Positions 1 through 64,000 of a stretch of 64,000 nt of DNA are shown piece after piece (the stretch's first letter is position 1; each line of letters opens with the position of its first letter). Source of the stretch: Octopus sinensis (lineage: Eukaryota); NCBI RefSeq assembly GCF_006345805.1, contig NC_043021.1, positions 23,374,001-23,438,000 on the forward strand, in the 5' to 3' direction. The position numbers and the translations under genes are program-made. Under the pieces are notes generated by a model. That model ran no database searches and was not told where the DNA came from. It saw only the letters and a list, made by a program, of their open reading frames with translations.

Positions 1-740
1 AAAAAGAAGGAGGAAAAAAAGAAGAAGAGGAAGAAAAAGAAGATTTGAATAAAAAGCAGAACAAGAAAAATAGGAAGAAGTAGAAAAACAAGAGGAAAAA
101 GGAATAGAAGAAGAAGGAAGAGGAAAAAGGAGGAGGAGGGGGATGAAGTGGAAGAAGTAGGAGTAGAAGAAAAACAAGAAGAGGAGGAGGAGGGGGAAGA
201 AGAAAAAGAAGAAGAAAAGAAAAAGAAGAAGTAGAAGCAGAAAAAATGAATAAGAAGGAGGACGAGGAAAAGAGGTAGAAGACGTAGGAAGAGAATAAGA
301 ATAAGAAGTAGAAGAAGAAGAAGAAGAAGAAGAAGAAGAAGAAGAAGAAGAAGAAAAGGAGCAGCAGGAGGAGAGGCCGAAGAATAAGAACATAAAGAAG
401 AAGAAGAAGGAAGATGAGGAGCTGGAGTGGAAGAAGAAGAATTGCAAGAAGAAAAAGAAGAAGAAGAAGACGTAGAAGAAGAAGTGGAAGAAGAAGAAGG
501 AGAAGAAGAAGAAGAAGAAGAAGAAGAAGAAGAAAAAAAAGAAAAAAGAAGTAGAAGAGAGAAGAAGAAGAAAAAGAAAATGAATGAGGACGAGGATGAG
601 AAGAAGAAGGAGAAGAAAAAGGAACAGAGGGGGAGAATTACAAGAAGAAAAAGGAGGAGGAGGGGCGGAGAGGAGGTGGAAGAGAATTAAAAGAAGAAAA
701 TGAAGAAGGAGAAGAGGAAGGAGAAGAAGAAGAAGAAGAA
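1..740 (+). repeat. Degenerate (GAA/GGA)n polypurine tract
   Basis: Almost purely purine GAA-rich sequence; its poly-E/K ORFs are artefacts. Confidence 0.95.
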
Positions 741-1673
741 GGCACATTGAAAATCATGGTGTTGAAGACGCAACTGAAAATGTTCTTAAAATATCAGGAA
801 ATAATTCAAGGATAGATCGATAAATTTTGGGCGAGAAGACATGGCTGAAAAATCAGGGAATATACGGAATCAGAAATCAACATATTCAAATGCACTCATA
901 CACATTCTTATATTCATAGTATCAACGACGGAATGCGCTATGCACACTCACATCACACATATTCCCACTCACCCTTGTGGACATATGGTGAGAGAGATTA
1001 TTTATTTCATATCGCTTCATTGTCACAAGAATATTAGAAAACACACGCTTACAAGAAATATATCAGCATTTTAATTGTATCAGGCCAAATATTCCAGCTT
1101 ACAAGTACAGTAAGTATTTCAGGTTTACAGATAGAATGTATGTGACTATATTATTCGATTATATATTTTCCGCTTCCACTTCAGTTGCTCTATTACATAA
1201 ATAACGTGAAGTGAATGACAAAATTCGAAGTTGAATGATAATATCGAAACATATAGTCACATTTCACACAGAACTACACTTATATATGAACATACACATA
1301 TACTTCAGCTTAAAATATTTGATGCAAACACGTAAACTCACAAACGTTACCATTTCTAATACAAATTCATATCAAAATCATTGAAATTGGGGAACAAAAA
1401 TGAGTTATTTAGATGCGAATTGAAACAAAGCAACTACAATAAAGGAACATTATATTTTTCCTATTATTTCATTTTCTCTCTCAAATTCTCTCCCTTTATT
1501 TCACAGTGTCTCGCTCTCTCATATCCTCTTTGTATCTTCCTAAATCTTGTTCATTCTACAAATTCGAATTGATTTTGTTTGGTGCAGTCAGAAATTTTAT
1601 ACATTTGTGAGCTTATATATCAGCATCAATTATTACTTTCGGAAAATAGTATCAAGAAACTGAACGAACTTAC

Positions 1674-1745
1674 AATTCTTTTAAATTTGAAAGCCCCGTG
1701 AATGCACCTTCTTTGATGGTTTCAATGTTGTTGGCACCAAGAACT
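1674..1745 (-). CDS. 72-bp LRR exon (cassette A): (L)VLGANNIETIKEGAFTGLSNLKEL
   Basis: ctttctttactgcgacag|AGTTCTTGGTGCC...AAAGAATT|gtaagt; 72 bp, phase 2-2, in frame with cassette B. Confidence 0.9.
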
Positions 1746-1824
1746 CTGTCGCAGTAAAGAAAGAGTAAAATAGATTATATGGAAAATATTTGTGATACGA
1801 CATCAAACACTGTGACTTCAGAAT

Positions 1825-2594
1825 GAAAGGAAGAAAAAGAAGAAAGATTACGAAGAAGAAGAAGAAGAAGAAGAACTAGAAAGGAGAAGGAGAAGGAGAA
1901 GAAGAAGAAGAATTAGAAGAAGAAGAAGAGGAAGGAGAATTGACGAGGAGGTGGATAGGCGGGGATGTTAGGAGGAGGACAAAGGAAGGGATGACTGAGG
2001 GGAGGGAGCTGGGTGTAGCAGCAGAAAGAGCAGGAAGAGCAGGAAGAATTGGCAGAGAATGGAAAAGAGGGAGACAAGTGAGGAAGCAGAAAGTACAGAG
2101 AAGAAAAAAAGAAGAAAAAGAAGAAGAAGAAGAAGAAGAAGAAGAAGAAGCAGAAGAAGAAGATAGAGAGAAGAAGAAGAAGAAGAAGAAGAGGAAGTAG
2201 AAGTAGAAGACAAAGAAAAGGAAGAAGAAGAAGAAGAAGAAGAGAAGAAGGAGAAAAATAAGAGGAAGAAGAAGAAGAAGACGACGAAGGAGTAGAGGAA
2301 CATGAAGAAGATGAAGTAGGAAAGAAGAAGAAGACGAAGAAAGAAGAAGAGAAGAAGAAGAAGAAGGAGAAGAAGAAGACCAAGAAGAAGAAGAAGGAGA
2401 AGGAGAAGAAGAAGAAGAAGAAGAAGGAGGAGGAGGAGGAGGAGAAGAAGAAGAAGAAGAAGAAGAAGAAGGTGAAGAAGAAGAAGAAGAAGAAGAAGAA
2501 AAAGAAGAAGAAGAAGAAGAAGAAGAAGAAAGAAGAAGAAGAAGAAGAAGAAGAAGAAGAAGAAGAAGAAGAAGAAGAAGAAGAAGAAGAAGAA
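1825..2594 (+). repeat. (GAA)n polypurine tract between the LRR units
   Basis: Pure and degenerate GAA runs. Confidence 0.95.
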
Positions 2595-3566
2595 GATACA
2601 TTAAAAATCATGGTCTTCAAGACGACCCTTAAAATGTTTTCGAAATATCAGGAAATAATTCAAGGATAGATCGATAAATTTTGGGCGAGAAGACATGGCT
2701 GAAAAATCATGGAATATACGGAACCAGAAATCAACATATTCAAACGCACTCATTCGCATTCTTATATTCATAGTATCAACGACGGAATGCGGTATGCACA
2801 CTCACATCACACATATTCCCACTCACCCTTGTGGACATATGGTGAGAGAGATTATTTATTTCATATCGCTTCATTGTCACAAGAATATTAGAAAACACAC
2901 GCTTACAAGAAATATATCAGCAGTTTAATTGTATCAGGCCAAATATTCCAGCTTACAAGTACAGTAAGTATTTCAGGTTTAAAGATAGAATGTATGTGAC
3001 TATATTATTCGATTATATATTTTCCGCTTCCACTTCAGTTGCTCTATTACATAAATAACGTGAAGTGAATGATAAAATTCGAAATTGTGTGATAATATCG
3101 AAACACGAAGGAGAATATTGAAATAAGAAATGGAGGAAGATGCAAAATATAAAATAAAGGAATAATATAGTCACATTTCACACAGAACTACACTTATATA
3201 TGAACATACACATATACTTCAGCTAAAAATATCTGATGCAAACATGTAAACTCACAAACGTTACCATTTCTAATACAAATTCATATCAAAATCATTGAAA
3301 TTTGGGGAACAAAACTGAGTTATTGAGATGCGAATTGAAACAAAGCAACTACAATAAAGGAACATTATATTTTTCCTATTATTTCACTTTCTCTCACATT
3401 GTCTCCATCTCACCTATTCTCTTTTTATCTCCCTAAATCTTGTTCATTCTACAAATTCGAATTGATTTTGTTTGGTGCAGTCAGAAATTTTATACATTTG
3501 TGAGCTTAAATATCAGCATCAATTATTACTTTCGGAAAATAGTATCAAGAAACTGAACGAACTTAC

Positions 3567-3638
3567 AATTCTTTTAAATTTGAAAGCCCCGTGAATGCAC
3601 CTTCTTTGATGGTTTCAATGTTGTTCCATTGCAGATAT
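3567..3638 (-). CDS. 72-bp LRR exon (cassette B): (L)YLQWNNIETIKEGAFTGLSNLKEL
   Basis: ctttctttactgctatag|ATATCTGCAATGG...AAAGAATT|gtaagt; exactly 24 codons, phase 2-2, typical LRR consensus; joins in frame to the exon at 7211-7401. Confidence 0.9.
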
Positions 3639-3717
3639 CTATAGCAGTAAAGAAAGAGTAAAATAGATTATATGGAAAATATTTGTGATACGATATCAAA
3701 CACTTTGACTTCAGAAT

Positions 3718-3948
3718 GAAAGGAAGAAAAAGAAGAAGAAAGATAACGAAGAAGAAGAAGAAGAAGAAGAAGAAGAAGAAGAAGAAGAAGAAGAAGAAGA
3801 AGAAGAAGAAGAAGACAAAGGAGAAGAAGAAGAAGAAGACGGAGAAGAAGAAGAAGAAGAAGACGGAGAAGAAGACGGAGAAGAAGAAGAAGAAGACGAA
3901 GAAGAAGAAGAAGAACAAGAGGAAGAAGCAGAAGATGCAGGAGGAGAA
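3718..3948 (+). repeat. (GAA)n tract at the right boundary of LRR unit B
   Basis: GAA runs with GAC interruptions. Confidence 0.95.
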
Positions 3949-4144
3949 GAATATCTTAATGTGGCAGCAGTTTCATGTTTATTTCTTACTTGACTTGCAC
4001 AACCTCGAGTATCCGCTTCGCCTCTCTATGTACCAACACACACATCCACACACATACACGCACATATACGCACATACACACATATATGCTCAGAAATATA
4101 CACACATATGTATATCTACCTCTGGGTGCGAGTATGTGTGCGAA

Positions 4145-4890
4145 CCTCGTCCCGGTAGTGGTGTTCTTTTTACCTGTCGATATAGTTTATTATCGAATCT
4201 AAAGGTGTTGTCTTCTAGTTCCCGGCGTGTGTCTTTGGAAATGTGTTTTGAAGCGTTCGTCCATCCGTCCGCTATGTTTTTCTACCCAGTGTTTGATTGC
4301 TTCCAGGCCCAAAGTGTGATGTATTTGTACAAAGATTAGTCAAATCTTTTAAGTATAGTACGTTCTGGGACAGTGGGTGGAATGTGTTTGATGAAATCCA
4401 TATCGTCTCGGGTATAGCTGGGCATTAATGGGCACAACGGTTTGAGGAGTATATCCAAAAGATGGCTCAGTTGTTGTGTTGGGGCTCAAGGTCCAGCAAC
4501 TGTTGGTCTCAATTTGATGTCAGTAAGTCTTAGTATTTTTATATGCTGATCCTTGCATTTTGGAGCATTCGCAGATCTTGGGTGATCCATAGAAATTACT
4601 CTCTTTCATTACAGAGCTGCATAAATAATCTTTCTCTTTATCTGTGAACGAACGTTGGTACTCATTTATCAGACTTTTGAGTGTATTCACTATTACTTTC
4701 TCCGCGTGTCTTGGTTCTTCCTTGTAGCAGGATTAGTCTGTTTCCAATATTTTATCTTTATAGTAGTTTTGGTCCGTGACTGCTTTCACCCTTCCCTAAT
4801 CGGTTTCTTTTAGGATGATTGAATTGTCATTCTTCAGTTTGTAAGCTTCCTTTTCTTCTTCACGAAGGTTCTGTTTGCATTTACGGATAT
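4145..4890 (-). mobile_element. Degenerate Penelope-like element reverse transcriptase fragment
   Basis: Minus-strand peptides SNFYGSPKI, DIKLRPTVAGP, LSHLLDILLKPLCPLMPSYTRDDMDFIKHIP, HHTLGLEAIKHWVEKH, EDNTFRFDNKLYRQVK match PLE RT motifs; stops and frameshifts present. Confidence 0.8.
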
Positions 4891-6609
4891 TTTATTATAT
4901 AAGATATAAAACAGATTTAAGTCACCGCGTAAAGTATGAATGAAAAACACACAAAATATGAGAAAAGAATGGATGTTCAAAATATTTGTGATTTGAATTA
5001 GATTTACAAAGCCTTCGTTGCAACATCAGTTTTCAGTGGAAGATATTTTTATCATCTCAGAAGTCAGCTTTATTTATAAATATCTTGTTTCTGTCCAATG
5101 AGCATTCTATTTGTTATTACACTTTGCTGTCAAAAGTAATTTATCTTTGCAAAAGTAAACTCCTTTCCTTTGCATAATTGATGCATAAAAGTTCTTCACA
5201 AAAATAAACCCCCAAAACTTCAAGACTGAAATAATAGACTAGAAAGGAAAACATAACAGAAATAGAAAGGGATTTATTAATAGAACTGGTGAAGGTAGAG
5301 TGGGGAAACCCTGATATAATTTTGAGTCATGTGCTACAAAGGAGAACAACCTTACATGGTGATTTAACTGGCTTAGGGTGTTATTTAAAAAAGGGATGTA
5401 ATTACATACATTGCCTTAGTTTTTTCGTCTTTTTTTAGTCCTTTGCTTCTTTTTCTTGTATTAAACCTCAGTTTGTTCCCATTATTAACTACCTATGCTA
5501 AATCCTTCATCCCCTAAGTAGCATCCCTCTTCATTATTCCTGTAAAGGTTGACCTGCAACAGCTCAAACGGAATATTAATGATATCTGCCTCACAAGTAT
5601 TGGAGATCTTGCAGGAGTTATAAAACGTGTCTGATCCTTTTTTCAAAATCGGTAAAATAAAAAGTGTGTGATTTTAACTCAGATCACAAACAACTGCACA
5701 ATATACTGCAAGGTGTCTTATTCGAGGTCCTCATAGTTGCATTTGTTCATTGAACTGTTATAAGTTTTTATTGATCTCGGAAATGAATGACGCAAGGTTG
5801 ACCTTAGCGGAACTTGAAGTCAGATTGCCGTGTGTCAGAACGCAATGTATTCTGCTAGACAGTCAAATGATCTGTGCCAAACCTCGCTCAAGTTATGAAC
5901 GATGAAAATATCTAACTTATTAAACAGAACTTCAACTTTACTATTCAACATCTTGAGTTATACGAGATTTAGGAATTCCATTATTGAAACTTTTCTCTTT
6001 ATTTTACATTAGGATTTCTCATTTTGTCAAAACGTTCCAAATGTTTTGAGAAATAGATCTGATCGAATGAATTGATCCACTTTAGTATTAGAATATTTGA
6101 TTAAAACTGAAAGTTTAAGGTGATTAATGCAATGATGCAAGCCAATTAACTGGAAATAATCACCTGGAAGAGCAATGTGTTCCAACAGAGTATTTGTTAT
6201 GATTTATGTATCAAATAATTACTCTTTTTTATTCTATTCCATTTCTTGAGATGTTAAATTTTAATAATTTACTTAAAAATTACGTAAGTTTTCAGGTGAA
6301 CGGAGATACATCAATCAGCCGAAACTTCAATTAACCTTCCATAATTTTGTAATAAGGTTTATTGTGTTCATGATAGGGTAAATTTTACTGATGACATTCT
6401 ATCAAAAATAAATTCCTCATAATTTGTTAAAATAACACTATTTTGATTTCTTCACTTAGGTATTTTAAGAATTTGCATTTAAGCGGATCTCGTCATTATC
6501 TGTTGTTTAATCCATCTGTTTCATTTTTAATTATAAAAATAATAATTTCTTCCATAGGAACAAACCTGAAATTTTGGGAAAGGGACAAGTCCTTTACATT
6601 GATCTCAGA

Positions 6610-6755
6610 GATAAATTGCTATTTATTTTACCGACTCCAAAAGAATGAAAAACAAAGTCAACCTCGACAGAATTTAAAATCGAAACGTAAAGACGAACGA
6701 AATACCGCTCAACATTTTGTCTGGCGTGCACAACGATTCTGATAGCTCGCTGCAT
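6610..6755 (-). mobile_element. Degenerate tRNA-derived SINE (Meta-core-like)
   Basis: Reverse complement resembles the 31326-31560 SINE (gactttgcctttcatcctttcggggtcgataaa core). Confidence 0.55.
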
Positions 6756-7210
6756 ATTCTATTATAAAATTAACAAAAAAAATAATTAACAATTATTCTG
6801 TGACACGATCAACTGATATTATATCATATTACTGTAATAATAAGCAACAATTCAACTAATTAATGATATAATATAACTATGTGGAATACACGTTTTCTTA
6901 GCACTAAAGTTTTTATACTGTCCGTTCATTGAATATACCGTAAGATTTGATAAGTTCAGACAAATGAAATCAAAGTCAGATACTAGTCATATCCAATCTC
7001 TGTGTATGCGATGTTATATATTATAAATTCAATATGGTAAGAAACAGTTTATTTGACTTCACAGCAGGTAACATATCAATTTGTTTTACTCTAACATAAG
7101 ATTGTGCTTAAAGCTGTGAGATGAACAGCATAAGCGATTAGCTGAGAACATATCAATGAGAATTTAAAATATTGGATGTGGAAAATACGTAGAAAGTGTC
7201 AAATACTTAC

Positions 7211-7401
7211 AAATATTCAACATTCGTCGGAATTGGTTGTGGAATTGATAGTAAATTGCGACGTGCACAATTTATTCTCGTTGTAAGTGAATTGCAAGTA
7301 CATATCTTGCATATATCTGAATCAGCTTGAGTCTCCAAAAACAATATCGTACACAGTATCAACACAAGAGACCGTCTATATGATACTACGTGGTGAAACA
7401 T
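7211..7401 (-). CDS. First coding exon of a secreted or membrane leucine-rich-repeat protein (signal peptide + LRRNT)
   Basis: Reads MFHHVVSYRRSLVLILCTILFLETQADSDICKICTCNSLTTRINCARRNLLSIPQPIPTNVEYL: hydrophobic signal peptide, then C-x2-C-x-C-x8-C LRRNT cap. Ends TT|GTAAGT (phase-2 donor at 7209-7210). An acceptor (ttttcttcttttacag, AG at 7422-7423) lies 20 nt upstream of the ATG, implying an upstream 5'UTR exon. Confidence 0.9.
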
Positions 7402-7951
7402 ATTGCCAGGCGTAGATTTATCTGTAAAAGAAGAAAATAGGAAATGTCAGAGATTTCAATGTTATTAACTTCAAATTGCAGATTCTCCGAAGCAACTAAA
7501 ATTCACACCTGGTCCACATGACAAATATATTTTTGTTTTCGTGATTGGATATTTAAAGCTAAAAAATTAAATTTCGATAAATTAGTGTGAAGAAATTTAT
7601 AAAAATATTATAGCTTTAACGCGTAATAATATCAAAGAAAACACCAAACACACACACACAAACACAAACGCACTCCTACACACATCTGTAACCATCTTCG
7701 GGGGTGGGGTCTAATATATTTACAAAACTAGTGAACCATGAGTTTCGTAGACCCTAAATACGCAGTGGTTGTAAACCCGGTTGGGTCGTTAAATCCGATG
7801 GGACCCCACAAGCAACTGTATTGTAACGAAGGATTTTTCCTTACCCCAGTTTTAGAAGCGTTCATACAAATTTTTCCTCAAATACACTTTCATGATTTCA
7901 TTTTACTTAATCTTTTTTTTACTGAAAACAAGAATAACGCATGAACGTAAA

Positions 7952-8864
7952 TCTATATATATAAAACTCAACTTGTGTGTCTCTCTGTGTATCTGTGTGT
8001 GTACCTGCGTGTTTAACTTCCCGGCAAATCTCCTCCTAGCCAACAAATCGTAGAACCACCAAAAATGGGTCACTTAAAGTTTAGGCGAATGAAAATTGAA
8101 CTGCGCTATTTCTGTTCCGAAATTCATCTCGCAAGTGCAAAAATCGATAATGTGTTTGTTTAAGCCTTATCCCATGCATTGAATAGTGAACTTTACTCAG
8201 TCAGCTGTTTGACGTGAACTGTGTTCACCACGCATGCAAGCATGCGTAAATTGCATGAAAAATAAATAATCAAGATATAAAAACGATGACTACTGTATTG
8301 ATGGCTACTGTATTGAAAGTGTTCTGGGTAGGCTGTGTGCAGTGCCTAGTAGTGCATTTTTCTGTATGTTATATGTGTTTGTAAGTCCTGGTGTTTTTAC
8401 ACACATACATTGTAGAAATTCGTCTAAGAAATGAATTTTCGGGATGTAGCCTGGAGGGTTTTTTCGTATTAATCGTTTGGACTTTGTGAACTCATGCCAA
8501 TTGTTTTCATAACATTTTTAACGCTTTGAATTAAATATGACCATTTTGCGTTGAGTCTGCAGTTTGAATCACTAACCAAATTTTAGCAGGTCGGATTTTT
8601 GATCATCACAATATATCGCCAGCGACTCCCTGAAACTCTCCTCTGATATCCTCGTTGAGAAATACTGTTCTAAAAGAATAATTCAACAATGCAATTATTT
8701 GATCAACAAAAATTTATGAAACACTTATACGTACTTCCTATTGAGGAAATGGAACACATAAGTGCAAAAATAGAGGGCATTAAATGCTTGATTTTAAAAC
8801 CAAGTTTAGCTTAATTCGCGCGTGCATAGAACGCACGAGCGCACGAGCCGGGCAATACTGCTAG
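7952..8864 (+). mobile_element. Non-autonomous Helitron
   Basis: 5' TCTATATATATAAAA at 7952, 3' GC-rich subterminal hairpin-like sequence followed by CTAG (8861-8864); inserted between A and T with no TSD. Confidence 0.7.
8300..8400 (-). mobile_element. Dong/R4-type LINE 3' fragment (family B) inside the Helitron
   Basis: Minus strand encodes KTPGLTNTYNIQKNALLGTAHSL; matches 12810-13110 and 33790-33983. Confidence 0.65.
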
Positions 8865-9057
8865 TGAACAAATGGACCTACATCAAACAAAGCAAATTTA
8901 TTTGGGGACACAAATAGACACAAGAAAATAAAGAAAGTGGATAAGGAAACAACAACAACAAAAGAAACATTGACAGCAAAACAAATTAAAAAGCTCAGAA
9001 AATTACATATACACTAATATCTATTTATCTAACAATTTATACATCTCTCTCCCCTTA

Positions 9058-9156
<99 letters not shown>

Positions 9157-9439
9157 GAGAGAGAGAGAATAATAAGGTATTCAAAACGTTGGATGATTAT
9201 AATTTTTTATGCATTTAAGTTCTATTTACATTTTAGCGGTTGCTTCCATTATCGATAACTATATATCTGTACATCACTTCAAACTCTCTCTCTCTCTCTC
9301 TCTCTCTCTTTATATGTATGCATGTATGTACTATGTATGTATGTATGTATGTATGTATGTATGTATGTATGTATGTATGTATGTATGCATGTATGTATTA
9401 ATAGATCGCTAGCCACTTTTTTTCTTTTATTCTCTCCCT

Positions 9440-9590
9440 ATTTCTTTCCGTGTTTCTTTCTGTGGAAGAGCGTAGGCTCGAAACGTTAAAAACTTTTTCA
9501 CTTCCCGAGCGTTATACTAATACATCAGGTTGCCTTCTACACCACCTGACTTCGTCTTTTGTTTCTTTTTTTGTGAATTCTCCCTGTATG
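9440..9590 (+). mobile_element. Short Penelope-derived-type repeat with a hammerhead-like motif
   Basis: CTGTGGA-A-GAGC-GTAG-GCTC-GAAA-CGTT at 9460-9487; same family as 43325-43520 (opposite strand). Confidence 0.5.
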
Positions 9591-9634
<44 letters not shown>

Positions 9635-9765
9635 ATATATATCAGATATTTCTAATTTTGTTGTTTTTGCTTAACATTAAAATAGCCTTCCTTTACATTC
9701 AAGAACTTAACACAACTGACCAACTTGCCATCAACACCGTCACAACATCATCTCACTTTATATCA

Positions 9766-9802
<37 letters not shown>

Positions 9803-9930
9803 TACTACTACTACTACTTCAACTATTATTATTATGATCATTATAATTATTTTTATTTTATTATTATTATTATCATTATTATTTTTAATATCATCATCAC
9901 CATCATCATCATCATCATCATTAATATTAT

Positions 9931-10486
9931 TGAGTGAGAGAGCAGTGCATGCCATCAAAGTGACACTGGGGTAAAATATACGATACCCAGTATACACATC
10001 ATGACTACCTGTCTGATAAAGGTGCACCAGGCACATGCATCACAACCATATGTGCGCGACATGGTGATCTCATATCAAGATAAACAGCACATGACCTTGC
10101 AGGTGGAGCCCAGTTAGAATTTTCTTCTGGTCGAGTAACCCATCCCGCTCAAAAGGTCCCTGAATAAGGGTTGTTTAAGGATGTTGAACAAAACACCCTT
10201 GTTTCCAGAGGTGAATTATTCAAGCCCCAAAGAATTTCTCTCAACACATGTCTATGAAGCTCCCCTACTACTTCTGCTCGTGATCAGAGATGCACATATC
10301 GTCACTCACTAAGGGACATGCTCAACTGGTTAAGGTCAAACAACTGACAAGCAAATCTCTGGTATTGAGCAGAATATTTGCTGTAGCCCATCTTTTATAC
10401 CAAGACAAAACAATGTACATGATAACACTTCCAATCAGTTAAGATCAGAAGCCATGAGAGCCACTGCCTGGTACTGCATCAGGGCA

Positions 10487-10487
<1 letters not shown>
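9931..10487 (-). mobile_element. ~560-bp non-autonomous element embedded in (TAA)n
   Basis: Homologous copies at 33307-33508 and 34638-35157; all three end ctctctcactca followed by (ATA)n; no ORF. Confidence 0.75.
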
Positions 10488-10520
<33 letters not shown>

Positions 10521-10524
<4 letters not shown>

Positions 10525-12654
10525 TATGTTTGACTTTTGCTTTATATTTGTACAAGTTGGCTCCAAGTCTCACCCAGAGACCTCAAGAGACAACAGGGTT
10601 GGAAGTTCATGTTGTTGTTATGCCTAGTGTGCCATATATTTGGGGGGTGGGGATGTTGTACTAATGAATGTCTAAAAAAAAAAAAAGTTTTTTTTTTTTT
10701 TTTTTTTTTTTTAAACCGAAAATTATGGTTGTTTTTTAAACCTTGAGGTTACATAGAGAGTATTTTGCGTAGGATATGAGCAGTTCCCATGAGCACTATC
10801 TTTTTGACTTCTGCCATTTTTGGGTTCCCTGGTATCTGAGTTAGGTAGCTATCAGCCCCTTTTGCTATCATTCCCAGGGCACCTATGACAACAGGTATTG
10901 TTTTAGTCTTCAGCTTCCACATTTTGCTGATTTCTATTTCAAGATCTTTATATTTGCTCAGTTTTTGGTAGGTCCTGACAGATACGTTATATCGATTGGG
11001 ACAGTCATATCAATGAGGAGGCATGTTCTTTGTTTGAAGTCTTTCAATATGATGTCTGGCCTATTTGCATCTATCTTCCTGTCAGTTTGAATGGTGAAGT
11101 TCCAGAGGAGTGAGATGTGGTCATTTTCAAGCACTGGGGGTGGTTTGTGTTCCACCAGTTTTTTTCATGGGGCAAATCCAGTTTTTACAGATTACCCAGT
11201 GAATATATTGTGCAGCTCTATCGTGCCTGTTGAGATACTCTGTAGGCGCTAGAAGACTGCACTTGGAGACCACATGGTCAATGGTTTCATTTTGTTGCTT
11301 GCATACACGACACGTTGGACTGCTTCTGATCTTTAATATGTTGGCCTGGTAGTTTCTTGTTGGTAGGCATTGATCTTGAGCTGCTATGATAAACCCCTCT
11401 GTTTCAGATTTTAAGCCAGAGGCCATTAGCCATTGATGGGTCAGGGCTTTGTCGATATCTGCATTATTCGCTCTCTTTGGGTATTTGCCGTAGAGAGGTT
11501 TTTCTTGCCATTTATTATTCAGAATATCTAAGGCCGCAGTTTTGGCACGGGTTTTCATGCGCCTAGCTTTTTCTGTGCTTGTTTCTTGTATGTCTATCTC
11601 TAATTCCGAAATTGGTTGTATTCGGAATTCACTTAGATATTCCTTTGCCTGTTTTGTGACTGAGTATGATGTTTTCTTGTTTTCATGTTTTGAGACAAGT
11701 TTTAACATCCAGCCCTCAGAGTTTTTCAGGTAGGTGTCTAGGCCAATTGTAGCAATCTTCATTGTTATTGCCAGTTGCAAAAGACCACGGCCTCCCTCTT
11801 TTCTTGGCAGATAGAGTCGTTCTGTATCTGCCTTAGGGTGGTGCATTCTATGCATTGTCAACAGTTTCCTTATTTTTCTGTCGAGCTGACATATTTCAGT
11901 AATTGACCAGTTAACAATATTGAAACTGTAAGTCACGACTGGTATAGCTAATGCATTGATTGCTTCGATCCTGTTTCTTGCATTCAACTCTGTCTTGAGT
12001 ATTGCTCTCACTCTTCGATAGCATTCTCTCCTGATCCTTTCCTTCATCTCTGAATGCCTTATTCCGTTCCCTTCAATTACCCCTAGGTACTTGTAGCTCT
12101 CCGCTGGGTCTAGTTCTTTTATGACATTCTGTTGGTCAAGGTTAACGTTAGATGTTTCTGTCATTTTTCCTTTGATAAAGGTAGCCTTTGCACATTTATC
12201 GAGGCCGAATTGCATTCTGATGTCGTCACTGAATTGTTTGACTATCGCTAGTAAGCCCTTGAGTTGTTGATCATTTTTTGCAAAAAGCTTTAAATCATCC
12301 ATGTAAACGAGATGATTTATATTTTTATCAAACATTTTATACCCGTACTGCGCGTCATTGAGCAGCTTTGAGAGAGGTATTAAGGATAAACAAAAGAGGA
12401 GTGGTGACAGTGAGTCACCCTGGAAAATGCCACACGAAATTTTTACATCACCAGCATTTAGGGATTCACTGTCACTGTTCAGAGTTAGTGTGGTTCTCCA
12501 TGATCTCATACTTACAGTCAAGAAGTTTCGCAGAGTTGGTGCTATCTTATACATTTCAAGGCATTTCCTAATCCAGCTATGTGGTAGGCTATCAAAAGCC
12601 TTTTTATAGTCTATCCAGGCTATTGATAAGTTTTTGTGTCGTTTGTTTTGTGTC

Positions 12655-12655
<1 letters not shown>
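10521..12655 (-). mobile_element. 5'-truncated Dong/R4-clade RLE non-LTR retrotransposon (family A)
   Basis: RT motifs IDYKKAFDSLPH, GIFQGDSLSPLLF, YMDDLK, YKYLG; CCHC knuckle CRVCKQQNETIDHVVSKC; RLE motifs RHD, RPDIILKD..IDMTVP, KLSKY; stop at 10749-10751; (TAA)n on both sides; frameshifts near 11130 and 10970. Confidence 0.92.
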
Positions 12656-12705
<50 letters not shown>

Positions 12706-12728
12706 GTTACCATTATTTATTATTATTG

Positions 12729-12794
<66 letters not shown>

Positions 12795-12809
12795 TATCAT
12801 TATCATTCA

Positions 12810-13110
12810 GTAGTTTTATTTTTATAGCGTGCTTTTACTTCACTACCGAGCGCAGCTCTGTATGCCTTGGGTATGTGCTGTGATTTGTTGTGATGCTCTG
12901 ATGGTTATTATATTGAAAGTGTTCTGCGTAGTGCAATTTTCTGTATGTTATATGTGTTTGTAAGTCCTGGTGTTTTTGTTATGTATTTGTCTGAATATTT
13001 TTTTATCATGCCTAATGCACCTACTATGATAGGAATTGTTTCTGTTTTTAGATTACACATTATGGTTACCTCTATTTCTAGGTCTTTGTATTTTGAAAGT
13101 TTTTCCGTTT
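12810..13110 (-). mobile_element. Dong/R4-type LINE 3' fragment (family B)
   Basis: Minus strand KLSKYKDLEIEVTIMCNLKTETIPIIVGALGMIKKYSDKYITKTPGL, then a 3'UTR ending in (TAA)n. Confidence 0.8.
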
Positions 13111-14149
13111 CTTTATTGTTATTATTATTCTTATCTGTGTCCGGTTTTGGAGACTAGTTGTTCGGAGCTCTAAGTTTTCTTTAGAATTTGTTGTTCCAAT
13201 GTCTATTTTCAAAATTTTATTGACGACAGAACCCACCTCGCTGTAAGCGGGGCTAGCTGCGGTGGCCAGAATTCGCCTCTTAAAGGTGAAGTTTGAGTTT
13301 TAAAAGCTACAAATTTATATTTTAAAAAGAAAAAGTTCAGCCTGGCTTCCCAAATCGAGGCAATAAAGGTTCTTACATCATCCGTTTTGACGTTTTGTCA
13401 CCTCCGCTTGTTAATATTTTTGAGAAACAATGCAAAGACAGCAGCAGCAGCAGCAGTAGTAGCAACAACAACAGCATCACAACCATCAGCACCAACAAAA
13501 ACATAACAGAAAAATGAAGAGGAGGCAAGGAATCAATCCACTTTGACCCTAAAAAAGAAGACACACCACCAGAAATAGACGGCTGATTCTTGGTGGTAGA
13601 TGTCCTCTTGGACATATAGGTCAAAACGAGCATCTTACAGATGCGGAAACTTTACAAACAAAACTATTCGGGTCAAGGCCTAAAATTGTGGGTGAAAATG
13701 GACAGCCAATGTCTGGACACAATTCCAGATATCATAAATTCACACGTTGGCACCAACCTCCACGTGGCCTTTGAAAGCTGATGGTTTCGGTATCATCTGT
13801 GTGGGAACACAAATCATCTAAAATTCTTCTATTGCCCACAACAAATTAGAGAAAGGAGCCTCTCAATTTTGCCAACATCATCAACACCACCACCACAGCA
13901 ACAATAGCAACAGCACCAACAGAGGCAGGTGACCATCGTGGCTACAAAATCAAGAATAACAGTAGCAGCAACACTAATCGCAGCAGCACGGGCAGCAGCA
14001 AAAACAACAGCATCAACCCCGGTCCCCACCACCAAAAACGCAACAACGTTATGAATAGGACAACGCCAAAAAGCTCTACAAGATTTGCCCCTCCCCTGTT
14101 CGGAGCACTCAGACATACCTTGCGCGGATAGGGACGACGAAAGACAAAA

Positions 14150-16660
14150 ATGGCAAGTAGTCGCCTGAACACACAAAAGAAAAAGAAACAGAACCCAAAA
14201 CACACAGACAATTCAGACATAGACTTGCCCAAATGCATCAATAAATTAACATTGATATTTTTTCACCGTTGTTGCAATCATCTGAAATGCAACTGTCAAA
14301 GCGCGATCTTCGAAAAAATTTTGTTGATAAAAGGCAAGTCATAAAAAGGGCTATTTCTAGTTACAAAAAAAGCACTTCTGGTTTTGTTCAAATGCTTGGA
14401 ACCAACAATGAAGCTAAATAATGTAGTTAGACAATTGCTCAATGTAAAGCTGAGAAAGGTAAACCTTTTACAGCCGGAGAATTTATCAAAAAAGATTTTC
14501 TGAGAAGTGCAAAACTTTTGTTCAGTGATCAAGCAAACGCTGAATAAATACTGTCTCGAATTCAAGAAATACCAACTTCTGCATGATCAGTTGAGAGACG
14601 TGTAACTGATATAGCTGAAAACATAATTATAACACAGAAAGTTAGATTACAAAAAGCTGCTGCATTCAGTGACCCCTATCGATGAAAGTACTCAAGTGAA
14701 TGACATGGCGCACCTAGCAATTGTTGCAAGATACTGGGACAATGATCGTATTTACGAAGAATCATGTGTTTTTGATTATTCCTCTTACCAATACATCTAC
14801 AGGACAGGACATCTGACTGCATTTCTAAATTATTTCAAAAATCAAGCCATTAATACAAATAAAATATTTTGTATTACTACTGGTGGTGCACGTGCAGTGG
14901 GTGGAAAGGAAAAAAAGATTTATTAAGCGTCTTGAAAATCACATTTCACGCAGTTTAATGTGTTTTAATTGCATTGTACATCAGGAAAATTAGTTGCAAA
15001 ACTTTCGTCACAAAGCTTGAGTTCTGTCGTGGAAACTGTTGTTAAAATAGTTAACTTCATGGTTTCTTGCTCTTCACTGACTCACAGACAATTTAAGTCT
15101 CTTCTGCAGGAACTGGACAGCGAATATGCAGACTTCCCACTTCACAGTAAAGTCCTGCAGCGTAGACTCGGTTAAAATTCCTCTCTCCCATTTATTATAT
15201 ATACGTGCATTCGAACGTAGAAGGGAACAGCTATCCGGTTGCCGCTATTTGGATCCCGTTCTGTCCACTACTCTGATTAGTTGGTATTGGCGCAATTTGT
15301 CGCGCCAAACTACCGCGTATCACCAGTCGGAGTCAGCCTGTTCTCTACCCCGTTTTGGCCTACTTCTCCTTATAAACGCTCCCCCTTTTCTCCTTTCGTC
15401 TTTTGGTTCCAGAACTTTTAAGGACTAGCCTCTGACCACAAAGACACAGCCAGTTCCAGAGACTTACCAACTTTGTCCAACAGCATTCCAACAACCTCCA
15501 TCTTCGTCGCTATCACCATGTCCTTAACGTCTTCAACATCATCTCTCTATGTACACAGCTCTGCAAGCGATGCACCCAGGTTCCAACACTTCACTGTTCA
15601 TGAATTACTTCATCATGGGTCAACAACAAATATACAACCAGTATGAATTCCTGTACAAGTTACCCAGGCAGCAGCATCACAGCCACGACATCACGTTCAA
15701 CATATACCTCTAATTGTCTCCTACATCTATGAACCCATACGCATACATTCTGTTCTCATGACGGCATGTCTATCGTTCAGTATACATGATGCACACACAG
15801 ACACATCTGTTAACATATCAATAAATCTTCTTTTAATCATTCTACGCGGTTGTCTCCTTTATCCATCTGGCAAATAGATGGTACTATCAATTTTCTCTTT
15901 ATTGTAAGGGCTGTGTGATGTGGTACTAAAGAGCCATTCTTGTCAACTCGCATCGCACGGTCCTTACAGTCCGTTGGCTTTGTCGGGGTAATGTTTTGAA
16001 CAGATTTGTATCATGCTTAGAAGAATATTTCTTGAAAGGAAACAGTTGCCAGAATTGAACAACGAAGACGGGTTATTTAAAATGATGCTTCTAAGTGACA
16101 GGTACTTGAATGATTAAAATTTGCATTTACAAGAGAGAGGTCAAAATGTACTTGATGATTTTGAATATTGGAAAGGATTTTGTTAAAATCAGATTTTTTT
16201 TGCGTGATAAACTTAGCAATACATAAAAATACTTTCCAAATGTAAAAGCTTATTCAAATCGATTTAATATTTAATAAAAACGAACTTCAAAAATATATTG
16301 CAACGTTGAAAGAAGAATTTTCCAAGTGAGATAAATATTTCGAAACAAATTCTCCTATATTTTCATTTCTCATGAAACCTGACTTTGAGGGATTTGAAAA
16401 CGAACTCATTTCATCTTTCCCTTTTTGGCTCAATAACAAATATACAGGATAGTTTTGAAGTGGAAATGATTGAATTAACCACTTCAGAATTATGGGGGGA
16501 AAGATTTATGGAATAACGAAAATCTCTTGAAAGAAGCAGCTTACAGAATTCAGTTGCCATCTTCAATCGCTGGGAGACGTTGCCTGAAAGATTCGGTTCT
16601 TTGAAGAAAATCGCCTCAGCTCGGCTTTCACCCTTTAGCTCAACATATACAGGATTACCC
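14150..16660 (+). mobile_element. Degenerate hAT (Charlie/SPIN/Buster-like) transposase, interrupted by a solo LTR
   Basis: Fragments DEST..NDMAHLAIVARY, ETVVKIVNF..LTHRQFKSLLQELDSEYADFPLHSKV|RWL..GNVLNRFVSCLEE, FGSLKKIASARLSPFSSTY; many stops. Confidence 0.8.
15156..15968. mobile_element. Solo LTR (Ty3/gypsy-like), 813 bp
   Basis: TG...CA termini flanked by GTCC direct repeats (15152-15155, 15969-15972); removing it restores hAT AAA GTC CGT TGG (KVRW). Confidence 0.8.
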
Positions 16661-16679
16661 CAAATCAACAGAACCTATA

Positions 16680-17373
16680 AAATTTCGGTTTCCGTCTACC
16701 CAATCCACTCACAAAGATTTGGTCATCCCGAGACTATAGTAGAAAACAATTTCCCAAAATGCCATGCAGTGGAAACTGAATCTGGATCTACGTGCTTGCG
16801 GAGCAAGTTTCTTACCACACAGCCACGCCTATGCATGTGTGTTTATGTATAAGTCTATATATACGATGGACAGGACAAACAAATATTTAAATAATATTTC
16901 TGACGTGCGTGTAACAAAGTTATTCTATTAAGTTGCATAGTTATAGAAAGATAGAGAGAGAGGGAAAAATAAATCATATATACGTGTGTGTGTATAAATG
17001 TTAAATCTTAAAAGAAAAGTAACAAAAATTGATTTCACTATTTGCGTTCTGAGTTCCTTTCCTGTCGAACTCCCCTTTGCCTTTCATTTCTCAGAGGTGC
17101 TGAAGTCCAATTACTCGACTTTCGACCTTCCCCACAAAAACACAACCACTGGCCTTGTACCTAATCCAGAAACCACTTAGTAGGTGGCAATCTAGGATTT
17201 TAGGACAAAGAATTGCTACGCGGTGTCATATGTAATCATGTATGATTATACAAAGATGCATGAGGATATATATACATACACAAACGCGCACAAATATATG
17301 TGTGTATGAGTGTGTGTGTGCACATGAGTGTGTGTATCTATGTACATTTGTATATATATATATATATATATAA

Positions 17374-17416
<43 letters not shown>

Positions 17417-17863
17417 GTATATATGTATGTACAAGCGAGCGTGTGTCTACATGCGTGTGTGAATACATGCACATATGTACGAAGCGAAACATTCACACAC
17501 ACACACACACGTATATATATAGGTATATAAATACATAGATATATATTCATACGCATTTAGATGTATACACACGCATATATGTGTATTCTTTTTCTTTAAT
17601 TCTTTTACTTGTTGAAGTCATTTGCCTGCGCCCATGCTGGAGCACTATATCAAAAGCCTTGAAGCCCAATAAATTGACATCAGGGTATATTATTTGTAAG
17701 CCAAATACTTATTTTATTGGCCTCTTTTGCCGAACCGCAATGTTAAGGAGGGGAGCGTAAAAAACCTGCAGTCAAGATATGAAAGGGTAACAAACATAGT
17801 CGCAAAGACAGAAGAAACACACATATACACAAAAAAACTCACACATATATGCATCAATATATA

Positions 17864-17956
<93 letters not shown>

Positions 17957-18630
17957 AAGAACTTTTTTCGGTTTCCGTCTACCTAATCCACTCGTAAGGC
18001 TTTGGTCAGCCCGAGGCTATAGTAGAAGACACTTTCCCAAATTGCCATGCAGTGAAACTGAAACCTGGAACTATCTGCTTGCGGAGCAAGTTTCTTACCA
18101 CACAGCCACGCCTATGCATGTGTGTTTATGTATAAGTCTATATACAGGATGAACAGGACAAACAAATATTTAAATAATAGTTCGTACGTGCGTGTAACAA
18201 CGTTATGGTCGCTTGGAACCAAATGCTCACCGACAAACGACCGCCAGGAACAACATTATTCTATTAAGTTGCATAGTTATAGAAAGATAGAGAGAGAGGG
18301 AAAAATAAATCATATATATATGTGTGTGTGTATATATAAATTTTAAATCTTAAAAGAAAAGTAACAAAAATTGATTTGTCTATTTGCCTTTCACTTCTCA
18401 GAGGTGCTGAAGTCCAATTACTCGACTGTCCACCTCCCCCACAAAAACATAACCTCTGGCCTTGTACCTAAGCCAGAGACAACATTATATGAGCGGCAAT
18501 CTAGGATTTCAGGACAAAGAATTGCTACGCGGTGTCATATGTAATCATGTATGGTATATAAAGATGCATGAGGATATATATACATACACAAATACGGACA
18601 AATATATGAGTGTGTATGAGTGTGTGTATA
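16680..18630. repeat. Local direct duplication of ~650 bp (16680-17350 vs 17965-18630) with SINE heads
   Basis: Shared blocks such as cggagcaagtttcttaccacacagccacgcctatgcatgtgtgtttatgtataag and ggcaatctaggattt..ggacaaagaattgctacgcggtgtcatatgtaatc, offset about 1.28 kb. Confidence 0.85.
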
Positions 18631-18739
18631 TATGACTTCAGTTTTAATTTTTAAAAGAAATTTTTAAAAGAAATTAAATAAGTTTTATCAACTTATCTGA
18701 ATATTGTATTGCCTCATATAAGTTTTTTGTCTCACGTTC

Positions 18740-19450
18740 CAGCAGCTATCCGATAAGTATACTGAATGAAATACCCGGTGGTAATAATTCTCTATATTTT
18801 TTTTAAACGAGAGTGGCAGTATTTTCCTTTGTTGTGTGTGATTGGCTTAAATTCTTTAATATCCGGAAAATAAATCCATTTTCCAGCTATCCACCATTCC
18901 TACACGTCAAGTGTTGAAATGGTCACTGTGTAACATGAGATGAAGTGTCTTTCGCGCCATACGCCTCTCGGGTCTGTATTTGAAATCACGACCTTGTTAT
19001 CGTGAATAGCATCCCTAATCACGACTTCATGTGTTCTCGACTTCTTTTATATTACCAAAACTTTATTTTTCATATGTCCTGACAACACCCAGAGAATATT
19101 CTTATCTACTTGACGCTTTTCTAAAACAAACGCCATTGTTTTTGTCGATTATTGGGATGGCGATATCTGCTCAAAGATACGACCTCATCTCTCTAGTTAC
19201 TAAAATGCAAACCCGACGAATTTTCCTCGTTTCCCAGAATATATTTCAGTTGTTTCTAAAGAATGCTTGTTGTTCACTGGTGACAAGACTATGATCAGAG
19301 GCGTTTCGGTCATGATCATCCCGTCGATTCACTTATACTGCAATGTGTGTTGTGTCCTTTCCGTTGTTAAGACGGTAGGGCGTGAGACAATGGAATATCA
19401 TTGTCTCAAATGCTCACGATAGGGCTGATAGCGCAAATGTTCAAGTAATG
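18740..19450 (-). mobile_element. Highly degenerate mariner-like transposase relic
   Basis: Weak resemblance to mariner catalytic-region motifs (e.g. IHDN); heavily disrupted. Confidence 0.35.
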
Positions 19451-19943
19451 GACATTCATTAGTCCTGAAACCTACATCTTCAATAATTATTGTAATGCAT
19501 CACATGATGTGGATGTTAATTTTCATAGCTCTCTCCGAAATATTAGTCCGAGCTTACTATCAAGATAAACCATCAATTTATTAAATGACATCCAGGACTG
19601 AATTATTCTGCTACTTGCAGAAGAATGAAAGTGATATTCTAAGTGGTTTACTCTCCATGTGTGTTTAGCATATTGTAACTTTCATGTACATGGGTTATCT
19701 CAAGTACAACATACCCTCGAATATTTAGGGGCGTCCAGTTCACCCTGTGTAACTTGTCGCAGGACTCACACGGCAGATGCAGGTATTAGAGGGTAAAGAC
19801 GGTACTAATTCCCTAAGTTGTTCACGTGAGCATCCGCATAACAATTTATTATTATTCCATATACACACAACAGTTTAGAATGTGTGAGTACGTTTGTGTA
19901 TATATATATGTAAATTTATATACATATATGTATATATATATAT

Positions 19944-20006
<63 letters not shown>

Positions 20007-20143
20007 TAATATATGTATATATTAAAGTATATGTTGGCGTCTAAGTGAATGTGTGTGTGTGTGAGTACATGCAGAAGTGTACGGCGTTCAACATACACAC
20101 ACAGACACACACACACAGAACATACACACACACTCACAGTATA

Positions 20144-20216
<73 letters not shown>

Positions 20217-20221
20217 CACAC

Positions 20222-20395
20222 ATAGGCGTAGAGTGGCTGTGTGGTAAGTAACTTGTTTACCAACCACATGGTTCAGGGTTCAGTCCCACTGGGTGGCATC
20301 TTGGGCGAGTGTCTTGTACTATAGCCTCGGGCGACCAAAGCCTCGTGAGTGGATCTCGTAGACGGAAACTGAAGGATGCCCCGTGGTAAATATGT
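20222..20395 (+). mobile_element. tRNA-derived SINE head (octopus OK/OR-like)
   Basis: A-box-like TGGCTGTGTGGTAAG and B-box-like GGTTCAGTCCC, followed by the conserved body seen in many copies in this window. Confidence 0.8.
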
Positions 20396-20399
20396 ACAT

Positions 20400-20515
20400 G
20401 TTTGGCCCGAGGCTATAGTAGAAAACACTTACCCAAGCTGCCACACAGTGGGACTGATCTCGGAACCAGGGGGCTGGTAAACAAGCTACTTACCACTCAG
20501 CCACTCCTACGCCTA
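20400..20515 (-). mobile_element. tRNA-derived SINE head, inverted relative to 20222-20395
   Basis: Reverse complement gtaggcgtaggagtggctgagtggtaagtagcttgtttacc...ctatagcctcgggcc. Confidence 0.75.
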
Positions 20516-21811
20516 CAGTCTCAAACAATGAAAATTATTTTAGAATTCTCTATCTTATATTTTCCTTACACGCTCCCATACACACACACATATATATATA
20601 GATATATTTAACACCTTTTAGCTGAAGGCAGAGATTTATTGCATAGATTAAATTAAAGTATATGAAGAAGACAAGCTTTATATTTTTTATTTCAGGAAAA
20701 AATTGATTCTCAAATTTTGAATTTCCTTGAAATATAAAAATCCAAAACATTTTCTGTCTTTCAAATTTATCAACTATTTTTGAGATTCTTTAAAAACATA
20801 TAAACATTCTCTTCTTGTAAACATACTTGAAATCCTGGACACAATTTTTATTGTTTATAAAATGATTTGAGAAAACCAGCTCAACTGTGAATATAAAAGT
20901 ATGTATATTCGAGTTCATGTATGTATGAATGTATGTATGTATGTATGTATATATGTATGTATCTATGTATGTATGAATGTATGTACGTATGTATGTATGT
21001 CTCTGCGTATGTATGTATGTATGTCTGTATGTATGTATGTATGTATGAATGTATGTATGTATGTTTGTATGTATGTATGTATGTTTGTATGTATGTATGT
21101 ATGTATGTTTGTATGTATGTATGTTTGTATGTATGTATGTATGTATATATGTATGTATGTATGTATGTATGTAAAGCATATAAAAATTTATATAATGATC
21201 AAGCTATAAAAATATTCTATATATAAAAATTAGTCAGAAAAAGGCAGATATACAGTAAAAATATAATTACACATTTATTGGATGGCTGTTGATTCTCAAG
21301 AGTTCCTCCGCCCTTTAACGGGTTTTGTTTCTCTTGTCCAATAAACACCCTCCTCACCAAGCAAGCTTGGTGTACGTATGTATGCATGTTTAGAAAACCA
21401 TCATTGAAGCATGCTGTAAATGTGTTAGTACCTGATAAACTTGCTACATTTTCGAAAATAGCAATTCCACAAATAGATACACATAAAATATGCGCCAGAC
21501 CTAGAGAGAAATATTGGGGTTCATATGATCGATCGAACATACCAAGTTAATGCTCCTGGATGGCCACGCTTCAATGATTAACTCACATATTATATAGCTT
21601 GAAATATCTCCACTGCCACCACCATTTAGTCTGTTAATTTATATCCATCTACAAACGTCACACTCACCCTTCAATTATTATTCATGTCTCTCTTTCTCAT
21701 CTACAATGTACACTTTTACATAATTATTTCCATTTCTCTTTCAATTCACTGGACAATTCCACAGAATTCATCAATAATATTTCGAAATCCTTCTTTGTTT
21801 CCTTAGCAGGT

Positions 21812-22908
21812 CTGGTTCTGAGTTTTTTTTCTCTCTCCTTTCTTCTACTCTTCCTTCTTTGTTTCCTTAGCAGGTCTCGATGCCTCTCTTTTATCTCTTC
21901 ATATAGCAGCTTTAGCCCTTCTCTTTCCTCCTCCTTTGCCTCCCTCAATCTGGTTCTGAGTTTTTTTTCTCTCTCCTTTCTTCTACTCTTCCTTCTTTGT
22001 TTCCTTAGCAGGTCTCGATGCCTCTTTTTATCTCTTCATATAGCTACTTTAGCCCTTCTCTTTCCTCCTCCTTTGCCTCCCTCCATCTGGTTCTGAGTTT
22101 TTTTCTCTCTCCTTTCTTCTACTCTTCCTTCTTTGTTTCCTTAGCAGGTCTCGATGCCTCTCTTTTATCTCTTCATATAGCTGCTTTAGCCCTTCTCTTT
22201 CCTCCTCCTTTGCCTCCCTCCATCTGGTTCTGAGTTTTTTTTCTCTCTCCTTTCTTCTACTCTTCCTTCTTTGTTCCTTAGCAGGTCTCGATGCCTCTTT
22301 TTTATCTCTTCATATAGCTTCTTTAGCCCTCTCTTTCCTCTCCTTTGCCTCCCTCCATCTGGTTCTGAGTTTTTTTTCTCTCTCCTTTCTTCTACTCTTC
22401 CTTCTTTGTTTCCTTAGCAGGTCTCGATGCCTCTCTTTTATCTCTTCATATAGCTACTTTAGCCCTTCTCTTTCCTCCTCCTTTGCCTCCCTCCATCTGG
22501 TTCTGAGTTTTTTTTCTCTCTCCTTTCTTCTACTCTTCCTTCTTTGTTTCCTTAGCAGGTCTCGATGCCTCTCTTTTATCTCTTCATATAGCTACTTTAG
22601 CCCTTCTCTTTCCTCCTCCTTTGCCTCCCTCCATCTGGTTCTGAGTTTTTTTCTCTCTCCTTTCTTCTACTCTTCCTTCTTTGTTTCCTTAGCAGGTCTC
22701 GATGCCTCTCTTTTATCTCTTCATATAGCTGCTTTAGCCCTTCTCTTTCCTCCTCCTTTGCCTCCCTCCATCTGGTTCTGAGTTTTTTTCTCTCTCCTTT
22801 CTTCTACTCTTCCTTCTTTGTTTCCTTAGCAGGTCTCGATGCCTCTCTTTTATCTCTTCATATAGCTGCTTTAGCCCTTCTCTTTCCTCCTCCTTTGCCT
22901 CCCCATCT
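21812..22908 (-). repeat. 135-138-bp tandem repeat, 8 units, running into the assembly gap
   Basis: ctggttctgag recurs at 21812, 21950, 22087, 22224, 22359, 22497, 22635, 22772; the 138-bp unit is 46 stop-free codons on the minus strand. Confidence 0.95.
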
Positions 22909-23008
22909 NNNNNNNNNNNNNNNNNNNNNNNNNNNNNNNNNNNNNNNNNNNNNNNNNNNNNNNNNNNNNNNNNNNNNNNNNNNNNNNNNNNNNNNNNNNN
23001 NNNNNNNN
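22909..23008. other. Assembly gap (100 N)
   Basis: Run of N; ORFs that span it are artefacts. Confidence 1.
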
Positions 23009-25277
23009 ACCAAACTTGCCTCTCTACTCTCACTTTCCTTTTCAGTGGTACCTTGAAGAAGTTGATGAGAGATTGACCAGAGAGGAAAGTGTTTGTCTCC
23101 ATCCTTTCAGACGCGTCCACCAGATACATTCTTTCGCCCTAGCCACAAGGATGATTGAAAATAGCTCTTCCTTCCCGTTTGAAGGAAGGAGGCGTGACAA
23201 TATTGACGATAGACTCAGCTGATAAACCGACTCGTCCACACGTGACAAGCTGTTGTTCGACATAAGCCCACAAGGTCGGAAATTGTTGACACTGCACGAG
23301 TGCGTGCAAGAACGGTTTCGTCTCGCTCTGACCGCATCTCGGGCAGGTCGGCCCCGTGTTTTCTCGAGCCGTGTCTGTAGAGCTTATCCCGAACGGGTAG
23401 TGCTTCTCGGTAGCACTGCCAGGCCAGGGATCTCTGGAAGTTGTCCATGGGCCCTGGCCCGAAAGTCATCCTGAACAGGCGGGTCAGGTACTCCCTCGTC
23501 GACGTCCAGGTTCGCCCCGAGCTCGTCGTCGTACCTCCCCTCCACTAAACACCTATAGAAGGCTTTGGTTGTGTTGAAGTCACTCAAGGTCGACCCAGGA
23601 CGGCAGAGTTGCTTGAGAGCAACGCGACACTCGCGGTGCCAATCGCCCTTCCTCGGCCTCTTTTTGATCCACGACTGCAGTTCGTCATGGAGACGAGCTG
23701 CAGGAAAAGCGGCCTCACAAACGGCGACCACACCTGTTCACCGTCGTCTACATAGAGCCAGAGATGTCGCAGTCTCAGCGCCTTTCTGCGCATCATCAAC
23801 CACGGCATGCCCAGCCTCCTTTTAACGGGTGTTGACAGTAAATGGATCGCCTGACCATCGGGACGCATCCTTCCACAAGAAGCGAAAGAGAATGCGTTGT
23901 AGTTTGGTGATGGTAGGTCGGACAAGGTACGACGGTCAGGCGGTAGTAGATGACGGACGCGATGTACGTGTTCGCCACCGTCCGCCCGACCTTTTAGGGA
24001 CAGTTTCCTCTCGGCCCATTGCGGGCGAGAGTGACCACCCTGCTCGTTATCTCGTTCCAGAGTTTTTCTCCACTTGGAGGTCCGGACCAAACCAGACCCC
24101 GAGCAACTCAACCGGGCCGTCGGTCCAGCGTCCCACGACGGAGGCGCTGGTGGACGGCATGGGCTTGCTTCTCCAGGTGCCTAGTCGCAAGCCCACTGAC
24201 TTTTCCCAGTTGATTTTCGCTCCTGTCACGCCGCTTCGTAGTTTTTCAGTGTATCGCCGACCTGCTCGCTGCTCGTGGTAGACACTATGACGGTGACGTC
24301 GTCCGCGTATGCAGACACGCTCGTCCCGCATCCCCAGTTCTCGCTGGATGCCTCTCAAGGTTGCCAGCTTCCGCAATAATGGCTCGAGAGTCAATACGTA
24401 TAGAAGCGACGAGAGGGGGCATCCCTGACGGACCGAACGTGCGATGTCGAAGGTTCTCGATAGATGTCCATTCACGCGAATTACCGAACGGATGCCTCTG
24501 TACAAAGCGGCTATCCAGCCGCGGAAGACGGGACCGAAGCCACCCGCTCCGAGGACCGCCTCCAAGTATCGATGGTCCACCCTATCGAAAGCTTTCGATT
24601 GATCCAAATTGATCAGCGCCCCACCCATGCCAGGTTCGTTAACTCCTTGTCTATGATGTAGCGCATCAGGTGGAGGTTGTCATGGATGGTCCGGCTGGCA
24701 CGGCGCATGTTTGCGCCCTTGTCGACCAGTTTCTCGGATGACAAGCGCCAACCTCTTGGCTAGCACCTTGGCCAAAATTTTCAAGTCTGCATTAAGCAGA
24801 GTGATGGGCCTAAAGTTATCTATTACGTTTCCCTGTGTTAGATCTTCTTCAGCAGTGTTACGGCTCCTCGGCTCACAAACCAGGAATGCTCCCGTTTGCT
24901 GCCAGTTGCAGTACACCGCCGCCAAGAGATCTCCAAACAAGTCTGGCATACAATTGTAAAGCTCGTAGGGTAGACCATCCAAACCCGTGATTTGTCCCCC
25001 AAGCATTCTGCCATCGCTTCCTGCATTTCCGCCGCCGTGTGATGGCACTTCGCAGCACCCTGCCTTTCTTGTCGAGAGTCGTGGTAGGCTATGTAGGTAG
25101 GCACTGAAGTCCACCCTACGTTCTTGCCCTCCACTCGTTCCGAACAGTCGGGCAAAATGCTGCTGAAAGGCCTCACACATTTTACTTGGCTCGAGCAATT
25201 CGCGCCCCTGTTCATCTACCAGGGACCGAATGGTGGCTTTGTTGCCCTGTTGCGCCTCTGCCACCCGGGCCTCTCTC

Positions 25278-25278
<1 letters not shown>
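23009..25278 (-). mobile_element. Tx1-like LINE copy E1, 5'-truncated and frameshifted ORF2
   Basis: FRPITLLNADLKILAKVLA, LDQSKAFDRVDH, VRQGCPLS, C-terminal zinc-finger region; 5' end abuts (GATA)n at 25278; 3' end lost in the gap. Confidence 0.92.
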
Positions 25279-25367
<89 letters not shown>

Positions 25368-25395
25368 TCAAACAGACAGATAGACAGACAGACAG
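25278..25395 (+). repeat. (GATA)n microsatellite
   Basis: Direct reading. Confidence 0.95.
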
Positions 25396-25468
25396 ATAGA
25401 CACACAGACAGATAGATAAATATGTTTATTATCTTTGTTATACCCACACATGCATATAGTATAATATA

Positions 25469-26420
25469 TACGGAGGGTGTTCATTATAGATTTCTCCCGA
25501 CCCACATCTCAAAGACTGGGATAAACGAAACTTGGCATAATTATTAGCCCTTCTCTACATGGCCACCACCTATGGAAACACACCTCTCACATCACTTTAT
25601 GCAGCTGTGAAAACGTCGTCTGTAGAAGTTGGTAGGTTGCGTCTGGAACTAAGACTTTACCTCGGAAATAAGTTCATCATCCGAAAAATGCTTCCCCTTC
25701 AAAAAAGATTTCTTGATTGGAAAGAGGTGGAAGTCCGATGGTGGAGGTTGGTGTGAGGTAGAATAAGGGGTGAGGAAGGACTTCATAGCTGCAGGAGTTT
25801 GCTTCTATCTGAACAACATGCACACATTGTGAACCAGGCATTGTCTTACAGGAGGCAGGATATTTGGTCAGCATGCACGCCTCTGCTTCGATGCTGTCCC
25901 GCAATTTCTGCAGCAGAAAAGCATAATATATCGCCCCAGTTAATTGTGGTTCCCATTGCCTCGACTGGACTTTAGTCTCAGAATCATAGTGATGGACCCA
26001 TGTTTCATGTTCATCCTGTGTGATAAAGTCTACTGCAAATCAGTCCTCTCGTTTTCTTGACATTGTCAAAATGGGCGCAATTGCCTCGTTCCTGCTTCTG
26101 AAAGACGTGATCATCCTGTGATCCATCGTGCAGACAACTCTCGCATGTGCAAATGGTCATGAATGACTTTTTCCATGGACTCTGCTCTTTATCTTCATTT
26201 CTTGGGCTAGTTGCCGAATTGTTATGCGGTGATCCTACAAAATGCTGGCTTCCATTTTATGGATAGTGCAGAAGTTCATGGGAGCATGAAATCGCATGTC
26301 TGAAGTAATTCAGAAAAGTGGTGGTCAAGCACATTATTTTTGAGGCACTGTAAGAGAATATCAATGAAATATATCATAATTCCCCCAGTTTTGCATCAGT
26401 TTCAAATTTGCACTTAACAT
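25469..26420 (-). mobile_element. Degenerate mariner transposon
   Basis: Minus strand PYS..PPSDFHLFP..KGKHFSDDELISEVK..W/CERCVSIGGGHVEK C-terminus; TA-CGGAGGGTGTTC end at 25469. Confidence 0.75.
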
Positions 26421-27612
26421 CATCAGACATTATAATTTGAAAGGGGCAGGTTCTGGAACTGTATGATTTTTCTTAATTATTATCCCATTTATTTTGGATT
26501 TCAATAAATTTGAATATTGCAATGCCTTCTTTAATTCCATTTCCTAACTAGAGGTGAGTGTCATGATTTTGAGGAGTATAGTACGCCAGAAAAAAATAGT
26601 GCCCTTGCTTAATAGTTTTGAAGAGTAATTTATGTGTATGTACATTTTTATAAACACACGAAATTATTTGACAAAAAATTAAATTTAAATGTTGAAGTGA
26701 AGCTAACGGTGTTTTGTGTGTTCTTAAATGTCTTATAAACTTCTTCCACGCTGCAATTTCTTTGTTTCATCAGTTCACCACAGCACACGACTCAAGTAAG
26801 TACTTTCTATACAAGTACATCTCCGTAAATTGTATGTATGTATGCAAGTATGTATATATGGATGTATAAGAGAATATATATGTACGTTTTGCATGCTGTG
26901 ATTCTGTATGTGGTGCAGGTCGCTCATATTAGAATCTCTTATATCATGAGCCTTACACAATAATGCACAGATGGCGTTGTCGCTGTCTTCGCTGATTTCC
27001 GCCTGCTGCAACATTCTTACCGCTGCTAGAAGTATGTGGCCAACTAGTGAAAAACATCTGCTTATTCACACCATCTCTCTCAACAAGAATCCTTCCAAGA
27101 ACTCTCGTGGTCACATACTGTAAAGAAAGCCACGCATGTAATTAGCAAGGAAGCTCCTAGCATCTATGGGCCTTAGATATACTTTTTACAGGTCCAAACT
27201 CGTGCTTATGTTGTGGCATTTGTCAGCAGAGGCTGGCCAGTTACTTTGTAGAGTTAAATGCTGAAGAATCCACCAAAAGAGATAAACAAGTCAGGGTGGT
27301 TGACTGTGAGATAATTTCTGGTTGGTTGGATTTCGGGTGGTACCTTGCTGCTGAAAAGATTTAGCACTATTGTTACTGTTGCAGCTGTTGCTGTTGTTGT
27401 TGCTTCTACTGCGCGAGAACAATAAAACATGAAGAAGATACATAGTCAGATAGATAGTTTCACTGATAGACAGACAGACAAACAAACAGGCAGCCATGCG
27501 GGCAAGCAGGCAGACAGGTAGGCAGGCAGGCAGACAAGCGAGCATATGTTTACGCCAATCATGTTATCGAAAAAACAAAAATACGTCCTAAGAAGAAAGT
27601 AGTAGTAGTAGT

Positions 27613-27654
<42 letters not shown>

Positions 27655-28178
27655 CAGAGTAGTAGTAGTTTGTTTTATGTTGCTTTAAACCATTATGTTG
27701 ATAGTATTTTTGTTGATTCAAATGATTGTCCTCTCTTTGTGTTATTCAACCAACATTTCGAAATAAATATGGACGAATTCACAAATCAACTATTATTTGT
27801 TAAATTTGAGAAAATCTATTTAAAGGCAAAACATTTCGTGATGGTGACGGTTGAAACGTCAGTTAATACTGTTTCGGGGCTGCCCTGGGGTTAAACAAGG
27901 AAACACAAACAATAATAACAGTAAAAATAGCAATGATCTAGCAGAAGTGGCATCAAACTTTATTCTCATAATCATTAATTGGTTAATTTTTATTCTACAG
28001 ATAGTTAAGATACTTTCCATATGTGCATGTTCCTCCTTGCTTGGATATACCAATATACATGCATGCATACATACATACATACATATATATATATATATAA
28101 TATATATATTTAGAAAGACATAGATATTTAAGAGTATGTATGTTATGTGTATATTATATATACTCACTCATTCGTATG

Positions 28179-28214
<36 letters not shown>

Positions 28215-28377
28215 TGTATGTATGTATGTATGTATGTATGTATGCATGTATGTATGAATAATATAGGAGGTATAACTATATAGAAGCTAGTATTGTTTGT
28301 GTATACATGTACACGATTACAAGTACGTACTGCACTAATGAAACAGTCCCCTTTTACTTTTATTATTATTATTATTA

Positions 28378-28423
<46 letters not shown>

Positions 28424-29416
28424 GGTAGCTATACTCAGTAAACAAGTCCAAAGTCCAACACGCGAATAAATCTTGAATTCTACCCAGTAACTAGGTACAT
28501 TATGTAAACTCCCTTTGTCATCGTTGAACTGGCCTTTGATCCATTCTTCTAATTTTTCAGCAGATGTATTTTTGCATTTTGAAGAGATGTCTCTAAGATT
28601 GTCCCACATCCTGCAATGTAACAAAATAAATTGGTGTTTTTAATCAACACACTTACTCAGACAAATTACACTCAGACAACAAACACACTCGGATAGGCAG
28701 AGATCAGACAGACTAACAGACAGACAGACACACACACACAGAGTAACAGAGTTTGCTTTTATTGTCTAATGCTAACTCAGTTTGAATCTGGAGGCAAATT
28801 CAACTCTGCAAGAGGTGGGAGAATACCAATTCCAGAAGCAAGAAAAGTCGAAAGCAACTGTAGGGAACTTGCTTTTATATCGCAACAAATCTCACACTAA
28901 GAGAATCAAGTGGATTTGACTGGTGGACTCGTTTTTTTATCAGAAGAAAGAAGCCACATTTCAGGACTGATTTGATGAGAAACTTGTCAGGGGATTAGAC
29001 GTGACCTCGTGCCCTTTTGTTTTTGGTTGCCACGATTTTGTTAGCAAGATCGGTTGCGCTTTAGCTGCAGGAGATTGGTTTGCAATCCAGAGAAATAAAG
29101 ATAGTCACCAAGAGATAGACATGGCAGCTGAAAGCAGCTCAACATGGTTGTAGCTGACAAGAGATCGCTGATGGAAACCTTCAGCAATCAAAAGATAAAT
29201 CAGTCGCCACTGGCCAACTCCGGAAGAGCGTACAGATGAAGAAGCATGTCATTTATGACCCTCAGATACTCGCTGAATACGAAAGGGATTCCCTACATTG
29301 ACATGACTTTAGCCACCAACAGAAGAGCGTTGAATACCTCTAAACAGCTCCTACAAGTTCTGTGTGGAGTAACCTCGCTGGTGTTTATTTTATCTATAAC
29401 TCAACCCGTAAACACA

Positions 29417-29448
<32 letters not shown>

Positions 29449-29759
29449 CATACATGCATACATACATCATACATACATACACATGCATACATACATACAT
29501 GCATACATACATACATACATACATACGTACATACATGCATACATGCATAGATCATACATACATACATACATACATACATACATACATACATACATACATA
29601 CATACATACCATACATATATATACATACATACATGCATACATACATACATACATACATACATACATGCATACATACATACATACATACACACACACACAC
29701 CATACGTACATCAAATCACTATACGTCTCGCCCAACACAAAGTGAAGAAGATGGAAATA

Positions 29760-31000
29760 ATGTTTGACTTTATTGAACTGATCAACCTTCAAAAGAAGCT
29801 AAAAAGCTATCAGTGAGAAACTCCAACATCAATGAAGGGAAAGTGAGAAAATAATCAAGGAAAAATTTAACCAAAACCAGGCAGTTGTATACAGAGATAT
29901 GAGAAGAAAAGCAGTAGATGCCATAGAAGCTTCTTCACTATAAAATATAGATTCCTTCTGGTGAAAATCTGGAGACATGCAGCGTCAATGGCGATGCTCT
30001 TGCGACTGCAATTCAAAACCTTCTTCATAGAAAAGCCTACTTTCAATCTGTACCCACAAGTTTCAATGGGGATATTAGCATGCCACACTGGTTAGCTCTA
30101 GTAGTGACAAAAACTGATCCCTCAAAAGCAAAAACCACCCGCGTGGCAAAGAATTACTGTCCAATTGCATGTCAGTACTTAATATTGTATAAAGTATATA
30201 CTGCCAGTTTAAATCTTTTCCTTCAAGACCATTGTGAAACTAATATCACCTGAGCAGAACAAGTAGCTTGGATGAAGGGAGATTGAGGGTGTGCTGAGCA
30301 ATTATTAATAAACAAAACTACGGTGTCGGAGGTGCGGCAGCATAAGAGAAACCTGTTTTCAATGTGGTTGGAAAGCTTCTCTGACTCTGTTCACCACTCA
30401 TGAGATAGATGCCCTTCAACTCGTTAAAGTTCCAGAAAGTATATTCAAAGATATGATTCACTTGGAGTTTAATCAGGATAAATATTCTCATGTGCTTATG
30501 GAACGAGCGAAAACTTTAAACCAGACCAGCGGCATCTCGATCAGTGACTTAACTGTCTCTCCTATATCTGATGCGTAATGTTACAGGTACCTTGGGGTAT
30601 ATGAAAACATATCTAACGATGATAGTGTAATAAGTAACGCCTCACTAAAGCATGTAACAGATGGATAAGGAAAATATGAACCCCAGAACTCTCTGCATAC
30701 GTTAAAATAATGAACCACAATGTATTTGCAATACCAATATAGTATGCATTTCGGCTATTTGCTTGAATATTTTATGAGATCGGAACCTTTGATCTGAAAG
30801 CTTGAAAGATATTGACTAGTACAAAAAGTGCCTACATCAACAATGCCGTAGACTGCTGCCTCTACCTAAAAGGAAAACAAGATTAATGTTGACCTAAATA
30901 AGACAGGATTGTCGTTCAAAGCAGCAGCAAAAAAAAACAAAACAAAAACACTTTAATAAAGCTCAATATCCATAGAAATATGGAGAAAATATTCCTTTAG
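29760..31000 (+). mobile_element. Degenerate Dong/R4-type LINE ORF fragment
   Basis: KFNQNQAVVYRDM, KNYCPIAC..ILYKVYTA, GCAEQLLINK..EVRQHKRNL..W, YRYLGVYENI; many stops. Confidence 0.7.
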
Positions 31001-31325
31001 CTATAGGCACTAGGACTGAAAAAGGAGCTGGGAAAATATTGCAGAGAAAAAATACTTCCTCCACTACAAATATCATGCTTTAAGTGGTTACATAGTTTTA
31101 TCTTGGTTGATTGGTTATTTGCTTGCTTGGTAGATATAGACTTATCATGCCGTTGTTATCGTAATATTCAAAGGTGGTGCTTTGAGAGGTTAGCAGGGAA
31201 TTTTACATGTAACAGCAAAGAATATCCCTCAATGGTTCGTCACACCACGATGGAATGGGTAGTAAATGCATGTTATTCAGCTACACACAGACATCTTCAA
31301 TATTTTACTTGTTACTGTTTTGGAA

Positions 31326-31560
31326 GGTGGCGAGCTGGCAGAACGGTAGCACGCCGGGGCGAAATGCGTAGCCGTATTTCGTCTGCCGTTACGTTCTGAG
31401 TTCAAATTCCGCCGAGTTGACTTTGCCTTTCATCCTTTCGGGGTCGATAAATTAAGTACCAGTTACGGACTGGAGTCGATGGAATCGACTTAATCCCTTT
31501 GTCTGCCCTTGTTTGTCCCCTCTATGTTTAGCCCCTTGTGGGTAGTAAAGAAATAAATAT
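31326..31560 (+). mobile_element. tRNA-derived SINE with Meta-like core
   Basis: GGCGAGCTGGCAGAACGGTAG (A box), GTTCAAATTCC (B box), core GACTTTGCCTTTCATCCTTTCGGGGTCGATAAATTAAGTACCAG. Confidence 0.75.
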
Positions 31561-31930
31561 TTTACTTGTTTCATTCATTTAAGCTGCGGCCATATTGTGG
31601 CGTCGCCTTGAAGAATTTTAGTCGAGCGTATCGATAACAGTCCTCATTGTTTAAGCCTATCTATTTTGCCGAACCGAACCGCTTTCATGGGGACGTATAC
31701 ACACCAACACCGGTAGTCGTGCACACACAGATACACATACACGCACATACACACACACATACACACACACACACAAACGACGGCCTTCGTTCAGTTCATG
31801 CCTATCAAATCCACTCAAGGATCTGGTCGGCTCGAGGTTGTAGAAGAAGACACTTGCCCAAGGTGCCATGCAGTAGGACTGAACCGGAACCATGTGATTT
31901 GGAAGCAAGCTTCTTCCTACACAGCACACA
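31560..31930 (-). mobile_element. tRNA-derived SINE (OK/OR-like), degenerate
   Basis: Reverse complement of the 42876-43292 family including the tail (gctgcggccat, ccgaaccg, ccactcaagg). Confidence 0.7.
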
Positions 31931-32559
31931 TATGTTATATCCTGATATCCAGAACGACACCCGTCCATCTGAATGTTCGAGCAAAATTGAACTGAGTCTC
32001 CGCCAACAATTACATGTCCCTCCACAACACCAAGATGTCCCTCACTCGATCAATGCAACCATCATCACGAATACCACACCACCTCTATTACAACAACAAA
32101 AATAACAAATACTTACATTTTATAGTAATGTGTTTTGGACGTCTTTATGGGTTCACTGAATAACTGCCACATTTTCTTGCGGTGATCCCAGCCAACATTA
32201 CAGAAATCATTGTCTGTGTAACATTTACGTTGTATTTTCACGACAATTTTGTTGGCATTCTTACAATCGAGTGACGGACGTTGGTAGACTTTCGTTAAAT
32301 CATCTATGAAACATCTTATGATACTATTTATCCAGATATTACCCTGTGAATATTAGACAGTGGTTAGTGAAAGCAAAAATTTAGTTTTGGGGATTGTTTA
32401 TTTATTTATTTGGGGGGAGTGAATAGTAATTCTGTGTAATTTTAACACAAGACCAATAATTTTGAGAGGAATGGAGACCAACTACATAACAAACCCCAGT
32501 ACTTTGTATCTCTAATTTGGGGGAGTAGGAAACAGATAACAAGAATGGCACGTAGAAGA

Positions 32560-32880
32560 TGGAAGAGTAAAAAAAAAACCTTCGGTCATGAATGACCATG
32601 GGATTACAACTAGAAAGCTGCCCTCCGAAGCACAAATCCGGGAAGGGTTATGGAAAGCCAGTAGTCATCTATGCATACCAGCCTCCCCTCTCCACACCAA
32701 AGGAAAAGCCGATACAGCTTGGCACCACTGAGTTCACAACTCATTTCTACAGCTGAGTGAACTGGAGCAGCGTGAAATAAAATGTCTTGCGCAAGAACAT
32801 AACACACAGTGCACTCCGGGAATCGAACTCACAACCTCATGCTTGTGAGCCCGACACTCTAACCACTGTGTTATGCGCCT
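32560..32880 (-). mobile_element. tRNA-derived CORE-like SINE
   Basis: Reverse complement ggcgcataacacagtggttagagtgtcgggctcacaagc..gagttcgattcccgg head, then cttgcgcaagacatttta..ctgctccagttcactcagctgtagaaatgag core. Confidence 0.65.
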
Positions 32881-33134
32881 TTACATGGGATAATGTATAT
32901 ATTAAAAATAGTGAAGAGATGAAAGGGAAAACAGAGAGACACGTTGCTTCAGTTCACTCAGCAGTAGAAATGAGCTACGACCTCAGTGGTACCAAGTTGT
33001 ATCGGCTTCTGAAAGGATGAAAGTTAAAGTCAACCTTGGCAGAATTTTAGCTCAGAATGTATAGACGGGCGAAATACTGCTAAGCATTTTGCCCGGGTGT
33101 TAATGATTCTAGTAGCTCACCACTTTAATATTAC

Positions 33135-33215
<81 letters not shown>

Positions 33216-33272
33216 CATTATTATTATTATTATTATCATCATTATTATTATCTTATTATTGTTGTTTTGTTG

Positions 33273-33306
<34 letters not shown>

Positions 33307-33307
<1 letters not shown>

Positions 33308-33508
33308 GAGTGAGAGAGCAGAGCATGCCATCAAAGTGACACTGGGGTAAAATATACGAAGCCCAATATACCCATCATGACTACCCGTCTGATAAGGGTA
33401 CACCAGGCACATGCATCACAACCATATGTGCGCGACATGGTGATCTCATATCAAGATAAACAGCACATGACCTTGCAGGTGGGATCCAGTTAGAATTTTC
33501 TTCAGGTT
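33307..33508 (-). mobile_element. 5'-truncated copy of the ~560-bp (TAA)n element
   Basis: Matches 9931-10130; flanked by (TAT)n and (TAA)n tracts. Confidence 0.8.
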
Positions 33509-33629
33509 GATTATACTATTATTTTATTATTATTATTATTAGTTATTATCATCCTCATCATCATCATCATCATCATCATCAATAATAATAATAATAACAA
33601 TAATAACAATAATAATAATAATAATAATG

Positions 33630-33701
<72 letters not shown>

Positions 33702-33789
33702 CGTTTTGGAATTTGGTTTGCAAGATTCTTTGCGTGAAGTATACTCTATTGCGTCTGGGGTGAGTCATTCTCTTATACAAACTCGTAAG

Positions 33790-33983
33790 AAAAACACCAG
33801 AACTTACAAATATATATAACATACAGAAAATTGCACTACTGGGTACTGCACACATCCTACGCAAACACTTTCAATACAGTAACCATAAGAGCATCACAAC
33901 AAATCACAGCACATACCCAAGGCACACAGAGCTGCGCTCCTTAGTGAGGTGAAAGCATGTTGTAAAAATAAAAACTACTGAAT
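33790..33983 (+). mobile_element. Dong/R4-type LINE 3' fragment (family B)
   Basis: KTPELTNIYNIQKIALLGTAHILRK, then the same 3'UTR as 12810-12910; ends ctactgaataataa. Confidence 0.8.
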
Positions 33984-34043
33984 AATAACGATAACATCGA
34001 AAAATACCTTAGGAATGAGAACCCAGGTTCGAAATTTCCCCAA

Positions 34044-34089
34044 GACACCTGATGAAGGCTGGAGGGTATATCAGCCGAAACGTTGTGTT
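34044..34089 (+). ncRNA. Minimal type I hammerhead ribozyme (Penelope-type)
   Basis: Stem I GACAC/GTGTT; core CTGATGA (34049-34055) plus one extra A; stem II GGCTG/CAGCC; GAAA; palindromic stem III AACGTT; predicted cleavage after GUU at 34084. Confidence 0.75.
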
Positions 34090-34637
34090 AACAACAAACA
34101 AGATGAGGACAAATAACCGTCAACTGTAAATAATGTAAATGAGGTCATATAGGATGAATGAAAATAAGCGGAAAGTGTTTCTTAAAGTGGCGAGGGATGA
34201 TGGTAGTGATGGTACTAGTGCGGGCAATAGTGGGGTCTCCCTTCTCTCTTTCGCTGTGGGCAAAAAGCCTTCAGACAATTTGTGTTCGCACACAGATGCC
34301 AAACAACAGCAGAAATTGTATTCACCTCAATAGACGTCATTGATTGGTTGAAATTGCCGAAATGCAAGAAATTAACAACAAATAGCTTACAAACTACAGA
34401 ATTTTCTCAAGAACGCCAAGGGAAAAAAGATGTTTTATGTGACACATTCTACCAGTATACGAAGTTTAAAGTGTTTAGTTACAAAGAAATTAATTTGAAA
34501 AGATCCGATAATTTTGCTCAGACCCATATGGTCTGCAGAAAACACGACAACAAAAAGGGAAAGAAAAATAGACTTCAAAACAATTCAATAGCTCAGAGAC
34601 CGGGATGATAAACAATAATAACGATAACAACAACAAC

Positions 34638-35157
34638 GATGCAATACGAAACAGTGGCTCTCATGGCTTCTGATCATAACAGATTGGAAGTGTTGTTATG
34701 TATAAAAGATGGGCTACAGCAAATATTCTGCTCAATACCACAGATTTGCTTGTCAGTTGTTTGACCGTAACCAGCTGAGCATATCCTTTAGTATGTGCAT
34801 CTCTGATCAAGAGCAGAAGTAGTGGGGGCGCATCATAGCCATGTATTGAGAGGAATTCTTTGGGATTTGGATAATTCACTTCTGGAAACATGGGTGTTTC
34901 AGTCATCCTTAAACCTTATTCAATGACATTTTGAGTGGGATGGGCTATTCAACCTGAAAAAAATCGTAACTGCGCCCTACCTGCAAAGTCATGCGCTGTT
35001 TATCTTGATATGAGATCACAATGTCACGCACATATACTTGTGATGCATGTACCTGGTGTAACCTGATCAGATGGGTGGTCATGATGGGTAGATACACTGG
35101 GGTTCGTATATTTTACCCTTAGTGTCACTTTGATGGCATTCACTGCTCTCTCACTCA
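34638..35157 (+). mobile_element. Diverged copy of the ~560-bp (TAA)n element
   Basis: Starts gatgcaatacgaaacagtggctctcatggcttctgatc and ends ctgctctctcactca(ATA)n. Confidence 0.8.
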
Positions 35158-35213
35158 ATAATAATAATTAACCTGAGTAAACAAGATCGAGCGCTCTCAG
35201 AAGTAACATAATG

Positions 35214-35247
<34 letters not shown>

Positions 35248-35359
35248 GTAATAATAATAAATAATAATAAATAATAGTAATAATAATAATAATAATAATA
35301 AGAAGAAGAAGAAGAAAAGAAGAAGAAGAAGAAGAAGAAGAAGAGTAATGCTATTGGCA

Positions 35360-35790
35360 CAAGGCCTGGATTTTGTGGGGAGTGGAGACAATCGATCACA
35401 TAAATCCCCGTACTCAACAGGTACTTAATTAATCCAAACCTAAAAAGGATGAAATGTAAAGTCGACCACGGAGGAATTTGAACTCATAATGTTGCATGCG
35501 AAAGGATGAAAGGCAAATTCGATCTCGGCGGAAATTGAACTTAGAACTTAGCGGCAGACGAAATACCTATTTCTTTACTACCCTCAAGGGGAAAAACACA
35601 GAAAGGACAAACGGATTAAGTCGATTATATCGACCCTAGTGCGTACCTGGTATTTTATTTATCGACCTCGAAAGGATGAAAGGCAAAGTCGACCTCGGCG
35701 GAATTTGAACTCAGAACGTAACGGCAGACGAAATACAGCTACGCATTTCGACCGGCGTGCTAACATTTCTGCCAGCTCGCCGCCTTACGA
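35360..35790 (-). mobile_element. Cluster of nested Meta-like SINE fragments
   Basis: Three repeats of aaaggatgaaaggcaaagtcgacctcggcggaatttgaactc; best copy at 35560-35790. Confidence 0.7.
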
Positions 35791-35949
35791 TATATTAATG
35801 ATAATAAAACATGACATCCTCCTTCCTTTTAACTCTCTCTCTCTCTCTCCATGCTCTCACACCCTCTCTACCTTTAACTTTCCCACTTTCTCCTTCTCTC
35901 TTACACTTTCTCCCTTTCTCTCTCTCTCCTCTCCCCCTCTCTATCCCTC

Positions 35950-35983
<34 letters not shown>

Positions 35984-36282
35984 ACACACACACACACACA
36001 CGCGCGCGATTCTAATCAGAAGTTTGACCTACCACTTCAGCCACTGGAACTGAATTTTCTTTGGTTTTCAAACAATGAGCACGCGATTTATTCTTTTGCA
36101 CCTTTTCACCACAGGGAAACCTTTGGTTTAAACAATCATAGAACCTGCAGTCCAAATCCTTACTGTATTGCAGGCATTCCTTAGTGACATCTGAAAAATG
36201 GAGAAAAGAAAAAAGTAGGATGTTGTTCTTGTTGTTATTGTTGTATTAGAGGTTACTTCTAAAGCGGCGCTGATCAAACATA

Positions 36283-37000
36283 TAGGGTGTTCGGGGTAAA
36301 TTTGACAATTTTTATGTCTTCTGTTTTCCATGAACAACTTAATGTAGCAGTGAACAGTCAACGGCGTTGGTGAGCATGTTGAGAAAAAGTTTACTGATAT
36401 GGAGGACTGGAAGCCATTTGAACATTAGAGAAGAGTTCCTTGTATATTGACGACTCGTGCCGGGTGTCAGAATACTGACATTATGACTTCTGCTCAATGC
36501 TCTGTGAACATTATAAAGGCTGAAAGAAGTGACGGACAACTGCAACGGAGATACAAAGACGTGGACGACACAACAAGCGTTCTAACTGCGCCAGCACGCC
36601 AGAACAGGGCCTTAGGCTCAATTCAGACGGTTATATGAAGCTGCTGGAAACTGTGGTTGAAAATCTGTCTGGGGAGGGTTCTACTGAAATGCCATATGTG
36701 TTGGCCCACAGAATTCGATTCCTTGCCACACCTCCGGAAAGTCTGAAATCGGAGAATCTTTACAACTTTACGACTTCACCAGACCAAATTTCTGGACTTC
36801 TAATTCCCTCAATTTTAATACCATGGATTATTATGTGTGGGGCGCGGTTGAGAAAGATACCATCTGCACCGCTGGCAGCAAAATGGCGAGCTAGTGACCA
36901 AGAGAAACGCATGCGCTAGCTTCCGGAGACGTCTTCAGGCAGTGGTGGAAACTGAAGGCGACTACTTTGAATAAACTATCATTTGATAGCTAAGGCAACA
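36283..37000 (+). mobile_element. Degenerate Tc1/mariner transposase (possibly maT/DD37D-like)
   Basis: LRLNSDGYMKLLETVV and FWTSNSLNFNTMDYYVWGAVEKDT resemble WPPNSPDLNPxDYxVWG; its 5' ~110 bp recurs at 39941-40045. Confidence 0.7.
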
Positions 37001-37419
37001 AAAACTGTGTATATAGAAGCGAAGACCCAAACTTCTGAATGGTATTAATTACAGGTATGTGTAGTTCGATTTAGAGGAAGAATACATATTTCTAAGGCAT
37101 ATTACTATAGGGAAGCTTAACCGGCAGCATGGCACGGTATGAACGGATAGAATTTGTCTTCATAATCAGTTGATTATATCTAAGGAATGGTAATATAGTT
37201 AAGGATAGGCACATTAAAAATAATATATCTAAGAAGAGTCGAAAACGCATCTGGACCGATGCATTTGCACATTAAGGAAAGTGTTTGACAACCTAACAGA
37301 AATTACGTTTTATTCAATTCTTTTCTTTTATCTGTCGGCAACGAGACAAATTCAAAACTCTTCTAGTCTGTAGATATAGGAGTAGTGTTTAAATGTATTA
37401 TGTACGCGTTGGTGCGGCT

Positions 37420-37850
37420 GTGTGATAAGAAGCTTCCTTCGCAGCAACCTCATTCCTTGTTCAGACACACTCCATGGCTCCTTGGGCAATTATTTTCTAT
37501 AACCTCCAACCGACCAAAGCCTTGTGAGTGTATTTTCTTCAGAGGGAAACTGAAAGAAGCCCGCCGTTTATATAAATGTACCTGTGTGTGCATGTGCGTT
37601 TGTGTGTGTGTGTGTGTGTGTGCTTGTGTGTATGTGTGTGACCGTGTTTTTCCCTCTACTACCACTTTGCAACCGGTGTTGGTGTGTTTAAGTCCTCGTA
37701 ATCTAGCAGTTCGGCAAAAACGAATCGATACAATAAATACTAGGTTTAACAAATAATAAACACTGGGTTTGATTCATTGGACTAAGATTTATTCAAGGCA
37801 GAGCTGTAGCATGACCTTGGTCTAATGATTGGAACAATTAACTCGTAAAA
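37420..37850 (+). mobile_element. tRNA-derived SINE (OK/OR-like), degenerate
   Basis: accaaagccttgtgagtg..ggaaactgaaagaagcccg..gcagttcggcaaaa..gatacaataaatactagg tail. Confidence 0.7.
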
Positions 37851-38559
37851 GACAAAAGATATACTTGAATATATTAAAATCTTTGATTTGCTTCATTTCC
37901 AAAGAGGGCAAATCTTTGGATTGTAAACGGTAGGAGCTTCAGTCAGCAAACCGGCTGAAGTGTTTAAAGTTTTAAGAAGCAAGATCTCTAAACTCATATT
38001 GGCATTGCAAAATCGAGGTAAAACCAGCTCAAGCAAGGATAATACTCGGTGGAAACCAAATATCAAAGAGACAGACAGACAGAGGGAGAGGGAGGGAGAG
38101 AGAGTAAGGGAGAGATAGGAAGAGACAGAGAGACAGAGACCCGAGAGAGAGAGATTCCTGAAGAACTGTGAAACATATTGTTTTGTATCTTTTACTTGTT
38201 CCAGTCATTAGACTCCGGCCACACTGGAGCACCGCCTCGGAGAATTTTTAGTTGAACATATCGATCCTAGTAATTGATTTTTTTAAGCCTTGTACTCATT
38301 CTATCGCTATTTTTTGCCAAAATGCTAAGCTACTGACGTAAACACACCAACACTGGATGTCAAGCGGTGCTGGGGGGAACAAACACACACACACAGATAC
38401 ATGATGTACCCAAAAGTAACAGGAAACGTTCTCTGTGGGACAAAACCGTTGCAGTTCGGGCTTCCGCTGCAACTCTCAGGCATCAGTCTGCCGACCGACG
38501 TCGTCGACTTGTATCCTACTGTCTTTGTTTTGCGGTGCTTCTCCTCTGTTCGTCGATTT

Positions 38560-38718
38560 TTGCGATGGCTGAAACGAAGGAACAGCGTGCTTCCGTGTGA
38601 TTCTTCTTTTTCTGCTGGTTTAAACGGCGACCAAAACAGTTGTCATGCTTCAGATAGCGTACAAGGGCGCTGCCATGAGCAAAACACAAGTTTACGAGTG
38701 GTTTCCACAATTTAGAAA
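38560..38718 (+). mobile_element. Mariner transposase N-terminal fragment
   Basis: [11 protein letters not shown]...[27 protein letters not shown] matches the mariner helix-turn-helix N-terminus. Confidence 0.7.
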
Positions 38719-38783
38719 TATATATATATATATATATATACATATATATATACATATACATATATATATATGTGTGTGCGTGA

Positions 38784-38817
<34 letters not shown>

Positions 38818-38827
38818 ATGTACACAC

Positions 38828-38887
<60 letters not shown>

Positions 38888-39384
38888 TATATAGACGACG
38901 GGCTTCTTTAAGTTTCCGTCTACCACAGCTTTGATCGGCCCGAAGCTAAGTAGAAAACACTTGCCAAACGTGCCATACAGTGAGACTAAACCATGAACCA
39001 CGTGACTGGAAAGAACTTTTTTGACCACACAACCATGCTGCTGCATATATGCTGCATTTGGTGCAGCATGAAAGAACCAGTATTACCCAATTCCTTGACG
39101 TTATAAAGTTGTGTTTGATACCAAACATGAATTGATCCCGTATTCAGTAACAGACCTTCATTTTATAAGGTGTTTCCATTTTGTCGAATCACTGTGTATA
39201 TATATAAGTATGTATGCATATCTGTATGTATCTATGTATGTTTGCATGTTTGTATGCGTATGTATGTGTATGTATGTGTACATGTATGTATATATATATA
39301 TATATATATTTACCAAAAGAAAAACAGGATGCAAAGGATCTTGCGGTACTTACGTTTCTGGCTTTATTGAACAATTTATATCAA

Positions 39385-39426
<42 letters not shown>

Positions 39427-39427
39427 G

Positions 39428-39491
<64 letters not shown>

Positions 39492-39541
39492 ATATATATG
39501 TATTTATTTTTATGTTTTATATTTTATATGTTTATGTATTT

Positions 39542-39586
<45 letters not shown>

Positions 39587-40335
39587 ATATATGGATTTGG
39601 ATTTTTCCAGTTTCAGCTTATGAGCTGTGGCCATGCTGGGGCACCGCCATTTGATATGTATTTATTTTTATATGTTTTATATTTTATATGTTTATGTATT
39701 TTATGTATATATATATATATTTCCTGGTTGACCAAAAGTTACCTGACAGTAATTGAAAATTGAAAAATTCCATAAACGCTATCTTTAATTATGTGTCGCT
39801 CAAGAAGGATTCCAATTTTAACTATAATCATGACGTTTCATATTTTATTAAATTCGTTCAGTTGTTAAACAAATAGATCTTGGAATTATAAATGAATATG
39901 ATTTACTGTCAGGTGACTTTAATCAACCCTGCACATATATATTTGACAATTTTTATGTTTTCTGTTTGCCATGAACAAGTTAATGTAGCAGTGAACAGTC
40001 AACGGCGTTGGTGAGCATGTTGAGAAAAAGTTTACTGATATGGAGACTATTTGTTCCCTTTTTATTATTCCTTTAACCATTCTCTTCCTACTATCTAACT
40101 TTGACGTCAATTCTACTAACGGTTTTTTTTTTAAACATTTATTAACGTTTTTGTTTATCATGTAGGCAGTCATCGTAATTATTATATTGTTATGTTGTTG
40201 AGAGAGGCTCCCTGATGTGAAGATTGCATCTTACACCGTTTATTCCTTTGGAATAAAACCATGTTGTCTTCGAAACATATGTCGAAAGTAATGGAATTTT
40301 ATTAACATCTTCGTTCAACTCCATTTATTTATTTA

Positions 40336-40397
<62 letters not shown>

Positions 40398-40689
40398 ATA
40401 TTATATATATATATACATATATGTATGTATGTATATATACATTTACACACACTATAATACATCGAATGGTTTATAGGTGGTAGCTTACGAGTTAAGCATG
40501 GTCATTTTTTACAGTCTTCGTTTCGTATGTGATAAATGAAAGACGGTAGATGGAACTTACGAGAATTTTTTATTATTAGTCACGTGTTCGTTTCTTTCTT
40601 TGAATCTGTGATTATGTTTTTGATTTTCTATGTAAATGAAGTTTTTTTTCCCTTCATTTTGCTGCTTTTCTTTCTACGAAATAAGAAGA

Positions 40690-40990
40690 TACATTGCGGA
40701 ACTGTTATTATAAAGAGTTGTATCTATTTATTACCCGATGAGATACGTCTGCCAGATGCTCCTGAACCAGTTATTAAGTGTCCCACCCGTGTCTCGCTTG
40801 CCCACGGAAGACCAAAAGTAGTCACAACTGAATGCGTTTCGTGAACTGAAGTTGATACGGACCTTTTTTTTCTAACGTTACCATTGGTGACGAAAGAAGG
40901 TGCTACGAAATTTGAAGTCGGTGCCCAACTGACTCTACTATACTGTGTAGCCGACAAAATCAAAAGCAATCAAAGCGCCTGCGTGAAATT
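40690..40990 (+). mobile_element. Mariner fragment (first catalytic Asp region)
   Basis: DLFFSNVTIGDERRCYE resembles the mariner IVTGDExWxY motif. Confidence 0.45.
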
Positions 40991-41032
40991 AAAAATATAA
41001 AATGGCAACAATTTACCCATCGCACCATGTAT

Positions 41033-41100
<68 letters not shown>

Positions 41101-41119
41101 CTATCTATCTATCTATCTA

Positions 41120-41176
<57 letters not shown>

Positions 41177-41687
41177 CAAATGAAATAAATGAAAAACAGG
41201 ACAGAAAAGATGTTGTGATACATATGTTTCGAGCTTTATAGAACACCTTATTCTAACATCAATGCATAATAGACATAACAGATAGTTCAAAAGCCCTCTT
41301 CAGCCGCATGCAATTGCTACACCAAAGACTTGTATCACATTGTGAAAGGTTTGAAAAAAACATTTGGTATTGTTTATAATGGTAGGTAAACCGAGTATCA
41401 CTGGGAAAGTATGTTTGTAAATCTTCATAGTCGTACATGGTATTATTAGACTCCAAAACAAATCGTCTATACCGATTTCTAACTCAATATAGAATGAATA
41501 CTGGGTAGGTTCCTTCATGTAAGGGAAGGAATTGGATGTTGAGAGAAAGAGAAAAAGGAGAAAGGAGGGGAAGGGGAGGAGACGTTAATCAAGTTGGGAT
41601 CACAAAAAATATATATATATATAAATATAAATGTAATTATAAGGGATAATAAGATATAAAATATAACAAAAAGTAAAGATGTAAAAA

Positions 41688-41821
41688 TATAGGTATATAA
41701 AGATATAAAGAACGTCATGTATAGGGTCATAAATTCTAGAAATGTATTGTGAAAGTGTATTGTACCTTTCTAGAATTTATGACCCTATACCTGACGTTCT
41801 TTATATCTTTATATACCTATA
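41688..41821. repeat. Near-perfect inverted repeat: 55-bp arms, 24-nt spacer
   Basis: 41688-41742 is the reverse complement of 41767-41821 with one mismatch. Confidence 0.92.
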
Positions 41822-41984
41822 GTTTAATAAAATTCGTTAAAGACGGCAACTTGATACAAATATACATCCATCATTAACGGATTCACGTTAACTTCCGTTA
41901 CATTTTCAAAGAAGTAGTGGATTAACTATAAACAGAGTTAACTTTTCGAATACGGTGCCCACCTCTGCACACACATATATATAC

Positions 41985-42034
<50 letters not shown>

Positions 42035-42054
42035 TTGTGTTCGTGTGTGTGTAT

Positions 42055-42085
<31 letters not shown>

Positions 42086-42189
42086 AAATTTAAATAATAA
42101 GGGTAACGAATTGAATATTAGATTAATATCAATTTAAACCAGTGGCCTAGCATATTGAAAAAATTTGAAGATTCAGAAAAAATATATTA

Positions 42190-42830
42190 CATACATATAA
42201 GAGGGATGACCACTAAGTGGACATCAAATATGCTAGATGTAGACACCATAAGCTCTGACCGCTAAGAAAAGATTGTTCTCAGGAAAATTCAGCAAAAGCC
42301 AGAACGTAAGCGAGCAAGACAAATGAAAAGATACAAAATATAATGATTAGTCACATACCAGGTTTTATTGCTATCATTTACATACGTAAATGTCCGCAAT
42401 TCATCAGCGTGACCGCCATAGCAAATATAATTTGCTGAACCATAAACGAACATCTTCAATGCAGAAAGTTATTTTCTTCAGAGTTATTTCCGGTTTTTGG
42501 TGCGGCAAAGCGAAGACATTCGAAATACACCCCCAAATATAATTGGCAAAACTATATGCATCTTCTATCTCGTGTAGAAGTCTCATTTATGGTTCTGCAA
42601 ATTATATTTGCTATGACGGTCATTTACGTATGTAAATATGTAAATGTTAACAATGAAACCTGGTATGTGACTAATCATTATATTTTTATCTTTTCATTTG
42701 TCTTGCTCGCTGACGTTCTGGCGTTCGCCGAAATTTCTTGAGAACAATCTATTCTTAGTTGTCAGACCAAATGGGGTCTACATCTAGCATATTGGATGTC
42801 CACTTAGTAGTCATCCCTATTATATGTATG
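42190..42830. mobile_element. Foldback/MITE with ~250-bp terminal inverted repeats
   Basis: gggatgaccactaagtggacatc..aatatgctagatgtagac..gcgagcaagacaaatgaaaagata..gattagtcacataccagg mirrored at 42585-42830; TA-rich flanks. Confidence 0.85.
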
Positions 42831-42835
42831 TATAT

Positions 42836-42875
<40 letters not shown>

Positions 42876-42878
<3 letters not shown>

Positions 42879-43292
42879 CGCAGGAGTGGCTGTGTGGTAA
42901 GTATAGGCGAAGGAGTGGCTGTGTGGTAAGTAGCTTGCTAACCAACCACATGGTTCCGGGTTCAGTCCCACTGCGTGGCATCTTGGGCAAGTGTCTTCTG
43001 CTATAGCCCGGGGCCGACCAATGCCTTGTGAGTGGATTTGGTAGACGGAAACTGAAAGAAGCCTGTCGTATATATGTATATATATATGCGTGTGTGTGTG
43101 TCTATGTTTGTCCCCCTAGCATTGCATGACAACCGATGCTGGTGTATTTACGTCCCCGTCACTTAGCGGTTCGGCAAAAGAGACCGATAGAATAAGTACT
43201 GGGCTTACAAAGAATAAGTCCCGGGGTCGACCTGCTCGACTAAAGGCGATGCTCCACCATGGCCGCAGTCAAATGACTGAAACATGTAAAAG
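42876..43292 (+). mobile_element. Full-length tRNA-derived SINE (OK/OR-like) with duplicated 29-bp head
   Basis: ataggcg(c/a)aggagtggctgtgtggtaagt occurs twice; B box GGTTCAGTCCC; internal (TA)/(TG) tract; tail ggccgcagtcaaatgactgaaaca; flanked by (TA)n. Confidence 0.85.
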
Positions 43293-43298
43293 AGTAAA

Positions 43299-43324
<26 letters not shown>

Positions 43325-43348
<24 letters not shown>

Positions 43349-43520
43349 CGGAAGGTTTACGAAAATAAACAAAAGACGAAGGCAGGTGGAGTACAAACAA
43401 ACAATTGTATTAGTATGACGCTCAGGAATAGAAATAAAACAAGTCTGTTACGTTTCGAGCCTACGCTCTTCGACAGAAAGATACACAGAAAAGAAACAAG
43501 GAGAGAAAACAAATGCGTGC
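43325..43520 (-). mobile_element. Short Penelope-derived-type repeat with a hammerhead-like motif
   Basis: Reverse complement of 43445-43480: CTTT-CTGTCGA-A-GAGC-GTAG-GCTC-GAAA-CGTA-ACAG; same family as 9440-9590. Confidence 0.55.
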
Positions 43521-43545
43521 AGGAGCTAACGATTCAACGATTCAA

Positions 43546-43763
43546 TATATTTAATGTAGGATAAATGTTTTTCGAAAAAAGAATTTTATCAATGGCCGGC
43601 ATATTAAAAAATTATGTCCAATTTTCGGCATATTTGGCATTAGAAATTTTTCCGTTTGCTCTTATTTATAAGTTGTTTATAAGTTAACCTTTAAAGGTAT
43701 TTTTTAATATGCTGGCCATTGATTAAACTTTTTTTCGAAAAATTTTTTGCTGCATTAGATATA
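43546..43763. mobile_element. Small MITE, ~65-bp imperfect TIRs
   Basis: tatatttaatgtagg..tttttcgaaaaaag..atcaatggccggcatattaaaaaat mirrored at the right end; the internal block recurs at ~44090-44160. Confidence 0.7.
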
Positions 43764-44183
43764 AATTTAATAGTGTTCACTTCCGGACTCTCCCACTCTG
43801 TGAGTGCCTCACTTCAAATCGCACGTGTCTTGAATGGGCTGGAGTATTTCTATTTTGGATTTATTTGGGGTACTTAGTTGTGCTCATGACTTAGTGTTTA
43901 CTTTTTCCATGGCTATGAGTAAGTATCTCATTTACTTCTTTGCCACATGTATCACTGACGAAGGGAGGGTTCTTTTTTAACTAACCCTGAAATCGGTCCG
44001 ATATGGTAATAATGGAATTTTTTAAGAAATTTCTGTCGACCTTTTTCGAGTAGCGTGCGTACTGGGAAAAAGAAAATTATATGGTAAATGGACGATATGT
44101 CCAATTTTCAGCATATTTGGCATTAGAAATTTTTACGTTTGCCCTTATTTATAAGTTGTATATATATATTTGTATTTTTTTAC

Positions 44184-44224
<41 letters not shown>

Positions 44225-45020
44225 ATCGGCAAAAAAATGTTCAACTTCTTGCCTAGGGCGAGCCCATAGTAATATCATATCTTCTCCACGATTACGTGTT
44301 AAAAGTAATAGTGTTAATTACATGTTAAAAGTGAAACAAAAACATTTCTCTATTTTATGTCAGATACATTCACTTTAACAATAAAAATTAGAGATAATAA
44401 TAACAATTGAATTATATGTAGTAAGTAATAATTAAAATCAAACTAAAGTATAATATAAAATTAAATCGTAACATAATTAAAAGTAAAAATAGCAACTGGT
44501 ATAAAATTGCATCAATGACTTGAACTTGAATAAGTGGTTTCACATGAATGGGAATAAATCAAAAATAAAATTAAAGCGCAGAAATGGAATAGTCCAGATG
44601 GAGCTGAGCACATACCCAATGCCACGGCATTTACATTAGATTATCTGCTAATTAGCTAGCATTAAGTAACTATATGAAGTTTGGCTGTATGTAATGTCTG
44701 TTTTCCCGAACAGCCGCTTCTACTGAGTACTACTGTTGGTTTATTTCTGATCTATAAAGGAGTATAGCTTCAACTGAGTACTGCTTTTTGATTCACCGTA
44801 AGATTTGTTGTTATTATTATTACTGTTTAACTATTGTTACCACGTTTGTTGGTTCCTCGTAAGGGAAGCGTTGTTGTGTTACATTTGTTAAATAATTGTA
44901 ACCGTAACCCTCCCCCTTTGGGAGAAGGAGCTTTGGTTATTGTTTAAAACTTGAATTGTGTCCCTGTCTGGGGAAATTGACAATACTTTCACCGTTTATT
45001 CGGAAGCATTTTTATTAAAA

Positions 45021-45560
45021 TGTCTTCGATAGAAGAAAGTCCAAAAATGAATTTCGCTGCAGCCGTCGGCGGACGCGAACTCATTAATTTAAAAATGGAA
45101 GAAATACAAACCTATTACGGAATGATCACCGACAAAGACAGTGAATCTAGGATAACACCAGCAAACGAAATAAAAAATTAAATTAAAGAAAAGACTATTG
45201 TCTATAAAGTATACAATGCAGAGAAAATAGGATTTGAACACCTGGAGGAAAGCACCATCGAAAAGTGTCTTGGTGCGACTATGAAAGATATCAACTATCA
45301 AACAAGAGGCAATAAATTCGCCACAATAGAAGCAAGGTTCGAGTCAACGGAGCGTGCAAGGGAGTACTCGACTCGAACCTTGCAAAGTGGAAATATTTTA
45401 TTTTTAACCTTATACCTGGGACGTAGGACGTCCCCGATAAAAATTTAAAATGTCCCCCCAGAAGTAGAGGTAGGCTGGATTGTAGCCACACTTCTATACA
45501 AGAGGGAGGACAAGATACAATTGATCGAAATTACAAGAGATGGGCCTACAATTCCAGTCT
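45021..45560 (+). mobile_element. Isolated Tx1-like ORF1 fragment (third family)
   Basis: EKCLGATMKDINYQTRGNKFATIEARF..AREYSTRTL..YLGRRTSPIKI*NVPPEVEVGWIVA aligns by eye with E4 ORF1 EKCLKNIMKEKEYINWGPQFNTVVVRF..AKAHSTESL..NVPPDMPNKWITG; contains stops. Confidence 0.7.
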
Positions 45561-45730
45561 GTTATATATTTTGAGTATTGTTATCACTAGCGATATCAAG
45601 ATATAACTTTGTATTTTGTATTTTATGTGTAGATGTATATATATAGATGTACATATAATATGTACACATATATATACACAATTATACATGTACCAGCACT
45701 ATGACCCGGCAACGCAGGGTTATAATGCTA

Positions 45731-45797
<67 letters not shown>

Positions 45798-45922
45798 TAT
45801 ATACATATACATATACATATACGCATCTATAAATACATATATATATATATATATTCATATGTACATATATATAAAAGACTGAGTACATGAGAATATATGT
45901 ATATGTATATGTATGTATATAA

Positions 45923-45954
<32 letters not shown>

Positions 45955-45958
<4 letters not shown>

Positions 45959-46255
45959 TTTTATTTGTTGCATTCAGTTGAGCGCAGACATGCTGGAGAA
46001 CCGCCTTTAATCAAACAGAGCGACTGCCGAACTTATTCTTTGTAAGCCTAGTACGTATTCTATCGGTCTCTTTGTGGAACCGCTAAGTTACCCACCTACA
46101 TATACATATATATACATATATATATATACATATGTATATATACGACGGGTTTCTTTTAGTTTCCGTCTATCAAATACACTCACAAGGCTTTGCTCGGCCC
46201 GAGGTTATAGTAGAAGAAACTTGCACAAGGTGACCCGCAGTGGGACTGAACCCGG
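45955..46255 (-). mobile_element. tRNA-derived SINE (OK/OR-like)
   Basis: Reverse complement of the 42876 family (ccgcagtgggactgaacccgg; agtttccgtct; gaaccgctaagt). Confidence 0.75.
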
Positions 46256-46259
46256 TTCA

Positions 46260-46660
46260 CCTATCACGGACTCCTCAGTATAGCGCAGGTTTCTGTTTTA
46301 GATTTAAATTATTTGTGTCGTAAAATAAGCATTTTCACGCCTAAAAATTAATAAATTAATAAATGAAAATACTGTACAATACTGCACTGTATTAATTAAA
46401 CACTTTAATTAAAATATATTAAAAGAAAATCCGAAGTGTACCGTGGATGAGTAAACAAAGAATCGCACATATTTTATGGAAAATGAAACTCGGGATGCGA
46501 ATGTGTGGTGTTGTTTTGCATTTACAATAAAATAAATATCTACAAATTATAAAAATAATAATGATAAATATACGGTACAGTAACGTTTCTACTTCGCGGA
46601 TTCTCCGCTTTCGCGATGAGTTTGGAACGAAACACCTGAGATAGTCGAAGGATTACTGTA
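46260..46660. mobile_element. Possible pogo/Tigger-like MITE remnant
   Basis: Right end gatagtcgaaggattactgta (reverse complement TACAGTAATCCTTCGACTATC) resembles Tigger-type TIRs; left end unclear. Confidence 0.4.
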
Positions 46661-46885
46661 TAAACACATATCAGGTAGTAATATGCTTCAATGATAGCTA
46701 AGTATTAACAAGATGAAATTTTATGTACTTTTGTTAATTTGTATATTTATCTTCTACGTATTTTTCTCTGGAATTTTAATTCGTCTTTTTAATGTCATTT
46801 TATGTTTTATTACCCCAAATTTTTAATTTAACAAATTTATTCCAAACTAGCACTATCGCCCGGCGTTGCCGCGTCATAATGGTAG

Positions 46886-46931
<46 letters not shown>

Positions 46932-46937
46932 ATATAT

Positions 46938-46971
<34 letters not shown>

Positions 46972-47353
46972 GTTAATCCAAACATGAAAACACAAAGAGA
47001 AAACACAACAACGCGAGGACGTGGAACAAGTATAGTGTTATTGGACGCTATATATATATAGGTGTGTGTGTGTGTATGTCTTTTATGTTGTCGGTGCTTA
47101 TGACCGGTCAGAAAGATACCATTGGATTCGTGTCTATTATTTCTTATCAATATAGATGACACATCAGAAGTGCTGGTCGGAGGTACATAACTTTATTACT
47201 TGTAGAGCTAAGAATACTGTCTTGGTCAGTCAGTTGCGAAACAGATGTAACATAAATAATATATACATATAATAATATAATTTATTTTATAATAAATGAC
47301 ATCATATAATAAATAACACACACGCATATATATATACATATACATATATAATT

Positions 47354-47405
<52 letters not shown>

Positions 47406-47451
47406 TATATATATGTATGTATATATATATGTATTTAATATATATATATAT

Positions 47452-47521
<70 letters not shown>

Positions 47522-47718
47522 GCATATTACATCAATTAATACATTGTAATCTGAGAGCTTGGCCGAGAAGTACCGTTTTAAGTGTATAACTACGTAAACA
47601 TTCATCTATCTATCATACATACATACGTACATATATATATATATATATATGTAGGTCCCGGGTTGAGTCGGGGTTAACCACAGTAAATAAGGTACTCAAT
47701 ACATGGCAGAGTAAATTA

Positions 47719-47848
47719 ATTTATTTTATAGAAGGAGCTTCTACAGGACTAGAACTGTTTCATTCAAATGAAATCATCAGGAAGCTTCCTGATGATTTCA
47801 TTTGAATGAAACAGTTCTAGTCCTGTAGAAGCTGCTTCTATAAAATAA

Positions 47849-47850
<2 letters not shown>
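47719..47850. repeat. Spacer-less palindrome, 66-bp arms
   Basis: Symmetry centre GGAAG|CTTCC at 47784/47785; one mismatch over 66 bp. Confidence 0.95.
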
Positions 47851-47933
<83 letters not shown>

Positions 47934-48183
47934 CATATATATGTGTGTGTGTGTGTGTTTATTCTCTCACCTTTTATTTTCTCTCCTTTGTTCTCTCTGT
48001 TATTTCCTTGCGTTCTTTTCTGTTGAAGAACATATGCTCGAAACATAAAAGAGTTTCTGACTTTCCTGTGCGCCAAACTAAGACACTTGCTTGTTTCTAC
48101 ACCTATCTTCGTCTTTTGTTTTTCTGTAAATTTCAATTATATATATGCATATATTCATGTATATATATATCTGTGTGTGTGTG

Positions 48184-48224
<41 letters not shown>

Positions 48225-48333
48225 TCATATATATATATATATACTCATATATATATATATATACTCATATATATATATATATATATATATATGCTCATAT
48301 ATATATATATATACTCATATATATATATATATA

Positions 48334-48408
<75 letters not shown>

Positions 48409-48729
48409 GGTCATACTGCAATACACTAACCTGCTTGGGGTTTTTCCTCTGCTTCCCAATCGAGTTCAGTCCGAAAATAAAATCCTTGACAGGTTAATGC
48501 CCATTGCAGTAAAATAATTGAGAAAAGCTTCAACATACTTTGTATTTCTTTCTCTTGACTTAGATACAATGTCTTCTGTTGCTATCAACGTGATCTTCTC
48601 CCTTCAAGTTCCTTTCTCCAAGTCTATCGATGGTGTCAGCTGTCAGTGCTTTCGTTTAGCTCTCTTCCGCTACCATGCAGTCATATATAGATATGCGAGA
48701 GATTATACGAATATATATATACACATACC

Positions 48730-48780
<51 letters not shown>

Positions 48781-48816
48781 TAACATATGTATATACATAT
48801 ACATAAATATATGTAC

Positions 48817-48892
<76 letters not shown>

Positions 48893-49365
48893 TTACCTAT
48901 TTACCTATGGATGCGTGTGTATATATAAATATGTATATATGTATGCATGATACATATATGGATAGATAGATAGATAGATAGATACATAAATAGATAGATA
49001 AATGCATGCTTAAGCAGTTAAACACTCAAAGGTGGTACTTCTTGGCCAAGCTGTCAGACTATTATGTATTAATTGATGTAGTATACAATTAATATACGTA
49101 ACTCATGTTTCATGGAGGAAAAACGCGAAAAGAGTGAGAGGAAGACCCATCCATCAACTGTCTTCAATATTATTCAGCATTCACGCAGGGATATTCGCGA
49201 ACCTGTGTATTCATAGCATTGCTTTCCATCATTTGGTGTCATTAGATAAACTGTTGCATCAGGTGTATAGAAAAAATATATAAGTGCTGCATTTATTCAA
49301 TCACAATGCAATAATTTCAGTTCAAAACATTACTAACAAAAGTTATCTATTTTCTAGGGAAGTGG

Positions 49366-49420
<55 letters not shown>

Positions 49421-49421
49421 G

Positions 49422-49468
<47 letters not shown>

Positions 49469-49473
49469 GTAGG

Positions 49474-49507
<34 letters not shown>

Positions 49508-49508
<1 letters not shown>

Positions 49509-50480
49509 CTTTCTTTTATTAGCCACACAGGGCTGAATACAGAGGGGACAAATACAAATGCAGAGCTTTTCTTTTCGAGGGTGGAAAAAAATAAAAAATG
49601 TAAGATTGCGATCAAAAGGGATCGAGAGGAGGAAAAAAAGGAAAAAAAAAGAAAATCGTGTATCACAGAAATAATGGTGTAAACATTGATATAACAAGAG
49701 TGGGTTCATCCGTGGGAAGAAAAGCCTACAGAAAAGACCACGGGAACCCCAGTCAGGGAGGAAATAAACACATGAGGTCAAAAATGCTCTCTTTTTTTCT
49801 TTTTTACGATCTACAGGATCATGCTCAAAATGGTTTCGTTACTAGCACGCACCATCTTTGCAACATTCACCCATCTTTTTTTGAATCTTTCGCGAGACAA
49901 AACTTCCCTCTCCATTCTCACCTTCCTTTCAAGTGGTACTTGAAAAAGTTGATGAGCGATTGGCCAGAGAGGTAAGTGTTTGTCTCTAATCCTTTCGCTC
50001 GAGTCCACCACACACATTCTTTCACCATGGCCACCAGTACGATGAAAACTGCCTTGCCTTCCCGGTTGAGGGAAGGGGGCGGAGCAATTTTCACGATAGA
50101 CTCGGCCGATAGGCGGATTCGTCCCACACGTGACAGCAGCCGTTCGGCATAAGCCCACAGGTCGGAAATGGTTGGACATTGCACGAGTGCGTGCAGAACG
50201 GTTTCGTCGCTCTGACCGCATCTCGGGCAAGTCGGTCCAGTGTGTCTGGAACCGTGTCTGTAGAGCTTATCCCGAACAGGTAATGCTTCTCGATAGCACT
50301 GCCAGGCCAGGGATCTTTGGTGATTGTTCATAGGTCCCGGCCCGAAAGTTGTCCTGAACAGGCGGGTCAGGTGTTCCTCGTCGACGCCCAGACTCTGCCC
50401 GAGTTCGTCGTCGCACCTCCCCTCCACTAATCCTCTATAGAATGCCTTTGTTGTGATGGAGTCGCACAAGTTCGATCCCG
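49508..50480 (-). mobile_element. Tx1-like LINE copy E2 (5'-truncated 3' fragment)
   Basis: ORF2 C-terminus (CDSITTKAFY..CPRCGQSDETVLHALVQC) plus 3'UTR; (GATA)n at 49366-49507 and 50483-50581. Confidence 0.93.
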
Positions 50481-50509
50481 AAATAGATAGATAGATAGAT
50501 AGATAGATC

Positions 50510-50571
<62 letters not shown>

Positions 50572-50870
50572 GAGAGAGATAACTTACTTTTATTAGCCAC
50601 ACAGGGCTGAATACAGAGGGGACAAATACAAATGTAGAGCTTTTCTTTTCGAGGGTGGAAAAAAGGAAAATAAGTGTAAGATTGCGATCAAAAGAGCTCG
50701 AGAGGAGGCAAAAAACATCGTGTATCACAGAAACATTGATAGAAAACATCGATAAAACAAGATTGGGTTCATCCGTGGGAAGAAAAGCCTACAGAAAAGA
50801 CCACGGGAACCTCGGTCAGGAGGAAATAACCACATGAGAGCAAAATGCTCTCTCTCTTTCTTTTTACGAT

Positions 50871-53800
50871 TTACAGGGTCATGCTCAAAATGGTTTCGTC
50901 ACTCGCACGCACCATCTTTGCAACATTCACCCATCTTTTTTTTAATCTTTCGCGAGACAGAACTTCCCTATCCATTCTCACCTTCCTTTTCAAGTGGTAC
51001 TTGAAAAAGTTGATGAACGATTGGCCAGAGAGGTAAGTGTTTGTCTCTAATCCCTTCGCTCGGGTCCACCACACACATTCTTTCACCATGGCCACCAGTA
51101 CGATGAAAACTGCCTTGCCTTCCCGGTTGAGGGAAGGGGGCGGAGCCAATATCACGATAGACTCGGCCGATAGGCGGATTCGTCCCACACGTGAGAGCAG
51201 CCGTTCGGCATAAGCCCACAGGTCGGAAATGGTTGGACATTGCACGAGTGCGTGCAGAACGGTTTCGTCGCTCTGACCGCATCTCGGGCAAGTCGGTCCA
51301 GTGTGTCTGGAACCGTGTCTGTAGAGCTTATCCCGAACAGGTAATGCTTCTCGATAGCACTGCCAGGCCAGGGATCTTTGGTGATTGTTCATAGGTCCCG
51401 GCCCGAAAGTTGTCCTGAACAGACGGGTCAGGTGTTCCTCGTCGACGCCCAGACTCTGCCCGAGTTCGTCGTCGCACCTCCCCTCCACTAATCCTCTATA
51501 GAATGCCTTTGTTGTGATGGAGTCGCACAAGTTCGATCCCGGACGGCAGAGTTGCTTGAGAGCAACGCGACACTCGCGGTGCCATTCGCCTAGCCTCGGT
51601 CTCTGCTTTATCCATGACTGTAGTTCGTCCAAGGAGACGAGCTGCGGGAAAGCGCGCCGCACAAAAGGCGACCACACCTGTTCACCGTTGTCTATGAAGC
51701 GCCGGAGATTTCTCAGTCTCAGCGCATGTCTGCGCATCATCAACCACGGCATGCCCAGCCCTCCATTTAGCGGGTGTTGACAGCAAATGGATCGCCTAAC
51801 CATCGGAACGTTTCCCTTCCACAAGAAGCGGAAGAGTATACGTTCCAGTTTGGTGATGGTAGGGTCGGGACAAGGCACGACGGTCAGACGATACTCGATG
51901 ACGGATGCGATGTACGCGTTCGCCACCTCCGCCCGACCTTTTAGGGATAGCTTTCTCTCAGTCCATTTCTGGGTGAGAGTAGCCACCCTAGTCGTTATCT
52001 CGCCCCAGTTCTTCTCCATTTGGAGGTCCGGATCGAACCAGACCCCGAGCAATTTAACCGGTCCGTCCATCCAGCGTCCCACGATGGAGACGCTGTTGGA
52101 CGGCATGGGCTTGCTTCTCCAGGTGCCGAGCCGCAAGCCCACTGACTTTTCCCGGTTAATTTTTGCTCCCGTTACCGCTTCGTATTCTTTTAGTGTCTCG
52201 CCGACCAGCTCGATGTGCTCGTAGCTCGACACTATGACGGTGACGTCATCCGCGTATGCAGACACGCTCCTCCTGCATCCCAGCTCTCGTGGGATGCCTC
52301 TCAGCGTCGCCAGTTTCCGTAGTAGTGGCTCAAGAGTCAGTACATACAGCAGCGAAGAGAGGGGGCATCCCTGACGAACCGAACGCATGATGTTAAAATG
52401 TCTGGATAGATGACCATTTACGCGAACTACTGAGCGGATGCCGCTGTATAAGGCAGCGGTCCAACCGCGGAAAACTGGACCGAAACCAGCCGCTTTAAGG
52501 ACAGCCTCCAAGTAGTGATGGTCTACCCTATCGAAGGCTTTTGATTGATCCAAATTGATCAGCGCCCCACCCATGCCAGGATTTTTAACTACCCTGTCTA
52601 TGATGTAGCGCATCAGATGGAGGTTGTCATGAATACTTCTACCCGGCACGGCGCATGTTTGCGCCTTGTCGATTAGCTTCTTGATGACAAGCGCCAACCT
52701 CTCGGCTAACACCTTGGCCAAAATTTTCAAATCTGCGTTGAACAGAGTGATGGGCCTGAAATTATCTATGACGTCCCCCTTGTTTGGGTCTTTCTTGATC
52801 AGTCCCACTGCTCCTCGCTTTACAAAAGCAGGAATACTCCCGTTCTGCTGCCAGTTGCAGTAGACAGCTGCCAAGACGCCTCCAAACAAGTCGGGCATAT
52901 GAAAGTAAAGTTCGTAGGGCAGACCATCCAAGCCTGGTGACTTGTCTCTCGTGCAGCCTACCATCGCATCCTGTACGTCCGCAGCTGTGATAGGCCTTTC
53001 ACAAAACTCGACCTCTCTTGCTGAGAGTCGTGGCAAGGCATGCAGGTAGGCACTAAAGTCCACTCTGCGTTCTGACTCACCACTTGTCCCAAACAGTTGG
53101 GTGAAGTGTTGTTGAAAAGCCCCACACATCCTTTTAGGCTCGAGCAATTCGCGCCCCTGTTCATCTATAAGAGACTTGATGGTGGCTCTGTTGCCTCGTT
53201 GCGTTTCCACCACTCGGGCCTCTTGGGCGGCTCCAACTCCTTCGTTCCTCAGAGCACGCATCCTATCTCTGACAACGCATCCCTCGTGTTTGGCGTTGAG
53301 GTGTTGGTCGAGGGCCAATCTCGCCGCCAGCACGTTGGACGCGATGCCAGTTCTAAGTGCCTCTTCTAAAACCTTAACTAATTCTCCCTCTATTCTATTT
53401 CGGTCTAATGCTAGGGCTCTACTGTATCTGACTGATTCTGCTTTAATTGTTTTTTTTAGGGCATACCACCATCTGTTGTTGATGATGGTACCCGTCAAAG
53501 CTCTCTTAACTAATGTGCTGATCCGGTCCCTGTAAACCTGTCGTGCTGTAAAAGACGCGTTCAGTTTCCAGTAACCAGGACCCTGCCTATGTGTCTTATC
53601 TAAGTCATGTGTACAAGTCACAAACTTGTGATCTGTGTAACTGACTATATGAAATTGTGGACAACCTACACTATTTTTATCTATTGTCCTACAGAATACT
53701 CTAAGTATGATCTGGACGACCCGATGCGGTTACTCCATGTCCACATTGGCACATTCGGGTGGTCCAGTCGGTACCTGTCAGACAGTTGGAAACGTCTGAG

Positions 53801-54280
53801 CAGGTCTTTGAGGCATTTGCATCCCCTTCTATTGCTATCTCTGCCCACGTAGTCTAGATGCGTGTCCAGGGTGGCATTCCAATCCCCCACTAAAAGTAAA
53901 GGACGAGACGTTCCCATGAAAGACTCTAGACGTCGAAAGAAATCTGGTCGGCCTGTTAAGGACGGTGCATAAACTGCTATCAGTCGAAAAGCACACCCAT
54001 TGCTGCCATCGATATCCAAAACGACCAGCCTACCCTCCGGGTCTAGGAAATTTGCTCTTACTTTGTGATCCAGACTGTTCCGGATAAGCACCGCGGTGCC
54101 ACCTCCGCCCATTCTCGGTAGACACGGAGAAAAATAAATGTTGAAATGTGTACCGAAAATGTGCTGGAGTGCCCGCAAGCTGTGGAGTCTGGTCTCACTG
54201 ATGGCTATGATATTCAGATTTAGTGATTTGATGTCATTTAACAGGTAGCCTTGTTTCCAAGTCGACCGATAAAAGTGCAA
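50871..54280 (-). pseudogene. E3 ORF2: APE endonuclease + reverse transcriptase + C-terminal zinc finger
   Basis: IIAISETRL, IAVYAP, LLVGDWNA; RT KAFDRVDH, QGCPLS, YADDV. Apparent 4-bp deletion near 53700 splits EN from the 916-aa RT ORF; the first EN motif (LGCVNARGL in E4) is missing. Confidence 0.88.
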
Positions 54281-56376
54281 AAAAGGAAAGAGAGAGAGAA
54301 AAGGTTACTTGCGAAAGTCCTTTGTCTTTCACCTCACGGTCTTCTTCTATGAGGCTTTTGTACAGTTTTTTCGATGAATACTTTTGAAATCTCCCTACTG
54401 CATCAGGGTAAAGAGATTTCAGGGTGCTGTATGTGTTCTGTGTTACGTGTATTATTTTAATGTGTTGTGGTGGTGTTGTGTGTGGGTGGTTACTTGTTTT
54501 TATGTTGTTTTCAGTTATGTTGGTGTTTAACCTAATGTGTTCCATTAGGTCGTGGTTGTTTGTGTTTATGGCTGTCAACATTGTTGGGGCGTTTGATGAT
54601 GGTGTGTCTGTGTTGATGTGTTTGTTTTCTGTGGATGTTTTTGTTTCGGGAGTGGTGTATCTTCCTGCTTTATATGTTATTATTTCTTTTCTTTTTTTTC
54701 CCCTTTTTCTTCTCCCCCCTGTGGCTATTTGCCAATCTTTCGTGTCTTCTTCGTCTAATGACAAATCAGACGAATCAGAGCCTGGAAGAGGGAAAATATT
54801 GGGGTCTATTGTCGACTGTGTTGATTTTGTTGTTGGTGTTGGTTGGTGAGCGTTTGGTTGTGGTGTATGCGGTTTTTGAGGTGGGGTGTGGGTATTTTGT
54901 GTTTGAGTGATTGTAGGTATTGTTGTGTTGTTTGGGGTCTCAATTTTGTGGGGATTTGGAGTTGTAATTGTTTCTTCCTTTTCTCCGAGTGTCTTTTTGG
55001 CAGATGTCCTTGGTTTGGGAGTTGGTTTATTCTTGGTTGTTGTTGTTGGTGATGTTGCTTCTGTTCTTGGTGCTGCAGTTGGTGTGGTTGTTTGGTTGGT
55101 GAGGTTTGTTCCTGCAAAACGTGGTGTTGGTAATAAACCTGGTTTATCTGGGGGTTTTTTCCGGCTGCTGTTGTTGTTGCTGTTGTTTTCTTGCGGCAGA
55201 TTTGCAGTCTTTTTTTAGGTGTTGCTCACTGCTGCATATGTAGCAACGTGGTCTTCTGCCATCGACAACCACATACAACTTGTGGTCGTCTGATACACAT
55301 ATCTGGGTGGGTATTTTTTTTATGTCATCTTGATGTATATGTAGAAGAAATTCTACTTTTTTTCCCACCCAGTTTTTATGCTCCGTGACGGTGGTTTCTA
55401 GAATAGTAAAATTTGTCATTTTTACACATAAGGCCTTTACAAGCCATAGATTATTAGCTATTTTGGGGACATTGTTTAAAGTGATCTTAGTCACTTTCTG
55501 TCCCCGATAGCTTGGTGTAAGTTGGAGTTCATCTGAGTGAAGAGTTAGCGTTGAGAAACGTCTAGCTAACTCTTCGGTGTGGAAAACCACCTGTATGTGG
55601 GCGAACTTGTTCCACCAGGTTACATAGTCTTTGTAGTTCCAGATGGGTTTCAAGCATTTTTCTATTTTGCTTGTGGTAGCCTTCTCTGGGCTTTTTGTTT
55701 TCTTATTAATTATTTTATAAATAATTGTTCTTTTTTTTTTCATCTTCCAATATTTCTTCTGGTATGTTTATCTTCACTATACCATCTAATTCTGTTATTG
55801 TAATGTTCGTGTCCTGTATTTGTTGAGCCGTAAAATATATTATTGTTTTTTTTCTTTAATCGCCTCAGCGAAATTTGTTGTTGTTTTGTTATTGTTGTTG
55901 CTGGTGGTGATGTTGTTGTTGGCTGCAGTTTGTAAAATTGGTGTGTTTGGTTCGATTGTGCAAGTAGGAAGGGGTGGAAAATTATTTTCATAATTTATCC
56001 CTGTATTCGGGCAGCTTTTGTCAATTTGTTTGGTGGTTACAGTCTTTTGTTTATTTACTTCAGTTTTTGTTGTTGGAGTAAAACAGGTCTGAACGGAGTT
56101 GTTGTTGTTGTTGTTTTTGTTGGTGGTGGTGTCAGTGGCAGAAGAGACAGCCGAGGCAGCAGATATCGAAATGGTGTCGCAATTGTTGTTATTCTTGTTG
56201 TCATTGTTGTGGTTGTTGGTAGTTGAGGTAGTGGATGACGTGGTGGTGGTGGTGGTGGTGGTTTGAGTATTATCCATTTTACTGTCAGCGCGTTTGTCGA
56301 TTGTATTTTGCAAACTGGGAAAGTTTTCTTCAGAAAACATAGCAGAATATTTTTCCACTATAAGATTTCTTGACAT
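54234..56376 (-). pseudogene. E3 ORF1 (gag-like, CCHC knuckle), frameshifted
   Basis: Starts MSRNLIVEKYSAMFSEENFPSL; T/N-rich linker; RPRCYICSSEQHLKKDC; frame breaks at homopolymer runs (~55850, ~55735, ~55150). Confidence 0.8.
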
Positions 56377-56711
56377 TATTATTTTTTGTTTCAAGAGAAA
56401 AAATAAAAATAGACAATGTGGAACGTAAATAATGGATACAAACGAGAAGAAAGAGAACAGCGTTCGTAATTTACTAGAAACGCTTCGCCGACATTATGTT
56501 AAAAAAACAAGTTATTGCAGCCAAAATTGTGAAATATATTTGAGGCTGAAAATGCCCCTAGCGGCATAATCCCCTCCGGAAAAACACACCCAGACGACAG
56601 CTGGGTGTCTTACACACTCCGTGTGCAAAATTTACAACGAAACTTTTCGAGAAACACAATAAAATAAGTAGTTAACTTACGAGTCGATCTGTCAACGAAT
56701 ACTATCAAAAG

Positions 56712-56785
<74 letters not shown>

Positions 56786-57087
56786 CTTTTTATTGTAGCC
56801 ACACAGGGCTAAACACAGAATAAAAATGGACGAAATACAATGTAGAATTTTTTCTTTTCGAGGTGGGATGGGTGGGGCCAAAAAAAAAAAAAAAAAAAAA
56901 ACGTTTGATCAATAGGGATCTGTGGGTTGTGTGGTGTATAAAAAAGCAATATATATATATATATATAAGGTTCACAGTTTAGGTGTAGTCTTGGAAAGAA
57001 AAACCTACAAAAAAGACCAAGGTCACCTTAGACAATTCGAAAAAGAACACATGAGTAAGTCGCCTTACTTCTCGTTGTCTCTTTTGG

Positions 57088-60000
57088 TTACAGATTTATG
57101 CTTAAATTAGTGTCGTCTTTCATACTGACCATTTTTGCCACTTTTACCCACTTTTTATTAAAACATTCGTTCGACAAAGCCTTCCTCTCTATTCTCATCC
57201 TCCTTTTCAAGTGGTACTTGAAAAAGTTGACGAGAGACTGACCAGAGAGGAAGGTGTTTCTTTGCAGTCCTTTCAAACGCGTCCACCACACACATTCTTT
57301 CGCCATAGCCATCAGCGTAACGAAAACCGTTTTCCCTTCCCGTTTAAAGGAAGGTGGTGGAACAATATCCACAATAGACTCGGCCGATAGGCGAGCCTGA
57401 CCTACACGTGACAACAGCTGTTCGACGAAGGACCACAGCTCTGAAATATCTGGACACTGCACGAGTGCGTGCAGAACGGTTTCGTCGCTCTGACCGCATC
57501 TCGGGCAGGTCGGTCCGGTGATGGTTTTCGAACCGTGTCTGTAGCTCTTCTCTCGAACAGGTAGTGCGTCTCGATAGCACTGCCAAGCCAGGGATTTCTG
57601 GAAGTTATCCATAGGCCCCGGCCCGAACGTCGTTCTGAACAGGCGGGTTAGGAATTCCTCGTCGACGCCCAGGTTTGCCCCGAGTGTGTCGTCGGACCTC
57701 CCCTCCACTAGTCCTCTATAGAACGCTTTAGTCGTTTGTAAGTTGCACAAGTTTGACCCCGGTCGGCAGAGCTGCTGTAGAGCTTAGCGACACTCTCGGT
57801 GCCAATCGCCCAGTTTCGGTCTCTTTTTGATCCACGTTTCCAGTTCGGTCAGTGAGACGAGCTGCGGGAAGTCGCGCCTCACAAACGGCGCCCACACCTG
57901 TTCACCGTCGTCGATGAATTTCCAGAGATGTCGCAGTCTCAGCGCATGCCTGCGCATCATCAACCACGGCATGCCCAGTCCTCCATTCAACGGATGTTGA
58001 CAGCAAATGGACTTCCTCACCATCGGAACGTCACCCTTCCACAGGAAGCAGAAGAGTATGCGTTCCAGTTTGGTGATGGTGGCGTCAGGACAAGGTACGA
58101 CGGTCAGGCGGTAATCGATGACGGATGCGATGTACGCGTTCGCCACCTCCACCCGGCCTTTTAGAGACAGCTTTCTCTCAGCCCATGTTTGGCTGGGAGC
58201 GACCACTCTACTCGTGATCTCGTCCCAGTTCTTATCCATTTGGAGGTCCGGACTGAACCAGACCCCGAGCAATTTAACCGGTCCGTCCGTCCAGCGTCCC
58301 ACTACTGAGCCGCAGTCGGACGGCATGGGCTTGCTTCTCCAGGTGCCGAGTAGCAAACCCACTGACTTTTCCGGGTTAATCTTTGCTCCCGTCACCGTTT
58401 CATATTTTCTTAGTGTCTCGCCTATCATCTTGATGTGTTTGTCGCTCGACACTATGACGGTGACATCGTCCGCATATGCCGACACGCTCGTCCCGCAACC
58501 CAGTTCCCGTGGGATGCCCCTCAGTGTCGCCAGCTTCCGCAGTAGCGGCTCGAGAGTCAATACATACAGAAGCGCCGACAGGGGACACCCCTGACGGACC
58601 GAACGCGTGATGTCAAACGGTTTCGACAGGTGACCGTTCACCCGAATCACCGATCGGATGCCGCTATACAAGGCAGCGATCCAACCGCGGAAGACGGGAC
58701 CGAAGCCAGCCGCCCTGAGGACGGCCGCCAAGTACCGATGGTCGACCCTATCGAAGGCTTTAGACTGATCCAAATTTATCAGCGCCCCACCCATCCCAGG
58801 ATCCTTAACTACCCTGTCCACAATGTAGCGCATCAGATGGAGGTTGTCATGTATGGTTCTGCCCGGCACGGCGCATGTTTACGCCCTGTCGACCAGTTTA
58901 CCAATGACAAGCGCCAACCTCTCGGCTATGACTTTGGCCAAAATTTTCAAATCTGCGTTGAGCAAAGTGATGGGCCTGAAATTATCTATAAAATTCCCCT
59001 TGTTTGAGTCTTTCTTCAGCAACGTCACTGCACCTCGGCTCACGAAATCGGGGATTCTCCCGTTTTGTTGCCAGTTGCAGTAGACTGATGCCAAGAGGTC
59101 GCCAAACAAGTCTGGCATTCGACAATACAGCTCGTAGGGTAAACCATCCAATCCAGGCGACTTATCCCTCGCGCAGCCCGCCATCGCATCCCACACGTCA
59201 GCGGCTGTGATGGGACTTTCACAACACTCCGCTTCTCTTGCCGAGAGCCGCGGCAGGTCGGTCAGGTAGGCACTGAAATCCATCCCGCGTTCCGACCCAC
59301 CACTCGCACCAAACAGTCGAGCAAAGTGCTGTTGAAAGGCCTCACACATCCTTTCGGGTTCGAGTAAACTGCATCCCTGTTGATCTATTAGAGACCGAAT
59401 GGTTGATCTGTTGCCACGCTGCGCCTCCGCTACCCGGGCCTCTCGCGCAGCTTCAATCCCTTCGTTCCTTAAGGCACGCATTTTAGCTCTGACGACGCAA
59501 CCTTCGTGCTTGGCGTTGAGGTGTTGGTCGAGGGCCATCCTCGCAGCCAGCACTTTGGTTGCGCTGCCAGTGGTAAGTGCCTCTTCTAGTTTCTTAACTA
59601 AGTCTCCCTCTACTCTATTTCGTTCTATCGTTAATTCCTTGCTAAACCTAATTGATTCCGATTTTATTGCCATTTTCAGGGCGTACCACCAGCGGTTGTT
59701 AACGACTGCTCCCGTCAGCGCCCTCTTAATTAACTCGCTAATCCGGTTCCTGTAAACCTGTCGCGCTAACAGCGACGTGTTCAGTTTCCAGTAACCGGGA
59801 CCCTGCCTATGTGTTTTATCTAAGTCGAGCGTACACGTAACAAATTTGTGATCTGTGTAGCTGACTATTTTAAATTGTGGACATCCTACACTATCCCTAT
59901 CCGCTGTCCTGCATAGAATTCTATCTAGATAAGATCTCGACGATCCGACGCGGTTTGTCCAAGTCCACGTTGGCACGTTCGGATGGTCGAGTCGGAACCT

Positions 60001-60528
60001 GTCAGACAAATGGAAACGTCTGAGCAGGTCTTTGAGGCTCTTACACCCCCTTCTATTCCTATCCCTTCCCACATAATCTAGATGCGTGTCCAAGGTAGCG
60101 TTCCAATCCCCTACTAACAGTAAAGGTCTAGACGTACCCAGGAAAACCTCTAGACGTCTGAAGAAATCCGCCCGACCCGTTAAGGACGGTGCATAAACTG
60201 CCATCAGACGGAATGCACACCCATTTCTGCCATCCACGTCCAAGACAACCAGCCTACCCTCCGGGTCTAGGAATATTGCTCTTACTTTTACCTTTAGACT
60301 GTTTCGAAAAAGCACCGCAGTACCTCCACCACCCATGTTCGGCAGACAGGGAGAAAAATAAATGTCAAATTGATTGCCAAACATGGACTCGAGGGCCCGC
60401 GGCTTACTGAGTCTGGTTTCACTGATAGCTACTATATCCACGTCCAGTGACTTGATGTCGTTTAGAAGGTAACCTTGCTTCCAAGCCGACGCCAAGCCAC
60501 GCGCATTCACACAACCTAATTTAAGCAT
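57088..60528 (-). pseudogene. E4 ORF2 (EN-RT-ZnF), one continuous frame with two in-frame TAA stops
   Basis: MLKLGCVNARGL..SETRL..GDWNA..SYLDR..TDHK EN motifs. The three ORF-track pieces are in the same frame, separated by TAA at 58879-58881 and 57784-57786. Confidence 0.9.
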
Positions 60529-60594
60529 ACTTGACACTTACGAAAATTGTATTTTACACACTATATTAGAAGAGACAAGAGGCAAGAAGTGAGG

Positions 60595-62456
60595 TCACTT
60601 ACTCATTTTAAAAGTTTCCTTTTTTTCTTCTTCTTTTGTATCGTTTTTGATGAGGTGTTTGTATAGTTTTTTCGACAGGTATCGTTGATACCCGCCTACC
60701 GCATTCGGAAATATTGTTTTCAGTATGTGGTGTTGTGCTTGTGTTATGTCTAAAATTCTGATGTGTTTCGGTGGTGTGGTGTGCGGATGATTGTTTGTCT
60801 TAAAGTCATCTTCACAGATGACCATATTAGATTTTATGTAGTCCATTAATTCTTTATTGTCTGTGTCTATTGCAGTTAGTTGTGTGTGTGGTTTTACGGG
60901 TTCATTACTTTTTTGATTGTCTAGGGGGATGTTGTCCTGAGTTAGATATCTCCCTGCTTTACTTCCTTGTTTGGTGGATTTTTTGGAACTTTTTCTTTTA
61001 CCCCCTGTGGCTATTTGCCATTCCGTCGAACTTTCGTCGTCCGACGTATCAGTATGGGGTAGAGGCAAAACATTTGCATTACTATGTATGCTTGTATAAA
61101 TTATTGATGTTTTGTGCGGTGTTTGTGTTGTTGTGGTGTTATGGGTAGCATTTGTCTTCTCGTCAGTGTTTTCTGTCTTTTTAATTGTCGTCCTGGGTGT
61201 TGGTGTGGGTCTATTTATTGGTTGTGACGTCAACGGTGATTGTGTTGGTACTGTTTTTCTTGGTGATGTTGTTGGGGTTTGTTTGCTGGTTTGTTGTTTT
61301 TCTTGGCATTGTTCCATAATTGAGTGTGTTGGTGTTGGTGTTGGCAACAAAGGGATTTTATTTGTTTTCTGATTTGTTCTTTCTTGTTTTTTCTGTACCA
61401 GATCGCACTTGGCAATCAAATGTTCGGGGCTGCCACATTTGTAGCATCTAGGCTTTTTGCCTTCTGCCATAACATATAGGCATTGCCCATTCTCCAAGTG
61501 TATCTTGTCGGGTAGGCTCTCGATAGAGGCCCCCTCAATCTGGATGGTCACTACTACTGTTTTTCCACCCCAATTGTCGTTTAGGTACACGGCTGTTTCT
61601 AAAATATTGATCTTTTTCAAATGGTAACAGATTGCCCCTGTTATCCATTTGTTCGGCATATCGGGGGGTACATTTCTGATAGTAATTCTACTCACTCTCT
61701 GGTTTTTATAATAAGGGACCATGATGATTTCATCATTTCCCAGAGACTCAGTAGAGTGAGCTTTTGCCACTTCCTGGTTAGGGAAACGGACCACTACTGT
61801 GTTAAACTGGGGACCCCAGTTTATATACTCTTTTTCTTTCATTATGTTTTTTAAACATTTTTCCACATCAGTTTTTGTAATCTGTTCATTTGGTTTTTTG
61901 TTTTTTCTAATAATTTTATATACAATTGTCTTATTTTCTATTTCTTGTTTTATATGTTGAGGTGTATGCAGTACTAAATCTTGTCCACGGGTTGTAAAGA
62001 GAGCTCTTGTTTCTATGAGCTCTTCATTTGTGAATGTTACTATTTCTTTCTTCTGGCGAAGAATGTCTGCGAAATTTACTGATGTTGTTCATTTTTTTGT
62101 ATTAACATCTTCACTATTAGATAGTTCATTTTTATTGTTGTTCTTGTTGTTGCTGTTTTTGTCAATAGTTTTCGTTTCAGTTTTATTTTTATCATTTATG
62201 TTGGTCGTGGTAGTGGTGGTGGTGGTGGTGGAGGTGGTGGTGGTAGCAGTTGTTGTCTCGTGGTTGCTGTTGTTAGGGGTGGTGGTGGCGGTGGTGACAG
62301 GGCTGTTAACGCACGTGGTTGCAGCGTTCATTTCACCGAATTTTACGTTTACATTTTCCGTGCGAACGTTCTTTTTTTTTCTATCGGTTCCAGACTAGGA
62401 AAATGTTGTTCCATAAAAGAACGCGACCAGCGCTCAACAATAAAATTTCTAGACAT
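60595..62456 (-). pseudogene. E4 ORF1 (gag-like, CCHC knuckle), frameshifted near the N-terminus
   Basis: Starts MSRNFIVERWSRSFMEQHFPSL (ATG 62454-62456); 423-aa segment contains KPRCYKCGSPEHLIAKC. Confidence 0.82.
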
Positions 62457-62656
62457 TTTCTAATGTCGAGAAGAAAATTACAGAAATGAAATGGGGTCGA
62501 AACTGCCCCTAGGGGCGAATTCCTCCCTTGGAAAAGCACTCAAACGAAAGTTGGTTGCCTGACACACCCTATTTGCAAAAATGTACAAAAAAATTGGGCT
62601 ATAAATAGTCAAAATACACAATTACCTTCGGAGCTGAACTGACATCACATCCGTCA

Positions 62657-63027
<371 letters not shown>

Positions 63028-64000
63028 ACTTTCTTTTATTAGCCACACAGGGCTGAATACAGAGGGGACAAATACAAATGCAGAGCTTTTCTTTTCGAGG
63101 GTGGAAAAAAAAGAAAATAAATGTAAGATTGCGATCAAAAGGGATCGAGAGGAGGAAAAGAAAGGAAAAAAAAAGAAAATCGTGTATCACAGAAATAATG
63201 ATATAAACATTGATATAACAAGATTGGGTTCATCCGTGGGAAGAAAAGCCTACAGAAAAGACCACGGGAACCCCAGTCAGGGAGGAAATAACCACATGAG
63301 ATCAAAAATGCTCTCTTTCTTTCTTTTTTACGATCTACAGGATCATGCTCAAAATGGTTTCGTTACTAGCACGCACCATCTTTGCAACATTCACCCATCT
63401 TTCTTTGAATCTTTCGCGAGACAAAACTTCCCTCTCCATTCTCACCTTCCTTTTCAAGTGGTACTTGAAAAAGTTGATGAGCGATTGGCCAGAGAGGTAA
63501 GTGTTTGTCTCTAATCCTTTCGCTCGAGTCCACCACACACATTCTTTCACCATGGCCACCAGTACGATGAAAACTGCCTTGCCTTCCCGGTTGAGGGACG
63601 GGGGCGGAGCAATTCATACGATAGACTCGGCCGATAGGCGGATTCGTCCCACACGTGAGAGCAGCCGTTCGGCATAAGCCCACAGGTCGGAAATGGTTGG
63701 ACATTGCACGAGTGCGTGCAGAACGGTTTCGTCGCTCTGACCGCATCTCGGGCGAGTCGGTCCAGTGTGTCTGGAACCGTGTCTGTAGAGCTTATCCCGA
63801 ACAGGTAATGCTTCTCGATAGCACTGCCAGGCCAGGGATCTTTGGTGATTGTTCATAGGTCCCGGCCCGAAAGTTGTCCTGAACAGGCGGGTCAGGTGTT
63901 CCTCGTCGACGCCCAGACTCTGCCCGAGTTCGTCGTCGCACCTCCCCTCCACTAATCCTCTATAGAATGCCTTTGTTGTGATGGAGTCGCACAAGTTCGA
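63028..64000 (-). mobile_element. Tx1-like LINE copy E5 (family 1), 3' part; runs off the window edge
   Basis: Very close match to the E2 3'UTR and ORF2 C-terminus. Confidence 0.93.

What the first reader, a model, noticed from the sequence alone, without database searches (positions are those of the whole stretch)
1674..7421. Tandem LRR exon cassettes that differ only at predicted ligand-contact residues
Seen: two 72-bp phase-2 LRR exons are identical over their last 59 nt, including all synonymous sites, but differ at 9 of nt 2-13: GTT CTT GGT GCC (VLGA) versus TAT CTG CAA TGG (YLQW). The structural Leu is kept by a synonymous change. Established: these x positions of LxxLxLxxN form the concave binding face that is hypervariable in lamprey VLRs and plant NLR/RLK receptors, and symmetric single-LRR exons can be duplicated, skipped or shuffled without frameshift. 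Inference: this is a secreted or surface LRR receptor whose binding face is diversified by cassette duplication plus strong selection or patchwise conversion, and possibly by combinatorial splicing. It is a candidate invertebrate immune or recognition diversification system; only two cassettes are visible here.
Basis: partly seen in the sequence, partly recalled or inferred. Interest (0 to 1): 0.88.

Follow-up and report, generated by a model that had tools for sequence, protein, structure and literature searches.

The report
Hypervariable LRR exon cassettes, octopus receptor
The window holds the first exons of an octopus cell-surface-type receptor gene built from a row of near-identical 72-base exons that differ almost only at the few residues predicted to touch a ligand, which suggests a large, so far undescribed, repertoire of binding surfaces.

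Summary
Two 72-nt, phase-2 LRR exons lie on the minus strand (3638-3567 and 1745-1674). They sit in about 1.9-kb tandem units that differ at 3.8% of positions. An 18-nt patch across the acceptor and first four codons differs at 11 of 18 positions (P about 6e-9). The other 59 exon bases are identical.

The exons, together with exon 1 (7401-7211: signal peptide and LRRNT), translate exactly to Octopus sinensis isoforms X3-X9 of one gene. Those isoforms carry 11 distinct cassettes, then an LRRCT and Cys-rich modules. Relatives carry GPS and 7TM domains, so this is an octopus LRR/adhesion-GPCR family.

The pattern holds across the family. In 20 cassette exons from six loci, exon nt 1-13 differ by 35-44% while the adjacent intron differs by about 4%. 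In 85 unique cassettes, variability is concentrated at x3, x5, x7 and x8. An AlphaFold model places x3-L4-x5 in the inner beta-strand of each repeat.

Best reading: concerted evolution of a framework, with diversity kept at the binding face.

Combinatorial splicing is annotated (7-13 isoforms per gene) but not verified, and some annotated cassettes are chimeras. An immune role has no support.

Every cassette is preceded by a long (TTC)n tract that occurs only in the arrays.

The parts
7211..7421 (-). First coding exon. Acceptor at 7421/7422, ATG at 7401, donor gtaagt after 7211. Encodes MFHHVVSYRRSLVLILCTILFLETQA|DS (signal-peptide-like), the LRRNT cysteine cluster CKICTCNSLTTRINC, and the start of LRR1 (...NVEYL). 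It ends with 2 nt of a codon (phase 2).
   Evidence: tblastn at 100% to P0037 residues 3-72. Pfam LRRNT is weak (E 0.0017, below cut-off). The signal peptide is judged by inspection only.
3639..7210 (-). Intron 1. It is 94-97% identical to intron 1 of five paralogous loci, down to the first (TTC)n tract.
3567..3638 (-). LRR cassette exon c1 (72 nt, phase 2-2): YLQWNNIETIKEGAFTGLSNLKE(L).
   Evidence: 100% match to P0036/P0037.
1674..1745 (-). LRR cassette exon c2 (72 nt, phase 2-2): VLGANNIETIKEGAFTGLSNLKE(L).
   Evidence: 100% match to P0036/P0037.
3626..3643 (-). Hypervariable patch of c1: last 5 intron bases (tatag) plus exon nt 1-13. The codons are x5 (Y), L6, x7 (Q) and x8 (W).
   Evidence: 11/18 differences from c2. 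(family-wide hypervariability).
1733..1750 (-). Hypervariable patch of c2: gacag plus exon nt 1-13. The codons are x5 (V), L6, x7 (G) and x8 (A). The closest other patch in hand is the GLGD cassette of paralog L003 (2 mismatches in 13).
2597..3728 (-). Unique part of cassette unit 1, containing c1. It pairs with 743-1835 at 96.2% identity outside the patch, with a 60-nt and a 22-nt indel.
743..1835 (-). Unique part of cassette unit 2, containing c2.
3692..3970 (-). (TTC)n-rich tract, at least 85% pyrimidine on the gene's sense strand (GAA-rich on +). It ends 53 nt upstream of the c1 acceptor.
1804..2627 (-). (TTC)n-rich pyrimidine tract upstream of c2, in two pieces (1804-2008 and 2011-2627).
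1..770 (-). (TTC)n-rich pyrimidine tract downstream of c2. It runs off the left edge, and the next cassette unit is expected beyond the window.
   Evidence: More cassettes are implied by P0036/P0037.
7738..7842 (-). Conserved upstream segment that matches the N-terminal extension of a paralog model (P0044 residues 11-45, 89% identity). Probably a shared 5' exon, UTR or promoter-proximal sequence.

Best explanation
The window holds the 5' end of an Octopus sinensis gene (NCBI isoforms XP_036369232-38, variously named LRRC15-, slit- or chondroadherin-like). Its ectodomain is built from a tandem array of one-LRR, 72-nt, phase-2 exons.

Each exon sits in a 1-3 kb repeat unit made of a conserved intron, the exon, and a long (TTC)n tract. 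Unequal exchange and gene conversion keep the introns and the structural 'framework' of the exons nearly identical, both within an array and between at least six paralogous loci. Four solvent-exposed codons of the LxxLxLxxN strand (x3, x5, x7, x8) are kept different. This could happen by selection for new variants, by selection against conversion tracts that would homogenise them, or by import of short patches from other cassettes.

The result is a germline-encoded repertoire of LRR binding surfaces on a constant scaffold. The scaffold is signal peptide, LRRNT, n LRRs, LRRCT, Cys-rich modules and an HRM-like domain, with GAIN/GPS and 7TM in some family members.

Because every cassette is symmetric (phase 2-2), cassettes can also be skipped in frame. 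Annotated isoforms suggest that this happens, which would multiply the repertoire.

Shown here: exon structure, the patch statistics, family-wide site-specific hypervariability, the strand position of the variable residues, and family domain content. Inferred: selection as the cause, real use of alternative cassettes, ligand binding, and membrane anchoring of this particular gene.
For: - Exons and the patch.
- Exact match of exon 1, c1 and c2 to P0036/P0037 and five further isoforms.
- Twelve type-A and eight type-B cassette exons from the window and L001-L005. Upstream intron (-60..-6) differs by 3.6% / 4.3%. Exon nt 1-13 differ by 44% / 35%. The framework differs by 6-8.5%. Exon nt 62-72 differ by 21% / 12%.
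- Nei-Gojobori estimates. The four hypervariable codons give dN 1.06 (type A) and 0.96 (type B). All other codons give dN 0.067 / 0.045 and dS 0.21 / 0.095. The downstream 400 nt of intron have p-distance 0.074 / 0.064.
- Entropy over 85 unique type-A cassettes from 59 family proteins: x7 3.32, x8 3.08, x3 2.76 and x5 2.74 bits. Structural L/N/I/F positions are at most 0.52 bits.
- AlphaFold2 model of P0037. The LRR region has pLDDT mostly above 90. DSSP strands at 71-73, 95-97, 119-121 and so on correspond to x3-L4-x5 of each repeat.
- c1 and c2 share a Glu at x12 (NNIETIKEG) found in no other cassette in hand, so they are each other's closest relatives. Yet the c2 patch is closest to a cassette in another locus.
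- Heads of six loci are 94-97.5% identical over at least 4.4 kb, while their arrays differ.
- Family domains: 7tm_2 at E 3.6e-30 and GPS at 1e-13 together with LRR in P0120; GPS with LRR in P0088; HRM weak.
- Isoform sets differing by whole cassettes.
Against: - Only two cassettes are in the window. The rest of this gene's array could not be fetched, so its DNA-level pattern is extrapolated from paralogs.
- Gene conversion lowers the divergence of introns and framework. The dN/dS-type contrasts therefore cannot separate positive selection from old divergence protected against homogenisation.
- dS within the hypervariable codons is also raised (0.50), and two intron bases differ in the c1/c2 patch. 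A block-replacement mechanism is therefore involved, not only point substitutions under selection.
- No transcript reads were examined. Chimeric cassettes in annotated isoforms (e9, e11, e12) show that some models are unreliable.
- This gene's models end without GAIN or 7TM (P0037 ends ...FRVEDCG), so its membrane attachment is unknown.
- Some contigs may be haplotigs rather than paralogs. L001 and L005 share identical cassettes.
Confidence: 0.75

Rival explanations
1. This is an ordinary recent tandem exon duplication. The c1/c2 difference is one accidental event (a short-tract gene conversion or template switch from another cassette) with no selective meaning.
For: The patch is a contiguous 18-nt block that includes two intron bases and a synonymous change, as expected from a single replacement event. 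The c2 exon patch is 11/13 identical to a cassette at another locus (L003:17285).
Against: The same positions are the variable ones in all 20 cassette exons and all 85 unique type-A cassettes examined. Flanks differ by 4-8% and the patch by 35-44%. A single accident does not explain a family-wide, codon-specific pattern. A conversion origin for this particular patch is compatible with the main explanation.
Confidence: 0.1
2. Regulated combinatorial or alternative splicing is the main diversity generator. Each cell or tissue chooses subsets of cassettes, as in Dscam or neurexin, and the (UUC)n tracts act as splicing silencers or enhancers.
For: All cassettes are symmetric 72-nt phase-2 exons. 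The annotated isoforms X3-X9 of this gene are 477, 501 or 525 aa long and use different cassette subsets. One paralog has 13 isoforms. Isoforms X2-X5 of another each lack a different one of five cassettes. Every one of 22 cassette exons has a 190-1450 nt pyrimidine tract on the sense strand, usually 50-430 nt upstream. Such tracts are absent from the rest of the window and from the non-array parts of L005.
Against: No reads were seen. The framework is identical between cassettes for 59 nt or more, and exon 1 is identical between paralogs, so short-read junctions are ambiguous. Three annotated cassettes are chimeras that need a cryptic GT/AG inside the framework, or come from mis-mapping. Isoform length varies, so this is not mutually exclusive splicing. 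The tracts could equally be recombination or instability elements, or simply hitch-hiking repeats.
Confidence: 0.35
3. Assembly artefact: the two units are collapsed or misjoined haplotypes, or repeat mis-assembly around GAA microsatellites.
For: Every paralog model on unplaced contigs ends at a contig end 0.8-1.4 kb after a cassette, so the arrays do break this assembly. L001 and L005 are redundant. The window has an N gap at 22909-23008.
Against: c1 and c2 lie in one ungapped stretch, differ by 3.8% plus two indels, and occur consecutively in four annotated isoforms (X3, X6, X7, X9). The same architecture recurs in a contig with 11 detected cassette exons plus one more found only by tblastn (L005) and in Octopus vulgaris and O. 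bimaculoides proteins.
Confidence: 0.03
4. VLR-like somatic assembly: the cassettes are donor modules copied into an incomplete gene in somatic cells.
For: Superficial resemblance only: a constant leader and LRRNT followed by LRR modules that vary at concave positions.
Against: Every cassette has a canonical acceptor with a polypyrimidine tract and a gtaagt donor in a consistent phase. They are ordinary exons, and germline-order mRNAs are annotated. No evidence of rearrangement was seen.
Confidence: 0.01

Closest known systems
Octopus-specific adhesion-GPCR expansion ('group 3' of Ritschard et al. 2019, PMC6408891)
   Same: Relatives of the window's gene in O. vulgaris, O. sinensis and O. bimaculoides combine LRRs with GPS and secretin-type 7TM domains, and they lie in clusters. 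The paper reports LRRs in 5 of 22 group-3 sequences, tandem co-localisation, branch-level positive selection, and expression in axial nerve cord, suckers and skin.
   Different: The paper found no individual sites under positive selection. It does not mention the LRR exon cassettes, their hypervariable patch or splicing (one search found no occurrence of 'splic'). I did not verify that the window's gene is one of their sequences, and its own models lack GAIN and 7TM.
Slit and LGR/glycoprotein-hormone-receptor gene structure: one LRR per ~72-bp exon, introns in one phase (from my own knowledge, e.g. Little et al. 2002 on Slit; not checked here)
   Same: One 24-residue LRR per 72-nt symmetric exon, so exons can be duplicated or skipped in frame. 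By sequence the LRR region is closest to IGFALS, LRRC15, LGR4/5, TLR3, LRIG1, LRRC4 and LINGO-1 among solved structures.
   Different: In those genes the LRR exons are old and divergent throughout. Here the exons and their introns are near-identical except for four codons, the units are tandem repeats with (TTC)n tracts, and the array differs between closely related loci.
Lamprey/hagfish variable lymphocyte receptors and other LRR repertoires under diversifying selection (plant NLR/RLP, sea-urchin and amphioxus TLR expansions). Comparison from established knowledge.
   Same: A constant LRR scaffold with variability concentrated at the x positions of the LxxLxLxxN strand. Y, W, D, N and R are common at the variable positions.
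   Different: Diversity here is germline and exon-encoded, and possibly spliced. It is not assembled somatically by gene conversion, and there is no link to lymphocyte-like cells or immunity.
Dscam1 / clustered protocadherins / neurexins (isoform-diversity recognition systems). Comparison from established knowledge.
   Same: Tandem arrays of similar exons in a surface-receptor gene, many annotated isoforms, and a multi-gene cluster with near-identical 5' heads.
   Different: Exon use is not mutually exclusive, because isoform length varies by whole cassettes. No docking or selector elements were sought or found. There is no evidence of cell-specific choice or homophilic binding.

Membership tests
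Extracellular 'typical' 24-residue LRR proteins with an LRRNT cap | Repeats matching LxxLxLxxNxIxxIxxxxFxxLxx | tested here: met
   Both window exons fit the consensus. Pfam LRR_8 gives E 4.9e-15 for the 112-aa window product and 6e-94 for P0037.
Extracellular 'typical' 24-residue LRR proteins with an LRRNT cap | N-terminal signal peptide and cysteine-rich LRRNT | tested here: inconclusive
   The cysteine pattern CxxCxC...C is present, and a hydrophobic leader is followed by TQA|DS on inspection. Pfam LRRNT gives only E 0.0017, below the cut-off. No signal-peptide predictor was available.
Extracellular 'typical' 24-residue LRR proteins with an LRRNT cap | Curved solenoid with the LxxLxL segment as the inner beta-strand | tested here: met
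   AlphaFold2 model of P0037. pLDDT is mostly above 90 in residues 40-390, with a 3-residue strand every 24 residues at x3-L4-x5.
Adhesion GPCR (class B2) | GAIN domain with GPS motif followed by a secretin-type 7TM | not testable with these tools
   The 3' part of the gene lies outside the window and could not be fetched. The annotated isoforms end before any GAIN or 7TM. Relatives P0120 (GPS 1e-13, 7tm_2 4e-30) and P0088 (GPS 9e-11) do have them together with LRRs.
Adhesion GPCR (class B2) | Homology of the ectodomain to bona fide family members | tested here: met
   P0037 aligns with O. vulgaris proteins that carry GPS and/or 7tm_2 at 60-72% identity over 35-60% of its length (P0088, P0096, P0104, P0120).
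VLR-type somatically assembled LRR receptor | Incomplete germline gene with donor cassettes that lack splice signals and are copied in somatically | tested here: not met
   All 22 cassettes are bounded by AG and GT (selected on that basis), and 21 of them continue as a gtaag-type donor in a constant phase.
Dscam-type mutually exclusive exon clusters | Exactly one exon of a cluster is included, so product length is constant | tested here: not met
   Annotated isoforms differ in length by multiples of 24 aa (477/501/525 and 337/361/385/409). This rests on annotation only.
One-LRR-per-exon gene architecture (Slit/LGR-like) | Each LRR on its own ~72-nt exon with the same intron phase on both sides | tested here: met
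   Two exons in the window and 20 in the paralog loci are all 72 nt and phase 2-2.

The most novel reading that the evidence does not exclude
The clustered octopus LRR/adhesion-GPCR genes form a Dscam- or protocadherin-like diversity system built on LRRs. Dozens of germline cassettes with hypervariable binding residues would be included or skipped independently, under control of the array-specific (UUC)n tracts. Each neuron, sucker receptor cell or other cell would then display its own set of LRR surfaces for self/non-self, wiring or chemotactile recognition. Arrays would differ between haplotypes and species through (GAA/TTC)n-promoted unequal exchange.
Probability: 0.15. Interest if true: 0.9.

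Novelty: new variant of a known kind. Interest (0 to 1): 0.62.

Why it matters
Cephalopods are known for lineage-specific expansions of recognition molecules, namely protocadherins and GPCRs. The molecular logic of the adhesion-GPCR expansion has not been described.

Here the ligand-facing residues of a repeated LRR module are the only part allowed to vary, against a background of strong homogenisation. This is the signature of a repertoire selected for many binding specificities. It is the same design principle as lamprey VLRs and plant resistance proteins, but encoded as splice-ready exon cassettes in an animal with a large peripheral nervous system and chemotactile suckers.

The finding gives concrete, testable targets:
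- which residues to mutate;
- which exons to follow in long-read cDNA;
- which repeat tracts may drive array turnover or exon choice.

It also explains why these genes are fragmented and inconsistently named (slit-, LRRC4-, LRRC15-, chondroadherin- or ADGRG6-like) in current annotations.

Tried and rejected
- **DNA left of the window.** P0001 and P0037 are not on record as longest products. Isoforms X1 and X2 did not turn up in three protein searches. The neighbouring gene's locus (L006) does not overlap the window and holds only a paralogous LRRCT and Cys-rich 3' part. The P0012 locus was too long to be returned.
- **More family exons in the window.** Searching the other 56 kb found none, only two short 5'-exon-like matches at 7738-7842 and 19303-19401.
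- **RNA genes.** No tRNAs and no Rfam families in the window.
- **Cys-rich module after the LRRCT.** The sequence (CQTCSG...CCVGHLCNKNDF) looks like a Ly6/uPAR three-finger domain by eye. Pfam gives no such hit and the model is low-confidence there. I leave it as an impression.
- **Donor for the c2 patch.** No exact donor was found in the loci in hand. The best is 11/13 in L003.
- **Upstream 400-nt intron alignments.** They are dominated by microsatellite and were not used as a neutral yardstick. I used -60..-6 and the downstream 400 nt instead.
- **Literature.** Four searches found no description of hypervariable LRR cassettes in cephalopods.
- **Rejected readings.** Neutral exon duplication, assembly artefact and VLR-like somatic assembly (see the rival explanations).

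Full report
**1. What is in the sequence**

The finding lies on the minus strand. Exon 1 runs from an acceptor at 7421/7422, through an ATG at 7401, to a gtaagt donor after 7211. It encodes MFHHVVSYRRSLVLILCTILFLETQADSDICKICTCNSLTTRINCARRNLLSIPQPIPTNVEYL. This is a hydrophobic leader, a four-cysteine LRRNT-like cluster and the beginning of the first LRR.

Two 72-nt exons follow:
- c1, 3638-3567: YLQWNNIETIKEGAFTGLSNLKE
- c2, 1745-1674: VLGANNIETIKEGAFTGLSNLKE

Each is bounded by ag| and |gtaagt. Each starts with the third base of a Leu codon and ends with the first two bases of the next, so the flanking introns are all phase 2. No further LRR exon exists in the other 56 kb. The gene runs off the left edge.

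**2.

The exons sit in tandem units with an exon-to-exon spacing of 1893 nt. Each unit has about 1.1 kb of unique sequence plus a GAA-rich (+ strand) microsatellite block.

The unique parts (743-1835 and 2597-3728) align over 1071 columns. Outside the patch there are 40 mismatches in 1053 columns (3.8%). The last 59 nt of the exon have none. One 18-nt block (1733-1750 versus 3626-3643) has 11 mismatches. The largest count in any simulated 18-nt window was 6, and the corrected binomial P is about 6e-9.

It also covers the last five intron bases (gacag versus tatag). It contains one synonymous change in the structural Leu (CTT/CTG). It therefore looks like a replaced, or protected, block rather than a set of independent selected point mutations.

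**3. Which gene it is**

The spliced product of the three exons matched a set of Octopus sinensis proteins that share exon 1 almost exactly. A second search brought up P0036 and P0037, and the cluster look-up listed five more isoforms. Together these are isoforms X3-X9 of one gene, XP_036369232-38, on the 28.9-Mb chromosome record CM016883.1. They are named LRRC15-, slit- or chondroadherin-like. Those that include c1 or c2 contain them at 100% identity (tblastn).

In these models the array continues with nine more distinct cassettes of two alternating types:
- type A: NNIxTIKEGxFTGLSNLKxL
- type B: NKISRIEKEMFQGLHNLExL

After the array come:
- an LRRCT (NPIEKYEDGAFLFLPSI...CGCHLPAF...);
- a 10-Cys module that I read, by eye only, as Ly6/uPAR-like;
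- further modules.

Relatives in O. vulgaris, O. sinensis and O. bimaculoides add an HRM-like domain (weak Pfam hit), GAIN/GPS and a secretin-type 7TM. P0120 has GPS at 1e-13 and 7tm_2 at 4e-30 together with LRR_8, and P0088 has GPS with LRRs.

So the gene belongs to an octopus LRR/adhesion-GPCR-related family. This is probably the 'group 3' octopus-specific adhesion-GPCR expansion of Ritschard et al. 2019. That paper noted LRRs in 5 of 22 members, clustering, branch-level positive selection, and expression in axial nerve cord, suckers and skin. It found no positively selected sites and did not discuss exon cassettes or splicing (PMC6408891).

Whether this particular gene reaches GAIN and 7TM exons is unknown. 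Its models stop at ...FRVEDCG, and several relatives end in a shared ...TEDRTAETNF terminus without a 7TM.

**4. The pattern is family-wide**

I fetched five paralogous loci from the same assembly (L001-L005). Their heads consist of at least 1 kb of upstream sequence, exon 1 and the 3.3-kb intron 1. These heads are 94-97.5% identical to the window over at least 4.4 kb. The similarity ends at the first microsatellite block, and the arrays that follow differ in cassette order and content.

A mechanical scan found 22 cassette exons, 20 of them non-redundant. Mean pairwise differences were:

| Region | Type A | Type B |
|---|---|---|
| Upstream intron -60..-6 | 3.6% | 4.3% |
| Exon nt 1-13 | 43.9% | 35.2% |
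| Exon nt 14-61 | about 8% | about 6% |
| Exon nt 62-72 | 20.7% | 11.7% |

Nei-Gojobori estimates were:

| Codons | dN (A / B) | dS (A / B) |
|---|---|---|
| x5, x7, x8, x3 | 1.06 / 0.96 | 0.50 / 0.21 |
| All others | 0.067 / 0.045 | 0.21 / 0.095 |

The downstream 400 nt of intron have p-distance 0.074 / 0.064.

At the protein level, 85 unique type-A cassettes from 59 family proteins give these entropies:
- x7 3.32 bits, x8 3.08, x3 2.76 and x5 2.74;
- x18, x10, x2 and x12 are intermediate, at 1.4-2.1 bits;
- the structural L, N, I and F positions are at most 0.52 bits.

Y, D, N, G, R, W and E dominate the variable sites.

An AlphaFold2 model of P0037 has pLDDT mostly above 90 across the LRR region. 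It places a three-residue strand every 24 residues, exactly at x3-L4-x5. By established LRR geometry this is the concave sheet, with x3, x5 and x7 pointing to solvent.

**5. How it most likely works**

The sharp contrast between homogenised flanks and saturated patch codons requires two things. One is a homogenising process: unequal exchange or gene conversion within and between arrays. The other is a force that keeps the four codons different.

c1 and c2 share a Glu at x12 that no other cassette in hand has, so they are each other's closest relatives. Yet the c2 patch resembles a cassette at another locus (11/13 identical to L003:17285). I therefore favour a mosaic history: recent duplication or conversion of the whole unit, with the patch either imported from another cassette or protected from homogenisation. 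Selection for diverse binding faces would act on the outcome.

With conversion present, simple dN/dS cannot tell positive selection from protected old divergence. Both amount to selection for diversity at the binding face.

**6. Splicing**

Because every cassette is symmetric, skipping is in frame. Annotation does list such isoforms.
- This gene's X3-X9 use 8-10 of 11 cassettes. X5 lacks c2, X8 lacks c1 and c2, and X6 and X9 use an alternative cassette IVQM....
- A paralog has 13 isoforms.
- Isoforms X2-X5 of another gene each omit a different one of five cassettes.

There are reasons for caution. Three cassettes in the 13-isoform set are chimeras of two genomic exons joined inside the framework (e9, e11, e12). 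At that point type-A exons carry ...AAAGAAG|G(T)..., with AG just before the junction in every exon and GT just after it in those whose Gly codon is GGT (sequences). That gives a cryptic GT...AG pair.

In addition, exon 1 is identical between paralogs and the framework is identical between cassettes for 59 nt or more. Short-read junctions can therefore be mis-assigned. I treat combinatorial splicing as plausible but unproven.

**7. An unreported structural feature**

Each of the 22 cassette exons is preceded by a 190-1450 nt tract that is at least 85% pyrimidine and (TTC)n-rich on the sense strand. The tract usually lies 50-430 nt upstream of the acceptor.

Such tracts are confined to the arrays:
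- in the window they occur only at 1-770, 1804-2627 and 3692-3970;
- in L005 all 25 lie within the 10.5-33.1 kb array;
- L006, which has no cassette array, has only two.

They probably explain why every paralog model on unplaced contigs ends at a contig end just after a cassette.

From general knowledge, long GAA/TTC tracts are recombination- and replication-unstable, and U/C-rich tracts bind PTB-type splicing repressors. Either property could matter here. Neither was tested.

**8. Comparison, novelty and verdict**

One LRR per 72-bp symmetric exon is known from Slit and LGR-type genes (my own knowledge). Hypervariable concave residues are known from VLRs, plant NLR/RLPs and other LRR repertoires. 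The octopus adhesion-GPCR expansion is published.

I did not find the combination described in the searchable literature. The combination is:
- tandem, concertedly evolving exon cassettes whose only free positions are the four ligand-facing codons;
- array-specific (TTC)n tracts;
- near-identical gene heads;
- many cassette-level isoforms.

It is not VLR-like somatic assembly, because the cassettes have canonical splice sites. It is not Dscam-like mutually exclusive splicing, because isoform length varies. Nothing links it to immunity.

I rate it a new variant of a known kind, with interest 0.62. Confidence in the main explanation is 0.75. The most novel reading, an LRR-based isoform-diversity recognition code, gets about 0.15.

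Noticed in passing
window 1-770, 1804-2627, 3692-3970; L005 10512-33149: Long (TTC)n-rich tracts, at least 85% pyrimidine on the gene's sense strand, precede every one of 22 LRR cassette exons. They occur only inside the cassette arrays: none in the other 60 kb of the window and none outside the array in L005.
   Followed up: partly
L005 (paralog gene, isoforms P0046, P0056, P0058, P0061, P0067): Three annotated cassettes (YLSENNISTIKEG+AFTGLSHLKEL and two others) are chimeras of two genomic exons joined inside the conserved framework, at a cryptic ...AAG|GT / ...AAG|G pair. They come either from real cryptic splicing or from read mis-mapping, and they show that isoform models in these arrays are not fully reliable.
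   Followed up: partly
window 3901-8286 and 12932-17900 versus L001-L005: The gene's head (upstream region, exon 1, intron 1) is 94-97.5% identical to at least five other loci in the same assembly. All of those on unplaced contigs break off at contig ends inside their arrays. L001 and L005 carry identical cassettes and are redundant (haplotigs or duplicate assembly). Whether any of them is the other haplotype of the window's locus is open.
   Followed up: partly
window 8287-12931 (ORF 11127-12713, minus strand): A 4.6-kb segment is missing from the colinear alignments with paralog loci L001, L002 and L005. It contains a 528-aa ORF with reverse transcriptase (RVT_1 5e-21, zf-RVT). It looks like a non-LTR retrotransposon insertion, though L003 carries a similar element elsewhere in its flank.
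   Followed up: partly
window 49811-54280 and 57088-61866 (minus strand); fragments at 23584-25447: Two related non-LTR (LINE-type) retrotransposon copies. Each has an endonuclease (Exo_endo_phos), a reverse transcriptase (a 916-aa ORF in the first copy) and an upstream ORF1-like reading frame with a CCHC-like motif. There is a degraded third copy near 23.5-25.4 kb.
   Followed up: partly
window 21811-22903 and 22909-23008: A 137-bp tandem repeat (8 copies, 97% matches) runs directly into a 100-N assembly gap.
   Followed up: no
window 7738-7842 and 19303-19401 (minus strand): Short stretches translate to the N-terminal extensions of paralog and ortholog models (P0044 residues 11-45 at 89%, P0074 residues 1-33 at 52%). 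They are probably shared 5' exons or UTRs. Several models start upstream of the MFHH methionine (...DKSTPGNMFHH), so the true start codon is uncertain.
   Followed up: no
family proteins P0012, P0014-P0017, P0073, P0084-P0087: Many family members end in the same ...DESSSTGNGTEDR(T/A)AETNF terminus right after '...DE'. Others continue from '...DE' into GAIN, GPS and 7TM (RNID...). This suggests an alternative terminal exon that gives soluble versus 7TM-anchored forms.
   Followed up: no
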